Assembly (NCBI GenBank): GCA_041891055.1
Contig: CP169074.1
Coordinates: 1,024,001-1,088,000 of the forward strand
Origin: Halorutilales archaeon Cl-col2-1
GTDB taxonomy: Archaea; Halobacteriota; Halobacteria; Halobacteriales; Afararchaeaceae
Reading direction: 5' to 3'
DNA: 64,000 bases
The notes beneath the pieces were generated by a model. The model was not told the origin of the DNA and ran no database searches. It saw only the letters and a list, made by a program, of their open reading frames with translations. The translations under genes and the position numbers were made by a program. Positions 1 to 64,000 of the stretch are shown here, one piece after another. Within the stretch, counting starts at the first letter, position 1. Every line of letters begins with the position of its first letter.

Positions 1-474
1 CAGACCCTCTTAGAAGACGGAGAGAGAATAGACTCTCATGTCGTCGACGGATGGTGGAAAGACACCGGAAAGCCCGAAGACATACTCGAAGCAAACCGTC
101 TTGTACTCGACGAACAGCTTGGTTCGACAGATGGCACTATAGAAGAAGAAGCAGAAGCCGTCGGATATATCGACCTCCACGAATCAGCGGTTATAGAAGA
201 CGGTGCGGTGATCCGTGGACCCGTCTCTATCGACGCAAATACGACCATAAAAGAAGGAGCCTACATAGGACCTTATACATCGATAGGAGCTAACTCCACC
301 GTAGAGAACGCACATATAGAAAACACAGTGATAGTCGGAGACTCAGACATAACCACGAGCGGTAAGATCGTCGACAGTCTGATAGGACGCGGCGCAGACA
401 TAGAGAGCGCGGAAGACCTGTTACCCGAGGGTCGACGTCTCGTGGTTGGTGAAAACTCAAACCTCAAGCTCTAA
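1..474 (+). CDS. rfbA: Glucose-1-phosphate thymidylyltransferase (long form), 5'-truncated by window edge
   Basis: Frame 1 is open from base 1: ...DGWWKDTGKPEDILEANR, then a hexapeptide-like C-terminus (GPVSIDANTTIKEGAYIGPYTSIG); lies next to rfbD/rfbB. Confidence 0.88.
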   Translation, partial: QTLLEDGERIDSHVVDGWWKDTGKPEDILEANRLVLDEQLGSTDGTIEEEAEAVGYIDLHESAVIEDGAVIRGPVSIDANTTIKEGAYIGPYTSIGANSTVENAHIENTVIVGDSDITTSGKIVDSLIGRGADIESAEDLLPEGRRLVVGENSNLKL

Positions 475-489
475 ACACCGAAACAAAAT

Positions 490-669
490 ATGAAGATAAT
501 AACCCATACCTGTCCGAGCTGTGGTACAATAGTAGCCGCAAACGAACTCGAAGAAAGACGTGTAATGAAATGCCCCGGTCTCGGCTGTGACGAAGTCCTT
601 CGTTTTGAGGATCTACCGGAGAAAGACAGAAAACATTTTCTCGAAAACAAAGAGAAATACGAGATCTGA
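490..669 (+). CDS. Small CPxCG zinc-finger protein (59 aa; not in ORF track)
   Basis: Manual translation MKIITHTCPSCGTIVAANELEERRVMKCPGLGCDEVLRFEDLPEKDRKHFLENKEKYEI*; two Cys pairs typical of haloarchaeal small Zn fingers. Confidence 0.75.
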   Translation: MKIITHTCPSCGTIVAANELEERRVMKCPGLGCDEVLRFEDLPEKDRKHFLENKEKYEI

Positions 670-671
670 TA

Positions 672-1556
672 TTATAGCCACTCAGCGACTGCTTCTATAT
701 CCTCCTCAAGAGAAGGTTGCTTACGTTCTAACTCATTCTCTAGCTTACTAACATCGAGACAAGTGTATCTCGGACGTTCGGCTTCACGGTTTATATCCGA
801 CAAACTGCTTTCTTCAAGAATATCCTCGGAAGCGTCCATCTGTTGTCTTAGGATCTCTCCAAACTCGTAAGGTGTCACACACGATTTGCTCGCAACGTGA
901 TACAGACCTTTCTTGTTGTTTTCGATGAGTTCAAGCAGAACATCAGCGACCTGTCCAGCCCTGCTTGGAGTAATATGCTGGTCAGTAAAGAGAGGAGTCT
1001 CTTCTCCGGATCTTATTCGTTCACTGACCCACGCCGGAAAGCCTTCTAACTCATCCTTACTTCTGTGGACACCATATACGAATGAGAGACGAAGAGCAAG
1101 AGAGCCCGGCTTCTCCATCACGGCTTTTTCGCCTTCAAGCTTTGACTCTCCGTATACTTGTATTGGATTGGTACTGTCCCTCTCCGAGTATTTCGACTCG
1201 TTCTCCCCATCAAACACGTAGTCAGTCGAGATATGGACGAAATCAGACTCACCTTCGCAGACAGAAGCTATCTTCTCTGGTGCTTCTGAGTTAACTTCAA
1301 ACGCTCTCTCTGGGTCTCTTTCACAGCCGTCTACATCAGTCATAGCTGCGCAGTTTATGACAACGTCAGGGTCTATCTCATTAAAAATCGAGGAAAAACT
1401 GTCTATGTCAGTTATATCAAGTTGGTAAAACTCTCCCGTCTCGAAACCCGGCTTCTCTGAGTGATATGTGCCAGCCATCTCGTGACTGCGTTTAAGACCT
1501 GCTGTAACTACGTTACTGCCAAGCAGTCCATTCGATCCCAGAACGAGAATCCTCAT
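672..1556 (-). CDS. rfbD: dTDP-4-dehydrorhamnose reductase
   Basis: GSNGLLG Rossmann motif, NCAAMTDVDGCE, HISTDYVFDG, YGESK. Confidence 0.93.
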   Translation of the reverse strand: MRILVLGSNGLLGSNVVTAGLKRSHEMAGTYHSEKPGFETGEFYQLDITDIDSFSSIFNEIDPDVVINCAAMTDVDGCERDPERAFEVNSEAPEKIASVCEGESDFVHISTDYVFDGENESKYSERDSTNPIQVYGESKLEGEKAVMEKPGSLALRLSFVYGVHRSKDELEGFPAWVSERIRSGEETPLFTDQHITPSRAGQVADVLLELIENNKKGLYHVASKSCVTPYEFGEILRQQMDASEDILEESSLSDINREAERPRYTCLDVSKLENELERKQPSLEEDIEAVAEWL

Positions 1557-1613
1557 ACTATATTCACAAATATCAATAGTAAGCTAAATCAGTACTGGTA
1601 ATTAGGTAAGAAT

Positions 1614-2540
1614 ATGCGAGTACTCGTTACGGGAGGCGCGGGTTTCATAGGATCGAACTTTGTTCATTATCTCCTGAAAGAGACAGAGGACACAGAGGTA
1701 GTCAGCTTAGATGCTCTGACTTACGCTGGTGACAAACAGAAGTTAGAGGGAGTATTAGACCATCCCAGACACGAATTTGTAGAAGGAGATATACGTGACA
1801 GAGAGTTGATTGATGATCTAATAGAAGACGTCGACGCAGTCGTCAATTTCGCGGCTGAGTCCCACGTCGACAGATCGATAGATACTGCAGAGCCGTTTGT
1901 CTCTACCAATGTACAGGGAGTCCAGACACTACTCGATGCCGCGAGAAACACCGAATTAGACGCATTCATACAGATATCTACTGACGAGGTATACGGTGAG
2001 ATCACCGAAGGTAAGTTTGATGAAGAAGATGAACTCAATCCCAGAAACCCCTACGCAGCGACCAAAGCGAGTGCAGATCTTCTCGCTGAGAGTTATTATA
2101 TAACCCACGACGTACCTGTTATCATTACGAGATCAATAAACAACTTCGGACCGAGACAGAACGAGGAGAAGCTGATACCCAAGTTCATAACTAAAGCCTC
2201 GAAAGGAGAGAGTCTACCTCTGTATGGAGACGGTACAAACGTGAGAGAGTGGCTCTATGTCGAAGACAACTGTAGCGCGATAGAAACTGTTCTGAGAAAA
2301 GGAGAAGTTGGAGAGGTATACAATATCGGTGGCGGTGAAGAACTCCAGAACAGAGAAGTTACAGAAAGGCTACTTGACGAAGTCGGTGCATCCGAAGATC
2401 TCATAGAGTACGTCGAGGATCGCAAAGGACACGACCAGCGTTATGCTCTGGATTCGTCTAAAATATACGAGTTAGGCTGGGAGCCACAGTGGTCATTTGA
2501 AGAAGGTCTGAAAGAGACTGTAGAGTATTGTTTGAAATAG
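1614..2540 (+). CDS. rfbB: dTDP-glucose 4,6-dehydratase
   Basis: GGAGFIG, DALTYAG, AAESHVDRSI, STDEVYG, YAATK, DRKGHDQRY. Confidence 0.95.
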   Translation: MRVLVTGGAGFIGSNFVHYLLKETEDTEVVSLDALTYAGDKQKLEGVLDHPRHEFVEGDIRDRELIDDLIEDVDAVVNFAAESHVDRSIDTAEPFVSTNVQGVQTLLDAARNTELDAFIQISTDEVYGEITEGKFDEEDELNPRNPYAATKASADLLAESYYITHDVPVIITRSINNFGPRQNEEKLIPKFITKASKGESLPLYGDGTNVREWLYVEDNCSAIETVLRKGEVGEVYNIGGGEELQNREVTERLLDEVGASEDLIEYVEDRKGHDQRYALDSSKIYELGWEPQWSFEEGLKETVEYCLK

Positions 2541-3008
2541 AGTCACTCGCAACAGGCACTCCCGTAGTCTCCACGGATATCGGTTCGACCGAAGAGATCT
2601 TAGGAGACTCTGGTGTTACGGTAGAGCCAGACGTCGACAGGTTAGGCGAGGCAGTTCACTCGGCAATGAAAGATCACTCATCTTAGATATTGACGACCAG
2701 TAATTGAACCTTCGATACAATAACAAGATTAGAATTCAGGCTACATAGGTAGAGATCTCCCGCCTTATAAATACGAATTCAGTTTTTTCTAGAGATTCCG
2801 AGACCAAGTCTGTCTCAAATCACATCCTACAGAACCGGTAGCTTCTCGTCCCCTATGATTCGTGACAGACCTTCAAGACGCTATAGGGCGTCGCGGACGA
2901 AGAGACAAGGCATGTGCTCGGGAGCAGGCACGACAGAAATGTGTCGAGCAGTATAGCCACGATGGGGTTGCGCCGAGACTGGCTGATGTTGTGGAATCAG
3001 TTCGGTGA
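2537..3008 (+). pseudogene. Decayed GT4-family glycosyltransferase C-terminal fragments
   Basis: 2537-2686 reads IESLATGTPVVSTDIGSTEEILGDSGVTVEPDVDRLGEAV (GT4 EAxAxGxPVVxTD motif); 2871-3008 reads LQDAIGR...AREQARQKCVEQYSHDGVAPRLADVVESVR*. Confidence 0.65.
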
Positions 3009-3078
3009 TTTTGGGGAGGGGATTACCGTAGTTTTGGTGGAGTGATCTTTCGGCCAGGTCTTCACTGTATTTTTCGAG

Positions 3079-4503
3079 TTATCGGTAGCCCAATTCCTCT
3101 AATCGATTCTCAACACTCTTGCTTAGCTCTTCCTTGTCACTGTGCATAGCGACGTCATTATCCTGTAGATTATTAAAAGTGGATCTAATTTTTAGATCAG
3201 AGTCGCCTACCCTATATGAATATTGGGCATTCTCGGACAAAATTGTGGCTGTGCTATCTTTCCAGAGAATGTCTTTAATCACGGTATCCCCAGACGTACG
3301 GTAGATAGCTTTCGCTTCGCCTGTGAAGTTACTAAATCGATCCCCACAGAATTTTTTAGCATTCTGTAACATTCCTGCTCGCTGGTCAACTCCCGGCCCA
3401 ACTGAGATAGTGGGGCCTTCTGGTGTGAAATCAGTAGGTTCCCAATCGTTCTGAACGACTGAATTAATAACATCCGGGATTTTCGTCAAGCTTGTCACTT
3501 GTTCAATAGAATGCGCTGAATCTTGTCCAGGGTATTTGACGATCAACGGAACATGAACCATAACTTCGTGTATCCCTTGAGAATGAGTTGCAACTCTCTC
3601 ACCATTTCGAATCCGACTTTCTTCTCCGAAACCCTCACCATGGTCTCCTGTAAATATTATTAGGGTATCGTCGTACTCGCCCCTTTTTTGAAGCGCTTCA
3701 ATAAGCATCTTGAAATTGGCGTCAACCTGGCGGATCGTATTATTGTATAATGCCTCGAGGCTGGCCCGTTGCCACCATGGTCGCCTACCACCTACAAAAT
3801 CCCAAAGCATTTCGTCGATTTCTTGCTGTAGTGCTCTTGTTTCAGAACTGCCCCACAAGCGGTACTCTGATTGCGCATAATATGGAGCATGTGTATCCAT
3901 CAAATTCAGGAATCCAGCCCAGGGGCCAGTTTGGTTTTCTTGCCAGTCCAAGAATTCCTTCACAAAATATTTCGATTCAGGGTATCTATTACGTGGCAAG
4001 TAATTAATCTGTGAATACGTCCCATTAAGCAACGAGCGGAACGGCTTTCCAGAACTGATAGCATCTTTCGCAAATCCAAGGTATTCCGGATGCCCATCTG
4101 GGTTGGCATAGTCTGTAGGATTTAATCCCATCGGGAAGCGCGGAATATGAGACTTTAGGAACTTCTCGTCAAAGCCATGTGTTAATCCAATCGGCCGATC
4201 AACAAAGAATGGATTACTTGTGAAAACGGCAGTAGAATGCCCCCGTTCCTGCAGTTCTTCCCAGATCGTGTGTCCCGGTTTGAGAGTATACTCGTCAGAA
4301 ACTATGCCATGTTCCGGGACGTGATATCCAGTGAACATACTAACATGGCTCGTTATGCTGTCTGTGCCTGGTGATCTAGCTTGTAGATACGTTGTTGCTT
4401 CTTTGGACCAGGAATCAAGGAAAGGTGTTGTATTATTTGGGTACCCATGATATCCGATGTTCCGTGCTCTCAACGAGTCTGCAACGACTACGAGTACATT
4501 CAT
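3079..4503 (-). CDS. Sulfatase-like hydrolase/transferase (alkaline phosphatase superfamily)
   Basis: NVLVVVADSLRA, NLMDTHAPY, FTGDHGEGFGE, C-terminal RLEELGY. Confidence 0.85.
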   Translation of the reverse strand: MNVLVVVADSLRARNIGYHGYPNNTTPFLDSWSKEATTYLQARSPGTDSITSHVSMFTGYHVPEHGIVSDEYTLKPGHTIWEELQERGHSTAVFTSNPFFVDRPIGLTHGFDEKFLKSHIPRFPMGLNPTDYANPDGHPEYLGFAKDAISSGKPFRSLLNGTYSQINYLPRNRYPESKYFVKEFLDWQENQTGPWAGFLNLMDTHAPYYAQSEYRLWGSSETRALQQEIDEMLWDFVGGRRPWWQRASLEALYNNTIRQVDANFKMLIEALQKRGEYDDTLIIFTGDHGEGFGEESRIRNGERVATHSQGIHEVMVHVPLIVKYPGQDSAHSIEQVTSLTKIPDVINSVVQNDWEPTDFTPEGPTISVGPGVDQRAGMLQNAKKFCGDRFSNFTGEAKAIYRTSGDTVIKDILWKDSTATILSENAQYSYRVGDSDLKIRSTFNNLQDNDVAMHSDKEELSKSVENRLEELGYR

Positions 4504-6167
4504 TTTTGTCTGCTTAATCGGTTGTGGAGAGACTTGCTTAAGTCATAGTACTTTGATCCAACAATATTTACTATAGCTTTTCCAATAAACTTACCTCTGC
4601 TAGTATATTCGCCATTTGAATAGGTACGATAGAGAATTTGTAGTCGTTCGGAGAAAGAAAAACTACTATGCTTTTTTATTACTTGTGAGAGGAGTTTAGC
4701 ATTTGGATTAAAGTCTTTTCTCCGGAAACTTGCATATTCATTCATATTTATATTTTCGATTCCATAGGTTTGTTCTGGTATTTTCTGATTATATTCCCAT
4801 TTATCTGGATCCCTTAATAATTCACGAATGTTTCTCTTGACAACCTCTGGATCGTATGTTTTCTGAAAATGCTTCTTAAGCACATTCCCGGCTTTAGCCC
4901 TATCATTAGAGTTATTTATAAATTTACTTGCATAATTGACTATGTCGTTATGTGTTTCGGCTATGAATCCATATTCACTAGGAAGAAACGTAGGTGCTGA
5001 TAAAAATGGGAATCGAAGTTGCTTCGCCACGATTGGGAGTCCGAAGGCCATCGCCTCAATGCTGACCATCCCACCACCTACCGGAAAAGTCTGAATGAGA
5101 AAGTCAGACTCAGTATATATTTTTGAGAGATTGTCAAGCGGTCCAATTGGGTGGAATCGCGTCTGAGACGTATCTGATAGATACCTGTCCTCAAGATCAG
5201 TTTCGTGATGATTCGAAACAAACACATGATGATGGTCTTCGTTTTCACTTAGGATTTTATCAACAGCCTCTAAGTAGGGCGATTGACCATTGTTTTTGAT
5301 TTTATGAAAACTCCCTATAGACACTGAAACAGATTTATTATCAGGTATCTGCGGGAATTTTCCATAAACTTCACTCAGATGAATGTTAGTTGTCAAGGGT
5401 ATAATTCCAGATGGTTGTAAAGATCTATACGTTTTTGATAGTTGATATCCCGATTTTCGAAATTCTATAAAGTGATCGATAGACGGATGGGCAAGCCAAA
5501 AGGTATGGTCAGCATGATTATAAAATATAAACTCGCAGTCAGGATAGTCTCGAGCCAATGATGAAATTGCAACTACGTCGTTTGGATGGATAAATAGAAG
5601 AACTCGATCAGGCTCAATCGCGTCTATGTAATCAACTAGTTTCTGAACACGAGTAGTATATCGATCTTTAGGAGACAGTTCAATGCGTCTATCAAGTAAA
5701 CCGTTTAGATTTTTTCGCAACGAGTCATATTCTGAGGGTGTATTATTAGAATTTGTTAATATTAGATTAAGGGATTCTACAAAGCTATCCTTAGATGTGT
5801 AGGTTGCCCACTTTTCAAGCAATTCTGAATGGCCACCTTGATCATGCAATGAACTAGCAATAAATAGTATCGTGGAAGAGCAATCACTCGCCTGGTAGTC
5901 CGGCGAAACCTGTGGAAGTAATTCTGTACCAATATTATCAAGTAAAGCCTCAATATCATGGTCACGCCACATAAAATTATTTGACCACGCCAGTGAAGAT
6001 GCAATATAGAGATAATCCAATGCTTTCTCATAGTTTCCTAAACCTATTTCTTGCTCTGATTTTGATTTTAAATCATCATATAATACCTCATCCTCTTCTA
6101 CTGACTTTGACTTTTGAAGTTTTTTCATGTAGAAATTAGTTATTTTAATTAGTTTTCCAAACTCCAC
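4500..6167 (-). CDS. Glycosyltransferase (GT-B/GT4-like), AT-rich
   Basis: GGHSELL, NHADHTFW, TFPVGGGMVSIEAMAFGLPIV. Confidence 0.75.
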   Translation of the reverse strand: MEFGKLIKITNFYMKKLQKSKSVEEDEVLYDDLKSKSEQEIGLGNYEKALDYLYIASSLAWSNNFMWRDHDIEALLDNIGTELLPQVSPDYQASDCSSTILFIASSLHDQGGHSELLEKWATYTSKDSFVESLNLILTNSNNTPSEYDSLRKNLNGLLDRRIELSPKDRYTTRVQKLVDYIDAIEPDRVLLFIHPNDVVAISSLARDYPDCEFIFYNHADHTFWLAHPSIDHFIEFRKSGYQLSKTYRSLQPSGIIPLTTNIHLSEVYGKFPQIPDNKSVSVSIGSFHKIKNNGQSPYLEAVDKILSENEDHHHVFVSNHHETDLEDRYLSDTSQTRFHPIGPLDNLSKIYTESDFLIQTFPVGGGMVSIEAMAFGLPIVAKQLRFPFLSAPTFLPSEYGFIAETHNDIVNYASKFINNSNDRAKAGNVLKKHFQKTYDPEVVKRNIRELLRDPDKWEYNQKIPEQTYGIENINMNEYASFRRKDFNPNAKLLSQVIKKHSSFSFSERLQILYRTYSNGEYTSRGKFIGKAIVNIVGSKYYDLSKSLHNRLSRQK

Positions 6168-7087
6168 TCGAAAAAGTCGTGTACAACAGGGCGTGCCCCA
6201 AAGGATTCTTTGTAATAGATGAGACCTTCGTTCAATTCAGATCCGGCTTGTTCTGTCGAAATTCCGAAATCAATGTACCTCTTATGGTTAAGATGTTCGT
6301 TTATCAGCTGATCGAACAGGTAGTCCGTCGCCCGTACGTCCCTTCCTTGGTCTGTTCCTGCAATATACTGGGTGCGAGCAGTGACATCACTCTCATAAAC
6401 AACGACGCCACTTACGATATCCCCATTAAGGAACGCACCAAACAACCGAATATTATCAGGAAATCGGTTGTGTAAGAGGCGTATCTCTTCTAGTGAGTGA
6501 ACTGGTTCGGTGTCATGTCTTTCCTGCAGATTGTCTATAAGGATATTCCAATATGATTTGTAGTCAGTGGTTTCTTTAACTTTAACGCCTGCGTCTACTG
6601 CTGAATCAATCGACCGTGAACGACTGTCCTTATATGAGGGCCCCCTCTCAAGATCAATTGCGGAGCTGACGTCTCGACGATAGAGTTCTGCATTCTTTCT
6701 AAATAATGCGTATCGATCACCTTCGGATGGAATATCATGATAAATAGTTGGGATCGCCTTATATTGTATTTTATTTATATTGGTATTAATGAGATATTCT
6801 TCCAAGGCCTGGAAAGCATCCATCGTCTTGTTAGTCGTCAATTTCTCGGAACCAATGAGTCCTCCAAACGTAAGGCCAGCATGGGAAACAAGAGTATTTG
6901 TTTCTTGATTCGCAGGGAAGACGGCAATCGGACTGCCTTTGTAATGTATCAGGAGTGAGTGATCGTTAAAACGGTCAGAGTGGTATTCCATATAGTCCCG
7001 TTTGAACATAAATGTACCGTTTGTTGACTCTTCGACAAGAGAATCCCAGTCCGACTTGAGATCGGGGGAATATTCGATTACTTCCAT
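6149..7087 (-). CDS. GNAT/FemAB-like acyltransferase, probably acting on an amino sugar
   Basis: WDSLVEESTNGTFMFKRDYMEYHSDRF, SHAGLTFGG, DFGISTE...NEGLIYYKESFGA. Confidence 0.8.
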   Translation of the reverse strand: MEVIEYSPDLKSDWDSLVEESTNGTFMFKRDYMEYHSDRFNDHSLLIHYKGSPIAVFPANQETNTLVSHAGLTFGGLIGSEKLTTNKTMDAFQALEEYLINTNINKIQYKAIPTIYHDIPSEGDRYALFRKNAELYRRDVSSAIDLERGPSYKDSRSRSIDSAVDAGVKVKETTDYKSYWNILIDNLQERHDTEPVHSLEEIRLLHNRFPDNIRLFGAFLNGDIVSGVVVYESDVTARTQYIAGTDQGRDVRATDYLFDQLINEHLNHKRYIDFGISTEQAGSELNEGLIYYKESFGARPVVHDFFEWSLEN

Positions 7088-7089
7088 CG

Positions 7090-8358
7090 TTACAGGTACC
7101 CTAGGTCATCCAGACGATCCTGTACCGATTCAGAAACAGTCTCGCCCGTTTGTGCCCACTGATCATCTTCTTCGAGCAATTCAGACAATTCACCGAATAA
7201 TTCGTCTGCTTTCTCCAGTTCATCGTCAATCAAATTCCTGCTCTCAGCTGGATCTTGGGCAATGTGGTATAATTCAACCGGCTCCAGTTGTTCATTTGCA
7301 GTACATATAAGTTTCCAGTCGTCAGTCCGGAGAGAAACCAGCGAATCAAGATCAGACCAGCCAAACTCGTATCGATCGTTCATATCGCGAGCGAATTTAT
7401 TTTCTTTGGTCAACTGACCGTGATACGTCTCAGAGTAAGCGCGGTCACTCGACTCGTTTGCCAAGAGTGAGTGGCCATCCACATCCGGAATCTCGAGATC
7501 GAGCGCATCTAGGAGGGTCGGGACAATATCGATGCTGCGAACTTGCTTGTGGACTGTTTTATCGGAAAATGCATCACCATCTAAAATCAATGGAACCCTG
7601 ACTGTATTGTCGTAGACATCAGCTCCTCGAAAGTGAGATCCGACTCGATCCCCCTCTTGATTGTATACCCAAGGGTAGCCATGTTCGTATGGCATTTTCG
7701 ATCCATGATCTCCGGTAATAACGAATGTGTCGATTTCAATTAGATCATCCAACAGTTCAAGTTGTCGCCCGATCTCATCAGCCTCGTCATAGTACCGTTG
7801 CTGTTGACGACCAATATACTGTTCAACGTTTTCGTATACATGCTGGTCGTCAAAGTCAGGCGGATCACGTTTCCCGAACTCCGACCGGAATGTAAAGTGA
7901 AGATCAAAAAAGTGAAGGAATACGAAATTATCTTCTCCTTGGTGATCCTTCAGCCAATCCACAGCACGATTTACGAGGATATTTGCGGGTCCAAATTCTT
8001 GCCGACCCTCCCATTCGTCCGTAATTGTGTTCACATCATCATACAAATCGAACCCCTTACTTATATTCCCAGTCGGCAATGGAAAACCACCAATGAACGC
8101 AGCAGTGTTGAATCCGTTCTCGCTTAATATTTCCTGTAGTAGTTGAGAGTTCGTTTCATAATTAACTAGCCATCGGACACCATGGTTGAATGGATAAAGT
8201 CCACTCAGCATTGATGTATGTGATGGACTTGTGAATGAGGCTTGAGTGATACAGGTATCATAATAACTGCCTATAGCTTGTTTTTTCTCAAAAAACCGAT
8301 GGCGTAGAGCGTCAACCCTCACGCAGTCGATCGAAGCTAAGACTATGTTCACGGGCAT
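7090..8358 (-). CDS. Sulfatase-like hydrolase/transferase
   Basis: NIVLASIDCVRVD, ASFTSPSHTSMLSG, ITGDHG, RSIDIVPTLLD, RLDDLGYL; ATG at 8358 chosen as start. Confidence 0.85.
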   Translation of the reverse strand: MPVNIVLASIDCVRVDALRHRFFEKKQAIGSYYDTCITQASFTSPSHTSMLSGLYPFNHGVRWLVNYETNSQLLQEILSENGFNTAAFIGGFPLPTGNISKGFDLYDDVNTITDEWEGRQEFGPANILVNRAVDWLKDHQGEDNFVFLHFFDLHFTFRSEFGKRDPPDFDDQHVYENVEQYIGRQQQRYYDEADEIGRQLELLDDLIEIDTFVITGDHGSKMPYEHGYPWVYNQEGDRVGSHFRGADVYDNTVRVPLILDGDAFSDKTVHKQVRSIDIVPTLLDALDLEIPDVDGHSLLANESSDRAYSETYHGQLTKENKFARDMNDRYEFGWSDLDSLVSLRTDDWKLICTANEQLEPVELYHIAQDPAESRNLIDDELEKADELFGELSELLEEDDQWAQTGETVSESVQDRLDDLGYL

Positions 8359-8535
8359 ATTTGTTAACCAACTCCTATTAATGCTTACTATCGAACCAGC
8401 CACAGTATGACTTTATTTTGCCAGGTTTTAAATTACTAATTATATTTTAGATATGGCAGAAAGGATTGACCAGAAATCCCACTTTACCATTCAACTGATT
8501 AGAACACCACTCTATTCAAATCTATACTCCAAGTC

Positions 8536-8964
8536 CTATGTATTATTCACAAATTTATCATAATCTCTAATATAATCATCTTCGTCATAGTACTCCGAAG
8601 CAAGCACTAGACAAACAGACCCTGATGAGAAATTTTCCAGCTCACGCCAGGTCATCGTAGGAATATAGACTCCGTAGTACGATCGATTCAGATGAATGCG
8701 CTCGGTCTCGGAGCCGTCATCCAGAATTAGGTCAAAGCTTCCGTTCGCGGCTATCATGAACTGCTCTAATTCCTTGTGAGCATGTCCACCTCTGGATTCC
8801 CCACCTGGAACGTCGTAAAGGTAGTAAACTCGTTTGATATCGAACGGAATATGCTGCGATTGCTCAATGAAAGTGAGATTTCCTCGCTCATCATTGATTT
8901 TCGGTAGATCGATGCGTGTTCCGATAGAAAGTTCCTCAGTGACTTCTTCGTCCGATGACACCAT
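8536..8964 (-). CDS. fdtA: FdtA/QdtA (WxcM-like) sugar 3,4-ketoisomerase, cupin
   Basis: DERGNLTFIE, KRVYYLYDVP, RGGHAHK, VCLVLASEYYDEDDYIRDY. Confidence 0.88.
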   Translation of the reverse strand: MVSSDEEVTEELSIGTRIDLPKINDERGNLTFIEQSQHIPFDIKRVYYLYDVPGGESRGGHAHKELEQFMIAANGSFDLILDDGSETERIHLNRSYYGVYIPTMTWRELENFSSGSVCLVLASEYYDEDDYIRDYDKFVNNT

Positions 8965-9102
8965 TACTTCACGGGATTGTTTGGCTATCACTTAGTAGTT
9001 TTCTTGACTGATCTCTCCTCTGTTCTACTGGACCGGTTCACAAGTTAAACAAGAACAGCTAAGTGATTGTTGTTTGCAATATTGGTAATAAAGATCCAGC
9101 AT

Positions 9103-10118
9103 ATGGCAGAGAAAATCCTCGATAGAATATTCCAACGCCCTTTTCATTCCCTCAAAAAAGCACCTTCCCTTCTCTGGAGCCGTTCTCTCAGACATAACGT
9201 CGCGAGGCAACTCAACAAGACCTGGCATACGAAAAACGGACGTCACGAGTACAATCCGGAAGGGGTCGACATTTTCGAAGAGGACTGGGATAACCTCGTC
9301 ATTCTCGACGCCTGTCGGTTTGATTTCTTTGCGAAAGCCTACCGGGAGCACGACCTTCCTGGAAAGTTGGAGTCACGAATCTCTCGAGGGTCACAGACTC
9401 CCGAGTGGCTGTGGGCAAATTTCGCTGATAGAACGCTACACGACACAGTCTACATTTCAGCTAGCTTTATGCCGTATCATATCGGTATTGAGAGATTTGA
9501 CGATCCGACTCCATTCCAGGAAAGATACTCATTTGATTTAGATGTATTTGATCTCGTAAGACTTAGAGAGGATTTAGCCGACGAAGTGCTGGAAACCTAT
9601 GATGAGCGCCTGACAAATACTGTTCTTCCAGCAGAAGCAACTGTCAATGGAGCCATCGAAGCTGCAAAAGAATATCCCAACAAGCGACTCATAATCCATA
9701 TTATCCAACCGCATAAACCGTATCTCGGTTCGGTAAGCAGATTCATCAGCAGTCATCTCACCCGTGGCGAGATACATATTTGGGTAAACAGTCGTTTTCG
9801 CAAGAAACGATGACCGAGGCGTATTGGGAAAATGTCGATAGAGCCGTCTCAGCGACGAAAGAGCTCATTCCAGAATTAGAAGGAAAAACCGTTGTTTCAG
9901 CGGATCACGGTGAATTGCTGCACGACCGCTCGTCTCCGATTCCAATCATGGAATACATGCATCCAGATAGAACATATGTGTCAGAGCTCGTGAAAGTACC
10001 ATGGCTGGTGATTGACTCTGATGACCGGAAATCAATTCAGTCGGAGTCGCCCACAGAACTCCCTCAATCCGATGAATCCATATCACAGGATCAGTTGGAA
10101 GCACTTGGATATCTTTAA
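9103..10118 (+). pseudogene. Frameshifted alkaline-phosphatase-superfamily (sulfatase-like) protein
   Basis: ORF 9103-9813 (DWDNLVILDACRFD...SQTPEWL...IIQPHKPYLG) and overlapping ORF 9780-10118 (SADHGE...LVKVPW...QLEALGYL) are the N- and C-halves of one family. Confidence 0.75.
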
Positions 10119-10168
10119 ACTCTGTTCTTAGTGAGAGAATCCAGACACACCTACGGAGGGTTAGCTAT

Positions 10169-11272
10169 CTAATTTGCATACTCCCCAATCGAGTCGATAA
10201 CAGCCTGCACTTCGTCATCCTGCATCCACGGATGCATCGGCAACGAGAGAATCCGATCCGTCACTCGTTCTGTCACGGCAAGGTCTCCGTGCGTTCCTAT
10301 ATCACTGTATGACTGCTGCTGGTGAACCGGAATCGGATAATGGATCTGTGTCCCAATACCCCGTTCGTCAAGGTGTCGCTGCAACTCTTCGCGGTTCGGA
10401 GTCTGGATCACGTAAAGGTAATAGACATGCTTGCTGTCGTTGTGCTCGACAGGCGTTTCCACGCCGGATAGCGACTCCGTATACTGTCTGGCGATGGCAC
10501 GTCGACGATCGTTGTAATCATCCAGATACCCGAGTTTCTCTCGTAATATCGCCGCCTGAAGTTCATCGAGACGGCTGTTGACGCCGACCTCTTCGTAGCG
10601 GTATTTTCCCGACGTCCCGTATTCCCGAAGCTTCCCCACTCGATCGGCCAGTTCGTCGTCGTCCGTCACGACGATCCCTGCATCGCCGTACGCGCCGAGA
10701 TTCTTCGTTGGGTAGAGACTGAAACACGCGATATCTCCGAGACTCCCGACAAAACTATCATCGTACATTGCTCCGTGCGCTTGGGAGGCGTCCTCGACGA
10801 TAGTAAGGTCGTGCTCGTCCGCGATGGCTCGGATGTCGTCCATTGGAGCGGGATGGCCGTATAGGTGGACTGGAAGGATCGCTTTCGTATTCGGGGAAAT
10901 AGAGGCTTCGAGCTTGGTGGGATCGATCGTATACGTTCCAGGATCGATATCGACGAACACCGGCGTCGCCCCGTTTCGGACGATCGCATCCGCCGTCGAA
11001 ACGAAAGTATGGGAGACGGTGATGACTTCGTCTCCGGAGCCGATGCCCAGTGCTCGCAACGCCAGATAAAGTGCGTCGGAACCTGATCCAACACCGATTC
11101 CGTGCTCTACGCCGAGATACTCAGCAAATTCAGATTCGAATGTTGAAACCTCGTTTCCAAGGATGAAATCTCCGTTTTGTAATGTCTCCTCGATCTTAGA
11201 AAGTATCTCGTTCCTGTGGTCGTCCATCTCTCGTCGAAGTGGGAAAAATGGCACTTCGAGTTCGTCAGTCAT
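10169..11272 (-). CDS. DegT/DnrJ/EryC1/StrS PLP aminotransferase (FdtB/QdtB-like)
   Basis: PVHLYGHP, EDASQAHGA, SLYPTKNLGAYGD, NSRLDELQAA; ATG at 11272 chosen. Confidence 0.9.
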   Translation of the reverse strand: MTDELEVPFFPLRREMDDHRNEILSKIEETLQNGDFILGNEVSTFESEFAEYLGVEHGIGVGSGSDALYLALRALGIGSGDEVITVSHTFVSTADAIVRNGATPVFVDIDPGTYTIDPTKLEASISPNTKAILPVHLYGHPAPMDDIRAIADEHDLTIVEDASQAHGAMYDDSFVGSLGDIACFSLYPTKNLGAYGDAGIVVTDDDELADRVGKLREYGTSGKYRYEEVGVNSRLDELQAAILREKLGYLDDYNDRRRAIARQYTESLSGVETPVEHNDSKHVYYLYVIQTPNREELQRHLDERGIGTQIHYPIPVHQQQSYSDIGTHGDLAVTERVTDRILSLPMHPWMQDDEVQAVIDSIGEYAN

Positions 11273-11408
11273 GACAGGTCGTTCTTTGAAGGGGAAACTT
11301 ATGGTTGTTACGACCACAAAGAGCAGTAGCAATATCTTTGACATATCCAGAAATGGAAATCCTATGCTGCACTTCACAACATCATATCTAAACTTGACCT
11401 CTTCGATA

Positions 11409-13232
11409 TCACGCCATAGACTCGACCTGCATCGAATACAGATCTGAGTAGACATCCCCGTTGTCCATAAGCTCGTCGTGGTCTCCGGACTCTATGATCT
11501 CTCCGGATTCGAGAGTATAGATACAGTCAGCGTTGACGACTGTCGACAGACGATGAGCAATAACTAGAATAGCGTAGTCCCGATCCATCGACTCTATGGC
11601 ACGGTGTACCTTACGTTCGAGATCCATGTCGAGGTCACTCGTCGCTTCATCCAGTATTAGAAGATCAGCGTCCTTGAGAAGAGCACGTGCAATAGCCACA
11701 CGCTGCCGTTGACCACCCGAGAGTTTCACGCCTTGGTCACCCAGGACAGTGTCGTATCCGTTCGGGAGTTCGTCCAAAAACTCTGTGACTTGAGCAATCT
11801 CAGATACACGTTCAACGTCGTCATCAGTCGCATCTCTGTTACCGATAGTCACGTTTTTACGCAGCGTGTCGTTGAAGATATGCGGATCTTGTCTCACGAC
11901 GGATACCCTAGAACGCCACTCTGACACGTCAAAGTCGTCTATGGGAGTACCGTTAGCTTTTATCTCGCCTTCATCTGGCTCGTACATCCGGGACAGGAGT
12001 GACATTATAGTCGACTTGCCTGCTCCCGAAGGCCCGACAAAAGCCGCGAAGTCTCCCCTGTCGACCGAGAACGAAAGGTCACGAAGCACGGTTTCGTCAC
12101 TCGAATCGTAACTAAACCAGACGTTCTCGAAAGAAATCTCGTCTACTTCGTCGGGCATTGTCTCTTTAGGTTTATTAGGCTCGCGGCTACGGTCAAGATC
12201 TTCGAGAAACTCCTGTGTACGGACTAGATGTGGGAGTTCGCCCTCGGTTCTATAGAATAGTTTATTGATATTACTAACTCTGGGACCGAGTCGAAACATA
12301 GCAAACAGAAATATACTCAGAGATCCCAGCGATAAAGAAGAGAAGGTGAGTGCAGCGTATATAAGTACGAAGACAGTAACTGCAGTAGTAAGCTGATAGA
12401 AGTTCTGAATAGCGACTTGGTTTCTACGGAGATGGATATTCGAGTCCTCGAACTCCCTTACAGCAGTAGTGAACCCCTCGAAAACCTCATCCATCATATT
12501 GAACAGCTTGACATCACGTATGCCTTGAGTCCCTGCCTGAGCATACTCCTGTATGTCTTCTTTAGCCTGTGCTACTCTGTCTCCTATGGAGTAGCCAGTC
12601 TCAACCTTGCTTCTAAATAGATAAGTAACACCACCAAGAAAGATCCCAGTTACAACTGTTAGACGAGGAGCCAGATAGAAAGCCACACCCAGGTATATCA
12701 TAGCAAGTAAGCTCTGTTCAACTAAATTAATAGTAAACCGGATCACATTGCCCGCATTCTCCGCCTGAGTAACTATAGCATTCAGTATGTCGTCAGAACC
12801 CTCTCTGTCGAAATACGAGACCTTCGCGTTAAGCGCACTCTCGAAGGACTCTGTCTGAAGATGGCGCACGTACTTCGTCCTCAGAGCCGCACGTAGCCAT
12901 CCAACTAAGAAACTCGAAGTGAAACGTACGACCATGACTAGAGAAACCCCTACAACGAGATATCCCATGGTGAACGGTATACCCAGAAAGTCATACACAG
13001 TGAGAAACGCACCTAGAAGACCGTCAGCCTGAGCAGGATCTACACCATCAGACTGAGCGAGTTCGACGATAGGCAGTATAAAGCTGAGACCGAATCCCTC
13101 CAGAAGTGCGGCGAAGACACTCAGTACGAGTACACCACCAGCATACAGAGGTCGAAACTGGGCGACACGGTAAAGAGCCTCTAACTTATCGCGCCAGCCG
13201 ATCTCTGACTGCTCATTATCTACATCTGACAT
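11409..13232 (-). CDS. ABC exporter, fused permease + ATPase (possible lipid-linked glycan flippase)
   Basis: N-terminal TM helices, GPSGAGKS, LSGGQRQR, DEATS, AHRLST. Confidence 0.9.
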   Translation of the reverse strand: MSDVDNEQSEIGWRDKLEALYRVAQFRPLYAGGVLVLSVFAALLEGFGLSFILPIVELAQSDGVDPAQADGLLGAFLTVYDFLGIPFTMGYLVVGVSLVMVVRFTSSFLVGWLRAALRTKYVRHLQTESFESALNAKVSYFDREGSDDILNAIVTQAENAGNVIRFTINLVEQSLLAMIYLGVAFYLAPRLTVVTGIFLGGVTYLFRSKVETGYSIGDRVAQAKEDIQEYAQAGTQGIRDVKLFNMMDEVFEGFTTAVREFEDSNIHLRRNQVAIQNFYQLTTAVTVFVLIYAALTFSSLSLGSLSIFLFAMFRLGPRVSNINKLFYRTEGELPHLVRTQEFLEDLDRSREPNKPKETMPDEVDEISFENVWFSYDSSDETVLRDLSFSVDRGDFAAFVGPSGAGKSTIMSLLSRMYEPDEGEIKANGTPIDDFDVSEWRSRVSVVRQDPHIFNDTLRKNVTIGNRDATDDDVERVSEIAQVTEFLDELPNGYDTVLGDQGVKLSGGQRQRVAIARALLKDADLLILDEATSDLDMDLERKVHRAIESMDRDYAILVIAHRLSTVVNADCIYTLESGEIIESGDHDELMDNGDVYSDLYSMQVESMA

Positions 13233-13352
13233 GAGTCTTATAGGATGTATCCCTGGTACGACTTGAATATTTAGGTTTGGGTGAAAAAGACTACACGACG
13301 AAGTTTGTACTCGACATTATTGTATCAGGCTTGCCCGAAGAATAGTTAGATA

Positions 13353-13559
13353 TCAGTTTTGACGCGGATCATCTACGAGCTCATACAGACCACGGTGAAC
13401 CTTCTCGATCAGACCATGCTCTTCGAGTCTCCTAAGCCGGTTGGTTATATGCTGTCGACTCAGATCTAACTCGTCGGCTATGTAGTTAGGAGTACATCTA
13501 CCCTCAGATAACATATCCAGAATCCGTCGGTCAGTCTGATTCAGATCGATCTCGCCCAT
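13353..13559 (-). CDS. Small winged-helix DNA-binding protein
   Basis: TDRRILDMLSEGRCTPNYIADELDLSRQHITNRLRRLEEHGLIEKVHRGLYELV; type common in haloarchaeal mobile elements. Confidence 0.85.
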   Translation of the reverse strand: MGEIDLNQTDRRILDMLSEGRCTPNYIADELDLSRQHITNRLRRLEEHGLIEKVHRGLYELVDDPRQN

Positions 13560-13677
13560 GTTACCTACTGTGGTTACTGACACATATATCCATACGGTAG
13601 CTAAGAAAACGTGGCTTGGAGGTAATGTATCCAAACGTTAGTAAACTTTAAGTGATCTCCCAAACATTGTATGGTCA

Positions 13678-13761
13678 GAAGCGCGGTAATACGAGTCAGA
13701 ATTCAGAAGATGGCCGGATGTTAGGGCATCCGACCGCGCTTCACGCCAGGTGAAGCAAATG
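13678..13761 (+). promoter_or_regulatory. Structured 5' leader (outer stem GAAGCGCGGT/ACCGCGCTTC, inner hairpin CGGATG/CATCCG) ending GGTGAAGCAAATG
   Basis: Perfect 10-bp outer stem, TATA-like TTTAAG about 26 nt upstream; homologous arrangement at 57559-57656. Confidence 0.55.
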
Positions 13762-14169
13762 TACGATACCCACGAGACTCAGAAAAACGTATCGTTATTA
13801 GAGCAACTACTACACGGACTCCGCGTTGGAGTAGGAGAGTCACGTAACGAGTTCGCCGTATGCGATAGCTGTGGCATACGTCTACGTGAAGGCTCAGAGG
13901 TCACTGTATACGCATACTCCAGAGCCGACGACAGTAGCTGGCATACGAGAGGTGTCTACTGCCGTAACTGTGAGAAGACTCAGATAGAGACATCCACTAA
14001 GAACAACGAAGAAGCCGTCGCACAGTCACACATAGCTCTTCTTCAGGATGCCAAGTACCAGACTGCCTCGCTGGTAGTAGTCGACCCCGAAGTACTCGAT
14101 TACAGCAGCGAGAAAGAAGGCGTCGAGTCTCAGACAGTCGCGGTGACCGAGAAAGGAGGGGGTCGCTAA
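13759..14169 (+). CDS. Hypothetical Zn-binding protein (CxxC...CxxC), mobile-element type
   Basis: CDSC and CRNC; ATG at 13759 follows an SD-like GGTGA. Confidence 0.65.
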   Translation: MYDTHETQKNVSLLEQLLHGLRVGVGESRNEFAVCDSCGIRLREGSEVTVYAYSRADDSSWHTRGVYCRNCEKTQIETSTKNNEEAVAQSHIALLQDAKYQTASLVVVDPEVLDYSSEKEGVESQTVAVTEKGGGR

Positions 14170-14269
14170 ACAGCTATGTCTCAGACCACCCAACCGACTT
14201 TAGCCGTGTCAACGGTCTGAGACACTGTTGTCCCCCATTCGGTCTACACAGAAAGCAGAAAGAGACAGA

Positions 14270-15298
14270 ATGTCTACTACGAGACTCGATAAAGACATCC
14301 TAACCCCGAGGATAGATCTGAGTCTCTCCGAGCTAACACGCAGGGAGTTTCACGAGAGATTCTGGAGTCAGAACTTCGGTCTTCTACGAACGGCGGTAAA
14401 GAGGATAGTCGAAGACCTCGGACTCACGACCTGGAGTGAACTGCCGTCGTATATCTGGCGCAACGGAGTCGACGAGATGAACCGCGAGTACGCAGTCGAC
14501 ATGGTAGCCTTCGAGTTCGAGAAAGAGACCTCGGTAGAGAGACTCAAAAACCTCACTCTAGCACTCGGATCAGGTAAGAGGATCAGCCCGGTCGACGAAG
14601 AGCTATACGGCACATACAACACCACCAAAGACGACGTCTTCGCTCCCTTCAAGATCCTCGATATAGCCGGCATACGTCCCAAAGTCGGTATAGACGCCGA
14701 CTCCAGAGCGGTGGGTGGGATCGATACAGAGTTTTTTGATAAACTGAGTGAATATGTCGACTTAGAGATAGAGGTCAGCCTTGGAGACACAGACGAGCCT
14801 ACCCAACTACCGGAGTATGTCCATATAGATTTAGATACAGGGCACTCGAAGAGAGACAAGTACGGATACTGGTATAAAAGACAAGATCTCCACAAAGCCG
14901 TAGAGACCCCAGACAGAGCTCTGAGAGTTCTCAAAGAGATTGCTGGAGACCTACAGACTAAGAGCAACCACACCAAGTACACCTACGACGAACTACAGAA
15001 GATAACTGATCTCGACAGGAGTACTCTGATAACCTATACGAGGCTCTTAGAGGCGAATAGTCTCATAGATAGGTCTCGGGACGAAAGACGTGTAAAAATC
15101 TCTCTGACCGACGTAGGTGTAGCTTTCGTGAGTTTAGTCATGGATGTCGACATAGAGAAGACAGCCAGATTCAGATCCTCTCTTTCAGGTTTCTTCGTAG
15201 AAGATCTTCTCCCGGAGGCAGGATCCAGTAAGACCGATACCAGCAGTAGAAAACAGAGAAAGCCTCCTCCAAAGACAAAGAAAAGTAAGGTAATCTAG
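14270..15298 (+). CDS. Hypothetical protein with C-terminal winged HTH (possible degenerate plasmid/virus replication protein)
   Basis: Long ORF; YTYDELQKITDLDRSTLITYTRLLEANSLIDRSR HTH; basic C-terminal tail. Confidence 0.55.
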   Translation: MSTTRLDKDILTPRIDLSLSELTRREFHERFWSQNFGLLRTAVKRIVEDLGLTTWSELPSYIWRNGVDEMNREYAVDMVAFEFEKETSVERLKNLTLALGSGKRISPVDEELYGTYNTTKDDVFAPFKILDIAGIRPKVGIDADSRAVGGIDTEFFDKLSEYVDLEIEVSLGDTDEPTQLPEYVHIDLDTGHSKRDKYGYWYKRQDLHKAVETPDRALRVLKEIAGDLQTKSNHTKYTYDELQKITDLDRSTLITYTRLLEANSLIDRSRDERRVKISLTDVGVAFVSLVMDVDIEKTARFRSSLSGFFVEDLLPEAGSSKTDTSSRKQRKPPPKTKKSKVI

Positions 15299-15491
15299 CC
15301 TTACACCGACGCCTTACGGCAGTTTGTTAGCTTTCGTCTCGTTAGAGTCATCTCCGAGAAACTCTCGGCTCACTCTCCCACGGAGTCTTCGTCTTCTTGC
15401 GATTTTGGTGAAAGTAACCTAGACCGACCTTTTCTGAGAACAACGTCGAGAACCATACCAAAAATCAATCCTCAGCTCATTCTACGGATCC

Positions 15492-15777
15492 TCTGAGAAG
15501 GTCTTCTATAGAGTCTCTACCTAACTCCATTTGTCTGTTCTCAAGAAAAATCAAAGACATCGTGTACATAATGCCATACGTGGTGCTATTCTCCTCTCCA
15601 CGAGACCTACAGATAGAATTCTATTTCTTCTTTAGATGTCGTTACCCCCGTAGGCAGTCTATACCGTCCAAGGTTTATTCTGTCCAATTAGCTAACCAAC
15701 ATTCTCTAGACAGTTTTCAGATATGTTGGTTAGCTCTTTAGCATGGCCTATACATAACCCATCCGAGGTAGTTTGGA
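15492..15777. repeat. Island repeat copy R1 (full length, includes 46-bp palindrome 15690-15735)
   Basis: Aligns with 21905-22184 (AGACATCGTGTACATAATGCC..., TAGGCAGTCTATACCGTCCAAGGTTT, AGCTAACCAACA...TGTTGGTTAGCT). Confidence 0.9.
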
Positions 15778-15840
15778 CAGATTCTGCAACTAAAACAGAG
15801 AGGAGATCAGTTTGCTCAAGCTCGTCCACAGTCTCCTCGG

Positions 15841-16350
15841 TTAATCGACAAGGTGATTGATAAATTCACGTCCTTCTACGACAGTGATACTTTTTGTTCT
15901 AGAGGTAAGCACGTCTCTGATAGCACGTTCAGCCACTCTATCACTAACAAGTACTGCTACATGATCCGATATGCGGCTGTACTGATACGCTAAGCCAGCA
16001 AGAACCGTGTCAGTTTTTTCGATTTCGTCTTGCGAAACATCGTCAGACGAAATATTAGCCATTCTGTCTCTCGTATCATCCACGACGTTTGAGACGCCTG
16101 AAACACCAAAATCGGTTTCTGCAGAGTCGAGCCACCCGGATTCACTCGCAGCACGTAGACGGTTGCGTTGATACTCGTATTCATCAGGACTCTCTCCTAA
16201 CTCTTCAGCAACTCTTTCGGGCATCTTGACATTGATGTTTTTTCTCTCGAAGTATCTCTCGAAAGCCTGATACTTCTCATTCTCCGGCCCTCCTATCGCA
16301 AAAAGTACGCTACTATCAACTATAACAGTAGATCCAGAGGGTATATTCAT
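15841..16350 (-). CDS. PIN-like protein (putative toxin)
   Basis: VIVDSSVLFA, VAEELG, EKTDTVLAGLA, LVSDR; start overlaps the stop of the upstream HTH gene. Confidence 0.7.
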   Translation of the reverse strand: MNIPSGSTVIVDSSVLFAIGGPENEKYQAFERYFERKNINVKMPERVAEELGESPDEYEYQRNRLRAASESGWLDSAETDFGVSGVSNVVDDTRDRMANISSDDVSQDEIEKTDTVLAGLAYQYSRISDHVAVLVSDRVAERAIRDVLTSRTKSITVVEGREFINHLVD

Positions 16351-16889
16351 CGATTTCGGTGGTCTTGAATAACGTCTTGTAATGCAGTTATCACTGTCAT
16401 AGCTTCTGTGGGATGAACATCGAGTTTTTCAGCGGCAGTACGCTGAGTCAGTTCTTCATCTATAACTCGACGTGTGTAATGTAGAGCAGATGCGAGTTTC
16501 GAGACTCCGTTTCTTTCTACAAAGACTCGTATATCTTCGCTTTCAGACTGTCTCCCAACGGCATCGATAAGTTCCGGTGTAGCTGTAACAGTTCCGTTCG
16601 GGGTTTCGACGTTGATCTCAAGGGTCTCTACCTCCATCTTTGCAGGCTTCTGGTCTTCTTGTCGGGTAAGTATCTGTTTTTCTTCGAGTTCGGATATATA
16701 TTTGTAGGTAGTGGAGTGAGGTAAGCCGAGACCATCCTTTATAGATTCAACTTCGACGGGTTGATTCTTGTATATGTAGGTATACAGGCGTGCAAGCTGT
16801 TGGTTGTTGAGAAGCTCTGAAATGGCGAGGATATTATCGATGGTCTCCTCTGGGTCAGGTTCGTTAGAGGCTGTGTTTTCTACTGACAT
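16347..16889 (-). CDS. HTH DNA-binding protein (putative antitoxin/regulator)
   Basis: LARLYTYI...LGLPHSTTYKYISELEE; C-terminal ELTQRTAAEKLDVHP. Confidence 0.75.
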   Translation of the reverse strand: MSVENTASNEPDPEETIDNILAISELLNNQQLARLYTYIYKNQPVEVESIKDGLGLPHSTTYKYISELEEKQILTRQEDQKPAKMEVETLEINVETPNGTVTATPELIDAVGRQSESEDIRVFVERNGVSKLASALHYTRRVIDEELTQRTAAEKLDVHPTEAMTVITALQDVIQDHRNR

Positions 16890-16908
16890 CTGCTACATAA
16901 TACATGTA

Positions 16909-17097
16909 CTATGTATTAATCTCTTGTGAAAAGAAAAACAGATGCATATTCACTTCTGATCTCCAGTACTCAAAGCAACTATCCCATCCTACTTTATGTA
17001 AATTCTGAGTGATCCGAGACCAGAGGCTCGTGTTAGCTACAGCAATCATGGCATCTGTATCGACTATAACAGGATGTCGCGAACCATCACCTACCAT
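16909..17097 (-). pseudogene. Truncated PIN-like toxin (paralog of 17572-18141)
   Basis: VIVDTDAMIAVANTSLW matches LLIDTDALIAIGNTSLW, but the ORF ends after 62 aa. Confidence 0.75.
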
Positions 17098-17106
17098 TCT
17101 CCAGTC

Positions 17107-17415
17107 TTACTCCTGAAGTACATCGCTAGTATCGAGATCCATGGCTTTCTCAAACTCTTCAGTTTCTCGTTTAATCTCGTCTAGAGCATCACCAAGAAGG
17201 ACTTGTGCAGCCTCTTTCGAGATCTCACCTTGTTCGTACTTTTGATGAATACTGATCTTTTCTTCGTCAGACAGGGTTTCCTGAAGCTTCTCTTGGAGTC
17301 CTTCTCGAGCAAGTTCACTGATATTTATGCCTCCAAGGCGCATCTGATCGAGAAGATGTGATGCTTCTTTTTCAGCCTCCCCCCGAAACTGGATCTTATC
17401 GTTGTTCGTTGCCAT
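17107..17415 (-). CDS. Putative antitoxin (RHH-like N-terminus)
   Basis: KIQFRG...GGINISELAREGL...LSDEEK; paralog of 18142-18453. Confidence 0.7.
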   Translation of the reverse strand: MATNNDKIQFRGEAEKEASHLLDQMRLGGINISELAREGLQEKLQETLSDEEKISIHQKYEQGEISKEAAQVLLGDALDEIKRETEEFEKAMDLDTSDVLQE

Positions 17416-17497
17416 CCTACTCAGATATTCACTCGCCTCCAATATATGTGTTGTGACCAGTAATCCATGTCATGACAAATGGTTCTTCTGAAAGTAC

Positions 17498-17559
17498 TCT
17501 ATCTCTTCTCTAGATGTCGTTACCACCGTAGGCAGTCTATACCGTTCAAGATGTCTAAC
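17498..17559. repeat. Island repeat copy R2 (partial)
   Basis: TCTATCTCTTCTCTAGATGTCGTTACCACCGTAGGCAGTCTATACCGTTCAAG, followed by GTCTAAC. Confidence 0.85.
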
Positions 17560-17571
17560 CTAGAAGATACA

Positions 17572-18141
17572 TCAAGCAAAATACTCAGAGTCGACAAAAC
17601 CGGAGCAATCGACGGGTATACCTTCCCATACAACTATGATGGACTTGTATCCGGTCCAACCCTCACTTTCGACCATCTCCTGTGTAGCCTCACAGAACTC
17701 TTTCTTACTAATTATACCGTTGTCGTATAGAATATATATCGGAAAAGCAGGTGACGAAATACTGACTTCGTAGCCTTCTCTGTGTGCAGTATTCTCTATA
17801 CGCTCTCTACCAGCTTGATCCCGTATGAAAACTGCGTCGAAGTGACTCCCGTTCTGAGCTATCTGTATTCGTATCGACTCCTCTCCTGCGTCCTCGCCGC
17901 TCGGTTTCGGCACGGTGTTGACTAGATCTATACTCCCCTCCTCAATCCCGGATAATGCGTGGAGACTAGCTTCATAGATATGGTCGTCTCTATCACTCTT
18001 CTCGGTGTGGTTCTGTAGCTCTGACTTACACGTGTAGGTGGTAGTCAGTCCAACTTTAGTAAATGTCTTCTCCCACAGACTCGTGTTACCTATAGCGATC
18101 AAAGCATCAGTATCGATCAGAAGTCGAGAACAGTCCATCAT
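17572..18141 (-). CDS. PIN-like protein (putative toxin)
   Basis: LIDTDALIA, KSELQ, EDAGEESI, IRDQAGR acidic PIN pattern. Confidence 0.7.
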   Translation of the reverse strand: MMDCSRLLIDTDALIAIGNTSLWEKTFTKVGLTTTYTCKSELQNHTEKSDRDDHIYEASLHALSGIEEGSIDLVNTVPKPSGEDAGEESIRIQIAQNGSHFDAVFIRDQAGRERIENTAHREGYEVSISSPAFPIYILYDNGIISKKEFCEATQEMVESEGWTGYKSIIVVWEGIPVDCSGFVDSEYFA

Positions 18142-18453
18142 TTACTCGGCAAGATACTTCTCGGTACCTTCATCTGCTAACTCTCTTGTGTTCTCTATCG
18201 TCTTCTGTATCTGATCGAAGTCTTCTCCAAGCGCTATTCGGACAACCTTCTCAGATACATCGCCTCTCCTATACATCTCGTAGAACTCAATTTTCTCCTC
18301 GTCGGAGAGTATATCGGGTAAGAGACGTCTCATCGCTTCTCTGCTTACTTCACTTTCGTTAACTCCTCCGACACGTATCTCATCCAGCTTCTCTAACAAC
18401 TTCTTGATAGCGTCCGACCGAAACTTAACCGTATCAGTATCTGACTGACCCAT
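18142..18453 (-). CDS. Putative antitoxin (RHH-like)
   Basis: TVKFRS...GGVNESEVSREAMRRL...LSDEEK; abuts the PIN gene. Confidence 0.7.
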   Translation of the reverse strand: MGQSDTDTVKFRSDAIKKLLEKLDEIRVGGVNESEVSREAMRRLLPDILSDEEKIEFYEMYRRGDVSEKVVRIALGEDFDQIQKTIENTRELADEGTEKYLAE

Positions 18454-18589
18454 ACTCTGATTACCAGTGTCTTAGAGAAAAAGTTTGTGTCACAGGTAAC
18501 ATTGTAGCCACAGAAAGAGACCTACTGATTTTTAGGTGCGAATAAAGGTCATAGGGAGAGTCTGCCCACTTCTCTCGGCAATACTAACT

Positions 18590-18643
18590 CCGTAGGCAGT
18601 CTATACCGTCCAAGGTTTGTTCTGTCCTATTATAGCTAAAACA
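18590..18643. repeat. Island repeat copy R3 (partial; ends in left arm of palindrome)
   Basis: CCGTAGGCAGTCTATACCGTCCAAGGTTTGTTCTGTCC...TAGCTAAAACA. Confidence 0.85.
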
Positions 18644-18916
18644 TACTATTCGTGAGCTTAGGCACACGTTCTCTAAGCTCATCAAGGCAGAGCTCTAAGA
18701 CAGCCATCGGGTTGGGATCGCTAAACGATGCTGCCTCTCTGTGAGAGGAGTCCCAGTCTCTGTGATCGACCTGAAAATGACTCGACCCTAGATCCTCGTG
18801 GCTTTGGTCTTGATGCCAGCCACAAGACCAGTCAGATCCTCGTTGGTTGTACTGTATGCGAAACTCGTCTCTGTCCTCTCGTGGTCTCCACTCTATTTCG
18901 AGTTGTGCTTCTACTC

Positions 18917-19110
18917 GTAAACTACTCCACCCTACTTCGCTCGGGCAAACCCTCGCTCGTGGAGGGATGGGGCTTTGACGTGGACTTCCGTTCTATGGCT
19001 ATGTAACCAACGGAGAGGCCTGTCTCCCCGGTCGAAGGGGCGTCAGTACTTACACGTTCACGGTCATCGTCCCGCCATTTAGCGCAACGTTTACGGGTGC
19101 GCCTCCGCCG
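18917..19110 (-). ncRNA. Predicted omega/reRNA scaffold of TnpB (5' boundary approximate)
   Basis: Hairpin-rich right end overlapping the tnpB 3' end, the established position for IS200/605 reRNA. Confidence 0.55.
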
Positions 19111-20285
19111 CCCCCAGTCTGGTTGCGACGGAGTAGCCGCCGACAACACCGCACCGCCACGTTCTTTGCTGCGTTGTAGTCGGCGTGATTCTCGTAGCCA
19201 CACTTCTGGCACTCGAACTGTTCTTGCGTGGGGCGGTTGTCTTCGTGGGTGAATCCACAACTGCTACACCGCTGTGAGGTGTAGTAGGCTGACACCGTCT
19301 TAGCCTGTGGACTCCGCTCCAACTCCTCAACATCGATTCCGTAGGCCTTCGCTTTGTACTCGACGTAGTTATACAGGCGGTTAAACCGCCAGCGGTGGTG
19401 CCACGTTGCCCCCTGCGCCCGTTTCCGGATGTCGGTCAAGTCCTCGAAGGCGATCACCGAACAGTCGTATTCGACCGCTTCGTCGACAATTTCGTTGGCA
19501 ACGATATGGAGATACTGCTTGTAGTACGCACGTTCTTTTTCTCCGACATGTTGTAGAGTGCGGTGGGCTTCCTGTGTACCACGTTCTTGAAGTGATCTAC
19601 GTCGCTTCTCGAACTCACGGTGCCAGTGGTCGAGTTCGTCGCCCGTCCAGAACGTGCCGGTTGATGCGACAGCAAGGTTCTCGACGCCGAGGTCGATCCC
19701 GAGGACTGTGTTGTGCTCGGGGACATCAGCGTCAGTTTCTGTGTCGTCTTCAGTGCGTTTGAAGCCGATGTGGAGCCAGAACTTGTCTTCGAACGGCTTG
19801 TAGTGGAGTGTGCTGGTGCGGAACTCCCAGTCGTCGTTTTCGAGGTATTCTTCGAAAGGAGTGTCTGCTGTGTCGTTTGGGAGTACGTAGTCTGCTTCGA
19901 TACGTCCATCCACGGTGGACAGCGAGATATGGTCATCATGGAAGGTAGCGGCTCGTTTGTCGAAACGAGCCGTGTCAGCGGTAAACTCGGGTTGGCTGGT
20001 TTTTTCGTTCTTTTCGAGACGTTCGACACCAGCTTTGACGGCTTCAACGGCTTGGAAGATAGCTTGCTGGACGAGGTTCGCCGTGAGGTCGTACTCTGAT
20101 TTCAGGTCGTGGTAGAGCTCGTCTTTTACGGCATACTTCGCTGTTTTCTTGTAGTCGTCTTCGTCCCAGCAGTGGTCGCTAGTTTCGTTAGCGCAATGTT
20201 TGTACTGGTCGATAGTGTCGAGAAGTGCGTCCTTGTCGTTGTCGTCCACGACGAGTTTAACCGGTAGCGTCCGACGCACTTCCAT
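19050..20285 (-). CDS. tnpB: RNA-guided endonuclease TnpB
   Basis: RuvC GIDLG / AFEDL / HADYNAA; Zn finger CSSC...CQKC. Confidence 0.95.
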   Translation of the reverse strand: MEVRRTLPVKLVVDDNDKDALLDTIDQYKHCANETSDHCWDEDDYKKTAKYAVKDELYHDLKSEYDLTANLVQQAIFQAVEAVKAGVERLEKNEKTSQPEFTADTARFDKRAATFHDDHISLSTVDGRIEADYVLPNDTADTPFEEYLENDDWEFRTSTLHYKPFEDKFWLHIGFKRTEDDTETDADVPEHNTVLGIDLGVENLAVASTGTFWTGDELDHWHREFEKRRRSLQERGTQEAHRTLQHVGEKERAYYKQYLHIVANEIVDEAVEYDCSVIAFEDLTDIRKRAQGATWHHRWRFNRLYNYVEYKAKAYGIDVEELERSPQAKTVSAYYTSQRCSSCGFTHEDNRPTQEQFECQKCGYENHADYNAAKNVAVRCCRRLLRRNQTGGGGGAPVNVALNGGTMTVNV

Positions 20286-20676
20286 ACTGGTTTCAACGTA
20301 TTCTATCTATTTAAATTCTTTAGGAGTGGGGGAGTTAACCGAGTACAGAGAACAGATATCGAGGAGGTATTTGACGCGCTCCTCCCCTCCCTACTGTGCT
20401 GCTTGAGAGCCTGGGCTCTCTGCGCTGCTCGTTGAGGAAGGGGGCTCCGCGCTATCTTGTGCTGAAGACTCCTTTGAGTATGGCTCGGAGAAAAAGACCC
20501 CCCTTATCGAGAGTAGCTTTAACCCGAATAGGTCTCATAGGGCTGGGCTCTGCTTCGACGTTTTTGATCCCTTCGGTTCTTTCAAGACGGTTTCGAAACC
20601 GTTTGTGAATCTCGTACCTACTGAGATGAGAGCTTGCTTCGACAGGAGAGGTCATAGAACTCTTGGCACCAGTATT

Positions 20677-21183
20677 TCAGACAGAGACTTTCTCGTCTTT
20701 TGTCTTTTCTACAGAAGTATACATGCTGACAGCATGTTTTATCATCTCGGCTCGTTGGCGGTAATACTCCCAGTCCTCCGCGAGTCTTCTTCGTTCTCTT
20801 GCTTCTTCACCGGAGAGGTCTTGGTCACCTATAGAAGCTCGGAGTTCGTCGGGAGAAGAAACTCCATAACTGTCTCGCCATTCATCTATGTCTTCTCGGA
20901 TCGAGACAAGCTCATCAGTTAGCTCTTGTTTACTGTATTCTTCTATCAGTTCACGGACTTGATCAAAGTACTGAGTGACAGGATCAGGTCGATATAGAGT
21001 CTCACGTCCATTCTGTATCTCCGAGATCTTGTTTAGTTCGACTATATGCTGTAGATACTTCTCAGCAGTATTTCGTGCTACACCTGCCATTTCAGCTATC
21101 TCTCCTGCATTGCGGGGTTCACGAACTGTCATAGCCACCTCCTCTATCCTCTCAAACTTATCCTCGTGGTCAGCCTGGGTCAT
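20677..21183 (-). CDS. Winged-helix protein (putative antitoxin/regulator)
   Basis: REPRNAGEIAEMAGVARNTAEKYLQHIVE...TLYRPDP; common haloarchaeal family. Confidence 0.8.
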   Translation of the reverse strand: MTQADHEDKFERIEEVAMTVREPRNAGEIAEMAGVARNTAEKYLQHIVELNKISEIQNGRETLYRPDPVTQYFDQVRELIEEYSKQELTDELVSIREDIDEWRDSYGVSSPDELRASIGDQDLSGEEARERRRLAEDWEYYRQRAEMIKHAVSMYTSVEKTKDEKVSV

Positions 21184-21201
21184 ATACTCACTACGTAGCC
21201 C

Positions 21202-21327
21202 TTATTTTAATATCTTACTACAGGATTCATTATGCTGATCTTGTGCACGTTGAGTATCATATCCATTGGATCGAAGAGCGTTAACCACTGCACCTGGGAC
21301 GTGTTCGTCAACTACGATGTCGAACAT
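21202..21327 (-). pseudogene. Truncated DUF5615/Mut7-C-type PIN toxin
   Basis: MFDIVVDEHVPGAVVNALRSNGYDTQRAQDQ, then a stop at 41 aa; directly downstream of DUF433. Confidence 0.75.
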
Positions 21328-21603
21328 CTACTTTTCAGCTTTTTCAGGGGCATTTGACATCTTGATCAGCTCCTCCTCTAGCTCTCTGTGTCTCTCACGT
21401 ATCTTCTCCATCTCATCAGGATGTCGGTAGTAATACGCTAGGGCTTCGTGTACTTCATCGAGTCCTAACTCGAGCTGATCGGCTACATATTCTGGGGACT
21501 CACCGTTTTTAATAACCATATCAGCTATCTGTATCACCGAGACACGTCTACCCTCAAGACGTGGCTCACCTCCGAGTGTGTCTTCAGTCTTTACAACTGT
21601 CAT
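21328..21603 (-). CDS. DUF433 family antitoxin
   Basis: TLGGEPRLEGRRVSVIQI...LDEVHEALAYYYRHPDE. Confidence 0.88.
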   Translation of the reverse strand: MTVVKTEDTLGGEPRLEGRRVSVIQIADMVIKNGESPEYVADQLELGLDEVHEALAYYYRHPDEMEKIRERHRELEEELIKMSNAPEKAEK

Positions 21604-21824
21604 TCTACCACCATCCACACGAGAGAGTTACCGACTAGCTTGCTCTTCACACGTCCGTCTTCTTCGATCTTTCGAAGACGATAGTCGGCGTTTTGACGTG
21701 AGCATCCCACAGTATCTCCTATCTCTTTCGTAGATGCAGGCTCATTCTCACGTATAGCATCTATAAACTCATTGTCGGCAAATGACGGTTCAAATTCACC
21801 GGTCGAAGATCTTTGTCGCCCCAT
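21600..21824 (-). CDS. Small winged-helix protein
   Basis: PASTKEIGDTVGCSRQNADYRLRKIEEDGRVKSKLVG. Confidence 0.8.
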   Translation of the reverse strand: MGRQRSSTGEFEPSFADNEFIDAIRENEPASTKEIGDTVGCSRQNADYRLRKIEEDGRVKSKLVGNSLVWMVVE

Positions 21825-21904
21825 TATACCACTAATAGATCATCCATCCACTTAATCATTATCTCCATAGCAAAAGATACCAGCAAGATAAAGCTAAGAA
21901 CAAT

Positions 21905-22184
21905 TCTGAGAAAGTCTTGTCTAGAGTCTCTACCCAACTCTATTTCTTCATCCTCAAGAAACTCGCAGACATCGTGTACATAATGCCGTACGTGGTGCTA
22001 TTCTTCTCTCCACGAGAGTTACAGATAGAATTCTATCTCTTCTCTAGGATAGGCAGTCTATACCGTCCAAGGTTTGTTCTGTCCCATTAGCTAACCAACA
22101 TTCTCTAGAGAATTTTCGAAAGTGTTGGTTAGCTCCCCGAACACACTCTATACAAACCAATTTGTGCATCCGAGATAGTTTGGA
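21905..22184. repeat. Island repeat copy R4 (near full length, includes 46-bp palindrome 22089-22134)
   Basis: Direct repeat of 15492-15777. Confidence 0.9.
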
Positions 22185-22331
22185 TATCTCTTATACTCCA
22201 AAGTAGGTGGTGAATTAGGTCAGGTGACCCAGTTCACTAGTGAGAACATGATTCATACCTCCATGTGTCACATATAAATAGAAGTCACTTTATTAATAAA
22301 CTATTTAAGTAATAGTAACGTTAAGCGTAAT

Positions 22332-23033
22332 ATGAAACGTGGTGTGAAAGAAGAACATGATAAAAGCGGTATATCGATCTCTCTCCCGGTGCCTTCTCTC
22401 GACTCTGATCTGTTCAAACACAAAGCTACTAATAACGTACTTCTATTTCTATCACATCACAGACAGGACGAGTTTACTATATCTGAGATAGCTTCTCAGA
22501 CAGGGCATACTCAGCCATCAGTAAAGAGATCGGTAGACGTTCTAGAGAAAAACGATCTAGTCATAGATAATCCTCAGGGCAACAGACGTCTGATACGAAT
22601 AAACCGTGAACGGCTTTCTGTGCCAGATGATCCCTATCTTCAGATACCTCAGATACAGTTTCAGAAACCCGTAAAAGAAGCTGTCGAACAACTGAAGAAA
22701 GGTCTCAAAGATGTTGAAGCTGTAGTCCTATATGGGAGTGTAGCTCGGGGAGAAGCAGATAGCCGGAGTGACATCGACCTATGGATCCTCGTTACTGAAG
22801 ACAGAGCTAAAAACCAAAGAAAAGCTAACAAAATAAAATTAGACCTCGAAGAAAAAAGATTTGACGGCGATAGGTATAGCTATGACATCGATGTCGAGTC
22901 TATTTCTGCTATACCTAGATACACAGAAGACCTACGACAGATAGTCGTCTCCGGGATCCCAGTCTATCAGACAGAGAAGTTCAAAACTGTCGAAAAGATC
23001 CTAATGGAGGATCTGGAGGGAGAAGATGACTGA
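22332..23033 (+). CDS. HTH + minimal nucleotidyltransferase (MNT) antitoxin
   Basis: N-terminal HTH; VVLYGSVARGEADSRSDIDL. Confidence 0.88.
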   Translation: MKRGVKEEHDKSGISISLPVPSLDSDLFKHKATNNVLLFLSHHRQDEFTISEIASQTGHTQPSVKRSVDVLEKNDLVIDNPQGNRRLIRINRERLSVPDDPYLQIPQIQFQKPVKEAVEQLKKGLKDVEAVVLYGSVARGEADSRSDIDLWILVTEDRAKNQRKANKIKLDLEEKRFDGDRYSYDIDVESISAIPRYTEDLRQIVVSGIPVYQTEKFKTVEKILMEDLEGEDD

Positions 23034-23225
23034 TCCCAGCTCTATCGTGGATGCTATCGGCCGTGCAGAAGACGCATTCGAAGAGAGAGCCGGAGGAGTG
23101 CCAAAGTACGAAGAAGGTATTGCCTCGGGCGGGGGCTGGGAGACACAGATGAGTTAGCTGAAGAAGTCCATAGCTTCGTCGTCGATCAGATCAGAGAAGG
23201 TGGTGTATGTATCTGTAGTTTGTGA
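23026..23225 (+). pseudogene. Internally deleted HEPN-type partner of the MNT
   Basis: MTDPSSIVDAIGRAEDAFEE...GWETQ is joined out of frame to ELAEEVHSFVVDQIREGGVCICSL*; the central part appears missing. Confidence 0.6.
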
Positions 23226-23271
23226 TGGTATCGGATACAATACAAAAGCCATTCTCCGAGAGTCTGATCAT

Positions 23272-23317
23272 AGCTAACCAACATTCTCTAGAGGATTTTC
23301 GAAAATGTTGGTTAACT
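23272..23317. repeat. Island repeat copy R5: 46-bp palindrome only
   Basis: AGCTAACCAACATTCTCTAGAGGATTTTCGAAAATGTTGGTTAACT. Confidence 0.88.
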
Positions 23318-23342
23318 ATTTCTTGAGCTTTCTTGCCTCGGA

Positions 23343-23750
23343 CTACGCCGTAACAGGTATATCGACGCTAATACTGTCGTACCAGACTGTGGGCTTCTTT
23401 CTCCTGCCTTCTTCTTCAAGCTCTATTAACCCGAGTTTCTCTAGCTCGGTAACACTATCATGTACTTGGCGTACGTCTCGATCTACTCGACGTGCGAGGT
23501 CACGTATACTCTCGACGTTTTCTCGGGCTATGGTTCGTATGAGTTCTAGATTTCTGTCGTCGAAAATCTCGTTAACTCGCTCTTCTGTCTCGAGTGTCAG
23601 ACCGTAGCTCTCTTCGGGCTCTTCGCCCTCATCGATTGCTTTCATAGCCTCGGCGACGGGGTCTTGGTGTCGAGTCGCGCTAACTCCGGCTACTTTGACG
23701 TGTAAGACTTTCTTTCCGTCGGGGTTCTTGGTGTCGGCTTCTATCGCCAT
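23343..23750 (-). CDS. HVO_A0114-like DNA-binding protein (putative antitoxin)
   Basis: NLELIRTIARENVESIRDLARRVDRDVRQVHDSVTELEKLGLI...KKPTVWYD. Confidence 0.85.
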   Translation of the reverse strand: MAIEADTKNPDGKKVLHVKVAGVSATRHQDPVAEAMKAIDEGEEPEESYGLTLETEERVNEIFDDRNLELIRTIARENVESIRDLARRVDRDVRQVHDSVTELEKLGLIELEEEGRRKKPTVWYDSISVDIPVTA

Positions 23751-24038
23751 AATGTATCAACTCCTTCGTTTTTCTTGACGTATTCTCTGAAACGTTCGTA
23801 TGCCTCGAAGTACTCGATATCGACATCCACCGGATTTTCTTCACCTTCGTGCTTCTCGAAGACTCCATGGCTGTTATCGTATCGAAGCAGTGTTTCACCG
23901 TTCTGAGTCCCGTAGTGTAACCGTATTTTTGTATCCGTCAGGATACTTTTCGGATTCGGGCACTTCAAGTATCACGGCACGAACTACCGTATCTTCGAAC
24001 TCCCGGGTCTCATCAACGACGCGTTCGATATCCGACAT
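23741..24038 (-). pseudogene. Frameshifted DUF6516/TumE-like toxin
   Basis: MSDIERVVDETREFEDTVVRAVILEVPESEKYPDGYK, then a +1 shift in an A5 run near 23926-23930 to IRLHYGTQNGETLLRYDNSHG. Confidence 0.75.
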
Positions 24039-24237
24039 CTACTACATTGTTGTTAAATCCTACAACAATAAAACGTTGTGGGGTCTTAACAACAGTCCTC
24101 CATTCTCATCTCTGAAAAACGTAGCTGGGAGAGTAACTCGTATGTTCAGCATTCGAGAAACTGGTTCGAGTCTCGGGATTGACGACGCATTACCACAAAA
24201 CTACGATAGCTGATAGTCAGGGTTCAGTCACTCCTCA

Positions 24238-24804
24238 CTAATTATCGAGATACTCCTGCCGTAGATGCTCGATGTACTGCGGATCCCAAGATTTAGTTTC
24301 GACGTAGTAGGTAAGCGCAGAGTCAACATACTCCGCGGGCAGAATCTCGTGTGTCGCTAACGCACAGAGTAGATGCGGTGTTGTAAACAGTGTGTTTCGG
24401 TCGTCGAGTGCGAGGTTAACGAAGAGATAGTTGGTACTGTTGAACTCATCTGTGACAAAAAGATCTGCCTCTAACTCGTTTGCCAGCCAGATGCTCTCAG
24501 ACTCTCCACGATCGAGACCGTAGTCGAGATCCACGTCGTTGAAGTCGTCGGTATCGTGTGTCGTCAGATGGTGGGATGCCTGGAGCACGAGGTCAGCGGC
24601 TGCGGACAATAGGTCGTCGTTCTCCGTCGCTTCGGCGACCTCGCCCAAGACAGCCGCAGGTATATGGATATCGTATACGTTGAGGAGAGCCTTGAGTGGA
24701 TCAGCACCCGAAGGAGACCGCGAACGCCCGTCAACGACAGGTGTAGCGACGTTTAACAGAACATTTGTGTCGACAACAGCAATCGCCTTCTCCGGCATCG
24801 TCAT
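24238..24804 (-). CDS. PIN-like protein (putative toxin)
   Basis: VVDTNVLLN, VLGEV, LDRGESESI, FVTDEF. Confidence 0.8.
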   Translation of the reverse strand: MTMPEKAIAVVDTNVLLNVATPVVDGRSRSPSGADPLKALLNVYDIHIPAAVLGEVAEATENDDLLSAAADLVLQASHHLTTHDTDDFNDVDLDYGLDRGESESIWLANELEADLFVTDEFNSTNYLFVNLALDDRNTLFTTPHLLCALATHEILPAEYVDSALTYYVETKSWDPQYIEHLRQEYLDN

Positions 24805-25184
24805 CTCTGTGATCCACTGTCCGACTCAGACTGCGTCCACTCTGGGACATCGCCGTCATAGAAGGCATCGTCAGTCGGGAGACTGTCCTCAAGCCGGGGT
24901 TCAGGAGGAGCCCTGTCGATCGACTCACGGAGGAGTTTCATCCGGAGTGCTTCTTCACGTCCGAGTATCTCTTCGACTGTGTCATACTCGACACGGTCGT
25001 TATAGTATGCGTCGCTGAGACGTCGGCGAAACTCCTTGTCATCTGCGAGCTCTTCGAGTTCGTCTTCTAGTGCATCGATAAGGAGACGGGTGCGGGATAT
25101 ATCGAGGACTTCAACGACGCTGTCGGCACGCTCAACTAGAGATTTCGGGGCATTAAAATCGACACGGGTTTTCTCCTCAGCCAT
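24801..25184 (-). CDS. RHH-like putative antitoxin
   Basis: KTRVDFNAPKSLVERAD...SRTRLLIDALEDEL; overlaps the PIN start. Confidence 0.75.
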   Translation of the reverse strand: MAEEKTRVDFNAPKSLVERADSVVEVLDISRTRLLIDALEDELEELADDKEFRRRLSDAYYNDRVEYDTVEEILGREEALRMKLLRESIDRAPPEPRLEDSLPTDDAFYDGDVPEWTQSESDSGSQR

Positions 25185-25446
25185 CAGTTCATGTGTAGAC
25201 CCTACACATACTTAAACCTCTCGCCAGTATAGACCGACCTGACATCCTCCCACGACTGAAGACACGGTGGAGTTGGATCTATGTATTCGACATACATTGG
25301 GTATTCGACACTCTAATAGCAAGAATACAAGAAAGAACGGAGTTCTATGGAGAGTAAGCCCTCAGAGCCGACTCCAGAGCGTAGGTAGAGACCTAGCTAA
25401 CACTCCTCACACGGTACTTTATCCGTCGTCGGAACGTAGTAGTCTT

Positions 25447-25737
25447 ATGAGTAAGAAAACCCAGACAGGTCACCGTAACCTACGTATGCCCGAGGGCGAC
25501 GAGTTATTCGCCGTAGTCACACAGCACAACGGAGGCAACCATGTGAGTATCAGATGTGAGGACGGTGAGGAGCGCATGGGACGTATCCCGGGACGTATGA
25601 AGTACAGGACATGGATAGAGGAGGGCGACATCGTAATAGCCGAGCCCTGGGACTGGCAGGACGGCAAGGCTAACATAGAGTGGAGATACGACAGCCAGGA
25701 CGCCGACCAGCTTCGTGAAGAAGGACATATAGACTAA
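25447..25737 (+). CDS. eif1a: Translation initiation factor aIF-1A
   Basis: [43 protein letters not shown]. Confidence 0.95.
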
Positions 25738-25882
25738 CTCTTCTCTACTTAGTAAGTAAGCTGTATTCTCTATTATTGTAAACTTACGACTGGCTAACTA
25801 TATCTACGACAGAGCCCAAGCTACCGGATCTCAACTAATTAACACAAACAAAAGAATCTTCTGTCTAACTTAAAATCCGAGC

Positions 25883-26083
25883 TTATACGCGGACGACGTC
25901 CGTCGCGCGGGGACCCTTGGGAGCCTCTTCTATCTCGAACTCTATCTCTGTGCCCTCTGTGAGGTCGTCACCGCCGACGTCCTCCATGTGGAAGAAGACA
26001 TCCTCGCCTTCCTCCGTCGCGTCAGTCTCTATGAAACCGTAACCGCCTGTGTCGTTGAAGAAGTCAACCTTACCGTTTGCCAT
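25883..26083 (-). CDS. cspA: Cold-shock protein
   Basis: GKVDFFNDTGGYGFI...DVFFHM...KGPRA. Confidence 0.95.
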   Translation of the reverse strand: MANGKVDFFNDTGGYGFIETDATEEGEDVFFHMEDVGGDDLTEGTEIEFEIEEAPKGPRATDVVRV

Positions 26084-26300
26084 TGCAACTTAACAAACTG
26101 AACGTACACGGATAAAACTTCCGTATCTGTATGCTGAGAACAGTGAGGAGTAAACAGATGTTCTGATACACAGACTCTGAGGCGAATCCTACTGTAGATA
26201 CGGTGTTCTGACGACAGATACCGACCGATCTGTCACAAATACGTCCGAGTTCGGGTTTTGTACCATAAGTATAATACTACACAGATGTGTCTAACCTCCA

Positions 26301-26861
26301 ATGCCGAGGTCTGGCGAGGAAGGTGTGTCACCTGTTATAGGTGTCGTGCTTCTCGTGGCTACCGTAGTCCTACTTGCGGCGGGGGTCTTCTTCTCAGTCT
26401 CGGGGACAGCCTCACAGCTGAGTCAGCCGAAGATGGTGGGTATCGAAGCGGGTACTCTCAAAGCCGACGAGGTATGCGAGGGAGGCTACTGTGACCAGAC
26501 GGTACGTCTCCGCAACGTCGCTGGCGGCGATATCGACGTCTCGGAGACCGAGATAGTCGTCGAACTCCCGAACGGAAACGCGGGTAGGCTCGTCGATCTG
26601 CCGTCGGACGACAGAGACCTCGACGACGAGAACGTCGAAGGAGACGACATCTTCTCCCTGAGTGCTCTCCAAGCAGGAGGATCTATAACAGAAGGAGGCT
26701 CCGACACCGACGGCGTCTGGTCGTCGGGTGAGAAGATTAGGTTCAGGATAAAGCAGAGCGACGACGGAATGAGCCTCGAACCGGGAGACGAGGTGAGGGT
26801 CAGGGTAGTCGACACTGCGTCGGGCACGGTTATTTATAGACAGAGCCTGACAGCCGAGTAA
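26301..26861 (+). CDS. Archaeal type IV pilin-like protein
   Basis: Class III signal G|VSPVIGVVLLVATVVLLAA. Confidence 0.85.
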   Translation: MPRSGEEGVSPVIGVVLLVATVVLLAAGVFFSVSGTASQLSQPKMVGIEAGTLKADEVCEGGYCDQTVRLRNVAGGDIDVSETEIVVELPNGNAGRLVDLPSDDRDLDDENVEGDDIFSLSALQAGGSITEGGSDTDGVWSSGEKIRFRIKQSDDGMSLEPGDEVRVRVVDTASGTVIYRQSLTAE

Positions 26862-26901
26862 GCCAAAGACTGATACGTCGAAAATGCATACATGTACATA
26901 C

Positions 26902-27153
26902 ATGGGAACCAAGACAATCTCCCTCTCGGACGACGCTTACGAGAAGCTAAAAGCAGAGAAAAAGGAAGGTGAAAGCTTCAGCGACGTTGTTAGACGATTG
27001 ACATCTAAAAACATCAGTCTCAGGGACTTTCACGGTATTTTGTCAGAGGGGAGTGCGGAAGAAATAAGAGAGGTAGTTCAAAAAAGAAGACAAGATAGGC
27101 AGGAAATTAGGGAGCAAAGACGTGAGAATTTAGTAGAAAGACTCGGAAAATGA
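26902..27153 (+). CDS. vapB: VapB-family antitoxin
   Basis: MGTKTISLSDDAYEKLKAEKKEGESFSDVVRRL. Confidence 0.9.
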   Translation: MGTKTISLSDDAYEKLKAEKKEGESFSDVVRRLTSKNISLRDFHGILSEGSAEEIREVVQKRRQDRQEIREQRRENLVERLGK

Positions 27154-27539
27154 TACTTGACACAACATTTCTCATCGATGTCCTCGACGGGAAAGAAGAA
27201 GCCAGGGAGGCTGAGGAGGTACTCGATAAGAGAGGATCAGCACACGTCACACCGGTATCGGTGATGGAGCTTCTGGAGGGTGCATATCTCTCTGACACGA
27301 CGGACGAAGAGATAGAGGCAGTCAGGACACTTCTCGAAGGACTGAATCATTACAGCTTCGACACCGAAGACGGCATAGCCGCTGGAAAGATTAGTGCTGA
27401 TCTGATACAGAAAGGTGAAAGAGTAGGAATTGAGGACACGATGATAGGAGCCGTTGCACTCAACGAGAACGAGAAAGTCCTCACACGTAATGTCTCGGAT
27501 TTCGAGAGAATAGAAGGCGTCGAGGTCGAGAGTTACTAA
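27150..27539 (+). CDS. vapC: VapC PIN ribonuclease toxin
   Basis: MILDTTFLID...DTMIGAVA...LTRNVSDFERI. Confidence 0.92.
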   Translation: MILDTTFLIDVLDGKEEAREAEEVLDKRGSAHVTPVSVMELLEGAYLSDTTDEEIEAVRTLLEGLNHYSFDTEDGIAAGKISADLIQKGERVGIEDTMIGAVALNENEKVLTRNVSDFERIEGVEVESY

Positions 27540-28499
27540 TTACATATACCCGAGATCGCGGAGACGCTCCATCAGGTCTTCCTTGTCCTGTGCACGTCCG
27601 GCTCTCTCGGTCGTCTCGTCGAGGTTCTGTAGCCAAGCGGGCTCGTCGGCGCTCTTCTCGGTCGACACCTCGCTTCCGAGCGAACGGAATCCCTTGAAGT
27701 ACTTCGGGGAGACGGGGATGTCGTCGTGTTCGACTCCGTCGGGAAGGTCGTCGTATCCCTGGGGAACGTAGCCGTCTTCGGGGTATCCGTCGACCCACTC
27801 GGGGACTAGGAAGTTCCAGGTCGTGTCCCAGACAGCCTCCTCGTCGAACTGGAGTATCGGCTGGATACGGTCGTGGGGCGGGTACTTGTCGGAGTCGTGG
27901 CGCGGCGAGAAGAATGTCTCGTCGGCGCGTGCCTCCTGTTCGTCCCACCGCACTCCCGAGATTACGCCGTCGACGTCGTTCTCTTCGAGTGCGTCGTTGA
28001 GCGCGACAGTCTTGAGAAGATGGTTTCCGACGTAGGTGTCGAGGAGGAACGGGAAGGTGTCCTCCTCATACTCTAGCTTCTCGCGCACCTCTCTCTGGTT
28101 CTTCTCGTTGAGGTCGTCGACAAGTACCTCGTCGCCGGGCTTCTCGGCGTTGTCGGCGACATCGTCGTTCCGTGCGTATATTACGTCGAAGCCGAGTTGG
28201 TCGCTCCAGTCCTCGACGAATCCGAGTATGGAGTCGAAGTGCTGGAAATGGTCTATGAAGATAGCGGGAGGCATATCGTACCCGAGTTCATCGGCGACCT
28301 CCTTCACGACGTAGAGAGTGAGTGTCGAGTCCTTTCCGCCGGTCCACATCACAGCGGGGTTCTCGTACTCCTCGAGAGCCTTCTCACAGACATCGATGCC
28401 CTTCTCGACCTTGTCGGCGAGCGAGGGATAGTCCTCGGGGCTCTCACCCTTGCCGTCTGAGTAGTCTACGCTAACGTACTCCGGAAATCCGTCTGACAT
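27540..28499 (-). CDS. PAPS/APS reductase family protein
   Basis: MWTGGKDS PP-loop, SGVRWDE, GFRSLG. Confidence 0.85.
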   Translation of the reverse strand: MSDGFPEYVSVDYSDGKGESPEDYPSLADKVEKGIDVCEKALEEYENPAVMWTGGKDSTLTLYVVKEVADELGYDMPPAIFIDHFQHFDSILGFVEDWSDQLGFDVIYARNDDVADNAEKPGDEVLVDDLNEKNQREVREKLEYEEDTFPFLLDTYVGNHLLKTVALNDALEENDVDGVISGVRWDEQEARADETFFSPRHDSDKYPPHDRIQPILQFDEEAVWDTTWNFLVPEWVDGYPEDGYVPQGYDDLPDGVEHDDIPVSPKYFKGFRSLGSEVSTEKSADEPAWLQNLDETTERAGRAQDKEDLMERLRDLGYM

Positions 28500-28544
28500 G
28501 ACGCATGTTTAGGAGAGATCGGGATAAGTGAGTTGTGGTCTACT

Positions 28545-29846
28545 CTACTCGGCGACCTCCGAGTCGAGTCTCACAGAAGCCTCTATAGCGTCTTGCTTGA
28601 CCTTCTCCTCGTCGAGTGTCAGAACCTTCCGATCCTCCATCACGACTTCGCCGTCGACGACAGTAGCCACGACGTCAGTTCCCTTCGCCGAGTAGACGAG
28701 GTTGGATATGAGGTCGTGGTGTGGCGTGAGATGGGGCGATCCTACGTCGACTACGATCATGTCGGCGGGACGACCTCTTTCTATCACTCCCGCCTCGGTT
28801 CCGAGTGCGTATCCCCCGTTACGTGTCGCCATCTCGATAGCAGTCTCGGCGGGAACCGCGGCGGCGTCCGACTCGGTGACCTTCGAGAGGAGCGCGGCGC
28901 GTCTCGTCTCCTCGAACATGTCGAGGTTGTTGTTCGACGCCGCGCCGTCGGTTCCTATCGCGACGTTGACCCCCTTCGCGTCCATCAGGTCGACAGGAGC
29001 GGCTCCGGAGGCGAGCTTCATGTTCGCCGACGGACAGTGTGCTACGCTGACGTCCCTATCGCTCAGAAGCTCGATCTCCTCGTGGTCGAGATGGACGCCG
29101 TGTGCGACATAGACGTTGTCACCGAGTATCCCGTGGTTATCGAGATGCCACGCCGGACTCACACCCGTATTAGCTACCGAGTTCTCGACCTCGTTCTGTG
29201 TCTCGCTGAGATGTGTGTGGAAGACACAGCCGAGGTCGTCGGCTTTCTCCGAGGCTTCTTCGAGGAACCAGTCGTCACACGAGTAAGGTGCGTGGGGGGC
29301 GAGCATAGCCGAGACTCTGCCGTTCGCGGCGCCGTCGTACTCGCGGACGAACTCGACGCCACCTTCGAGCTCCTCACGTTTCTCGTCCTCAGTCTCCTTG
29401 TTCTCAGTGATCATTCCGTAGCCGAGGGTCGCGCGGAGACCCGCCTCCTCGACCGCCTCGGCAACCCTCTCCATCTCGAAGTACATGTCCCCGAAGGAGG
29501 TCGTCCCCGACTTTATCATCTCGAGCGCGGCGAGACGCGTTCCTGCGTAGATGTCGTCGGGCTGTAGCCTCGCCTCTATGGGCCAGATCTTCTCACGTAG
29601 CCAGGTTTCGAGGGGGAGGTCGTCGGCGTACCCCCTGAAGAGTGTCATAGCGGCGTGTGTGTGGGCGTTGACGAGCCCGGGCATCACGAGGTTGCCGTCG
29701 GCATCGAGTACTCTGTCGGCGTCATCTATGTCGCCTATCTCGACTATCTCGCCGTCACGCACACCGACGTCCTTCTCGGCTATCCTGCCGTCGGTATAGA
29801 CGTATCCGTTACGTACACAGAGATCCATGGCTGGAGTATCAGACAC
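28545..29846 (-). CDS. Amidohydrolase (MTA/SAH or 5'-deoxyadenosine deaminase type)
   Basis: PGLVNAHTH, APHAPY, HTHLSET, HCPSANMKLASG, GTDGAASNN. Confidence 0.88.
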   Translation of the reverse strand: MSDTPAMDLCVRNGYVYTDGRIAEKDVGVRDGEIVEIGDIDDADRVLDADGNLVMPGLVNAHTHAAMTLFRGYADDLPLETWLREKIWPIEARLQPDDIYAGTRLAALEMIKSGTTSFGDMYFEMERVAEAVEEAGLRATLGYGMITENKETEDEKREELEGGVEFVREYDGAANGRVSAMLAPHAPYSCDDWFLEEASEKADDLGCVFHTHLSETQNEVENSVANTGVSPAWHLDNHGILGDNVYVAHGVHLDHEEIELLSDRDVSVAHCPSANMKLASGAAPVDLMDAKGVNVAIGTDGAASNNNLDMFEETRRAALLSKVTESDAAAVPAETAIEMATRNGGYALGTEAGVIERGRPADMIVVDVGSPHLTPHHDLISNLVYSAKGTDVVATVVDGEVVMEDRKVLTLDEEKVKQDAIEASVRLDSEVAE

Positions 29847-29870
29847 TCATAGTTAAATCTGGGTACTACG

Positions 29871-31631
29871 CTACGGTGTCTCGCCCTCCCAGTCCGCCTC
29901 ATCGAGTGTGCTCTGTACTGCCTCCTCTCCGACTGCGCCTGCTAGCCTCTCGAATCCCGCTCTCTCGGTCCGGTCTGAGGCGTTCGCCACGAGACGTGAG
30001 ACTATGAACTCGGGGGTCGATCTGCCGACCGTCTCGAAACGCGGCTGGTAGTCGACCTCAAGCTGTAGGTCGTCGTCGAGACCCTCGGCGAATATGCCGT
30101 CGACACGGGCTTCTTCGGGCAGAGGTTCGAGGTCGTCGGCAAGATGTGTCACAAAGACACCTATGGCGTCGGTGTCTACGGTGAGACCCACGAGACCGTG
30201 TAGGAGACTCGCCGCACTTCCGGGCTCTGTGATCGCCTCGAACTCGTCGACGAGCATCAGTGTCGTCTCGTCGGTCGTGAGAGGCGGGACGATCGAACGC
30301 AGGGTGGATTCAAGAACCCCGGCGTTGAAGCTCGCATGTCTCCTGTGGAAGACGACCGAGTCGAAGTACGAGACCTCGGCGGACTCCGCGGGTACGGGGA
30401 GTCCCATATGTGCGAGAAGAACCGTCTGACAGACGGTTTCGAGGAGTGTCGTCTTACCTCCACTGTTCGCCCCCGTGAGGACGGCGACTCTGTCGGTCGG
30501 AACCTCCGATCCTGAGGTATCACCTACTCCGTACGTGACAGGCTGGACGTCTACGCCCTCGGCTGAGAGGCTGAGGTTACGTGCGCCGACGACCTCAGCG
30601 ACGTTCTCGTCGTCGGTGAACTCGGGACGTCTGAGATCGTACTCGTCGACGAACCGGGCAAGTGAGACGAGGAAGGCGAGTTGGTCAACAGTATGTACGG
30701 CTTCATCAATCTCGTCACGTGCCTCATCCAGTCTCGTCTCTATGCGCTCGCGAACCTCCTTCTCTCTCTCCTCGACGGCTTCTTCGAGTGTCTTCGAGAG
30801 GTTACGGAGAGTGTTTGTAACGAGGTCGGCGGCATCGACGGCGTCGTTGGGAGCGGCGGAGTAGACGGTATCGAGATCGACCCCAGTCTCCTCGGTAACG
30901 TGGTAGACGAACTCCTCCCTGAAGTCGTCACTCGTTCTTCTCCCGCCGGTATCGAGTCTCGAACGTACTGTCTCTACGAGGTCGAAAGCCGAGTCACGCA
31001 TCGAGTCAACGTCGTCCGCCTGAGCGCGTAGCTCGTCGAGTCTATCGTCGGTTCCCTCCCCGACTTCGTCTCCGTCTAGGTTTCCGAGAACACCGACCGT
31101 GTCGTCGAGAGTCTCGACATCGAGGCGCGAGATCCTCTCGAAGACTCCAGTCTCGTCTATCTCGGCGAGGCGCAGAGCTGTCTCGACAGCCGCTTTCCGG
31201 CTTCCGTCGGAGCCGTACTCGTCGAAGACCTCGGTAACCTCGCGGCGCTCGTCGTCGGAGAGGCTCGACCAGGACTCGGCGGAGTCGAGCACCTCGTCGA
31301 GTCTTTCCTCAGCCTCCGCCCTCGACTCGAAGGGAGTCATGACACGTATCCTGTTCTCGGCGTCCTCGGTGACAGCGTACCGGGTAACCACGTCTATGAT
31401 GTCGGTGTAGACGTCCCTCGTGTCACTCGTCTCTAGGAGGTCGAGAGCCGCAGACTCCGACTCGGTGGCACGTCTGAGTATACGCACGACACGTCCCCTG
31501 CTCACGCCGGCGTCTACGAGTGTCCTGACTTCGGCGTTCTGTATAGCCTCTATTGCTTTATCAGCCCCTATCTCCGACTCAAGCGTCTGTCTCGTCTTGG
31601 GTCCGATTCCCCAGTAGTCTTCGAGATCCAT
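29871..31631 (-). CDS. MutS-domain ATPase (archaeal MutS5-like) with N-terminal HhH
   Basis: YWGIGPKT, LTGANSGGKTT, LVDEFEAITEPG, FVTHL. Confidence 0.88.
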   Translation of the reverse strand: MDLEDYWGIGPKTRQTLESEIGADKAIEAIQNAEVRTLVDAGVSRGRVVRILRRATESESAALDLLETSDTRDVYTDIIDVVTRYAVTEDAENRIRVMTPFESRAEAEERLDEVLDSAESWSSLSDDERREVTEVFDEYGSDGSRKAAVETALRLAEIDETGVFERISRLDVETLDDTVGVLGNLDGDEVGEGTDDRLDELRAQADDVDSMRDSAFDLVETVRSRLDTGGRRTSDDFREEFVYHVTEETGVDLDTVYSAAPNDAVDAADLVTNTLRNLSKTLEEAVEEREKEVRERIETRLDEARDEIDEAVHTVDQLAFLVSLARFVDEYDLRRPEFTDDENVAEVVGARNLSLSAEGVDVQPVTYGVGDTSGSEVPTDRVAVLTGANSGGKTTLLETVCQTVLLAHMGLPVPAESAEVSYFDSVVFHRRHASFNAGVLESTLRSIVPPLTTDETTLMLVDEFEAITEPGSAASLLHGLVGLTVDTDAIGVFVTHLADDLEPLPEEARVDGIFAEGLDDDLQLEVDYQPRFETVGRSTPEFIVSRLVANASDRTERAGFERLAGAVGEEAVQSTLDEADWEGETP

Positions 31632-31688
31632 CCGTGTGTTACCGAGACGGTTCGTCGGGCTTAACCGTTTCGTGGTTCTACTTGGGTT

Positions 31689-32198
31689 ATGTACGAAGCC
31701 GTCGTCTACGACCTCGACGGGACTCTGATCTTGCTTGACGTCGACTGGGGCAGAGTCAGACACGAGATCTCGGAACTGCTTTCGGAGAAGGGAGTCGAGA
31801 CCTCAGCAAGCGTCTGGGAGATGTATGCCACGGCACAAGAAAGAGGGATCGATGAAGTCGAGGAGATCATAAGACGACACGAGGTAGAGGGTGCGAGGTT
31901 CTCGGAGAGACTCGAAACCGCCGACGAGGTCGAGTTCGACGTTCCGACGGGAGTCTGTTCGCTCAACTCGGAACACGCTTGTCGTGTCGGAATCGAGAGA
32001 CACGGTCTCGACTCAGAGATAGACACCGTCGTAGGACGTGACACCGAAGGTGTCGATGGCTGGAAGCCCGATCCCGAGCCTCTACTCGAAGCCGTCGAGA
32101 GGCTCTCGGTTGACCCCGACGACGCTCTCTTCGTGGGTAACTCGGAGAGAGATCGCGTGACTGCGGAGAAAGCAGGTGTGGAGTTCAGAAAGGTGTAG
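31689..32198 (+). CDS. HAD-family hydrolase
   Basis: VYDLDGTL, KPDPEPL, FVGNSERD. Confidence 0.9.
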   Translation: MYEAVVYDLDGTLILLDVDWGRVRHEISELLSEKGVETSASVWEMYATAQERGIDEVEEIIRRHEVEGARFSERLETADEVEFDVPTGVCSLNSEHACRVGIERHGLDSEIDTVVGRDTEGVDGWKPDPEPLLEAVERLSVDPDDALFVGNSERDRVTAEKAGVEFRKV

Positions 32199-32208
32199 TA
32201 TAGCTTAG

Positions 32209-32802
32209 TTACTCGTCTTCGTCTTCGTCCTCTTCCTCGATAGTCTCAGGCCCCTTGACGGCATCGTGAAGCGAGTCGAGTCCGTTGACCCACTCGCTCA
32301 CGAATCCGTACTCAAGGTCGTCATAGACCGTCTCTATCTCGAACTCCTCACCGTCGAGGATCTTCGCGCCCGCCTTGGCTATCAGACCCAGAGACCTGTC
32401 CATCTCCTCGTTATCCTCAGCCGACTTCGCCTCGTAGATGTAGTCCTCGACGTCCCCTTCGGAGTCTGCACCGTTGGTTATGTACTCCTCACACGAGACC
32501 ATAACGCCCCTGAGAGACGTCTGGACTCCGTCGAGCATCATGTGTTTGTCCTCGTCGTCGATCTCGACCTCGCTCAGAACTATCTCGGAGATATCGGCGA
32601 GCTCCTCGATAGCCTCTTCTGCGTCGATAGTACCGTCGTCTAGCTCCTTTACGAGCTTCGCACACGCTATAGTTACGTCGTCTTGAAGGTTGAAGAAAAG
32701 ACGCGCGCTGTCCTCGGACTCAGGATCGAACTCCTCGTCTCGTATCCGTTCTACCCAGTTGTTCCAACGTTCACGGGTGTAGAACCCCTCGTCTTCTTCC
32801 AT
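32209..32802 (-). CDS. DUF2150 family protein
   Basis: FYTRERWNNWV...NLQDDVTIA...EWVNGLDSL. Confidence 0.75.
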   Translation of the reverse strand: MEEDEGFYTRERWNNWVERIRDEEFDPESEDSARLFFNLQDDVTIACAKLVKELDDGTIDAEEAIEELADISEIVLSEVEIDDEDKHMMLDGVQTSLRGVMVSCEEYITNGADSEGDVEDYIYEAKSAEDNEEMDRSLGLIAKAGAKILDGEEFEIETVYDDLEYGFVSEWVNGLDSLHDAVKGPETIEEEDEDEDE

Positions 32803-32839
32803 ACGAACCAGATGTCTCTCGGACTAAAATCGGTTTCGG

Positions 32840-33829
32840 TCAGTACCTCCAGCCGAGCCATTTAGTCGCAGTGTCGCCCGGAGAGTTAGATCGGAGCCAG
32901 TCACGTGTACCATCCTCTGAGACGCCTTTCACCACCCTACTTGGCTCCGAGTTCCAGACGTACTTTGTGCCATCCTGAGCGAGACATCCCAACTCAACGA
33001 GATATCTGAGTACCTCGGATACGCGGTCTCCCGACCATCCCATCCGTTCGACGTCGTCGCACGAAAAGGTATCAGAAGTCGTCTCACGAAGCTGGGCGTA
33101 TTCGATGAGGTACGTTCCGTCTAAGATTCGTCTGAGACGCAGATTCTCGACGACGGAGTCCTTGAGCGAGTCAGGCACGGGGACTCCGAGAGAGACATCG
33201 TCGAACTCTGATCTCTCGACATGTGAGACGTAGTCAGTCGTATCGACGACTGTCGGGTTATCTATCAGACTGAAGGGCGAACAGCCGTTTCCGTCTCCTC
33301 TCTTCCCCTCGGGATATATCTCGCGGCTGTCGGAGACGATGTACTCGAAACGCTCGTAGCCCGTCTCCCTGTCAGGACTCGGAGCCGCGGCGTAGCCGTC
33401 GTCCCGTGTATCGAGGATTCCCTCGTCGACCATAGTCGAGAGAACTTCGCGTGTCTCTTGATCAGACCATCCGAGTGTCTCGGAGATCTCAGCGGCGTCG
33501 AATACGTAGTTCCCCACCGACTCAGATATCTTCTCACGTCTCCGCGCATCGTCGTCGTCCCTCGTCTGCTTCGCCTGTCTCAGAAACTCGACGCTTCCAG
33601 GCTGAGCATCGATACTATCGGTCGTATCCCGTTCTGATTCTGTGTCGTCGTTCTCCAAGGGCGACTCCCTCTCCTCTATCTCGTCTATTACGAGATCCTC
33701 CTCGAAGACTGCGTACTCGGTGAGAATACGTGACATCGCCGCAATCTCGTCTCTGAGATGGTTGGTGAAACGTCTCACAGTCTCTGAGTCGTCGTACGAC
33801 GAGAAGTCGGTGTATCTGACAGTAGTCAT
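32840..33829 (-). CDS. Hypothetical protein with two winged-helix-like repeats
   Basis: LGWSDQETREVLSTMVDEGIL and MGWSGDRVSEVLRYLVELGCL. Confidence 0.6.
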   Translation of the reverse strand: MTTVRYTDFSSYDDSETVRRFTNHLRDEIAAMSRILTEYAVFEEDLVIDEIEERESPLENDDTESERDTTDSIDAQPGSVEFLRQAKQTRDDDDARRREKISESVGNYVFDAAEISETLGWSDQETREVLSTMVDEGILDTRDDGYAAAPSPDRETGYERFEYIVSDSREIYPEGKRGDGNGCSPFSLIDNPTVVDTTDYVSHVERSEFDDVSLGVPVPDSLKDSVVENLRLRRILDGTYLIEYAQLRETTSDTFSCDDVERMGWSGDRVSEVLRYLVELGCLAQDGTKYVWNSEPSRVVKGVSEDGTRDWLRSNSPGDTATKWLGWRY

Positions 33830-33935
33830 GTACTTGTGCTATTTCCCCCCATCCACACATTACTGTCGAGCGACATTACTCTGTCGGCGCGTCGGAGTAC
33901 GGAACTCATTTGTCGTTACGCCGTCGATCTGTGGT

Positions 33936-35021
33936 ATGGAGAAAGTCACCGAGGGCGAGGTTACGGTACGGACGACCGACGACGTCTTCTACAACCCCGA
34001 CATGGAGATGAACCGCGACATCACGGTCGCAGTCCTCAACGCGGTCAGCGACGAGGACGACGACGGCGAGACGACCTACGCCGACGCGATGACCGCGACG
34101 GGGATAAGAGGCGTGAGAGCCGCAGTAGAGTCAGGCGTCGATGTAACTATGAACGACAGGAGCCCCGACGCCGTCGATCTCGCGCGGTCTAATCTCGAAG
34201 AAAACGACGCCGACGGCGATGTCGTGAGGTCGGACTCGAACGTCTTCATGTGGTCGAAGACCGCCGACGTAGTCGATGTCGATCCCTTCGGGAGTCCCGT
34301 AGTATTCGCCGACTCCGCCTTCAACTCAGCACAGTCAGTCGCGTGTTTCACGGCTACTGACACCGCACCCCTATGTGGAGCGCATTCAAGCGACAGGAGA
34401 AGGTACTCCGCGGTTCCTCTCAACACAGAGTACCATCCCGAGATGGGTCTACGTGTCCTTATAGGAGCCCTCGTGAGAACTGCGGCGAGACACGACGTCG
34501 CCGCCGAGCCAGTCTTATCACACGTCTCCGACCACTATGTCAGGACATACATGAGCCTCGACACCGGCGGTAAGGTCGCCAACGCCTCGCTCGAAGGACT
34601 CGGATACATCTCCCACTGCTTCGACTGTTACTACAGGACGTCTTCACACGGAATGATCTTCGATGGCGAGCGCGACTGTCCCAACTGTGGCTCCGAGATG
34701 AGGGTAGCAGGTCCCCTCTGGATAGACTCGGTACGTGACCCCGACTTCGTCGACGAGGTCAGGGACGAGATAGAGAGGTACATGGGTACGTATAAACGCG
34801 CGAGGAAGGTTCTACGTCTCGTGAGGGACGAGATAGAGACGCCGACACATTACGACCACCACAAGCTATCGAAGAAATGGGGCGTGACTCCGTACAAGAT
34901 AGACGAGTCAGTCGAGATGATCAGAGAAGCCGGCTTCGAGGCAAGCCGCGCGCATTACTCGGGGACTGCGATAAAGACAGACGCCGACGTAGACGAGCTA
35001 GAGGAGTTCATAGGAGAGTAG
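33936..35021 (+). CDS. trm1: tRNA (guanine26-N2)-dimethyltransferase
   Basis: VFYNPDMEMNRD, ATGIRGVR, DVDPFGSP, TATDTAPLCG, Zn ribbon. Confidence 0.93.
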   Translation: MEKVTEGEVTVRTTDDVFYNPDMEMNRDITVAVLNAVSDEDDDGETTYADAMTATGIRGVRAAVESGVDVTMNDRSPDAVDLARSNLEENDADGDVVRSDSNVFMWSKTADVVDVDPFGSPVVFADSAFNSAQSVACFTATDTAPLCGAHSSDRRRYSAVPLNTEYHPEMGLRVLIGALVRTAARHDVAAEPVLSHVSDHYVRTYMSLDTGGKVANASLEGLGYISHCFDCYYRTSSHGMIFDGERDCPNCGSEMRVAGPLWIDSVRDPDFVDEVRDEIERYMGTYKRARKVLRLVRDEIETPTHYDHHKLSKKWGVTPYKIDESVEMIREAGFEASRAHYSGTAIKTDADVDELEEFIGE

Positions 35022-35039
35022 TGTAGTATAGTATCAGTC

Positions 35040-37211
35040 CTAGGTGACGTGCTTCGGGTCGAGGAGACGTACGGGATGGCGCGTCTCGGGGTTGGGGCTG
35101 AGTAGGTCGTTCATCTGATCCTCACACGACGAGCCGCTCGCGACTACGTGGTCGGCGTCTTCGGGTTTCTGTATCTTCTCTCCGACGTCGACACTGAGGT
35201 CGTAGTACTCCGACTTATAGCCGAACGACCCTGCCATACCACAGCACTCGGCGTCGGAGGTCGTGACATCGTACCCCGCGGCTTCGAGGACTTCGACTGT
35301 CGGCTCTTCGAGTCCGAGTGTCCTCTGCTGACAGTGAGAGTGGTAGAAGACGTCTCCAGACCGGCGCACGAGACAGTTTCTGAGCGAGGGGTCTGAGTCG
35401 ATGATGTCCTCTATGTACTCGAAGAGTTCGTAGCTCCTCGCGCTTATCTCGGCGTACTCGTCCTCGGGAAGAAGCTTTTCGTAGTCGCTTCTGAGCATCG
35501 CGAGAGACGACGGCTCGACCACTACTACATCGGGATCGTGGTTCGACTCAGTCAGAGAATCGTGAAGACGTTCGGCTTTGAGTCTCGCGGTCTCGACCAT
35601 TCCCTGGGAAAGAGGTGCGCGTCCGGTCCCCGGGAGGTCGGGAACCACGACCTCGACGCCGAGGGATTCGAGGACACGTACTGCGGCTTTACCTCTCTCG
35701 ACGTTGATGTAGTTAGTGTAGACGTCGGGATAGAGGACGACAGTCTCGTGAGTCTCAGATGACTTAGGAGCCCGCGACTCGAACCAGTCTCTCAGAGTCG
35801 TCGACTCGAACTCCGGGAGGTCGCGTCGGGAGTCTACGCCTACACGGTCGAGTAGGTACTTCGCGGGACGGCTCTCGGCGAGGAGGTTAGAGACAGGTGC
35901 GGTCTTCGAGCCGATACGCGCGATCCTCTCGAAGTTGCCGAAGAGCAATTTACGTAGACGTGGAGTAGTCTCGGAGTCGTCTGCGGGAAGAAGACCCTCG
36001 TAGACGAAGTCGAACTCCGAGTCGTCGCCTCTGTTTATCCTGTCACGTACTGCGGTGTTTATCCACGGTATGTCGATCTTCACGGGGCATTTGTTGACAC
36101 ATCTCGAACAGCCCGTACACAGGTCGTTGAACTCCTCGGCGGAGTCAAGACCCTCGACGCCCGCTTCCCATCCCGTGGCGATCCCACCGGTGTAGGTCTC
36201 ACCGCCGAAGACGTGTCCTCCCGCGCTCTGGAAGTTGGGACACGTGTTGAGACACGCCGAACAACGGATGCAGTAGAGTGTCTCCCTCAGAACCTCGTCT
36301 TGTCTCATCTCCGACCGTCCGTTGTCGACGAGGACGAGGTGAAACTCTCGGTCCTCGGCGTCGGCGTCCTCGCCGAAGACGGGGCTGTCGAGAGGTGGGG
36401 TCAGAAGAGAGACGTACGACGTGATCGCCTGTCCCGTACCCGACCTTCCTATGAGCTCTATGAAGGGCTTCATCTCGGCGACAGACGGTAGTATCTTCTC
36501 GATCCCCGCGACTGCGACGTGTGTGCGTGTCGACTCTACGACCTTACGGGCGTTCCCCTCGTTGGTGACTACTGCGACTGTCCCCGACTCTGCGGAGACG
36601 AAGTTGGCTCCCGTGATGCCGACGTCTGCGTTGTCTATCCTGTCACCGAGGTAGTCGCTCGCGAACTCGGTAAGCTCCTCGGCGGTTTCGAGATCGTGAT
36701 CGAGGTCGAACTTGTCGTTGAAGAGACGTGCTATCTTCTGTCTCGACTTGTGTATTCCGGGCCCTATGATATGGGACGGCTCCTCGTCGGCGAGCTGTAT
36801 CACGAACTCGCCGAGGTCGGTCTCGTAGACGTCGACATTTTCTTCTTCGAGTGCGTCGTTGAGGTCTATCTCCTCGGTAGTCATCGACTTGCTCTTGACA
36901 GCGGTGTCCGCGTCGGCGTCTTCAGACACCTCGGCTACGTACCGACGGGCGTCTTCGGCGTCGTCTGCGACGTATACGGTGCCTCCGTTCGACTCGACGG
37001 TCTCACGTAGCTCCTCGATAAGTGACGGAAGCCGTTCTATGGCGTCCTCCTTTATCTCGCGAGCCTCAGATCTGAGGTCTTCGTACCTGTCGCCGAGTCC
37101 GTCTACGGCGGCGTCACGCGACTCGTTGAAATGGTGTGTGTTACCGTAGACTGCGTCGCCCTCGTCTTCGAGTATCCGGTTTATGTATTCGGCTTTCTCA
37201 GTATCACTCAT
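35040..37211 (-). CDS. LUD-domain Fe-S protein (LutB-like fused to CCG domains)
   Basis: KSKSMTTEE, ETDLGE, CIRCSACLNTCP, CTGCSRCVNKCP, CCGMAGSFG. Confidence 0.88.
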   Translation of the reverse strand: MSDTEKAEYINRILEDEGDAVYGNTHHFNESRDAAVDGLGDRYEDLRSEAREIKEDAIERLPSLIEELRETVESNGGTVYVADDAEDARRYVAEVSEDADADTAVKSKSMTTEEIDLNDALEEENVDVYETDLGEFVIQLADEEPSHIIGPGIHKSRQKIARLFNDKFDLDHDLETAEELTEFASDYLGDRIDNADVGITGANFVSAESGTVAVVTNEGNARKVVESTRTHVAVAGIEKILPSVAEMKPFIELIGRSGTGQAITSYVSLLTPPLDSPVFGEDADAEDREFHLVLVDNGRSEMRQDEVLRETLYCIRCSACLNTCPNFQSAGGHVFGGETYTGGIATGWEAGVEGLDSAEEFNDLCTGCSRCVNKCPVKIDIPWINTAVRDRINRGDDSEFDFVYEGLLPADDSETTPRLRKLLFGNFERIARIGSKTAPVSNLLAESRPAKYLLDRVGVDSRRDLPEFESTTLRDWFESRAPKSSETHETVVLYPDVYTNYINVERGKAAVRVLESLGVEVVVPDLPGTGRAPLSQGMVETARLKAERLHDSLTESNHDPDVVVVEPSSLAMLRSDYEKLLPEDEYAEISARSYELFEYIEDIIDSDPSLRNCLVRRSGDVFYHSHCQQRTLGLEEPTVEVLEAAGYDVTTSDAECCGMAGSFGYKSEYYDLSVDVGEKIQKPEDADHVVASGSSCEDQMNDLLSPNPETRHPVRLLDPKHVT

Positions 37212-37717
37212 TCTACCACCACTACCTCGGCGGTCGAGACACCGTGGACGCCCCTGACCGACTCGCCCATGTCACTCGTGGAGCTAACTCCCGTAGCGAG
37301 TACGACGTCGGTATCGGCGGAGTCGACGAGTTCGAGAGCCGTTTCGATGTCTTCCACGAGGTCGTCACGTCTCAGGACGGCGACGTGTCTGTCTGGATAC
37401 AGACTCACCTGGCTCGACCTTGCCTCCGAGGTGATGCCGAGAGTCCCGTAGGAAGCGACACCGAACTCCGCTCTCGTGATACCCGTGTCGGCGTCACGTA
37501 TCTCGTCGTCCGAAGGCTGGGTCTCGATATAGTCGGGGAGAAGAGAGCCATCGAGATCCGACGACGCGACCGCAGTCCCCTCGGTAGCATCGTCGACCGC
37601 GTCCGAGAGATCCGACCTCGGCACAGCCGTGACTCCGACGCCCAAGTCAGCGAGTCTCTTCTCGAACTCGTCCAAAGAAGAATCAGAGTCGGAGTCGGAT
37701 TCTTGTTTCACTACCAC
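37208..37717 (-). CDS. LUD-domain protein (LutC-like)
   Basis: ADTGITRAEFGVASYGT, SSTSDMGESVRGVHG. Confidence 0.85.
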   Translation of the reverse strand: MVVKQESDSDSDSSLDEFEKRLADLGVGVTAVPRSDLSDAVDDATEGTAVASSDLDGSLLPDYIETQPSDDEIRDADTGITRAEFGVASYGTLGITSEARSSQVSLYPDRHVAVLRRDDLVEDIETALELVDSADTDVVLATGVSSTSDMGESVRGVHGVSTAEVVVVE

Positions 37718-37768
37718 TACCTCTATGTAGGTCTACCGTCCGAGACGTCTTACGCGTTACGTGTTAGG

Positions 37769-39706
37769 TTATGCGTTCTGCTTCGTGTACGGGAGCTTTC
37801 CACCCGCTGCGAGGAGTCGGCGCTCTCTCTCACTGGCTTCGAGTTCGACGGGTATCTCTATTCCGTTCGTCTCGTTGACGAGAGTGAACTCCTCGTCTCC
37901 TGCCTCGACCTTCTCGACGACGTTCTCGATACGCAGGTCGTCGCCCTCGTCTATCTTGGCGTAGTCCTCGGGGTTCTTGAACGTCAGCGGAAGGAGACCG
38001 AAGTTGAATAGGTTCGCCTTGTGTATACGCGCGAACGACTTCGCGACGACCGCCTCGACGCCTAAGTTCATCGGACACAGCGCGGCGTGCTCACGGCTCG
38101 ATCCCTGTCCGTAGTTCTCCCCGCCGACTATGACTCCGCCGCCCTTCTGTTTCGCGCGTTCTGCGAAGTCGGAGTCGACACGTGAGAGTGTGTACTCCGA
38201 GAGCTTGTCTATGTTCGATCTGTACATGAGGATCTCACTCGTCGCGGGTATGATGTGGTCGGTGGTTATGTCATCGCCGACCTTGAGGAGTGTCTCTCCC
38301 TCTACGGTGTCACCGAGGGGATCCTTGAGAGGTACCTCGCCTATATTGGGACCCTTCTCAAGCTCGACCTCGTCGTCGTCGGGTTCGAGTAGGTCGACCT
38401 TGCTTCCCGAGAAACCGTCGGGTATGACTGTTCCGGGAGCGTCGACTCCGTAGGTCTCGGCGTAGTCGCGTGGATCTACGAGTTCGCCCTCGACTGATGC
38501 GGCGGCGGCGACCTCGGGCGACGAGAGATAGACCTCATCGTCTTCTATTCCCGAGCGTCCCTCGAAGTTACGGTTGAAGGTCCTGAGTGAGGCGGAGTCG
38601 CTCGCGGGGACATGTCCTATTCCGATACACGCGCCACACGTCGACTCGGACCAGTTGACGCCCGCAGCCATGAGGTCGGCGGCAGTTCCGTTTCTCGCGA
38701 GCATCTCGTCGGTCTGTTTCGAGGCGGGTGCGACTATGGCGTGGACGTCCTCGTCGACTGTGTTGTCATCGAGTGTGCGCGCGAACGACTCGACGTCCTC
38801 GTATCCGCCGTTGGTACACGATCCGACCATGACCTGTTCGACCTCTGTTCCCTCGACCTCGGAGACGGGAACGACATTGTCGGGCATGCTCGGACACGCG
38901 ACGAGAGGCTCTATCTCGCCGAGGTCGATCTCTATGGTGTCGTCGTACTCGGCGTCGTCGTCGGGCTTGAGCTCTGTGTAGTCTTCTTCTCTTCCGAGAC
39001 GTTCGAGGTAGTCGCGCGTCCTCTCGTCGCTCGGGAAGACACTCGAAGTCGCTCCGAGCTCCGTACCCATGTTAGTGATAGTCGTCCTCTCGGGGACGGA
39101 GAGACTCTCGACCCCAGGACCCGTGTACTCGAAGACTCTTCCGACTCCGCCCTCGACGCCATGACGTCGGAGCATCTCGAGTATGACGTCCTTCGCAGTC
39201 GCCCAGTCAGGTAGCTCTCCCGTGAGACGTACCTCGACGACCTCGGGCATCTCGATGTAGTAGGCACCTCCACCCATCGCTACGGCTATATCGAGACCTC
39301 CCGCACCTATCGAGAGCATACCCATTCCGCCCTGTGTCGGCGTGTGGGAGTCGGCTCCGAGGAGAACCTTGCCGGGCTCGGCGAAGTTCTCTGTGTGTAC
39401 CTGGTGACATATGCCGTTTCCGGGGCGTGAGAACCACGCGCCGTACTTGTTCGACGCGCTCTTGAGGAAACGGTGGTCGTCGGTGTTCTTGAAGTCGAAC
39501 TGGTAGGTCTGGTGGTCACAGTACTGTGCGGCGAGTTCGGTCTTGTGTTCGGGCATGTCGAGTGCCTCGAACTGGAGCCAGACGAGTGTGCCTGTCGTGT
39601 CCTGAGACAGAACCTGGTCGACATCTATCCCGATCTCCTCGCCAGGCTCCATATCTCCTTCCACCAAGTGGTCGGAGATAATCTTCTGAGTGATGTTTTG
39701 TCCCAT
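37769..39706 (-). CDS. Aconitate hydratase
   Basis: GICHQV, GADSHT, GSCTNG, CGACIG, TTDHI, NYGQGSSREHA. Confidence 0.93.
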   Translation of the reverse strand: MGQNITQKIISDHLVEGDMEPGEEIGIDVDQVLSQDTTGTLVWLQFEALDMPEHKTELAAQYCDHQTYQFDFKNTDDHRFLKSASNKYGAWFSRPGNGICHQVHTENFAEPGKVLLGADSHTPTQGGMGMLSIGAGGLDIAVAMGGGAYYIEMPEVVEVRLTGELPDWATAKDVILEMLRRHGVEGGVGRVFEYTGPGVESLSVPERTTITNMGTELGATSSVFPSDERTRDYLERLGREEDYTELKPDDDAEYDDTIEIDLGEIEPLVACPSMPDNVVPVSEVEGTEVEQVMVGSCTNGGYEDVESFARTLDDNTVDEDVHAIVAPASKQTDEMLARNGTAADLMAAGVNWSESTCGACIGIGHVPASDSASLRTFNRNFEGRSGIEDDEVYLSSPEVAAAASVEGELVDPRDYAETYGVDAPGTVIPDGFSGSKVDLLEPDDDEVELEKGPNIGEVPLKDPLGDTVEGETLLKVGDDITTDHIIPATSEILMYRSNIDKLSEYTLSRVDSDFAERAKQKGGGVIVGGENYGQGSSREHAALCPMNLGVEAVVAKSFARIHKANLFNFGLLPLTFKNPEDYAKIDEGDDLRIENVVEKVEAGDEEFTLVNETNGIEIPVELEASERERRLLAAGGKLPYTKQNA

Positions 39707-40079
39707 GTGTGGTGATAACCACGGCAACCTAATAAGAGTTTACAGCCGTGTCCGAAACCGTCACGGAGAACCACGGAGTCTGTATAGCGGATTAGGATTT
39801 ACGACGTAACGACGACGGTGTATCAGGGGGGAAGAGAAAGATAGGAGGTTCTGTTGCAAGTCTAGTCGCGACTGTGAGCCTCGTCAGAGCTCAATAAAGT
39901 AAATATCGCTATACACAACCGCACCTCTCAGTCGTCGACAGTCATAGCGTGATATGGTACTTAACCGTGTTTCTGGGAGACACAGTCTGGGTCACGTCGC
40001 CATGAAAGACCTTATGCGAGCGGTGACATCGTCAGCGTCAGCATCGGCGTCATCAGTTTTCAGAGGTGGAAGAACTCTA

Positions 40080-40478
40080 TCAACTGTACTCCTCAATCTC
40101 TATGACTTTCTTCGTCTCAGGATGAGTAAGATCAGTGTCGCGTGAGACTACCGGAGCATCGAGGTCGCGTCCGACTGCGGCGATTAGACCATCAATTCCT
40201 CCGAGAAAAGGACCCTCAGATCCAATCTCATCTGCTATCTCCCCGGCTATTATGGCGGTTTCGGCGTCGGTACTGTATATCTCTCCCCACGACAGATATT
40301 CCTCGGCTGCTTCAAGGTCGCCATCGGGATAGTTTCCCTCTCCGACTAAGATCTCAGCATAAGCAGGTGCGGGAATAATCCAGTGTTGGCTGTCGCCGCC
40401 GTTGTCCTCGTAGAACCTCTTGGTGTCAGGACTTCCATTGAAGTAGTCGATGAGAAAAGAAGTGTCGAGAATCTTCAT
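40080..40478 (-). CDS. vapC: VapC PIN toxin
   Basis: KILDTSFLID...DGLIAAVG...VSRDTDL. Confidence 0.9.
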   Translation of the reverse strand: MKILDTSFLIDYFNGSPDTKRFYEDNGGDSQHWIIPAPAYAEILVGEGNYPDGDLEAAEEYLSWGEIYSTDAETAIIAGEIADEIGSEGPFLGGIDGLIAAVGRDLDAPVVSRDTDLTHPETKKVIEIEEYS

Positions 40479-40480
40479 CG

Positions 40481-40735
40481 CTACTCAGAGAGGGACGAAG
40501 CTGAGGGCTGCTTCAGACGTCTCTTCCGTTCGCCTCTAGAGTTCTGAAGTCCTTCACGTACAGCATCAGCGTGTTCATCAGACCATCTTCCGAATCCCTC
40601 GTAGAAATCTGCCTCAGAGTCCTCGAGTAATATCCTCTCGATAACCTCGTTGAAGCTCTCGCCCTCTCTCTTTCGTTGCTCGAGATGTCTTTTGACCTCG
40701 TCACTCACACGTATCTGTTCTGTCGCAGTGACCAT
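40481..40735 (-). CDS. vapB: VapB-family antitoxin
   Basis: QIRVSDEVKRHLEQRKREGESFNEVIERIL. Confidence 0.88.
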   Translation of the reverse strand: MVTATEQIRVSDEVKRHLEQRKREGESFNEVIERILLEDSEADFYEGFGRWSDEHADAVREGLQNSRGERKRRLKQPSASSLSE

Positions 40736-40739
40736 TCTA

Positions 40740-40762
40740 CCGTGTTGACATCCGTGTTGACA
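40740..40762 (-). promoter_or_regulatory. Tandem 11-bp direct repeat CCGTGTTGACA, probable antitoxin operator
   Basis: Two exact copies immediately upstream of the vapB start. Confidence 0.5.
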
Positions 40763-40828
40763 GAACTTTAGGCTTTCGTGACTCTGAACCGAACCGAAAA
40801 GAGTTCTGAAGAAGATAAAAGAAAGATT

Positions 40829-41542
40829 TCAGTCGTCGCTCGGGACGCGGTCGTGCGTCTCTGTCTCCGACGACGGTTTGTCGAACTGACTTACGAAGTC
40901 GTCTTCTTCTTCCTCTTCTTCCTTCTTCTCCTTAATCTTCTTCATACGGAAGATCTCCTCGCGCTCCATCTCGTCGAGACGTAGCTCTATGAAGTCACGC
41001 GCCTCCTTGAGCTCGGGAAGAAGCTTGAACTCTAGGGCGTTGACACGTCTCTTCGTCTTCTCAATCTCGTCGAGCATCTTTCTCATCGCGGTCTCTATCT
41101 CGGCGGCGAGTATTATCGAGTCGAGGAGCTTCTCGTAAGCCTCCGCCGCCTCGTCGACACGCGCACTCGTGCCGAGAAGACCGTAACCGCGCTCTCCGAT
41201 GTCTTTCTGTACCTTCGACCCCTCGATCTGGGGAACTACGACTCCCATTATGTTCTTCGAGTCGACGACTATCTCGGGAGTCTCGGCACGCGCACTCGCT
41301 GCGCCTCTCACTGCGAGGTCACCGTCCATCGCCCGAGCCTTGTTGATCTTCTTCTGAGCCTCGTCGTAGTCCTGTTCAAGCTGTGAACGTACGTCCTGAG
41401 CCTCGTCAAGTATCTCCATGAACTCCATTATGAGTCCATCGCGCTTCTTCTCGAGAGTGTCGTGACCCTGTTCGGAGAGCTCGATACGATCCTTGATCTC
41501 CATCAGGTTCTTACGCGTGGGTTTGACGTCCTCTACTGCCAT
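40829..41542 (-). CDS. atpD: A-type ATP synthase subunit D
   Basis: KPTRKNL...LEKKRDGL...[10 protein letters not shown]. Confidence 0.95.
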
Positions 41543-41573
41543 TGTGTTGTGGGGATGTTATGTTTTGACGAGG

Positions 41574-42986
41574 TTAAGCCTTCGCCTCGACCTCTTCTTC
41601 GTCTCCTTCTCCTTCTTCCTCGATGTAGTACTCCTCGATGAACTCGTCGCCGACACGTTTGAGCTCGTCCTTCGGGAGCATCGAGAGGAGATCCCACGCT
41701 ATGCCGAGAGTCTCCTCTATCGAACGGTTGGTGTCCCAGCCCTGGTTGACGAACTCCTGTTCGAACCTGTCGGCGAAGTCGAGGAAGAGGTTGTCCCTCT
41801 CCGAGAGCGCCTCACGTCCGACAATGTTAACGAGGTCTCTGAGGTCGTTACCCTCGGCGTAGGCGGCGTACATCTGGTTGGCGACGTCCTCGTGGTCGGC
41901 ACGTGTGAATCCCTCTCCTATTCCGTCGTCCATCAGACGTGAGAGCGACGGAAGGACATCTATCGGTGGGACGACTCCCTCCGATTCGAGGTTCCTGTCT
42001 ATGTATATCTGGCCCTCGGTAATGTAGCCGGTGAGGTCGGGTATGGGATGTGTGTCGTCGTCTCCGGGCATCGTGAGTATAGGGATCTGGGTGACACTTC
42101 CCTCGACTCCCTCGATACGTCCCGCTCTCTCGTAGAGCGAGGCGAGGTCGGTATACATGTAACCCGGGTATCCACGTCGTCCCGGAACCTCCTCACGTGC
42201 CGCGCCTATCTCACGCAGAGCCTCACAGTAGTTGGTCATGTCTGTGAGTATGGTGAGGACGTGGTAGCCCTTGTCGAAGGCGAGGTACTCCGCCGTCGTA
42301 AGAGCGAGTCTCGGAGTGACTATACGCTCGACAGCGGGGTCGTCGGCGAGGTTCTGGAAGACGACAGAACGTTCGAGCGCGCCGGTGCGTTCGAACTCCT
42401 CTAGGAACTCGTTTGACTCCTCCTGTGTGATTCCCATCGCGCCGAAGACGACTGCGAACTCGGTGTCTTCCTCGCCCTCCTCGGGAACCTCAGCCTGTCG
42501 CGCGATCTGGAGCGCGAGGTCGTTATGGGGTAGTCCGCTTCCCGAGAAGATCGGGAGCTTCTGTCCACGTATGAGGGTGTTCATGCCGTCTATCGCGCTG
42601 ACACCCGTCTGTATGAACTCCTTAGGGTACTCACGCGCAGTCGGGTTTATCGAGGCTCCGATTATGTCACGTCTCTCGTCGGGGACTATCTCGGCACCGC
42701 CGTCTATGGGGTTTCCACGTCCCGATAGGACGCGTCCGAGGAGATCCTCGGTGACGGGCATCTTCATCGTCTCTCCGAGGAAACGCACGCTCGAGTTCTG
42801 GTCGATTTCGTTCGTACCCTCGAAGACCTGTACGCTGACTATGTCGTCTCCCGACTCGAGAACCTGCCCCTTCTTGATCTCGTCGCCTACCTTTATCTCG
42901 ACCATCTCGTCGTATCCGACGGGCTCGTCGACCTCAACCATCACGAGGGGTCCGCTGATCTCGTTTATTGTCTTGTACTCCTTCAT
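41574..42986 (-). CDS. atpB: A-type ATP synthase subunit B
   Basis: [45 protein letters not shown]. Confidence 0.97.
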
Positions 42987-42990
42987 GTTA

Positions 42991-44751
42991 TCACCTCATC
43001 TCGTTGAACTCGTTCTCTAACTCCTCGTCTATCTCGTCGACGAGTGGCTCCCAGTCCTCCTCTGTGGGTATGTCGAAGAGGCGCTTCGGCGACTCCGCCT
43101 GGTTTATCTCCTCGACGGGGACACCCGCATCGAGAGCATCAAATGCTAGGTCGTTGAACTTACGTATCAGACTCAGCATCGCGAACTGCTTGTCTAGCTC
43201 ACAGTAGGTATCGACGTCGTGGAAGGCGTTCTGCTGTAGGAAGACCTCACGTATGTAACGCGCGACCTCGAGTGTGAGCTGCTGATCCTCGGGGAGAGCG
43301 TCCTTTCCGACGAGCTGGACGATCTCCTGTAGCTCGTTCTCCTCGTCGAGTACACCCACAGCCCACTGTCTCGCGTCGGGCCAGTCGGCGTCGACCTCGT
43401 CCTCAAAGAACGGGTCGAGCTGTCCCTTGTAGAGCGAGTACGAGTCGTTCCAGTTTATCGACGGGAAGTGGCGTCTCTCGGCGAGGTCGGCATCGAGAGC
43501 CCAGAAACACTTCACGATACGCAGAGTGTTCTGTGTGACGGGCTCCGAGAAGTCGCCTCCAGGTGGCGAGACAGCACCTATGACACTCACGCTGCCGTCC
43601 TGGTTTCCGAGCGTGTTGACACGTCCTGCACGCTCGTAGAACTCGGCGAGAGCCGCTGCGAGGTATGCGGGGTATCCCTCCTCACCGGGCATCTCCTCAA
43701 GGCGCGACGATATCTCACGCATCGCCTCAGCCCATCGGCTCGTCGAGTCCGCCATCAGAGCGACGTCGTATCCCATGTCACGGTAGTACTCGGCTAGAGT
43801 GATTCCGGTGTATATCGAAGACTCGCGCGCCGCGACGGGCATGTTACTCGTGTTAGCTATGAGAGAAGTCCTCGACATCAGGGGGTTCCCCGTCTTGGGA
43901 TCTTCGAGTTCGGGGAAGTCATCGACAACCTCGGTCATCTCGTTTCCTCTCTCACCACAGCCGACGTAGATGACTATGTCTGCGTCACTCCATTTCGCAA
44001 GCTGGTGCTGTGTGACTGTCTTTCCGCTTCCGAAGGGTCCCGGAATCGCCGCTGTACCTCCCTTAGCGATAGGGAAGAGACCGTCGAGTACACGCTGTCC
44101 CGTCACGAGAGGGTCGCGCGGGGTGACCTTCTCGTCGAAGGGTCTCGACTTCCTGACAGGCCACTCCTGTTTCATCGTGATCTCAGTTCCGTCTTCGAGT
44201 ATCACGACGGGCTCCTCGACGGTGTAATCTCCCTGCTTGACCTCGGCGACGGTGCCGCCGTCCTCGTCGGGCGGAACCATTACCTTGTGGTCTATGCTTA
44301 TTGTCTCGGGGACTGTGCCAACTATATCTCCGGAGCCTATCTCGTCGCCCTCCTCGACCTCGGGTACAAACTCCCACTCCTTCTCGAGGTCGATACCCGG
44401 GGCGTCGACTCCTCTGTCGAGGAAAGCCCCCATCTCGTCTTCGAGTATGTCGAGAGGACGCTGGACTCCGTCGTATATCGTATCGAGTATTCCGGGTCCG
44501 AGGTCGACACTCAGGGGTGCTCCCGTTGTTACGACGGGCTCTCCGGGGCTGATCCCCGAGGTCTCCTCGTAGACCTGTATAGTCGTCGTGTCGCCCTCTA
44601 TCTCTATGACCTCACCCATCAGTCCTTCGTCTCCGACGTAGACGACGTCGTTCATACGTGCGTCGAGACCCGTCGCCTCAACGACGGGACCGCTCACGTT
44701 GGATATCTCGCCATCACCGTCTTCGACGGTCTGCTGTTCTGCCTTGCTCAT
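42991..44751 (-). CDS. atpA: A-type ATP synthase subunit A
   Basis: [28 protein letters not shown]; no intein. Confidence 0.97.
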
Positions 44752-44753
44752 GT

Positions 44754-45068
44754 TTATTCCTCCATAAGGTCTATTCCGATTGCACGTTTTATCTTCTGTC
44801 TGAGTCCGCCTGCGCCGCCCTCACCGCCGAGCGTCACGAAGGTCGGCTCTATGCTGTTCTCTACCTCGTTCCTGACGTCCCTCGACAGGTAGTCGAGGTC
44901 ATCTTGGTGCATCACTATTATTCCGACTTCGTCGTTTCCGAGGAGATCCTCGACTGCGCCGTCTAGCTCCTCGTCCTTGTTCTGGTCACGAACCTCGCGG
45001 AAGGTGTCGACTCCCGCGAGACGGAAACCGTCGGTGAAGTCGGGACTTCCGATTACGCCTACCTTCAT
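44754..45068 (-). CDS. atpF: A-type ATP synthase subunit F
   Basis: GFRLAGV...[13 protein letters not shown]. Confidence 0.93.
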
Positions 45069-46168
45069 TCTACCACCATGATGGATTCCTCTATCTCCTC
45101 ACGGCTGAGTCCGGCTTCCTTTCCGCGTGCTATCGCACGTATGTTGGCGACCTCGCGCTCCTTGTGGAGTATATACGAGATCACGGGAGCCATCGAGAGG
45201 GGATACTGGTAGGTCATCCGCTGTGAGTATCCCATCAGAACCCTGTCTATCGCCTCGTCGAACTCCGTGAGGCTTCCTGCCTCCTCGAGCGCGTTTATGG
45301 CGTCTTCGAGGCGGTCACCGTATTCGGACTCTCTCAGAGCGTTGAGTAGCTCCTCGCGGTTGCCTGAGAGCCTCTTGAGGTCGTCCTCGGAGAAAGCCTT
45401 TCCGCCCTCGATGAAGTAATCGGAGATGTCGACGTTCTCCATCTCCTCGGCGACACGAACCGTGTTACGTATGTTGAGTATGTCGATCTCTGTTCTGAGA
45501 AGGTCGTTGTAGACCTGTCTGGGCCCCTGTCCTCCCTGTACCTTCGATCGGAGTCCCGCTCCGAGGTCGTCGTCATCTCCTCCGACTAGCTGTTCGTAGA
45601 AGGTTCTGTCGACAGCGTTCTCGAGCGGAAGTAAGACTCCCGTCTCACGGAACTCGTCGAAGGCGTCTTCGAGACCCTCGCCGAAGACAGTTCCCGAGAG
45701 GGACTCGACGACCTGTTCGATGTCTTCGAGTCCGAGAAGGTCGTCAAAGACCTCCTCGTCGAGCTCTCCCGCGAGTATGAGGTCGTTCTTTATCTCGGTA
45801 TCCGTAGCGCCCGTGTAGACGCCACGTAGAACCGTCTTGATATTCCACGCGTCGTAGCTACGCAGGTACTCGACGACGAGTTCACTTAGGTCGCCCTTCG
45901 ACCAGCTCACTATGTCGCTGAAATGGCGCGCCATGTTGTCGTAGAGGGCGTACTCAACGAGGTCGACCCCCGTGTACCGCGACGCGAGACGGTCGACTTC
46001 GCGCGAGTACTCCGACTCCTCCATGAACCGCGCTATCTCGTTGGGCTGCATACGCACGAGCTTCCTGTAGTCGTCCTCGTCGAAGAGCTTCGACTTACGG
46101 ACTCGGACGCGCGAGGTCACGTACTCGAAGTTCGACTGTTCGGAGATCTCTGCTTCGGCTCCTGCCAC
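45065..46168 (-). CDS. atpC: A-type ATP synthase subunit C
   Basis: YVTSRVRVRKSKLF...KEREVANIRAIARG. Confidence 0.92.
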   Translation of the reverse strand: MAGAEAEISEQSNFEYVTSRVRVRKSKLFDEDDYRKLVRMQPNEIARFMEESEYSREVDRLASRYTGVDLVEYALYDNMARHFSDIVSWSKGDLSELVVEYLRSYDAWNIKTVLRGVYTGATDTEIKNDLILAGELDEEVFDDLLGLEDIEQVVESLSGTVFGEGLEDAFDEFRETGVLLPLENAVDRTFYEQLVGGDDDDLGAGLRSKVQGGQGPRQVYNDLLRTEIDILNIRNTVRVAEEMENVDISDYFIEGGKAFSEDDLKRLSGNREELLNALRESEYGDRLEDAINALEEAGSLTEFDEAIDRVLMGYSQRMTYQYPLSMAPVISYILHKEREVANIRAIARGKEAGLSREEIEESIMVVE

Positions 46169-46170
46169 GG

Positions 46171-46752
46171 CTAATCACCCTCTCCGAAGAGAGTCGACGA
46201 GACCTGTTTCATGCTGTCGTCCCAGACCTCGTCGAGGACGGAGTCGAACGAGTTGTCGACCCTGACCTTACCGCCCTCAGCCTCGACGACAACGCCTCCG
46301 AGTATGTCGGTGGTGCCACCGAGCTCGAAGCCATCGTACGACTCAAGGAGTTCGCTGACTGTGTCCTCGTCCTTCTCCGCGGCGTAGACGGTTCCCGAGT
46401 CAGCGTCAAGATCCTCGACGGCTCCTTCGAGAAGCTCCTGGTTGAGCTCGTCTCTGTCTTCTTCGAGGCTGCTTACCCTCTCCTCAACGTCGTCTCTGAG
46501 ATCGTCGAGGAGTCTCTTCTTCGCCTGGAGCCTCATCTGTTTAGCCTCGAGCTTCGCGCTCGCAAGCGTCTCCTCGCGCCGCGTCTCAATCTCCGACTCG
46601 ACTTCGTCCTCCGCCTCGGCGATTATCTCGTCTGCCTCTTCCTCGGCGTCGGATACTATCTCGTCGGCGCGCTCCTCAGCCTCCTCAATGATCTCCTCGG
46701 CTTCGTCACGAGCCTCGTCCTTTATATCCTCAACTACTGTTTGTAGTCCCAT
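46171..46752 (-). CDS. atpE: A-type ATP synthase subunit E
   Basis: Coiled coil, ILGGVVVE...RVDNSFD. Confidence 0.92.
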   Translation of the reverse strand: MGLQTVVEDIKDEARDEAEEIIEEAEERADEIVSDAEEEADEIIAEAEDEVESEIETRREETLASAKLEAKQMRLQAKKRLLDDLRDDVEERVSSLEEDRDELNQELLEGAVEDLDADSGTVYAAEKDEDTVSELLESYDGFELGGTTDILGGVVVEAEGGKVRVDNSFDSVLDEVWDDSMKQVSSTLFGEGD

Positions 46753-46774
46753 TGTTAAAGAAAAAGAGGTGTTT

Positions 46775-47023
46775 TTAGACTACGAATATGACGACCAGAG
46801 CAAGTATGACGAGGGTCTCGGGAAGGACTGTCATTATGAGACCCTGTGTGAAGAGGCTCTGATCCTCCGCCATGGCGCCTACCGCCGCCGAGCCTATTCC
46901 TCTCTCAGCATATCCTGCACCGAGCGCGGCGAGTCCGACTCCGAGCGCCGCCGCGGCACTTGCGGGGATAGCGGGTGCTGACTGCTGAAGCGATACTGCG
47001 TTTTCGACTAGTGTTCCTATCAT
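46775..47023 (-). CDS. atpK: A-type ATP synthase subunit K (c, proteolipid)
   Basis: GAGYAERGIGSAAVG...LPETLVIL. Confidence 0.93.
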   Translation of the reverse strand: MIGTLVENAVSLQQSAPAIPASAAAALGVGLAALGAGYAERGIGSAAVGAMAEDQSLFTQGLIMTVLPETLVILALVVIFVV

Positions 47024-47029
47024 TGTTGT

Positions 47030-49138
47030 TTACTCCTCTGTGGTATACTTTCTTTCAAATCCAAACGGTTCGTATGTCTCACCGCCGCCTTCATAAAACT
47101 TACCAAAGAACTCTACGTATTCAAGACGCACTCCCTGAAGTCCCGCGCTCGTGACACCGAGTGCGAGTACGAGAATATGTCCCACGACCAGGACGACTAC
47201 TCCTCCGATCATTCCGACTACTCCCATCTCGAATAGTCCTGGGAACATGAGTGCCTCCTGACCGTACTCTTCGACGGCGTGTGACGATGCTTCTCCAAGT
47301 AGGAAATGGAACTCGCCGTGGTGCTCATAGGCTCCGAAGACGAGGAGGTTGACGACGAACGCCATCCCTGCCTTTGCGAGCAGAACCGCGGCGAGACGAG
47401 TGTACGACAGTACGTTGACGAGAACGTTGAGGAACTCGACAACCTCGACTATGTCAGCCATAGCGAGAAGTACGACTCCCGCGAAGAAGACGACAAGTCC
47501 AACGTATCCAACTGTCGTTGGAAGCCCCGTGAATCCGAGTCCGAAGGGATTGCCCGCAAAGACCGACTCGGATCCGACGAGTATCGGGGGTGCCTTTCCG
47601 AATGCTCCGGCGAAGATCCACGTCCAGAGTCCGAACATCATCATCAGCCACGATCCGCTCTCCTTCATCGCGTCACCGAAGCCGTGTTCGAGGTTGGCTA
47701 TGAAGTCGGTTATCCATCCCACCGTGAGATGGATGATTCCGACGAATAATGAGACGACGATCCATGCGAGGGCGTAGTCTCCGAAGGCTGGCTGAAGACC
47801 CTTGTGTATCGGGGGATGTCCTCCCCAGACGACCTCGCCTAAGACGTGGAGTCCGAATATCTCGCCGTAGAGTACTCCGAAGACAGCCGTCGATCCGCCA
47901 GCCCAGAGTGTCAGACCGCCGAGGCTTCTGAGAGCCGGGCTCTCGAACTTGGTGTAGAGAACGGCTCCTATTCCGAGGTAGAGAAGACCGTACCCGAGGT
48001 CTCCTATCATGAAGCCGAAGAAGGCGGGGAACGTCAGAAGAAGGAAGAGTGTCGGATCTACCTCGGAGTACTTCGGCAGGCTGACAGCCTCGACGAGTAT
48101 CTCGAAGGGCTTCGCGGGACCCGGATTATCCTGTACGACGGGAGGACTGTCTTCTTCCTCCTCGTCTGTGTGTCCGTGACCGTGATCTTCTTCCCTCTCT
48201 GCTCTCTTGAGCTCCCTTATGTCGACGTGTCCTCCGACTACGTCCTTGACCCTCGACTCAAGCTCGTCGAAGGTCTCAGTCGGAATCCAGCCCTCAACGA
48301 CGAACGAGTTTTCCGTAGTCGCAAACCTGAGAGGAGCCTCCGCCTTCTCTACGTCTACGGTGAGCGCCTCCTCAGCGGCGAGGAGGAAGTCGGCTGAGTT
48401 GTTCTTTATCTCCTCACGTACCGAGTCGAGGTCGTCGAGCTCCGACTCCAGACGGCTCTGACGTGTCTCTAGCTCTCTGAGAAGCTCCTCGGGGGAGCCC
48501 TCCGCATCGGGAACCTCGACCGCCGAAAAGCTCGCGCTTACGAGCACATCCGAAAGGTCGGTGTCATCGGTGACCGTAGCCGCTACGGCGACTACGTCGG
48601 AGCCGCTGCCTCCGATTATCTCGAACTCGTCGACCTCCTCCGACGACCTCAGGACGTCCTTTACGCCGTCTACGTCGCCCGTCTCTCCCACGACTACGTC
48701 TATCGAGTCGTATCCTCGGAGTAGGTCGAGGTCGACTCCGAGCTCCGCGAAGGGTTCGAGAGACGACTTCTGATCGCGGACCTCCCTGAGCTGGTCACGG
48801 AGGTCGTCACGTTCGTCCTCTAAGTCGTTGACCTTCTGACGGACGGTTTCGAGGCGCGACTCTATCTCGTCGTCGTCGAGGTCGAACGCCGTGTTCCGGC
48901 TGTAGTCGTCGTCCTCGACTCCGAGTATATTCTGTATAGAACGTATCTGGACGAGCTTCTCGCTCGCCTCCTCGCCGAGGTCGAGAGGATCGCCGTTGTC
49001 GAAGCCCTCCCAGCTTCCGTCGTAGTCCTCCATGTGGAGGAGGTCGAGGCTGTAGAGCGACTCTATGACGTCGTCTAGAACTCCCTTAGATCCCACTACG
49101 GAGACCTTGCTCATCTCCTTAGGTCTGAGTCCTGGCAT
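47030..49138 (-). CDS. atpI: A-type ATP synthase subunit I (a)
   Basis: PKYSEVDPT, MIGDLGYG, SYTRL, RLEYVEFF. Confidence 0.95.
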   Translation of the reverse strand: MPGLRPKEMSKVSVVGSKGVLDDVIESLYSLDLLHMEDYDGSWEGFDNGDPLDLGEEASEKLVQIRSIQNILGVEDDDYSRNTAFDLDDDEIESRLETVRQKVNDLEDERDDLRDQLREVRDQKSSLEPFAELGVDLDLLRGYDSIDVVVGETGDVDGVKDVLRSSEEVDEFEIIGGSGSDVVAVAATVTDDTDLSDVLVSASFSAVEVPDAEGSPEELLRELETRQSRLESELDDLDSVREEIKNNSADFLLAAEEALTVDVEKAEAPLRFATTENSFVVEGWIPTETFDELESRVKDVVGGHVDIRELKRAEREEDHGHGHTDEEEEDSPPVVQDNPGPAKPFEILVEAVSLPKYSEVDPTLFLLLTFPAFFGFMIGDLGYGLLYLGIGAVLYTKFESPALRSLGGLTLWAGGSTAVFGVLYGEIFGLHVLGEVVWGGHPPIHKGLQPAFGDYALAWIVVSLFVGIIHLTVGWITDFIANLEHGFGDAMKESGSWLMMMFGLWTWIFAGAFGKAPPILVGSESVFAGNPFGLGFTGLPTTVGYVGLVVFFAGVVLLAMADIVEVVEFLNVLVNVLSYTRLAAVLLAKAGMAFVVNLLVFGAYEHHGEFHFLLGEASSHAVEEYGQEALMFPGLFEMGVVGMIGGVVVLVVGHILVLALGVTSAGLQGVRLEYVEFFGKFYEGGGETYEPFGFERKYTTEE

Positions 49139-49466
49139 GCACCCCCTCCTTGAATCTGTCTAAGACTCCCTCGACGGCTTCCTCGGTGTTCTTCTCAGCC
49201 TCGTCTTCGAGGTCGCGAACGTCGTCCCTCCCGTCGTCGAGTATCCTCTGCTTCTTCTCGTCTATCTCCTCCTCCGCCTCGGCGAGTTTCTCCTCCTTGA
49301 GACTACTCGCCTCTTCCTCTGCGTCTGAGAGGATCTCGTCTGCTTCCCGGCGCGCTTCCTCGACTATCTCGTCGGCTTCTTCCTCGGCTTCCGCGACTAT
49401 CTCGTCTGCGTCTTTCTCAGCCTGCTTTATGTCGCTTAGTATGCCTTCTTCCTCTGCGGTTGCCAT
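49119..49466 (-). CDS. atpH: A-type ATP synthase subunit H
   Basis: Acidic coiled coil, first gene of the atp operon. Confidence 0.88.
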   Translation of the reverse strand: MATAEEEGILSDIKQAEKDADEIVAEAEEEADEIVEEARREADEILSDAEEEASSLKEEKLAEAEEEIDEKKQRILDDGRDDVRDLEDEAEKNTEEAVEGVLDRFKEGVHARTQT

Positions 49467-49576
49467 CTTATTAACATGAATTTGTGTGTAGATGAGTATA
49501 AGGAGGTTTCTATTTTGTAGAGAGGATGAGAAAACAAAACCTCTAATACCGTGGACGACTAACTTCGTCAGATTAG

Positions 49577-49819
49577 ATGACCGATACCGAGGAAAAGAGC
49601 ACCGACGCCAACGGCGTCCCTGACAGCCTTAGAAAGGCGTTCTGGAGAACAGTCCTACATCTCAACGTAGGCCCGATCTCGGTCTCTCTCGGTCTTATGC
49701 TGTGGTACTTCAGGAGCCTCGGAGAAGCCGCTCCGTTTCTTGTCGTGGGTGTCTTCTCGCTCGCACGTGCTGGGGTCTTGTACAGACGTAACGTACCCGA
49801 CGTCGACGATGGGGTATGA
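49577..49819 (+). CDS. Small membrane protein
   Basis: Two hydrophobic helices, AFWRTVLHLNVG. Confidence 0.6.
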   Translation: MTDTEEKSTDANGVPDSLRKAFWRTVLHLNVGPISVSLGLMLWYFRSLGEAAPFLVVGVFSLARAGVLYRRNVPDVDDGV

Positions 49820-49851
49820 CGGATGACAGAGCGTGGACAGAAAAGAGGGTG

Positions 49852-50763
49852 CTACTCGTCGGGGTGCTGATGGTCGTAGAGCTTCTCGGAGGACTCCTCG
49901 AACATCTCCTTCTCGCGGTCGGAGAGCTCCCACTCGACGACCTCCTTTACGCCGCCCTCTCCTATCTTCGCGGGAACTCCTATCGAGACGTCCTCGACTC
50001 CGTACTCACCGTCTAAGACGACACTCGACGGAATTACGTCGTCCCTGTCGAGAGCTATCGACTCTATGACCTGGGCGACCCCCCTGCCTGGACCGAACTC
50101 AGTCGCCCCCTTCTTCTCTATGACGTTCATGGCACTCTCACGGAGCGTCTCTGTGATCTCGTCGCGCTCTTCGTGTGTAAAGTCGGGATCTCTGCCGTCG
50201 ACACGTACCTTCGAGAAGACGGGAACCTGTGTGTCTCCGTGTTCTCCTATTATAGACGCCTCGACGTTGAGTACGGAGGTGTCGAACCTCTCGGAGAGGA
50301 CGTAACGGAAACGGGCAGAGTCGAGTCTTCCCGCGAATCCTATCACCTTGTCACGGTCTCTCTCGCTGACCGAGTAGAGATGGTGGTTGAGTACGTCCAT
50401 CGGATTGGTCGTGAGTATAGTGACCGCCTCGGGGGCGTACTCGTCTATCTCCGACATTATGTCCCCGATTATCGACTTGTTGGCGTCGGCAAGGTCGAGT
50501 CTCGTCATCCCGGGCTCCCTCGGCTTTCCTGCTGTAATTACGACGACGTTACTGTCCTCGGCGTCCTCGTAGCCACCCTGGTAGACGTCTGTGTCGGTAT
50601 CGTACGCGATACCGTGCATCGTGTCGTGTGCCTGTCCGAGTGCCTTGTCCTCTGCGATGTCTATGTAGACTATCTCGTCGGCTACTCCGCTGAGTGCCGT
50701 GTTGAAGCCTACCATGGCTCCTACCGTACCGCCGGCTCCGACTATAGAAACCTTGAAACTCAT
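49852..50763 (-). CDS. mdh: Malate dehydrogenase (LDH-like)
   Basis: GAGGTVG, TAGKPREPGMTRLDL, RLDSARF, GEHGD. Confidence 0.93.
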   Translation of the reverse strand: MSFKVSIVGAGGTVGAMVGFNTALSGVADEIVYIDIAEDKALGQAHDTMHGIAYDTDTDVYQGGYEDAEDSNVVVITAGKPREPGMTRLDLADANKSIIGDIMSEIDEYAPEAVTILTTNPMDVLNHHLYSVSERDRDKVIGFAGRLDSARFRYVLSERFDTSVLNVEASIIGEHGDTQVPVFSKVRVDGRDPDFTHEERDEITETLRESAMNVIEKKGATEFGPGRGVAQVIESIALDRDDVIPSSVVLDGEYGVEDVSIGVPAKIGEGGVKEVVEWELSDREKEMFEESSEKLYDHQHPDE

Positions 50764-50901
50764 GTATAGTATTAGGGCGTACTCAGATTAGGTTAAAGCT
50801 ATCGGAACCAACTAGATACAAGGCAGGAAATGTGACCGTGGCTCGGACTAAAGCCTCGGCGGAAGGTTTAGTAATACTGAAGTCATTAGATATTACCGAG
50901 A

Positions 50902-51201
50902 ATGTCGAGTAGTACAAAAGACCCCGAGGTTGTACGGGTCTCCCCGAAGGGTCAGACTACTATACCAAAGAATCTCCGCGAGAAGTTCGGAATAGAGACT
51001 CCGGGTGAAGTGTTCATCTACGAAGGGAGAGACGGAATAGTAATAGAGCCGGTGCCGTCAGGCGAAGATCTCCATGGAATTCACTCAGGAGATCACGAGA
51101 GAGGTGAGATAGCCGAGAGAGTACGTGAGATAAAAGAAGGGGAGAGAGAAAGAGAAGAGGAGAATATAGAGAGGCTTCGTCCGTCGGACGGAGACGAATA
51201 A
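50902..51201 (+). CDS. AbrB/MazE-family antitoxin
   Basis: VRVSPKGQTTIPKNLREKFGI. Confidence 0.9.
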   Translation: MSSSTKDPEVVRVSPKGQTTIPKNLREKFGIETPGEVFIYEGRDGIVIEPVPSGEDLHGIHSGDHERGEIAERVREIKEGEREREEENIERLRPSDGDE

Positions 51202-51638
51202 TGACCGAGAGATACGTATTCGACACAGAGGCTGTAATCGCATTTCTCTACAACGAACCCGGTCATGAGAGAGTAGCGGAGCTACTCAACGGTGTCTTCA
51301 AGGGCGAGTACGAGGGATATATTACCGAGACCAACGCATCGGAGGTGTTCTATCTAGTCGCACGGTTCGAAGGTGTCGACGAGGAGCCGACAAGAGCCTC
51401 GATAAGGGAAGCAGACAGGGATCTGCGTGCGCTTGAACGTCGAGGACTCACGACTGTCTCAGCCGACTGGAGAACCGCAGCCGAAGTCAAGGCTGACGGA
51501 GGACTCTCACTCGGAGACGCTTATGCGGTAGCTCTTGCCCATAGCCGGGACGCAACACTAGTTGCAGGGGCTGACGACGACTTCGAGGAGCTTCGTTTCA
51601 ACATCGACATACTGCGTTTCCGGAGCCACGGCGTCTAA
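51201..51638 (+). CDS. vapC: PIN-domain toxin
   Basis: YVFDTEAVIA...LSLGDAYAVALA...AGADDDF. Confidence 0.88.
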   Translation: MTERYVFDTEAVIAFLYNEPGHERVAELLNGVFKGEYEGYITETNASEVFYLVARFEGVDEEPTRASIREADRDLRALERRGLTTVSADWRTAAEVKADGGLSLGDAYAVALAHSRDATLVAGADDDFEELRFNIDILRFRSHGV

Positions 51639-51683
51639 GGGATAAGAGCAAGATATTAGTCTTTCAAGACCGTTGATCGAGTA

Positions 51684-52295
51684 ATGGGATTCCTTGAGGA
51701 CAAGGGACGTGCGAGGACTTTCTACAGGTACCTGTCGAAGGTCTACGACACAGTAAATCCGGCTTTCTGGACAGTCGAGATGAGGGAGGAGGCTCTGAGC
51801 CTTCTCGACATAGATGAGGGCGACAGGGTTCTCGACGTCGGATGTGGCACGGGCTTCACGACGAGCGGTCTCGTGAGGAGAACATCGAATATCGACGCAC
51901 TCGACCAGAGCGAACACCAGATGGAGAAGGCGTTCGAGAAGAAGAGCTTGGAGGACGTCAGGTTCGCGAGAGGAGACGCCCACAGACTCCCGTACAAGGA
52001 CGAGACATTCGACTACGTCGTCTCTGCGGGCTCGATAGAGTACTGGCCCGACCCCGAGAAGGCGCTCAGGGACATGAGACGTGTCACGAAGGAGGGTGGA
52101 GAGGTTCTCGTCGTGGGACCCAACGAGCCCGACTCGGCACTCTTCAGGTCGCTCGCCGACGCCATAATGCTGTTCTACGACGAGGAGGAGGCGACACGTA
52201 TGTTCTGTGAGGCGGGATGGCACGGCATAGAGAACCATCTACTGGGTCCTAAGTGGAACGACGATCTAGCGATAGTCACGACGGCTGAGAAGTAG
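51684..52295 (+). CDS. SAM-dependent methyltransferase (UbiE/MenG-like)
   Basis: VLDVGCGTG, GDAHRLPY, SAGSIEYWPDP. Confidence 0.88.
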   Translation: MGFLEDKGRARTFYRYLSKVYDTVNPAFWTVEMREEALSLLDIDEGDRVLDVGCGTGFTTSGLVRRTSNIDALDQSEHQMEKAFEKKSLEDVRFARGDAHRLPYKDETFDYVVSAGSIEYWPDPEKALRDMRRVTKEGGEVLVVGPNEPDSALFRSLADAIMLFYDEEEATRMFCEAGWHGIENHLLGPKWNDDLAIVTTAEK

Positions 52296-52301
52296 TTGTA
52301 G

Positions 52302-52913
52302 TTACTCGGCGTCGGCTTCCACATCGACGTACTCCTCGATAAGGTCAGCCGCTTCTCTTACTCTGTCCCCGCCGCATTTCCTCGCGATACCGAGATGGTG
52401 TCGTATAAGCTCCTCTAGCTCAGGCTCGAACTCGACCCTCGTGGCGTGGACTGTCGCCTCTATCACGGAGTTGAAGCCGCGGTCGACAGTGAAGAGACGT
52501 CTCTTCCGTATCTCGCCCTCCTCGGGGACGAGCCTCCACCGTTCTACGTCGCCGTCCCTCTCCTCTCCGACGCACTCGGCGGAGCATCTCAGCCACGCGT
52601 CGGCGTACTCGTCGGAGAGCCTCGGCGGATCGGTGTCAGCGTGAGTTTCGAAGTACTCCGAGCCGAGTTCGGAGAGAGCGCCCTCGACATATACTACTGG
52701 GTCTGAACTGAAGTTGACGACGACCCTCCTCGTACTACGCACGTTTTCGAGTGTGTCACTACCCTCCCAGAGACGTGCGTATCCGTCGCCGTCCTCTCTT
52801 ATAATGCCCATCGGCGCGGCGTTGAGACCTACTTTCCCTTGAGTCGTCGCTACCGTCTCGGTTATACGTGCTTCCAAGAAAGACCAGTCGTTGGAGGCGT
52901 TCTCGAAGGTCAA
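52302..52913 (-). CDS. DUF447 family protein
   Basis: TETVATT...NAAPMGI...GSDTLEN...RGFNSVIEATVHATR. Confidence 0.8.
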   Translation of the reverse strand: MTFENASNDWSFLEARITETVATTQGKVGLNAAPMGIIREDGDGYARLWEGSDTLENVRSTRRVVVNFSSDPVVYVEGALSELGSEYFETHADTDPPRLSDEYADAWLRCSAECVGEERDGDVERWRLVPEEGEIRKRRLFTVDRGFNSVIEATVHATRVEFEPELEELIRHHLGIARKCGGDRVREAADLIEEYVDVEADAE

Positions 52914-53764
52914 AGACGCAGACCTCCTTCGCGCAGGCTTATGTAGACACCCGCCGAAAGTATGTCGGCTGTCGTCCCGGGGTTGATCCCCTCGTCCAAG
53001 AGAGCCGAGTCGAGATCCTCAGCCGACAGACCGCCTCGAAGGATGTCCTCGGCTTGGCGTCTCACTTCCTCAGCCACCTCACGTCCGTGTTTCTTCTCGA
53101 CAAGTGTGTCACGTCTCTCGGAGAGGAGTCTGAGATAAGCCGTAGTCACCGAGGTATTGACGTCGCGTGTCTCGTGGTAAGCCTCGTCTATGTACCCCGA
53201 CGCCGTAAAGCTCCTCCCGAATCCTGTGACCCACTCGCGCGCTACGTCGTCGATCTCGGCGCTCGCCTCCATCACGTCGTACATCGTGAGTCCTCTCTCC
53301 CTGACCTCGTCAGTCGCCCCCTCATGGTTCACGTCGGGGAGATCGATCTCAGTATCATCTTCGACGTATACGTCTACGTGGCTGAAGGAGTCGTAGAACC
53401 GCACCGAGTCCTCGACAGTCGTCTCCTCTACGACGCTAGATACTGAGCCGAGACCCGCGTCTGAGTACGACGCCGAGACGAGGGGGACGAGAAGTAGGAG
53501 GGCTCCGAAATGGGTGTTTCCGCCCGAGTGGAACTGTGACCGACGGACTGCGTCCTCGAACACCTCTCCGACGCCGACACCGTCTTCACGTGCACGTCTC
53601 AGCGACGGCAGAGCCCCCACGGAACTCGCGATAAAGTCAAGAAATGTCGTGTCGCTGTGGTCGTGTCGCCTGTCGACATTTCCGGGCTTCGGGTCAGAGG
53701 CCACCTCCAGTAGCATCGCAAGCTGCGCGGTCTGTGCGGGTGTCAGACCTGGGGCGTCGGACAC
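52910..53764 (-). CDS. CitG-like triphosphoribosyl-dephospho-CoA synthase family
   Basis: LEVASDPKPGNVDR, GGNTHFG, INPGTTAD. Confidence 0.85.
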   Translation of the reverse strand: MSDAPGLTPAQTAQLAMLLEVASDPKPGNVDRRHDHSDTTFLDFIASSVGALPSLRRAREDGVGVGEVFEDAVRRSQFHSGGNTHFGALLLLVPLVSASYSDAGLGSVSSVVEETTVEDSVRFYDSFSHVDVYVEDDTEIDLPDVNHEGATDEVRERGLTMYDVMEASAEIDDVAREWVTGFGRSFTASGYIDEAYHETRDVNTSVTTAYLRLLSERRDTLVEKKHGREVAEEVRRQAEDILRGGLSAEDLDSALLDEGINPGTTADILSAGVYISLREGGLRL

Positions 53765-54501
53765 CGTCTCACCTCCTTGTAAAGCCGTCTTAGCTTACCG
53801 AGACTCCGTCCACCTCTCGCAGTACTCACCATGTCGGCTCCCCTCTCGAAGTAGTCGGCGGCGTCGGCTCCCGACCGCACGCCGTTATTGGCTATCACGA
53901 AGAGGTCGGTAGCCTCGGCTACGTCACTGACGGCGTCGGGAGAGTCCATACAGTCGATATGTATAAAGTCGCCGCCCGCGTCCTCGAACTCCCGAGCGAC
54001 TGCGGCGTCGTCTACGACCTCAGCTCGGGTCTTGACTCCGACAGTAACACCCATCTCGCTGAGGCGTCGGGTCCAGTCGGCGAGACGTTGGGTGTCTCTG
54101 AGTAGGGAGTGTCCACAGCCGACCTCGACCATCTCGTCCTGCCGGCAGTGGGCGTTTATTTCGAGGACACAGTCGTACTCCCGCGCGACCTCTCCGATAC
54201 GTGCTAGAGAGGCGAAAGACGATGATCTGACGTTCAAGCCGACCCCGAGGTCGGGTGAACGACTACGGAGATCCATGACCTGAGTTTGGACGAAATCGAC
54301 AGGATCGTTGTAGACGAACTCGTCGCGCCCCCTCTGTATCATCTCGTAGGCGGCTCTCCTAGTCTCGTCGTCGACGTGGAAGCCTCCTAAGAAGACGGCA
54401 TCCAAGAAGTCGTCTCTCTCGGCGGCGTAGTCGGCGTCGGTCACACCCGCCTCACTTGCGAGCGCGAGTCCACCCCTGAGTCTGTCTGTGTTCGGCATCA
54501 C
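53743..54501 (-). CDS. Dus-like TIM-barrel protein (MJ0144 type)
   Basis: EINAHCRQDEM, IHIDCM, IANNGV. Confidence 0.8.
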   Translation of the reverse strand: MMPNTDRLRGGLALASEAGVTDADYAAERDDFLDAVFLGGFHVDDETRRAAYEMIQRGRDEFVYNDPVDFVQTQVMDLRSRSPDLGVGLNVRSSSFASLARIGEVAREYDCVLEINAHCRQDEMVEVGCGHSLLRDTQRLADWTRRLSEMGVTVGVKTRAEVVDDAAVAREFEDAGGDFIHIDCMDSPDAVSDVAEATDLFVIANNGVRSGADAADYFERGADMVSTARGGRSLGKLRRLYKEVRRCPTPQV

Positions 54502-54595
54502 GTATTCGCGTCAGTCTTAGGGTCACGGTGTCTTAAGACTGAAGAAACTAGACCAAGCCGGATCAGACTGAAGACTTAACCGACGCCGACCCCGT

Positions 54596-55624
54596 ATGAG
54601 ACGTATGAAGAGATCCAAAGTCCTTCTCCGAGGTGCGGTTCAGACTGGGATAGTCATAGGAGGAGTCGGTGGTCTCCTCGCGCTCGCGTACCTCCTACTA
54701 GTGGAGGTTCCGTCTCAGACCCAGGTCGAGCCTCTCACAGTCGTACTCCTCACGGGAATAGGAGTCGTGAGTCTGCGTGTCTTCGGAAGTATAGCCGGGT
54801 CGGTCTTCGGGAGGTACAACGTCGCCGAGGTCGCCGTGAAGGGGCCCATAACGCGTGACGGAGGCGGACGTCTCCCCTCAGCTCCCGTCGGACGGGGTGC
54901 CGACGACATAGTCGAGATGATAGAGACAGTCGACGACGACAGGAACACCGACGGACTCTTACTGCGTCTCAACACTCCCGGCGGCGAGGTCGTCCCGAGC
55001 GACGACATACGTCTCGCAGTCGAGGAGTTCGACGGTCCCGTGGTGGCGTACACGAAGGACGTCTGTGCGAGCGGTGGCTACTGGATAGCGAGCGCGTGTG
55101 ACGAGATATACGCGAGGGACGTGAGCGTCGTGGGGAGCATAGGAGTCTTAGGATCGCGCGTCAACGCCAAGGAGCTCGCCGACAGGCTCGGTGTGTCGTA
55201 CGAGAGGTTCGCCGCGGGGAAGTACAAGGACGCCGGGACACCCCTAAAGGAGATCGAGGAGTACGAGCGCGACTTCATACAGGGGATCATAGACGACTAC
55301 TATGACGCCTTCGTGAGCCGTGTCGCCGAGAGACGCAGTCTCTCAGAGGAAGAGATAAGAGACACTGAAGCGAGGTACTACTTAGGAGACACAGCCGAGG
55401 AGATGGATCTCGTCGACGAGATCGGTACACGCGACGACGCGAAGGAGCGTCTCGCCGAACTCATGGACGTCGAGAGAGCCGTCGTGAGGGAGATGGAGCC
55501 ACGTCTACATCTGAGGGACAGGATGAGAATCGGTGCGTCGAAGATAGCCGAGGGCTTCGGCTCGGGAGTTGCGTCTGTCATAGAGGACAAGGAGTTCGAC
55601 GGCTTCCGGTTCAGGCTCCGTTGA
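54596..55624 (+). CDS. sppA: Signal peptide peptidase SppA
   Basis: LNTPGG, CASGGYWIA, GSIGV, AGKYKD. Confidence 0.92.
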   Translation: MRRMKRSKVLLRGAVQTGIVIGGVGGLLALAYLLLVEVPSQTQVEPLTVVLLTGIGVVSLRVFGSIAGSVFGRYNVAEVAVKGPITRDGGGRLPSAPVGRGADDIVEMIETVDDDRNTDGLLLRLNTPGGEVVPSDDIRLAVEEFDGPVVAYTKDVCASGGYWIASACDEIYARDVSVVGSIGVLGSRVNAKELADRLGVSYERFAAGKYKDAGTPLKEIEEYERDFIQGIIDDYYDAFVSRVAERRSLSEEEIRDTEARYYLGDTAEEMDLVDEIGTRDDAKERLAELMDVERAVVREMEPRLHLRDRMRIGASKIAEGFGSGVASVIEDKEFDGFRFRLR

Positions 55625-55637
55625 GTCTGAGAAGGTG

Positions 55638-56291
55638 TCAGACTGTCCCGTCGTGGCTGCCACGACTGAGTTCGACCCCCGTGACCTCGGACGCTTTCTT
55701 GAGTGCTTCGTCGTAGTCGCCTTCTTCGAGAGCCTCCCAGACTTGGTCGTCTTCTATGACGTCCCAGAGTAGTCTTCGCCTCTCCCTGTGTCCGTCGACC
55801 TCGTCCTTGAGGACGGGACGTATCTCCTTCTGAAGACGTACCATCGGGTCGGCTTCTTCGAGGACGGGCTCTATACGCCGGCGCAGGTACTTCGTCATCG
55901 CCGGACTGCCGCCGTGTGTGGATATCCCGATGACGGCTTCGTCTGTCTCGACTACGCTCGGGGTTGCGACGTCTCCCTTTTCGTGTGTCGTGTTGACGAG
56001 ACAGTCCTTCTCAGACGCGACCTCGACTACGGCGTCGTTTACCGAGTCGTCAGAGGTCGCGGGGACGACAAGATAGGCGTCGTCGACGTACTCCGCGATG
56101 TTGTCACGCGAGACCTCCTCCTCGACCTTCTCGCAGTCGACGTCGTCGAAGCCGTCGTCGAAGGAGTCGGCGACGACACGGACGTCAGCCTCGGAGGACG
56201 ACGAGAAGAGGGTCGCCTTGCGTAACGCGACAGATCCGCCGCCTACGACTACGACTGTCTTTCCCGAGAGGTCGTGGAGGAGAGGTATCAC
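55638..56291 (-). CDS. sirC: Precorrin-2 dehydrogenase / sirohydrochlorin ferrochelatase (SirC/Met8-like)
   Basis: PLLHDLSGKTVVVVGGGSVALRK, ISTHGGSP. Confidence 0.88.
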   Translation of the reverse strand: MIPLLHDLSGKTVVVVGGGSVALRKATLFSSSSEADVRVVADSFDDGFDDVDCEKVEEEVSRDNIAEYVDDAYLVVPATSDDSVNDAVVEVASEKDCLVNTTHEKGDVATPSVVETDEAVIGISTHGGSPAMTKYLRRRIEPVLEEADPMVRLQKEIRPVLKDEVDGHRERRRLLWDVIEDDQVWEALEEGDYDEALKKASEVTGVELSRGSHDGTV

Positions 56292-56347
56292 TACTCGGTC
56301 TTAGCATCTCGCCGTATATCCGAGTTTCGGGAGGCGGGCGTACATAC

Positions 56348-56560
56348 GTGAACTACCCCGACCTACTGCGCTCGGCTTACGCGCTCGTCTCAAACTCTAC
56401 GAGTTTGATGGCTCGTGAATCTAAGATTCACGAACGCTTCGTTGAGGTCGGAGCTTCGATGTCTTCTCGTCCACTTAGCACCGTGCCAGAGGTGGAGTCG
56501 TTGAAGCACCGTTCGGGCGTGTTCACGGACACCCCGAGACTGGATAGAGGTCGTTCGATA
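56348..56560 (-). ncRNA. Predicted omega/reRNA scaffold (5' boundary approximate)
   Basis: Several stem-loops (TCAAACTC/GAGTTTGA, TCGTGAATCT/AGATTCACGA) at the right end, overlapping the tnpB 3' end. Confidence 0.55.
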
Positions 56561-57561
56561 GACTTACCCAGTCCTCTTTTGGCGATGTTCGTCGCACCGT
56601 TCTTATCCGCATTATCTTCTAAGCCACACTCACTACATCGGAAACATCCTTGTCCTTCGCGTGCCGTTTCTTGGTTGCCACACCGACTACACGTTTGCGA
56701 GGTCATATACTCGTCAACTTCTACGACGGTGATACCCTCGAATTTAGCCTTGTACTCTATGAACTGCTTTAGCGTGTAGTGAGGCATCGAACTAAGCCGT
56801 CGGTTCATCTCACTACCCTTGTCGCCGTCGTCTATCCCTTCGAGGTCACCGATGACAATGAAGGCGTTCCGTTCCTTTGCTTCCTCTACGATGTTACGGC
56901 TTATCTTATGTAGTCGATCTTCGATTACCCTACGCTCCTTATCCTTCACTTTCTGTAACGTGTCGTACGCGCCCTTCTCTTGGAGTGTGGTACGAAGATC
57001 GTGGTAATGACGACGTTTCCGACGTACTTCTTCACCGTAAAAAGTAGTATTGCGGGAAGGCAACGCCACCGACGTTGCCACCCACCGAACGCCGAAGTCT
57101 ACACCTATCACGCCGTCGTAACTCTCACGCACTTCAACCTCTTGTCTTATGGTCAGGTGAGCATAATACTCACCGTCATCCCTTACGATTTTACTGTCCT
57201 TTACTTCCGCTTCGTCGGGTATTTCTTCGTGTGGTTTGATAGGTACGTTGATACCGCCGTAAACCGTTGCGACGGGTACTTTCAGCCACCAATTCGCTAC
57301 TTCGTTGTCGTCACGTCGTAGGTCAACGTCGAAGGTATCGTTACGGATGAACCACGGATACTCGTGGTCATCCTTCACCTTCTCTTTCTCTACGTAAGCG
57401 TCGGCGCATTGTACTGTAGCCGAGTATAAGTCTATGTCGTCGTCACCCTTTACGTACCGCTGAAAAGCCGTGTACTCACGTTCGAGTGCGTCACGCTTCT
57501 TGTTCGTGAGTTCATCGGTTAGTATCTTACCGACGACGGTCTTCTCAGCGGTCTGTTTCAT
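56428..57561 (-). CDS. tnpB: RNA-guided endonuclease TnpB (rearranged RuvC-II type)
   Basis: GVDFG, IVIGDL, VDEYMTS, CSRC...CSEC, NADKNGA. Confidence 0.93.
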   Translation of the reverse strand: MKQTAEKTVVGKILTDELTNKKRDALEREYTAFQRYVKGDDDIDLYSATVQCADAYVEKEKVKDDHEYPWFIRNDTFDVDLRRDDNEVANWWLKVPVATVYGGINVPIKPHEEIPDEAEVKDSKIVRDDGEYYAHLTIRQEVEVRESYDGVIGVDFGVRWVATSVALPSRNTTFYGEEVRRKRRHYHDLRTTLQEKGAYDTLQKVKDKERRVIEDRLHKISRNIVEEAKERNAFIVIGDLEGIDDGDKGSEMNRRLSSMPHYTLKQFIEYKAKFEGITVVEVDEYMTSQTCSRCGNQETAREGQGCFRCSECGLEDNADKNGATNIAKRGLGKSIERPLSSLGVSVNTPERCFNDSTSGTVLSGREDIEAPTSTKRS

Positions 57562-57656
57562 ATGCTTCACCCCTGAAGTATAGGACGGGTGTTGTAGCAC
57601 CCGTTCTACATCATTCTCAGAGAACTAACCCCTGAGTCCGTAGTGTCCTGCACTTC
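57559..57656 (-). promoter_or_regulatory. Structured 5' leader of tnpB (GAAGTGCAGGAC/GTCCTATACTTC stem, CGGGTG/CACCCG hairpin, GGTGAAGCATATG)
   Basis: Same architecture as 13678-13761; TATA-like TTTATG about 27 nt upstream. Confidence 0.55.
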
Positions 57657-57752
57657 TTACCCTATATTAGGGTCTATATTATCATAAATGTTACGCCATA
57701 GGCGTAATATAGGCGTAACAAAATATAAGTAAAACCATACGTTATAACACAC

Positions 57753-57905
57753 ATGGTAAAAGTTGAAGTAGAAAACCCAGACCTACACGCGGAACGGAAG
57801 GTAGACGACAGAGGGAGAGTATATATCGGTAAAGACTTTTCAGGTAAGAAAGTTCGTGTCATACTTGAATCAGTTGAAGAGGTAGACGAACCGGAGGATG
57901 AATAA
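57753..57905 (+). CDS. Small AbrB-fold/DUF2080-like transposon-associated protein (50 aa; not in ORF track)
   Basis: MVKVEVENPDLHAERKVDDRGRVYIGKDFSGKKVRVILESVEEVDEPEDE*. Confidence 0.72.
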   Translation: MVKVEVENPDLHAERKVDDRGRVYIGKDFSGKKVRVILESVEEVDEPEDE

Positions 57906-58134
57906 GTGACGGGGTGTATCACCATCCTACTGCGTATGCGAATCTTCGATTCGCTTGTGCTGGAAAACTCTACGAGTTTTCTGCATCACAGAAATCTCTG
58001 ATTTCTGAAGACTCGCAAACCGTAGATTTGCGAACGTTACTCATCCGCTAAAACGGATTGCGTTACTCCTTGAGGGTGGAGACTTACCCCTGTTAAGTTA
58101 AATTCAAGAGCCTGGAGTCCTTATATGACGCAAG

Positions 58135-59184
58135 ATGACCACAGGAGTAGTTCTTCTCAACTTCGGCGAGCCCCAGAACCCCACGAGAGACAAGGTGGTT
58201 CCGTATCTCGAACGTATCTTCCTCGACAACATGTCGCTCGAAGGCGGCATGTCGGAGGAGGACGCCCGCAAACGCGCCTCGAAGCTAGCCGAGAGACGCG
58301 CACCCGGTCTGATGGAGGAGTACGAGGAGATGGGAGGAGGCTCGCCTCTGATACCTCAGGCGAAGAGCCAGGCACAGATGGTCGAGGACGCTCTGGTCTC
58401 ACGCGGCTTCGACGTCGAGACCTACTTCGGGATGCAGTTCACCGAGCCCTTTATCTCGGACGCAGTCGAGGAAGCGAAGGAGGACGGAGTAGACCGCATA
58501 ATCGGTCTTCCGATCTACCCGCTGTGTGGACCCTCTACGACGGTCTCGTCTCTCGAAGACCTGAGTGACGCCGTCGAGGAGTCGGACTGGGACGGCGAGT
58601 ACAACGAGATAACCGGATGGCACGAACACCCCGACTACGTCGACATACGTGTCGAGAACATACGTGACTACGCCGAAGCGGAGGAGGTTGACCTCAACGA
58701 CGATGACACCGAACTAGTCTTCTCAGCACACGGAACGCCTATACATTACTTAGAAGAGGGAAGCAGGTACGACCAGTACGTCGAGGAACACTGTGCTGAG
58801 GTCGCCGACAGACTGGGTGTCGACTCCTACACGATAGGATACCAGAACCACGAAAACCGTGACATAGACTGGACAGAGCCCGACACCGAGGAGGTCATAG
58901 AGGAGATAGACGCCGAGAGGGTCGTGGTCGACGCCGTGAGCTTCATGCACGAACAGTCGGAGACACTCTCGGAGCTCGACATCGAACTCGCCGAGGAGGC
59001 GGAGGAGGAGGGTCTCGAACTCTACCGCGTCCCCGTGCCACACGACGACCCGAGGTTCGGCTCCGTACTCGCCGACCTGATCCAGCCCGTGATAACCGGC
59101 GCTGTCGAGGAGTCGGAGATGGGTCAGTGCAGATGTAAGGAGACTCCCGGGACGGTCTGTTACAAGCCCGTACAGGTAGAGTAG
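58135..59184 (+). CDS. hemH: Ferrochelatase (probably coproporphyrin III ferrochelatase)
   Basis: VVLLNFGEP, GGSPL, PIYPL, FSAHGTP, SETLSELD. Confidence 0.93.
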   Translation: MTTGVVLLNFGEPQNPTRDKVVPYLERIFLDNMSLEGGMSEEDARKRASKLAERRAPGLMEEYEEMGGGSPLIPQAKSQAQMVEDALVSRGFDVETYFGMQFTEPFISDAVEEAKEDGVDRIIGLPIYPLCGPSTTVSSLEDLSDAVEESDWDGEYNEITGWHEHPDYVDIRVENIRDYAEAEEVDLNDDDTELVFSAHGTPIHYLEEGSRYDQYVEEHCAEVADRLGVDSYTIGYQNHENRDIDWTEPDTEEVIEEIDAERVVVDAVSFMHEQSETLSELDIELAEEAEEEGLELYRVPVPHDDPRFGSVLADLIQPVITGAVEESEMGQCRCKETPGTVCYKPVQVE

Positions 59185-59189
59185 AACCG

Positions 59190-60503
59190 ATGTCGTCGGA
59201 CGACGCAGCCGATGTCGTCGTCGTGGGGGCGGGAGTCTCGGGTCTGTGTCTCACGCATTTCCTACGGAGTAAGGGTATAGACGTCGTCGCATTCGAGTCG
59301 GAGCCGGAGCCGGGTGGAGTCATAGACTCCGAGACTGTCAACGGCAGACTCGTCGAGAACGGTCCCCAGAGAATGCGTTACACTGACGGCGTCGAGAAAC
59401 TCGTCGAGTCGGTCGGTATAGACGACGAGGTCATCGAGGCGAGGATGGAGGTGCCTATGTACGTCTACTTCGACTCGGAGCTACGTCTCGTGCCTTTCTC
59501 GGCTTCGGAGTTTCTGACGACTGACATACTCTCACTCGGAGGAAAGCTCAGAGTTCTCGTCGAGCCTCTCACCGACGGCGCGAAGCCCGACGAGACCGCT
59601 GGGGATATGTTCACGAGGAAGTTCGGCGACGAGGCGTACGAGAACGTGATCGAGCCTCTCTTCGGAGGTCTCTACGGCTCCGACCCCGACGAGATGTACG
59701 TGAGACACTCGCTCTCGCGGGTGAGGAGTATGGAGAAAAGAGAAGGTAGCCTACTCAAGCCGATGTTGAGAAGGGGTCTCTCGGGTGACGCGAGAACGCC
59801 GGCTGTCTCCTTCGAGGACGGGATGCAGACATTCACCGACGCCATCTACGAAGAGAACTCCGACGCGGTAGATCTGGGTACGGAGGTTGTCGGTATAGAC
59901 GAGAAGGAGGAAGACGGCTACGTAGTCGAGACCGACGACGGAGAGGTGGAGACGGAGAGGGTCGTCGTAACCACTCCGGCTTACGTCGCCGCCGACCTGC
60001 TTGAGGACTTAGACGACGAGACTGCGGAGTCACTCCGAAGCCTGAATTACAACTCAATAGCACTCGTACATCTCAGGTCGCCGGGATGTGACATCGAGGG
60101 CTTCGGATACCAGATAAGGAAGGACGAAAAGTACACGACCCTCGGTGTCACATTCAACGACAGCATATTCGACGCCGACAACAGAGACGGTATCTACACC
60201 GCATTTGTGGGCGGTGTCTGGAATCCCGAAGTCGTGACCGCCGACGACGAGACTCTCGAGGAGATAACTACGCAGGAGTTCGAGGAGATGACAGGCTGTG
60301 ACGCCGAGCTTATTAACGTGAGCCGGTGGGTCGACGGAATGCCGTCGTACGACACGTCGTGGGAGGCTCTCGACGGTCTTGAGACACCCGAGGGGATACG
60401 TCTGTGTTCGAACTACATCTCAGGTGTCGGTGTTCCGACACGTCTGCACGAGGCACGTCAGACCGCTGACGAGATCGCGCGAGAGGTCGAAGACGGTGTA
60501 TGA
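59190..60503 (+). CDS. hemY: HemY/HemG-type (copro/proto)porphyrinogen oxidase
   Basis: VGAGVSGL, ENGP, SFEDGMQTF, SNYISGVGV. Confidence 0.88.
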   Translation: MSSDDAADVVVVGAGVSGLCLTHFLRSKGIDVVAFESEPEPGGVIDSETVNGRLVENGPQRMRYTDGVEKLVESVGIDDEVIEARMEVPMYVYFDSELRLVPFSASEFLTTDILSLGGKLRVLVEPLTDGAKPDETAGDMFTRKFGDEAYENVIEPLFGGLYGSDPDEMYVRHSLSRVRSMEKREGSLLKPMLRRGLSGDARTPAVSFEDGMQTFTDAIYEENSDAVDLGTEVVGIDEKEEDGYVVETDDGEVETERVVVTTPAYVAADLLEDLDDETAESLRSLNYNSIALVHLRSPGCDIEGFGYQIRKDEKYTTLGVTFNDSIFDADNRDGIYTAFVGGVWNPEVVTADDETLEEITTQEFEEMTGCDAELINVSRWVDGMPSYDTSWEALDGLETPEGIRLCSNYISGVGVPTRLHEARQTADEIAREVEDGV

Positions 60504-60579
60504 CCAAGAAAAGTTATATACGCAAGGACTGATATATTCGTGTTAAGGTCATCTGGTCAAGAGACAGAGGGAACTATAC

Positions 60580-61170
60580 ATGGATGATGAAAATCAGGGA
60601 GAAGGGAACCCCGCAAAGGTGATGGTAGTCGACGACGAGAAAGACGTAGCAGATCTCTTTGAAGCTCTTCTTTCTCAGAGATACGACGTCGTAAAAGCGT
60701 ATGGTGGGGAGGAGGCTCTCGAAAAGATGGACGACACCGTAAACGTCGTCTTCCTCGACCGCCGTATGCCCGACCTGAGCGGCGACGAGGTTCTCGAAAA
60801 CATACAGGAAGACGACTCGCTCTCGCCCCACGTGGTCATGCTCACGGCTATAAGTCCCGACTTCGACATAATAGAGATGGGCTTCGACGACTACCTCACG
60901 AAGCCCGTCGACAGGGACGACCTCTACGACGCAGTCGAGAACTGTCTCGAAAGGGACGAGTACGACGACAAGGTCAACGAGTACCTCAGCTTAGTCAACA
61001 AGAAGACCGTCTTAGAGGAGGAGAAGTCACAGGAGGAGCTCGAACAGAGCGATGAGTTCTCGAACCTCGAAGACCGTGTCGACGAACTCCTCGGAGACCT
61101 CGATGAGTTACGTGAGGGATTTGTGGAGGAGGACGAGGAAGGATTCGAAGAAGAGTTCAAGAGACTGTAG
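60580..61170 (+). CDS. Response regulator receiver + HalX domain
   Basis: VVDDE, FLDRRMPDLSG, DDYLTKP, C-terminal coiled coil. Confidence 0.88.
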   Translation: MDDENQGEGNPAKVMVVDDEKDVADLFEALLSQRYDVVKAYGGEEALEKMDDTVNVVFLDRRMPDLSGDEVLENIQEDDSLSPHVVMLTAISPDFDIIEMGFDDYLTKPVDRDDLYDAVENCLERDEYDDKVNEYLSLVNKKTVLEEEKSQEELEQSDEFSNLEDRVDELLGDLDELREGFVEEDEEGFEEEFKRL

Positions 61171-61191
61171 TTAGTAGTTAGCTACGTTACG

Positions 61192-62643
61192 TCACGTCAG
61201 TTCGTCTACTGTTCTGTCTATCTCCTCGACCATAGCTGTCTGTTCCTGGTTCGCCGCGGCTATGTCGTCGACGCGTTCGGAGACCCTCTCAGCTTTCTCA
61301 GCGGCGTCATCTATCATACTCGCGACCTCCTCGGTCGAAGCCGCCTGGTCGTCGGTAGCCTGTGCGACCTCCTCTATTCCCTGGGCGGTCTCACGCACTG
61401 CCTCTGCGATCCTCTGTAAGTTCTGCATCGACTCCTCGACCTTCTCGACGCCCTCGTCTATCTGGTCGTTCGCCTCCTCAAGACTCTCGACGGTCTCCTC
61501 GGTGTCGTCCTGTATCTCCTCTATGAGGTCACCGATCTCGTCGGCACGTTCCTGTGATTCCTCGGCGAGGCTCTTGACCTCGTCAGCCACGACTGCGAAT
61601 CCCTCTCCTGCTTCACCCGCTCGCGCCGCCTCTATGCTCGCGTTGAGTGCGAGGAGGTTAGTCTGGTCTGCTATGTCGTTTATGACATCGACGACCTCGT
61701 CTATGTCCTCGACCCTATTCCTGAGGGACGTAACGTCGTCGGCGACCTCCTCGCCCGCCTCACCGACGTTTCTCATGACCTCACGTGTCCTCTCGGCGGA
61801 GTCGCGTCCTTCCTCGGCGAGTTCCTCAGCCCTCTGGCTCTTGGTGTTGACCTCGTCGGCACTCGAAGCGATCTCCTCGACAGTTGCACTCAGGTTCGAG
61901 ACCTCAGACGAGACCTCGTCCATCGACTCCGACTGTTCACGTGCGAGATCGGTTATCTCCTGCGAACTCTTGGCGACCTCGTCGGAGGAGTCCCTGAGTT
62001 CGGTCACCGACTCCTGTATCCTCTCCGAGACCTCGCGGCGTTTTTCGAGTTCGCCTTCCATCTCGTCCTTGTAAGCCTGTATGTAGGTGTCCATCGCTAC
62101 CTGCATGTCGAGGTTGGTTATACGGAGGTACGAGAGTGTGCGGTCGAGAGCCTCGTCGACCGCCTCAACGTTGTCGACCTCGTCACGGAGACGGTCGAAG
62201 ACCTCCGAGAGTATTAGGTCGTTGTAGACCATGTACATGCCTATGTAATGCTTGACGGGGAGGTCTACCATCTCGTGTAGCTTGCCTATCCTCGCACGGT
62301 TCTCGAAGTATCCCCTTCCGTACTCACCGCGTCCGAGGGGTATGAGGTATGTCCCGTGTACCGTCTTGAGAGGGTCGGTCTCACGTGTCGACCTGTGGAG
62401 AACCTCACGCGTCTCGTCGAAGGACGAGGTGTGATCGTAGAACTTCTCGGCGACTTCGTCTCTCACGTCGGCGAATATACGGCTCATACCCTGGAGTGTC
62501 TCGACGTCGGAGTCGTCGAACTCGACGAACTCCTTTCTGTGGCGGATCTCGTCGTCGTCGAGACCTATCTCGTCGGCTAGCTCCTCACCCGAGACCTGCG
62601 AAGCAAGATCGTCGCCCGTCTCGCCGTCCTTCGTCTTACTCAT
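61192..62643 (-). CDS. hemAT: Globin-coupled aerotaxis transducer (HemAT-like)
   Basis: Protoglobin N-terminus (KFYDH...RIGKLHE) plus MCP motif [33 protein letters not shown]. Confidence 0.9.
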
Positions 62644-62761
62644 AAAACAAAGAGTCGGTCGAGTCTTATTTAAAGGTTGTCACGCGTTCCCATCCCACAG
62701 TATACGGGGCTGTGAGGTATGGAAAGACGCATATGTCGAAACTGCGTCTTAGTTAGTAGAC

Positions 62762-64000
62762 ATGAAACGACGTCCTGACTCCAAGGATCTCTTCGACAGA
62801 GCGATGCAGGTAATGCCCGGAGGCGTCTCGTCGCCCGTGAGAAACGTCGAACCCTACCCATTCTTCGTACAGAAGGGAGACGGGTCACGCGTCTGGGACG
62901 AGGAGGGCAACGAGTACATCGACTACTGCATGGGGTACGGTCCGCTTCTTCTGGGTCATGGACTCCCCGACAGGGTCGAGTCGGACGTCCAGAGTCAGAT
63001 AGCCAACGGCAACCTCTACGGTGCTCCGACACGTCTCGAAGTCGAGTTCGCCGAGTTCATAGCCGAGAGGGTACCCTCGGTAGAGATGTTACGGTTCGTC
63101 AACACGGGTACTGAGGCGACTATGTCGGCGATACGTGCCGCGAGGGGTTACACGGGTAAGAACAAGTTCATCAAGGTCGAGGGCGGTTTCCACGGAGCCC
63201 ACGAGGGCGCGCTCGTAAAGGCGGGAAGCGGACCCTCGACACTCGGAAAGCCCGACTCCGCCGGAGTTCCGCGTTCTTTCACACAGCACACCCTACAGGT
63301 TCCGTACAACGACATAGAGGCTATGACGAAAGCCGTCGAGGAACACTCCGACGACCTCGCCGCGGTCATAATGGAGCCCATAATGGGGAACTCCGGGATA
63401 ATTACGCCCGAAGACGGCTACCTCGAAGAAGTCAGGAAGATCACAGAGGAGCACGACGTCGTTCTGATATTCGACGAGGTCATCACGGGCTTCCGTCTCG
63501 GAACCGGAGGCGCGCAGGAGAAGTACGGCGTCACACCCGACATGACGACACTCGGAAAAGTCACGGGAGCGGGCTTCCCCATAGGTATCTTCGGTGGCAA
63601 GTCAGAGATAATGGAGAACGTCGCTCCTTCGGGAGACGTCTACCAGGCGGGTACCTTCAGCGGAAACCCCGTGACGATGGCGGCGGGATACTCCGCACTG
63701 AGGTACGCCGAGCGCGAGAACGTCCACGACTACGTCAACCGCCTGGGCGAGAAGATGCGTTCGGGGCTCGAAGACATAGTCGAAGACGAGAGACCCGAGT
63801 ACTCGGTCGGCGGTGTCGGAAGTCTGTTCAAGGTCTTCTTCGGAAACGACGGCGAGAAGCCGACCGACTACGACGAGGTCAACGCGTGTGACACCGACAG
63901 ATGGTCGCGCATATTCTGGGACGAGATGGTCGATGAGGGCGTCTTCCTGCCGCCGTCACAGTACGAGAGCCAGTTCGTCTCGTACGCCCACACCGAGGAG
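62762..64000 (+). CDS. hemL: Glutamate-1-semialdehyde 2,1-aminomutase, runs off window end
   Basis: Manual translation: MPGGVSSPVR, YIDYCMGYGPLLLGH, NTGTEATM, FDEVITGFR, TTLGKV, YQAGTFSGNP. Confidence 0.95.
   Translation, partial: MKRRPDSKDLFDRAMQVMPGGVSSPVRNVEPYPFFVQKGDGSRVWDEEGNEYIDYCMGYGPLLLGHGLPDRVESDVQSQIANGNLYGAPTRLEVEFAEFIAERVPSVEMLRFVNTGTEATMSAIRAARGYTGKNKFIKVEGGFHGAHEGALVKAGSGPSTLGKPDSAGVPRSFTQHTLQVPYNDIEAMTKAVEEHSDDLAAVIMEPIMGNSGIITPEDGYLEEVRKITEEHDVVLIFDEVITGFRLGTGGAQEKYGVTPDMTTLGKVTGAGFPIGIFGGKSEIMENVAPSGDVYQAGTFSGNPVTMAAGYSALRYAERENVHDYVNRLGEKMRSGLEDIVEDERPEYSVGGVGSLFKVFFGNDGEKPTDYDEVNACDTDRWSRIFWDEMVDEGVFLPPSQYESQFVSYAHTEE

Follow-up and report, generated by a model that had tools for sequence, protein, structure and literature searches.

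The 5′ leader described here is probably a portable translational switch, with two predicted alternative folds, that heads the first genes of mobile elements in the Halobacteriales. It occurs twice in the window, the 64,000-nt stretch of the genome of the Halorutilales archaeon Cl-col2-1 that was analysed as a whole (contig CP169074.1, positions 1,024,001 to 1,088,000), once before a gene for a small CxxC...CxxC protein and once before a tnpB gene, and, judging from sequence comparison, both stretches are copies of one conserved leader RNA family of ~70-100 nt. The family heads integrated elements, plasmids, viruses, and one IS200/IS605 lineage. A preliminary description of this DNA had proposed a portable cis-regulatory RNA of mobile elements; what stands firmly, on homologues and covariation, is a portable, conserved, structured leader of unrelated genes, while its regulatory role is a prediction from the two competing folds set out below.

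Both leader sequences reported earlier were found at 13678-13761 (plus strand, copy 1) and 57559-57656 (minus strand, copy 2), and in each the predicted fold has an outer stem (P1) enclosing two hairpins (P2 and P3). Copy 1 folds at -30.1 kcal/mol (z -3.18) and copy 2 at -35.0 kcal/mol (z -3.64), each beating 200 of 200 dinucleotide shuffles. In copy 1, a TATA-like box TTTAAG (13647-13652) precedes the first G of the outer stem by 25 nt. The 5′ strand of P1, S1 (GAAGCGCGGT, 13678-13687), pairs in the MFE fold with the 3′ strand, S2 (ACCGCGCTTC, 13733-13742), and between them lie a short, weak P2 carrying CAGAA twice (13695-13714) and the P3 hairpin (13715-13732), in which CGGAUGU (13715-13721) pairs with GCAUCCG (13726-13732) across the loop UAGG. 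The ATG of the first gene stands at 13759-13761. In copy 2, read on the minus strand, a TATA-like box TTTATG (57683-57688) lies 26 nt before the stem, and S1 (GAAGTGCAGGAC, 57645-57656) forms P1 with 57586-57575, that is, with S2 (GTCCTATACTTC, 57575-57586) of the predicted fold. Its P2 is predicted as a two-part hairpin (57606-57643) with CUCAGGGG/UCUCUGAG at the top, which compensates with respect to CUACGGGG/UCUCGUAG in paralogous leaders; its P3 (57587-57602) pairs GGGUG (57602-57598) with CACCC (57591-57587), and the ATG of tnpB is at 57561-57559. The 13-letter word running from the SD-like stretch to the ATG, GGTGAAGCAWATG, has only two occurrences in the 2.06-Mb genome, namely those of copies 1 and 2.

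Similarity of two short structured sequences might arise by chance. A covariance model (R1) trained on the tnpB copy plus two paralogous leaders, with copy 1 left out, nevertheless retrieved copy 1 in a genome-wide search (37.5 bits, E 5.4e-7), so that the two window copies are alike by homology. Copy 2, one of the sequences behind the model, scores 77.2 bits. By R1 the genome holds six leader copies in total, and at three other genomic places tblastn located paralogues of the CxxC protein with the same leader upstream. The two paralogous leaders are closer to the tnpB leader than copy 1 is.

A second covariance model (R2, threshold E ≤1e-3), to which copy 1 scores 59.5 bits, detected members of the family in 38 of the 150 genomes of the order other than the window's own (39 of 151 with it), corresponding to 34 of 100 high-quality genomes and, own genome included, 21 of 59 genera, at ~80 places in total. 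Among genomes sampled across the phylum, the model matched none of 132 from other orders and 2 of 18 additional ones from this order. Among viruses, an exact-pattern search of IMG/VR returned seven contigs, all seven of which the model confirmed. A scan of a genome collection with the same pattern gave, among the matches listed (80 loci), 74 bacterial and 6 haloarchaeal ones; the model confirmed all 6 of the latter versus 1 of the former (73 failed), so that most of those listed are bacterial chance hits. The confirmed haloarchaeal loci among those listed belong to Natrinema, Natronococcus, Halalkalicoccus (two), Haloarchaeobius, and Haloterrigena. Altogether, 95 loci were searched and 91 matched at E ≤1e-3, yielding the 85 distinct sequences on which the comparisons below are based. 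The homologues anticipated by the preliminary description are therefore many, and come from genomes, plasmids, and viral contigs alike.

Plasmid copies were met on unnamed3 of Halorussus pelagicus, pHTUR03 of Haloterrigena turkmenica (a weak match), and pNRC200 of Halobacterium salinarum NRC-1. The pNRC200 copy (NC_002608.1, 219769-219854, minus strand) precedes the 70-aa hypothetical gene VNG_RS11530 and has as neighbours VNG_RS13550, a divergent gene for a winged-helix protein, and a gene for a Phd/YefM antitoxin; H. salinarum being a model organism whose transcripts have been mapped, the leader can be tested there. Among the processing sites in supplementary text of PMC8303175, which may comprise conserved ones only, none is numbered 219800-219859, a blank that tells little. 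The H. volcanii plasmids pHV3 and pHV4 gave no match to the model; these blanks carry little weight, because the same search missed both the weak match of pHTUR03 and a variant on plasmid 2 of Halalkalicoccus jeotgali. This variant (L173, 8900-9003) stands before a homologous zinc-finger gene and is devoid of the GAAGC/GCTTC words, escapes the model, and, read by eye, has a P1 and a start hairpin overlapping by 2 nt only. A tblastn search of 50,697 phage records with a 356-aa protein and a 70-aa zinc-finger first gene gave no match.

The leader family is previously uncatalogued. Rfam 15 gave no match in the window at gathering scores, in keeping with the earlier expectation that no described motif would be met, and at E ≤1 none of eight leader-bearing loci showed a match to the leader, including to ribozyme models (three-way-junction self-cleaving, hammerhead, and others). 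ARAGORN reported no tRNA-like gene in the window, and literature searches found no earlier description of this motif. The sole Rfam match within the eight loci was a CRISPR repeat (RF01337, 47.8 bits) at 25-54 of L012 (contig G001:C100, 1.7 kb), ~950 nt ahead of a leader copy there.

Comparative support is strong for the three-way junction of P1, P2, and P3. Across the 85 distinct copies, 95.7% of the cells assigned to its helices are paired, compared with 33-57% when the pairing partner is slid, 18 of 19 pairs change on both sides, and none of 500 shuffles reached any of five measures. The junction alignment was fitted to the model and so favours structure, but the margin is large; the covariation that the preliminary description had proposed to look for is strong. 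P1 is 96.8% paired with compensatory change in all seven pairs, and P3 97.4% paired with compensatory change in five of six; the top of P3 keeps GUG/CAC, its loop being closed by C..A or U..G, and P2 varies in length from 4 to more than 15 bp. Within P1, G-U pairs (37) outnumber A-C (8), which favours the sense RNA as the strand that pairs. Overall folding does not discriminate between strands, with the sense strand better in 43 of 84 copies (p 0.78). Apart from the helices, little is conserved: 61 of 85 copies carry AGAA within P2 or its surroundings (9.5 in shuffles), and one junction A (60/84) and a U as second loop letter (70/85) stand out. The unpaired columns of the 85 copies are variable, with no conserved core able to form a ligand pocket, and so little conservation outside the pairs gives no hint of a binding pocket.

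What makes a switch conceivable is a second helix that uses part of P1. From five copies, RNAalifold picked not the outer stem but a hairpin of S2, the 3′ strand of P1, with a word just before the ATG (S3). In copy 1 this alternative hairpin (13738-13756) pairs GCTTCAC (13738-13744) with GTGAAGC (13750-13756), contains the SD-like GGTGA, ends 2 nt short of the ATG, and appears in predicted folding once S1 is blocked; in copy 2, likewise folded with S1 blocked, it pairs CTTCA with TGAAG (57565-57578, minus strand). The near-identity of the segment between SD and ATG, i.e. S3, is explained by S3 repeating S1, as both pair with S2. This corrects the preliminary description, which had taken an extension of the inner hairpin as the main competitor of the outer stem; when copy 1 is folded with S1 blocked, the P3 extension is only a side effect of the second fold.

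The covariance model leaves the S3 stretch unpaired, and therefore the alignment was not fitted to the second hairpin. Even so, 88.4% of its cells are paired over the 85 copies (38-53% when slid), with compensatory change in six of seven pairs; the pairing was also examined in a set of 39 sequences. Its two inner pairs are the most variable (UA 36, GC 12, AU 6, UG 6, and CG 3 in one; CG 27 and GC 23 in the other). Furthermore, S1, S2, and S3 change together across lineages, for instance as GAAGCGC/GCGCUUC/GAAGC, AAGACAC/GUGUCUUUC/GAAAGAC, and ACAGCC/GGCUGUU/AACAGC. G-U pairs number 26 and C-A mismatches 16 in this helix, where register shifts spoil a column-based count, and as G-U is not clearly commoner, pairing as RNA rather than a palindrome in DNA is not proven for the second hairpin.

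The two folds are predicted to be near-isoenergetic, amounting to a bistability in silico. Energies were calculated with ViennaRNA at 37 °C and standard salt, not several-molar KCl, for 84 copies (one of the 85 was dropped as no ATG was found). The fold with P1 enforced (fold A) minus the fold with S1 blocked (fold B) has a median of -2.7 kcal/mol; 43 of 84 copies lie within 3 kcal/mol, 37 favour fold A by more than that, and 4 favour fold B. One of these four is the tnpB copy, for which the enforced P1 register is misaligned, its free MFE fold (-35.0 kcal/mol) holding P1. Blocking S1 produced the hairpin in 79 of 84, and in the region from -12 to +3 the paired nucleotides number 3.9 in fold A versus 8.0 in fold B. 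Left free, the MFE fold holds P1 in 47 copies and lacks it in 37, and the probability of P1 lies between 0.1 and 0.9 in 40 of 84. Even within the window's genome the balance differs: the hairpin is favoured in the leaders of the two intact operons (P1 probability 0.01 and 0.07), and P1 in copy 1 (0.87), the tnpB copy (0.61), and two decayed copies (range of these four 0.61-0.93). During transcription P1 forms first, so that a free equilibrium between the folds is not assured.

The same energies bear on another view, in which the junction, as a blunt and stable structure, would be a 5′-end stabiliser against 5′-to-3′ decay, with the hairpin silencing decaying mRNA after 5′ trimming and no regulated switch involved. 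Such a role would suit a P1 that includes the predicted first nucleotides, the 37 of 84 copies in which fold A is clearly the more stable, and loop and junction sequences that vary freely. However, it leaves unexplained both why the folds are so nearly equal in energy and why S3 tracks S2 in every lineage, and it sits badly with the 37 copies whose MFE fold is without P1; we regard it as unlikely. A true riboswitch, whose junction would bind a small molecule or ion, thereby fixing P1 and freeing the start, has an architecture in its favour that is familiar from translational ‘on’ riboswitches, as well as folds that are bistable in silico and an S2 that P1 and the start-site hairpin have in common (at least 4 nt in 78 of 84). 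The add adenine riboswitch, of the purine class, has a three-way-junction aptamer acting on translation, with the 3′ strand of P1 engaged in a hairpin masking the ribosome-binding site and with folds close in energy. The leader resembles it in both of these last respects, yet differs in having no conserved ligand pocket, metabolic gene context, or Rfam match. Moreover, the letters of its junction and loops show little conservation, P2 ranges widely in length, and the genes downstream are unrelated and non-metabolic, making a riboswitch proper very improbable.

We therefore return to the switch by alternative pairing, which would operate as follows. Transcription would begin 0-3 nt before the first G, from the BRE/TATA promoter. 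In fold A, S1 (GAAGCGC, at the 5′ end) would pair with S2 (GCGCUUC) and close the P2/P3 three-way junction, leaving the start region open; this is presumed to be the ‘on’ state. In fold B, S2 would instead pair with S3 (GAGAAGC), which ends 1-3 nt before the AUG, and the resulting hairpin of 5-11 bp would cover the purine-rich ribosome-binding stretch and abut the start codon. Having at least 4 S2 nucleotides in common, the two folds are mutually exclusive, and being close in energy, they could allow a small input to determine how much of the mRNA is translatable. That input would most likely be a protein holding the junction or the AGAA motif, or alternatively salt or temperature.

The context of the leader agrees in its spacing across loci. 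Upstream, the 85 loci share a BRE/TATA promoter at a fixed distance of ~30 nt, with an AT peak at -32 to -28 (up to 0.96), AAA at -37 to -35, and, closer in, W-rich letters at -13/-12. Given the spacing that haloarchaeal promoters usually show, we infer transcription to begin 0-3 nt before P1. Sequencing runs listed as matching 13300-15300 comprised three of metagenomic DNA, with small shares, and none of RNA. Downstream, the match ends with the ATG in 65 of the 83 copies with a start codon found, and the ATG is at most 3 nt off in 80 of 83. Counting against a switch at the ribosome-binding stretch, a passage of PMC8241225 describes the SD as not strictly needed in haloarchaeal translation. 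The conserved module runs on past the start codon. An A-rich stretch at +19 to +31 is present in 60 of 83 copies and a GTATCG-like box within +25 to +41 in 56 of 83, at +31/+32 in 52 where 3 were expected; in copy 1 the corresponding box (CAGAAAAAC GTATCG) is at 13780-13794, conserved at the nucleotide level. Ahead of unrelated proteins the box falls in two different reading frames, and it has no general complement in the leader: duplexes of +18 to +46 with the first 30 nt (-12.0, shuffles -11.4) or with S2 (-10.8, shuffles -10.7) were no better than in shuffled sequences. It is thus a nucleotide-level signal outside the switch model.

The genes that follow have little in common. First genes fall into 32 unrelated BLAST clusters among 83 and mostly encode small zinc-finger or uncharacterised proteins, the largest clusters being a 68-70-aa zinc-finger family (21), a family matching the viral phrog_17897 (14), and the 136-aa CxxC family (6), with tnpB as first gene in 1 of 83. 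On the other side of the leader, a jackhmmer search started from the 68-aa protein of the window detected a divergent winged-helix-like ORF at 50 of the 85 distinct loci. This count replaced a cruder pick of the longest ORF, which had assigned HTH families to ~11 of 84 at E ≤1e-5. The window protein itself (13353-13559, minus strand), earlier called a winged helix-turn-helix, indeed matches Pfam HTH_24 (E 2.5e-11).

A frequent DNA-binding neighbour raises the question of a signal in DNA, in which the GCTTCnn-N5-nnGAAGC palindrome at the start together with GAAGC at +1 would serve as regulator operators or recombination sites. In size the palindrome fits a dimer operator, the winged-helix gene is there at the loci just counted, the G-U to C-A ratio of the second hairpin is indecisive, and the +31 box inside the ORF is without an RNA partner. 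Against this, P2 and P3 covary with almost no conservation of sequence, P1 prefers G-U to A-C, loci whose neighbour is something other than a winged-helix gene retain the same words, and the site is 65-95 nt downstream of the promoter. As an account of the leader we deem this the most improbable of those considered, and for the second-hairpin part a DNA palindrome is a minor rival.

The repetition of words between copies also invites an RNA-RNA system modelled on phage P4 CI RNA and the processed IS200 5′tnpA RNA. The leader would then be an antisense target or the source of a processed small RNA, with S2 pairing in trans with S1/S3 of sister copies and conferring immunity between elements. 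The two strands fold equally well, six copies in one genome have the same S1/S2/S3 words, and there is the precedent of IS200, with an antisense RNA and a processed 5′ RNA according to passages of PMC4513863, PMC5435999, and PMC12594629. On the opposite strand, however, a conserved TATA-like box is missing within 120 nt downstream (YWTAAA in 2 of 85 loci), and we hold this explanation to be quite unlikely.

The tnpB gene (56428-57561, minus strand) directly behind copy 2 encodes a 377-aa protein with Pfam matches to Cas12f1-like_TNB (E 5.6e-23) and OrfB_IS605, and belongs to a 1.75-kb insertion of IS200/IS605 type (56353-58098, minus strand) that also holds the promoter, the leader, and a divergent 50-aa ORF (57753-57905, plus strand). 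The limits of the insertion follow from an empty site in a genome of the same genus, where the flanks 56250-56352 and 58099-58200 abut; both insertion ends recur elsewhere in that genome. It is located between a precorrin-2-dehydrogenase-like gene and a ferrochelatase gene. The leader lies ~440 nt inside the left end, between the divergent ORF and the 5′ end of tnpB; being well inside the element, it is not an end hairpin. The label ‘AbrB-like’ previously given to the 50-aa ORF finds no support: nothing matched in Pfam at E ≤0.01 or among PDB sequences below E 1.5, nor did BLASTP detect a likeness to the MraZ/MazE-like protein found at the same place in a relative.

This relative (L181, G011:C17) is the only one of 14 loci with the closest TnpB relatives, drawn from 150 genomes, to bear the leader; its tnpB product is 81% identical over aligned residues 76-374 of the 377-aa protein, and relatives at 70% and 66% are without the leader. 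Its element (269-2424) carries a divergent MraZ/MazE-like gene, the leader (508-602), a 54-aa zinc-finger ORF, tnpA (Y1_Tnp, E 1.1e-36), and tnpB, so that the leader lies in the 5′ UTR of an IS200/IS605 transposase operon; the window has a tnpB-only derivative of such an element. The window element is thus a cut-down member of an IS lineage carrying the leader, with the zinc-finger gene and tnpA lost. As the leader is internal to the element and the relative has leader, zinc-finger gene, tnpA, and tnpB in a row, it is not a fresh capture, and the earlier notion that a TnpB had simply co-opted it does not hold. The layout of L181 is unusual for an IS200/IS605 element. In the window's genome, tblastn located ~31 tnpB places, including 19050-20285 (minus strand), only one of which has the leader. 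Another tnpB neighbours a paralogue of the 50-aa ORF (51% identity), with a short spacer that appears leaderless.

The logic that we propose has precedents in other mobile elements. Fold-back inhibition in IS10/IS50, the fbi/tac pairing of hok mRNA, and the CI RNA of phage P4 are bacterial systems triggered by read-through, 3′ processing, and RNase P. What they would share with the leader is that one mRNA word with two alternative partners decides access to the start; mobile elements use these systems to keep the first gene quiet. They differ from it in layout and in having known triggers; in the leader the 5′ end would act as an anti-sequestor. Two other structured nucleic acids occur in the same kind of element as copy 2. 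The end hairpins of IS200/IS605 elements are at the tips, while the leader is internal (57559-57656 within 56353-58098), and the omega RNA (reRNA) of TnpB is located at the 3′ end of tnpB, while the leader is upstream of the tnpB start. Part of PMC4615843 likewise assigns the omega RNA to this 3′ end. Closest in context is the transposase 5′ UTR of IS200 (with art200) in Enterobacteriaceae, which likewise leads the transposase operon of an IS200/IS605-family element, as in L181. Passages of PMC4513863 describe that secondary structure of the IS200 leader represses translation, and passages of PMC5435999 and PMC12594629 that its 5′ UTR is processed to a small, highly structured RNA. The Rfam searches gave no sign of homology between the two leaders, as far as Rfam holds a model of the IS200 one; furthermore, the present leader is archaeal, combines a three-way junction with a competing hairpin, and is mostly found outside IS elements. 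By analogy, then, its logic would be translational control by alternative pairing, as in IS200, riboswitch platforms, and the fold-back of IS10 and hok.

To our knowledge, few structured cis-regulatory leaders are known in archaea. Here, one with strong comparative support is present in about a quarter of the sampled Halobacteriales genomes, at the first gene of mobile elements, where it offers a handle on the timing of early genes in archaeal mobile elements and a predicted natural two-state RNA working in molar salt. The covariance model can also serve as a marker for the regulatory start of unannotated elements. Although this is speculative and we rate it as doubtful, the leader could represent a new class of RNA switch of the Halobacteriales mobilome, which reads a host signal (salt, temperature, ion, or small molecule) or the dose of sister elements through GAAGC/GCUUC pairing in trans, and which times early genes of viruses, plasmids, and an IS family, with AGAA and the GUAUCG box at +31 as the landing site of an RNA-binding factor.

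Finally, the genes behind copy 1 belong to a recurrent arrangement. The CxxC gene (13759-14169, plus strand) has paralogues with 81% and 68% identity behind the same leader, and the full operon in the window's genome consists of the divergent winged-helix gene, the leader, the CxxC gene, a ParB-N/DNA methyltransferase gene, and genes for a ~200-aa and a 342-aa protein; the operon of copy 1 is without the middle two, namely the methyltransferase and the ~200-aa protein. At two places of the same genome outside the window (L002, 3152-6965, and L003, 3864-7632), the CxxC gene, in what seems its normal setting, heads an operon with a ParB-N/N6_N4 DNA methyltransferase fusion and two uncharacterised proteins, inserted among sugar-nucleotide genes. 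The island beside copy 1, in turn, carries a 169-aa ORF coupled to a TrmB/DUF7437 regulator, plus a VapB/PIN pair (15841-16889, minus strand; 26884-27539, plus strand).

Follow-up and report, generated by a model that had tools for sequence, protein, structure and literature searches.

A 46-bp palindrome between toxin–antitoxin-like modules of a Halorutilales archaeon belongs to a widespread haloarchaeal family and may be a protein recognition site

Introduction

A low-GC island of Halorutilales archaeon Cl-col2-1 carries an array of small toxin–antitoxin-like gene pairs, mostly on the minus strand, and a repeat with a 46-bp palindrome recurs between them. The first-pass annotation read this arrangement as an integron-like cassette system. 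Is the palindrome a recombination site of that kind, or does it serve the modules in some other way? The archaeal integron paper (PMC9668308) deals with IntI and attC of the canonical kind, and when its main text is searched by term, 'Halobacter' does not come up. Here, we describe the locus in the window, that is, the whole 64-kb stretch of DNA analysed, and follow the palindrome through the genome and its relatives. Positions are those of the window unless a contig is named.

The gene modules

As had been proposed, small self-contained modules are arrayed along the region, and a repeat lies between them. At its left end is a plus-strand orphan gene of 342 aa (14270–15298; 356 aa if read from a TTG at 14228). 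Visual inspection suggests a wHTH-like stretch at its C-terminus; profile searches gave no family match and PLSDB plasmids no match. Together with the downstream R1 repeat and palindrome, it forms a unit found three times in the genome. Three minus-strand modules follow. The module at 15841–16889 consists of a wHTH-DUF7437 protein (16347–16889) and a 169-aa partner (15841–16350) that is PIN-like by motif only. The module at 16909–17442 pairs an antitoxin-like protein (17107–17442) with a 62-aa stump (16909–17097), the remnant of a paralogue of 17572–18141 (17020–17063 matches 18073–18116 at 82%, repeat D10). The module at 17572–18453 has an antitoxin-like protein (18142–18453) and a 189-aa partner (17572–18141). 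The antitoxin-like proteins of these last two modules are paralogues (35% identity, E 4e-22).

A TnpB-only IS200/IS605-type element occupies 18912–20466 on the minus strand (tnpB 19050–20285; PF07282, PF01385), with boundaries defined from the many copies in the same-genus genome G001. It interrupts a gene of ~154 aa, whose halves are at 20655–20467 and 18911–18645 (read-through). The insertion and the split gene were absent from the first-pass annotation. The split gene forms one module with the DUF7342 wHTH protein upstream of it (20677–21183, minus strand; E 1.2e-46), which has a paralogue at C2:112063–112605. Also on the minus strand, the module at 21328–21824 encodes a small wHTH (21600–21824) and a DUF433 protein (21328–21618), and is 99% identical to G001:C105. 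The plus-strand module at 22332–23158 comprises a wHTH-nucleotidyltransferase (22332–23033; Polbeta/NTP_transf_2), weakly MntA-like (MntA_antitoxin 36.6 bits against a cut-off of 60), and a 42-codon ORF (23030–23158), a candidate that had been named HEPN. Two minus-strand modules complete the array. In one (23343–23968), profile search identifies an HVO_A0114 wHTH (23343–23750) and a short TumE-like protein (23741–23968); the other (24238–25184) has a 127-aa antitoxin-like protein (24801–25184) and a 188-aa partner (24238–24804), with weak PADLOC PDC-S70 matches for this one of three proteins previously called PIN.

Several of the toxin–antitoxin-like families were thus confirmed by profile search, but the three PIN calls were not. 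The proteins at 15841–16350, 17572–18141 and 24238–24804 match no PIN model and have no detectable likeness to one another; the sole feature that suggests PIN is a motif, hhhD(S/T), seen by eye at the N-terminus.

The repeat and its palindrome

Five copies of one repeat family, all in the same orientation, are spaced between modules: four R copies and one palindrome-only copy. Three contain the 46-bp palindrome AGCTAACCAACA-N22-TGTTGGTTARCT, as the first-pass annotation had reported, with coordinates for R4 and R5 correct within 1 nt. No further copy with up to two mismatches is present in the window, and 100 dinucleotide shuffles gave no match. On its minus strand, the full copy R1 (15492–15777) has the palindrome, then the block CTTGGACGGTATAGACTGCCTACGG, then ~180 nt. 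Given here as minus-strand sequence, this block is the part retained in every repeat copy that has it. Palindrome 1 (15690–15735) has 12-bp arms and a 22-nt spacer, and as DNA forms a hairpin of -12.9 kcal/mol with an unbroken stem; a structured RNA at R1 is unsupported, with 0 compensatory pairs. The second full copy, R4 (21905–22184, minus strand), contains palindrome 2 (22089–22134) and occurs without the 342-aa gene. Palindrome 3 (23272–23317; right arm TGTTGGTTAACT) stands as a palindrome only, flanked by two gene 3′ ends, and a minus-strand ATG touches its left edge. The palindromes fold into perfect 12–13 bp stems without bulges, with hairpins of -9 to -13 kcal/mol (z -4.8 to -8.8).

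The remaining two, both on the minus strand, are short copies of the repeat core. R2 (17498–17559) keeps just GGTTAGAC of an arm; in R3 (18590–18643) the downstream arm is decayed (TGTT--TTAGCT) and contains the stop codon of the IS-split gene. To judge by their sequences, R2 and R3 look like decayed copies and not clean crossover products. The first-pass annotation had noted that the left arm of R3 overlaps a cassette stop codon. The arms contain stop codons in several frames (AGC-TAA, T-TAG-CT), so such overlaps are expected anyway and are uninformative on function.

A conserved core in haloarchaea

A scan of the genome and its relatives shows that the palindrome of the window is the local version of a more general core, TAACCAAC-N20-26-GTTGGTTA. 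At up to two mismatches per arm, the genome has 30 copies, of which 10 are on contig C1, 19 on the 116-kb contig C2 and 1 on C3; 25 copies of the core are exact, against 0 of the reversed core. The core is present in 223 of the 401 Halobacteriales genomes searched (~2,170 sites, up to 38 per genome), and the reversed-core control gave 0 in all but 3 of the 401. Exact GCTAACCAACA arms occur in 25 of the 401. When species genomes were scanned, the core matched 53 stretches, of which 51 were haloarchaeal.

The gap between the 8-nt cores is 23–24 nt at 96 of 113 distinct foreign sites and at 20 of 25 own sites, and arm mismatches are not compensatory. Nearly all classifiable foreign sites (66/68) are intergenic, against a 50% genic background. 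Promoter-bearing spacers are not preferred (divergent/tandem/convergent 13/38/15, background 0.21/0.54/0.25); 7 of 31 own sites have a gene 3′ end on each side. ORFs beginning 0–8 nt past the palindrome are not enriched (15/190 sides; shifted controls 9–20/190), and a general promoter role is therefore unsupported. Of 16 gene-linked copies, 14 have a spacer that is richer in AT in its upstream half (0.73 vs 0.46).

Spacers are near-uniform within this genus (TCTAGAG + TTTCGAAAA) and different between genera. This uniformity looks like intragenomic spread and counts against an operator reading, since a pure operator does not explain it.

A gene beside the palindrome

By sequence comparison, a small DUF6788-like gene has a core copy directly upstream across families. 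The organism's own genes at C2:32–376 and C2:33740–34081, and a frameshifted one at C1:260–603, begin 1 nt past a palindrome; homologues in Haloarcula and relatives begin 2 nt past it (8 loci). In Haloferax volcanii pHV4, the palindrome is 17 nt upstream of the ATG of HVO_RS02980, and among distant family members both arms were recognised by eye upstream of the gene at 17 of 20 loci. The protein is small (about 115 aa) and acidic. Its label comes solely from precomputed and Atlas annotation; hmmscan gave no DUF6788 match. In fused forms the module is joined to DUF6884, a YaaA-like DNA-binding fold (PMC11701544).

The gene was found in 239 of the 401 genomes. A hand tally of G001–G100 gave 39 genomes with gene and palindrome, 11 with the gene only (10 of them weak matches), 7 with the palindrome only and 43 with neither, a tally that overstates independence because the genomes are related. 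The co-occurrence may come just from the sharing of plasmids.

Module variation and breakpoints

Module content differs between relatives. G001 has the modules at 89–99% identity on separate contigs; there, the 755-bp TumE/HVO_A0114 module (23341–24095) adjoins a tRNA gene (G001:C35) and has no palindrome beside it. In metagenome contigs from two runs of one study, four modules have a depth of 0–6 against 100–350 for the remainder, and modules 15841–16889, 17572–18453 and 24238–25184 are absent from contigs X1/X3. The joints are at repeat ends: 17547 to 21235, 17558, and 15790, the left breakpoint of the wHTH-DUF7437 module, which is seen in two metagenome records.

Window positions 14301–15735 match C1:562967–564402 at 88%, and the match stops at the last base of the palindrome, its right edge; the match to C2:92627–94029 is at 86%. 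At haloarchaeal loci, 73 HSP ends fall within 15 nt of a palindrome. The alignments indicate that the sites often mark the exact end of inter-replicon homology, where gene modules appear to have been swapped. The metagenome breakpoints lie 12–55 nt from an actual or expected palindrome.

Alternative explanations

In a true integron or CALIN, the palindromes would be attC sites recombined by an IntI integrase, a reading that is already refuted for practical purposes and retains next to no probability. There is a likeness: the modules are small, often of TA type and variable by strain; imperfect-palindrome repeats, uniform in a lineage, lie between some of them; and the ends of the arms are close to RYYYAAC/GTTRRRY, each differing at one position. 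However, the genome, which is 99.5% complete, has no IntI (best model match 24.8 bits against a cut-off of 265), and the modules have their own promoters. As an attC site the palindrome was rejected for its unbroken stem, which lacks both extrahelical bases and an R/L box spacer, and for its length of 46 bp; attC sites are 57–141 bp long. It was likewise rejected as a 3′-cassette site: where the partner can be judged, palindrome and spacer go together with the gene downstream, at its 5′ end, as at the best-defined partner. A dedicated exchange system of another kind, in which the palindromes recombine at or next to the arms so that modules are excised, inserted or inverted, is somewhat unlikely. 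Its enzyme would be encoded elsewhere. Candidates are the DUF6788-like protein, partnered with or fused to DUF6884, and the small (~200 aa) tyrosine recombinases; on C2 and C3, genes of the latter are 53 and 122 nt away from palindromes. Within 7 kb of the C1:1326770 copy there are three integrases and a gene for DUF6884. The edge breakpoints and natural variation in content fit such a system, as do cdc6 homology at loci L037/L074 that begins 5–6 nt past unrelated palindromes, and one flank (X) that changes sides between C2:34082 and C2:109761 while the spacers there keep the same orientation. Sites also bracket single genes or pairs 0.7–2 kb apart (both orc1/cdc6 genes on C2, the MNT module of the window, a two-gene pair in L052), and spacers are uniform within a genus, as attC sites are in sedentary integrons. 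But no recombinase is encoded in the window, no tyrosine recombinase is among the 222 ORFs that were scanned in other genomes within ~1.5 kb of palindromes, and the genome has no serine recombinase. Moreover, Haloarcula spacers differ widely among sites that would need to recombine, the whole palindrome with its spacer goes with one flank and no hybrid sites were found, the TumE module moved without a palindrome, the metagenome joints are off the palindrome, and the partial repeats are decayed, not recombinant. The pdif sites of Acinetobacter plasmids are similar in their discrete modules, many of them TA pairs, their short inverted arms and the lack of an adjacent dedicated recombinase. They are 28-bp XerC/XerD sites with a 6-bp spacer, whereas here the spacer is 20–23 bp and no Xer link was found.

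The palindrome could instead be a selfish element of the REP/REPIN or MITE kind that copies itself in intergenic plasmid and island DNA; we judge this quite improbable. Within one genome, near-identical 46-bp units have unrelated flanks; copy number is high, the intergenic bias strong, and no orientation or spacer type is preferred; the G001 assembly breaks at copies. The copy next to the DUF6788-like gene would then mark the gene of a mobilising protein, as REPs flank RAYT genes. Against this, no target-site duplications or common flanking bases are visible by eye, and no palindrome is close to the genome's single Y1 transposase (C1:979038). Unlike REP/REPINs, the arms are invariant across families and the spacers free between genera, a pattern more in keeping with a binding site than with a copied element, and upstream of the DUF6788-like gene the site keeps its position to within 20 nt in different families. 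A role in RNA, with the transcribed 12-bp stem acting as a 3′-end, processing or translational-control hairpin, would draw on the stability of the hairpins, the many copies 0–25 nt from stop codons and the freedom of the loop in length and sequence. It is highly improbable: the stem sequence is invariant, without covariation in five families, the loop keeps a length of three helical turns of duplex, and no Rfam family matches.

A recognition site of the haloarchaeal mobilome?

We propose, at somewhat less than an even chance, that the palindrome is recognised by a DNA-binding protein of the mobilome, with an operator at the protein's own gene and extra copies at module borders. The 46-bp palindrome would be how an ancient cis-element of haloarchaeal mobile DNA appears locally, an element made of two inverted half-sites, TAACCAACA and TGTTGGTTA, with centres 31–32 bp, or three helical turns, apart. 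We infer that the duplex is recognised by a sequence-specific protein. The likeliest binder would be the small acidic DUF6788-like protein itself, a putative DNA-binder. One copy always lies over the promoter region of its gene: the upstream half of the spacer is AT-rich and TATA-like, and the gene starts 1–20 nt past the palindrome. This copy would act as an autoregulatory operator. The further copies, which are intergenic on the same plasmids and on plasmid-derived islands, at the borders of TA pairs, orc1/cdc6 and parA operons, may link these modules to the protein so that they are regulated, partitioned or insulated.

A close analogy is to KorB-OB of IncP plasmids and ParB-parS, the sites of global plasmid regulators or centromeres, in which short palindromes are repeated around a replicon. 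There, too, copies are many, with one at the promoter of the binder's own operon, some at other promoters and some far from any promoter, and they accompany modules for replication, partition and stability. In contrast, OB and parS are contiguous palindromes of 13–16 bp, while the half-sites here are three turns apart with a free spacer; the candidate protein is unrelated to ParB, and copies here also occur in chromosomal islands.

The 40–46 bp palindromes of haloarchaeal plasmids and islands thus form a very widespread and apparently undescribed family. With the same 40–46 bp at every module border, exchange between replicons would tend to break there, and this may be what gives the window its cassette-like mosaic.

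The Palindrome and Repeat Array of the Low-GC Island

The array is real, as is its repeat, but an integron mechanism is not supported. The genome (2.06 Mb, four contigs, haloarchaeal, 99.5% complete) has a low-GC island at window positions 1–27000, with a GC content of 0.40–0.53 versus about 0.58 elsewhere, and the array lies inside it. A sequence search of the window places the palindrome AGCTAACCAACA-N22-TGTTGGTTARCT at 15690–15735, 22089–22134, and 23272–23317. The window has no further copies of this form, and none turned up in 100 shuffles. Two copies of the longer repeat are full, R1 (15492–15777) and R4 (21905–22184), and two are short, R2 (17498–17559) and R3 (18590–18643); all are in one orientation. 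These three palindromes and four longer-repeat copies match what the first-pass annotation described when it proposed an integron-like array of TA cassettes at 15492–25209. A perfect 16-bp palindrome, AGATAGAATTCTATCT, is found inside the longer repeat at 15585–15600 (R1) and 22012–22027 (R4), about 100 nt from the 46-bp palindrome, and may be a second protein site.

The TA character of the modules is partly upheld. Profile searches identify TumE/HVO_A0114, a wHTH–nucleotidyltransferase, DUF433 with a small wHTH protein, wHTH–DUF7437, and DUF7342. The PIN labels find no support in profiles: the three in-array “PIN” proteins have no PIN match in the profile search and are mutually dissimilar, the label having come from an N-terminal motif picked out by eye. 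Two antitoxin-like proteins in the array are paralogues. On visual inspection, the modules of the window look like gene pairs, each with an upstream region of its own. A canonical VapB/PIN pair with good Pfam scores, unlike the in-array proteins, lies on the + strand at 26884–27539, at the island edge just outside the array. The TumE-like gene has several small deletions at 23917–23926 relative to G001, a genome of the same genus, and to two metagenome contigs covering the region; at 75 aa, the window copy is possibly damaged. A TnpB-only IS200/IS605-type element with OrfB_IS605 and Cas12f1-like TNB domains occupies 18912–20466, its ends common to many G001 copies. The gene that it interrupts, of about 154 aa, is paired with the DUF7342 gene and lies downstream of it. 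Many copies of the element, full or partial, are present in G001.

Distribution and Architecture of the Palindrome

Allowing up to two mismatches per arm, the organism’s own genome has 30 palindrome copies: 10 on the chromosome (C1), 19 on C2 (116 kb, 49.6% GC), and 1 on C3 (10 kb). One additional copy is found with the 8-nt core. By crude ORF calls, all of the copies are intergenic, often 0–25 nt from a start or stop codon. The arms carry the stop codons TAA and TAG in several reading frames, so it is unremarkable that ORFs end in an arm, as they do at R3 and several C2 copies. On C2, palindromes cluster where genes are small; a 36-kb segment, C2:59000–95000, lacks them and holds large defense-type genes (GmrSD, SNF2 helicase, DUF499/DUF7680, a 1,896-aa helicase-nuclease, and a DNA methylase).

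Of 401 Halobacteriales genomes, 25 have exact 11-nt arms; one genus accounts for 14 of these, out of its 18 genomes. The reversed control gave 0. In a scan of species genomes, 51 of 53 stretches with the palindrome were haloarchaeal, the hosts being Haloarcula plasmids, Halorientalis, Halorhabdus, Halonotius, and a Natronocalculus plasmid. The 8-nt core, TAACCAAC-N20-26-GTTGGTTA, is far more widespread, with up to 38 copies per genome in 223 of the 401 genomes and 4,340 strand matches in total, or about 2,170 sites; the reversed control was 0 except in three genomes. Among viral contigs, exact arms were present in 3 stretches and the 16-base core in at least 119, a number that a rough estimate places within chance for a collection of that size.

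The 11–12 bp arms are separated by a 20–23 bp spacer. Spacers are similar within the organism’s genus (TCTAGAG and an AT-rich run) and unrelated between genera, with the length conserved. The gap between the 8-nt cores measures 23–24 nt at most sites, both foreign (96 of 113 distinct ones) and own (20 of 25), so the half-sites lie 31–32 bp apart, that is, three helical turns. One locus has three sites within 250 bp. On G151:C3 (positions 5828–6081 and 13014–13180), two or three tandem palindromes 87–123 nt apart form a group repeated on one replicon, an arrangement resembling iterons or centromeres.

The DUF6788-Like Partner Gene

The clearest association of the palindrome is with a gene for a small acidic protein. 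In one subfamily of the organism’s own copies, the palindrome lies 1 nt ahead of the start codon (ATG) of a gene for an acidic 115-aa protein, present as three gene copies and a stump; in Haloarcula and relatives, a 120-aa gene begins 2 nt past the palindrome. The two proteins are homologous, with the common C-terminal motif K.T.T.K.I.G..YYY.QWREG....S.Y..PV. The DUF6788 label (Pfam PF20586) comes from precomputed hits and Atlas clusters (scores 0.93–0.94), while hmmscan and the genome search gave none. Of the 401 genomes, 239 carry the partner gene. It is also found on 205 PLSDB plasmids, where the annotation is always “hypothetical protein”. A profile search against PDB sequences returned chance-level matches only, with no solved relative. 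Longer proteins fuse the DUF6788-like module to DUF6884, which is described as related to the DNA-binding protein YaaA (PMC11701544).

The arrangement extends to distant members. By eye, the TAACCAAC and GTTGGTTA arms both lie 1–20 nt upstream of the start in 17 of 20 such loci; of the other three, one has variant arms and two keep a single arm. In Haloferax volcanii, the palindrome is 17 nt upstream of the ATG of HVO_RS02980 on pHV4; pHV1 has a single core copy and a DUF6788-like gene with the variant arms TAACCT/AGGTTA. Of the two plasmids, pHV4 is the better model and pHV1 a poor one. Of 16 spacers read in the direction of the gene, 14 have more A and T in their upstream half, which fits a TATA box within the palindrome and a short or absent leader. 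A hand tally across the 100 genomes G001–G100 of the Halobacteriales set found both features in 39, the gene only in 11 (10 being weak hits), the palindrome only in 7, and neither in 43, a tally that overstates independence because the genomes are related and both features are plasmid-borne.

Both C1 and C2 start with a DUF6788-like gene and palindrome (C1:1–650, with a frameshift, and C2:1–423). This repeat may be a point where the assembly breaks; alternatively, some members of the population may have C2-like DNA joined to the chromosome.

Position and Neighbors of Other Copies

GC3-based gene calls on the fetched loci put 66 of 68 classifiable sites between genes, versus a 50% genic background. 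Divergent, tandem, and convergent spacers hold 13, 38, and 15 sites, in the background proportions, and 7 of 31 own sites are flanked on both sides by the 3′ end of a gene. Starts of ORFs of at least 50 aa fall 0–8 nt past the palindrome on 15 of 190 sides, versus 9–20 of 190 at shifted positions, and so are not enriched. Eight of these 15 abutting starts belong to the DUF6788-like gene. These counts lend no support to a general promoter role, abutting starts not being enriched beyond the partner gene. No direction rule emerged for TCTAGAG-type spacers (co-oriented gene start downstream in 15 of 31, convergent stop in 16 of 31), and spacer flipping between paralogous loci failed on alignment. 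A search for flanks traveling with the palindrome gave just four families, with crude ORF calls that were wrong for the known gene; in the largest family, the conserved flank encodes no protein common to its members.

The neighbors are mixed, with plasmid orc1/cdc6 genes, parA operons, and TA pairs recurring. A Halorientalis locus has the order TumE/HVO_A0114, palindrome, DUF7387/HicA, palindrome, much like the window.

Module Borders

The unit 14301–15735, comprising a 342-aa gene, the repeat, and the palindrome, recurs at C1:562967–564402 with 88% identity, and the homology stops at the palindrome’s last base. A comparison of 95 distinct palindrome loci gave 73 HSP ends no more than 15 nt from the palindrome and 80 HSPs that cross it, many of the latter being overlaps of the same locus. 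G001 carries window modules at 89–99% identity on separate contigs, and its TumE module adjoins a tRNA gene without a palindrome. In metagenome contigs from two runs of one study, four modules are absent and position 17547 is joined to 21235; in a low-depth contig of another study, 17558 is joined to 15790. It follows from these breakpoints that seams are at or near the repeats, but at no single fixed position in an arm.

The 342-aa gene, which has no match among PLSDB plasmids, forms an orphan pair with a 139-aa Cys-rich ORF. The pair is present three times, at window 13736–15735, C1:560128–564402, and C2:89880–94029. Its presence in two low-GC chromosomal islands and on C2 indicates that the islands hold plasmid-derived segments. 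The second island, at C1:530–570 kb, has sugar-nucleotide genes and five palindromes. On C2, a 91-nt flank to the right of one palindrome (C2:34082–34228) is inverted and to the left of another (C2:109661–109807), with the asymmetric spacers in the same orientation. Simple duplication of flank and palindrome does not explain this arrangement.

Comparison with Integrons and Other Known Systems

Archaeal integrons are described as having canonical IntI and attC (PMC9668308). The whole genome lacks an integron integrase, a tyrosine recombinase with an IntI-specific extra domain (best TIGR02249 score 24.8 bits versus a cut-off of 265) and serine recombinases; its 11 tyrosine recombinase matches are generic, with 0 in the window. 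An attC fold has R''/L'' and L'/R' boxes, extrahelical bases, and a spacer that stays unpaired; the hairpins of all three window copies are instead unbroken 11–13 bp stems without bulges. An attC site closes a single-ORF cassette, mostly promoterless, at its 3′ end, but here palindrome and spacer travel with the start of the DUF6788-like gene. The array gives no support to the integron mechanism of the first-pass annotation.

Several other known systems fit poorly as well. Xer/dif-type modules have 11-bp arms, a 6–8 bp center, and a Xer recombinase, versus a 20–23 bp spacer here. In REP/RAYT systems the repeats flank a Y1 (IS200-like) transposase gene; here the sole match to PF01797, at C1:979038, has no arm match in its region. 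MITEs have terminal inverted repeats and target-site duplications; by eye, no duplications flank the 30 copies. Haloarchaeal ORBs are described as having a G-string at the end, inverted ORBs flanking an AT-rich stretch next to orc1/cdc6 (PMC3528665); the arms here have no G run and most copies do not adjoin orc genes, a copy at the 3′ end of orc1/cdc6 being seen at only two own and three foreign genes. The multi-site operator or centromere of a plasmid DNA-binding protein shares two features with the palindrome: one site precedes the candidate protein’s gene, and the same replicons carry many others.

Interpretation

Judging from sequence patterns, we propose, as a plausible reading that falls a little short of probable, that the palindrome is the recognition site of a mobilome DNA-binding protein, with the DUF6788-like protein the probable candidate; one copy would be its own operator and many would lie at module borders. 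A dedicated exchange system is a less likely explanation. The seams at or near repeats are what such a system might leave. Two genes for small tyrosine recombinases are close to palindromes, at distances of 53 nt (C2) and 122 nt (C3); no tyrosine recombinase is found among 222 ORFs neighboring palindromes in other genomes. On the chromosome, C1:1323176–1334263 has a DUF6884 gene, a palindrome (1326770), and three tyrosine recombinase genes, and is probably an integrated element.

That the palindrome is a selfish element seems distinctly unlikely, for all its many copies per genome, given its place directly upstream of one gene family. Less likely still is a function as an RNA hairpin. An Rfam scan of the window gave 0 matches, and the longer repeat, considered as RNA, has 0 compensatory pairs (z −1.3).

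Returning to the DNA-binding protein, it is tempting to speculate, as a rather unlikely extension, that Halobacteriales have an undescribed module-exchange system in which a DUF6788-like targeting protein, with or without DUF6884, recognizes TAACCAACA-N-TGTTGGTTA and promotes cutting and joining at the edges of these palindromes. DUF6884, fused or paired, would be its YaaA-like DNA-processing domain. If this were true, plasmid and island arrays of TA pairs, orc1/cdc6, par, and defense genes would be assembled in an integron-like manner with unrelated proteins and sites.

In the openly searchable text of papers, no paper joins the motif with haloarchaeal terms and none concerns DUF6788. Because the element occurs in genetically tractable species, for instance at HVO_RS02980 of H. 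volcanii pHV4, binding, regulation, and recombination are directly testable. With about 2,170 copies, spread over more than half of the haloarchaeal genomes examined and often accompanied by the partner gene, the palindrome points to a common and unstudied part of plasmid biology. The sites coincide with seams of plasmid mosaicism. On most secondary replicons of haloarchaea, a factor binding them would touch accessory modules as well as those for replication (orc1/cdc6), partition (parA), and stability (TA).
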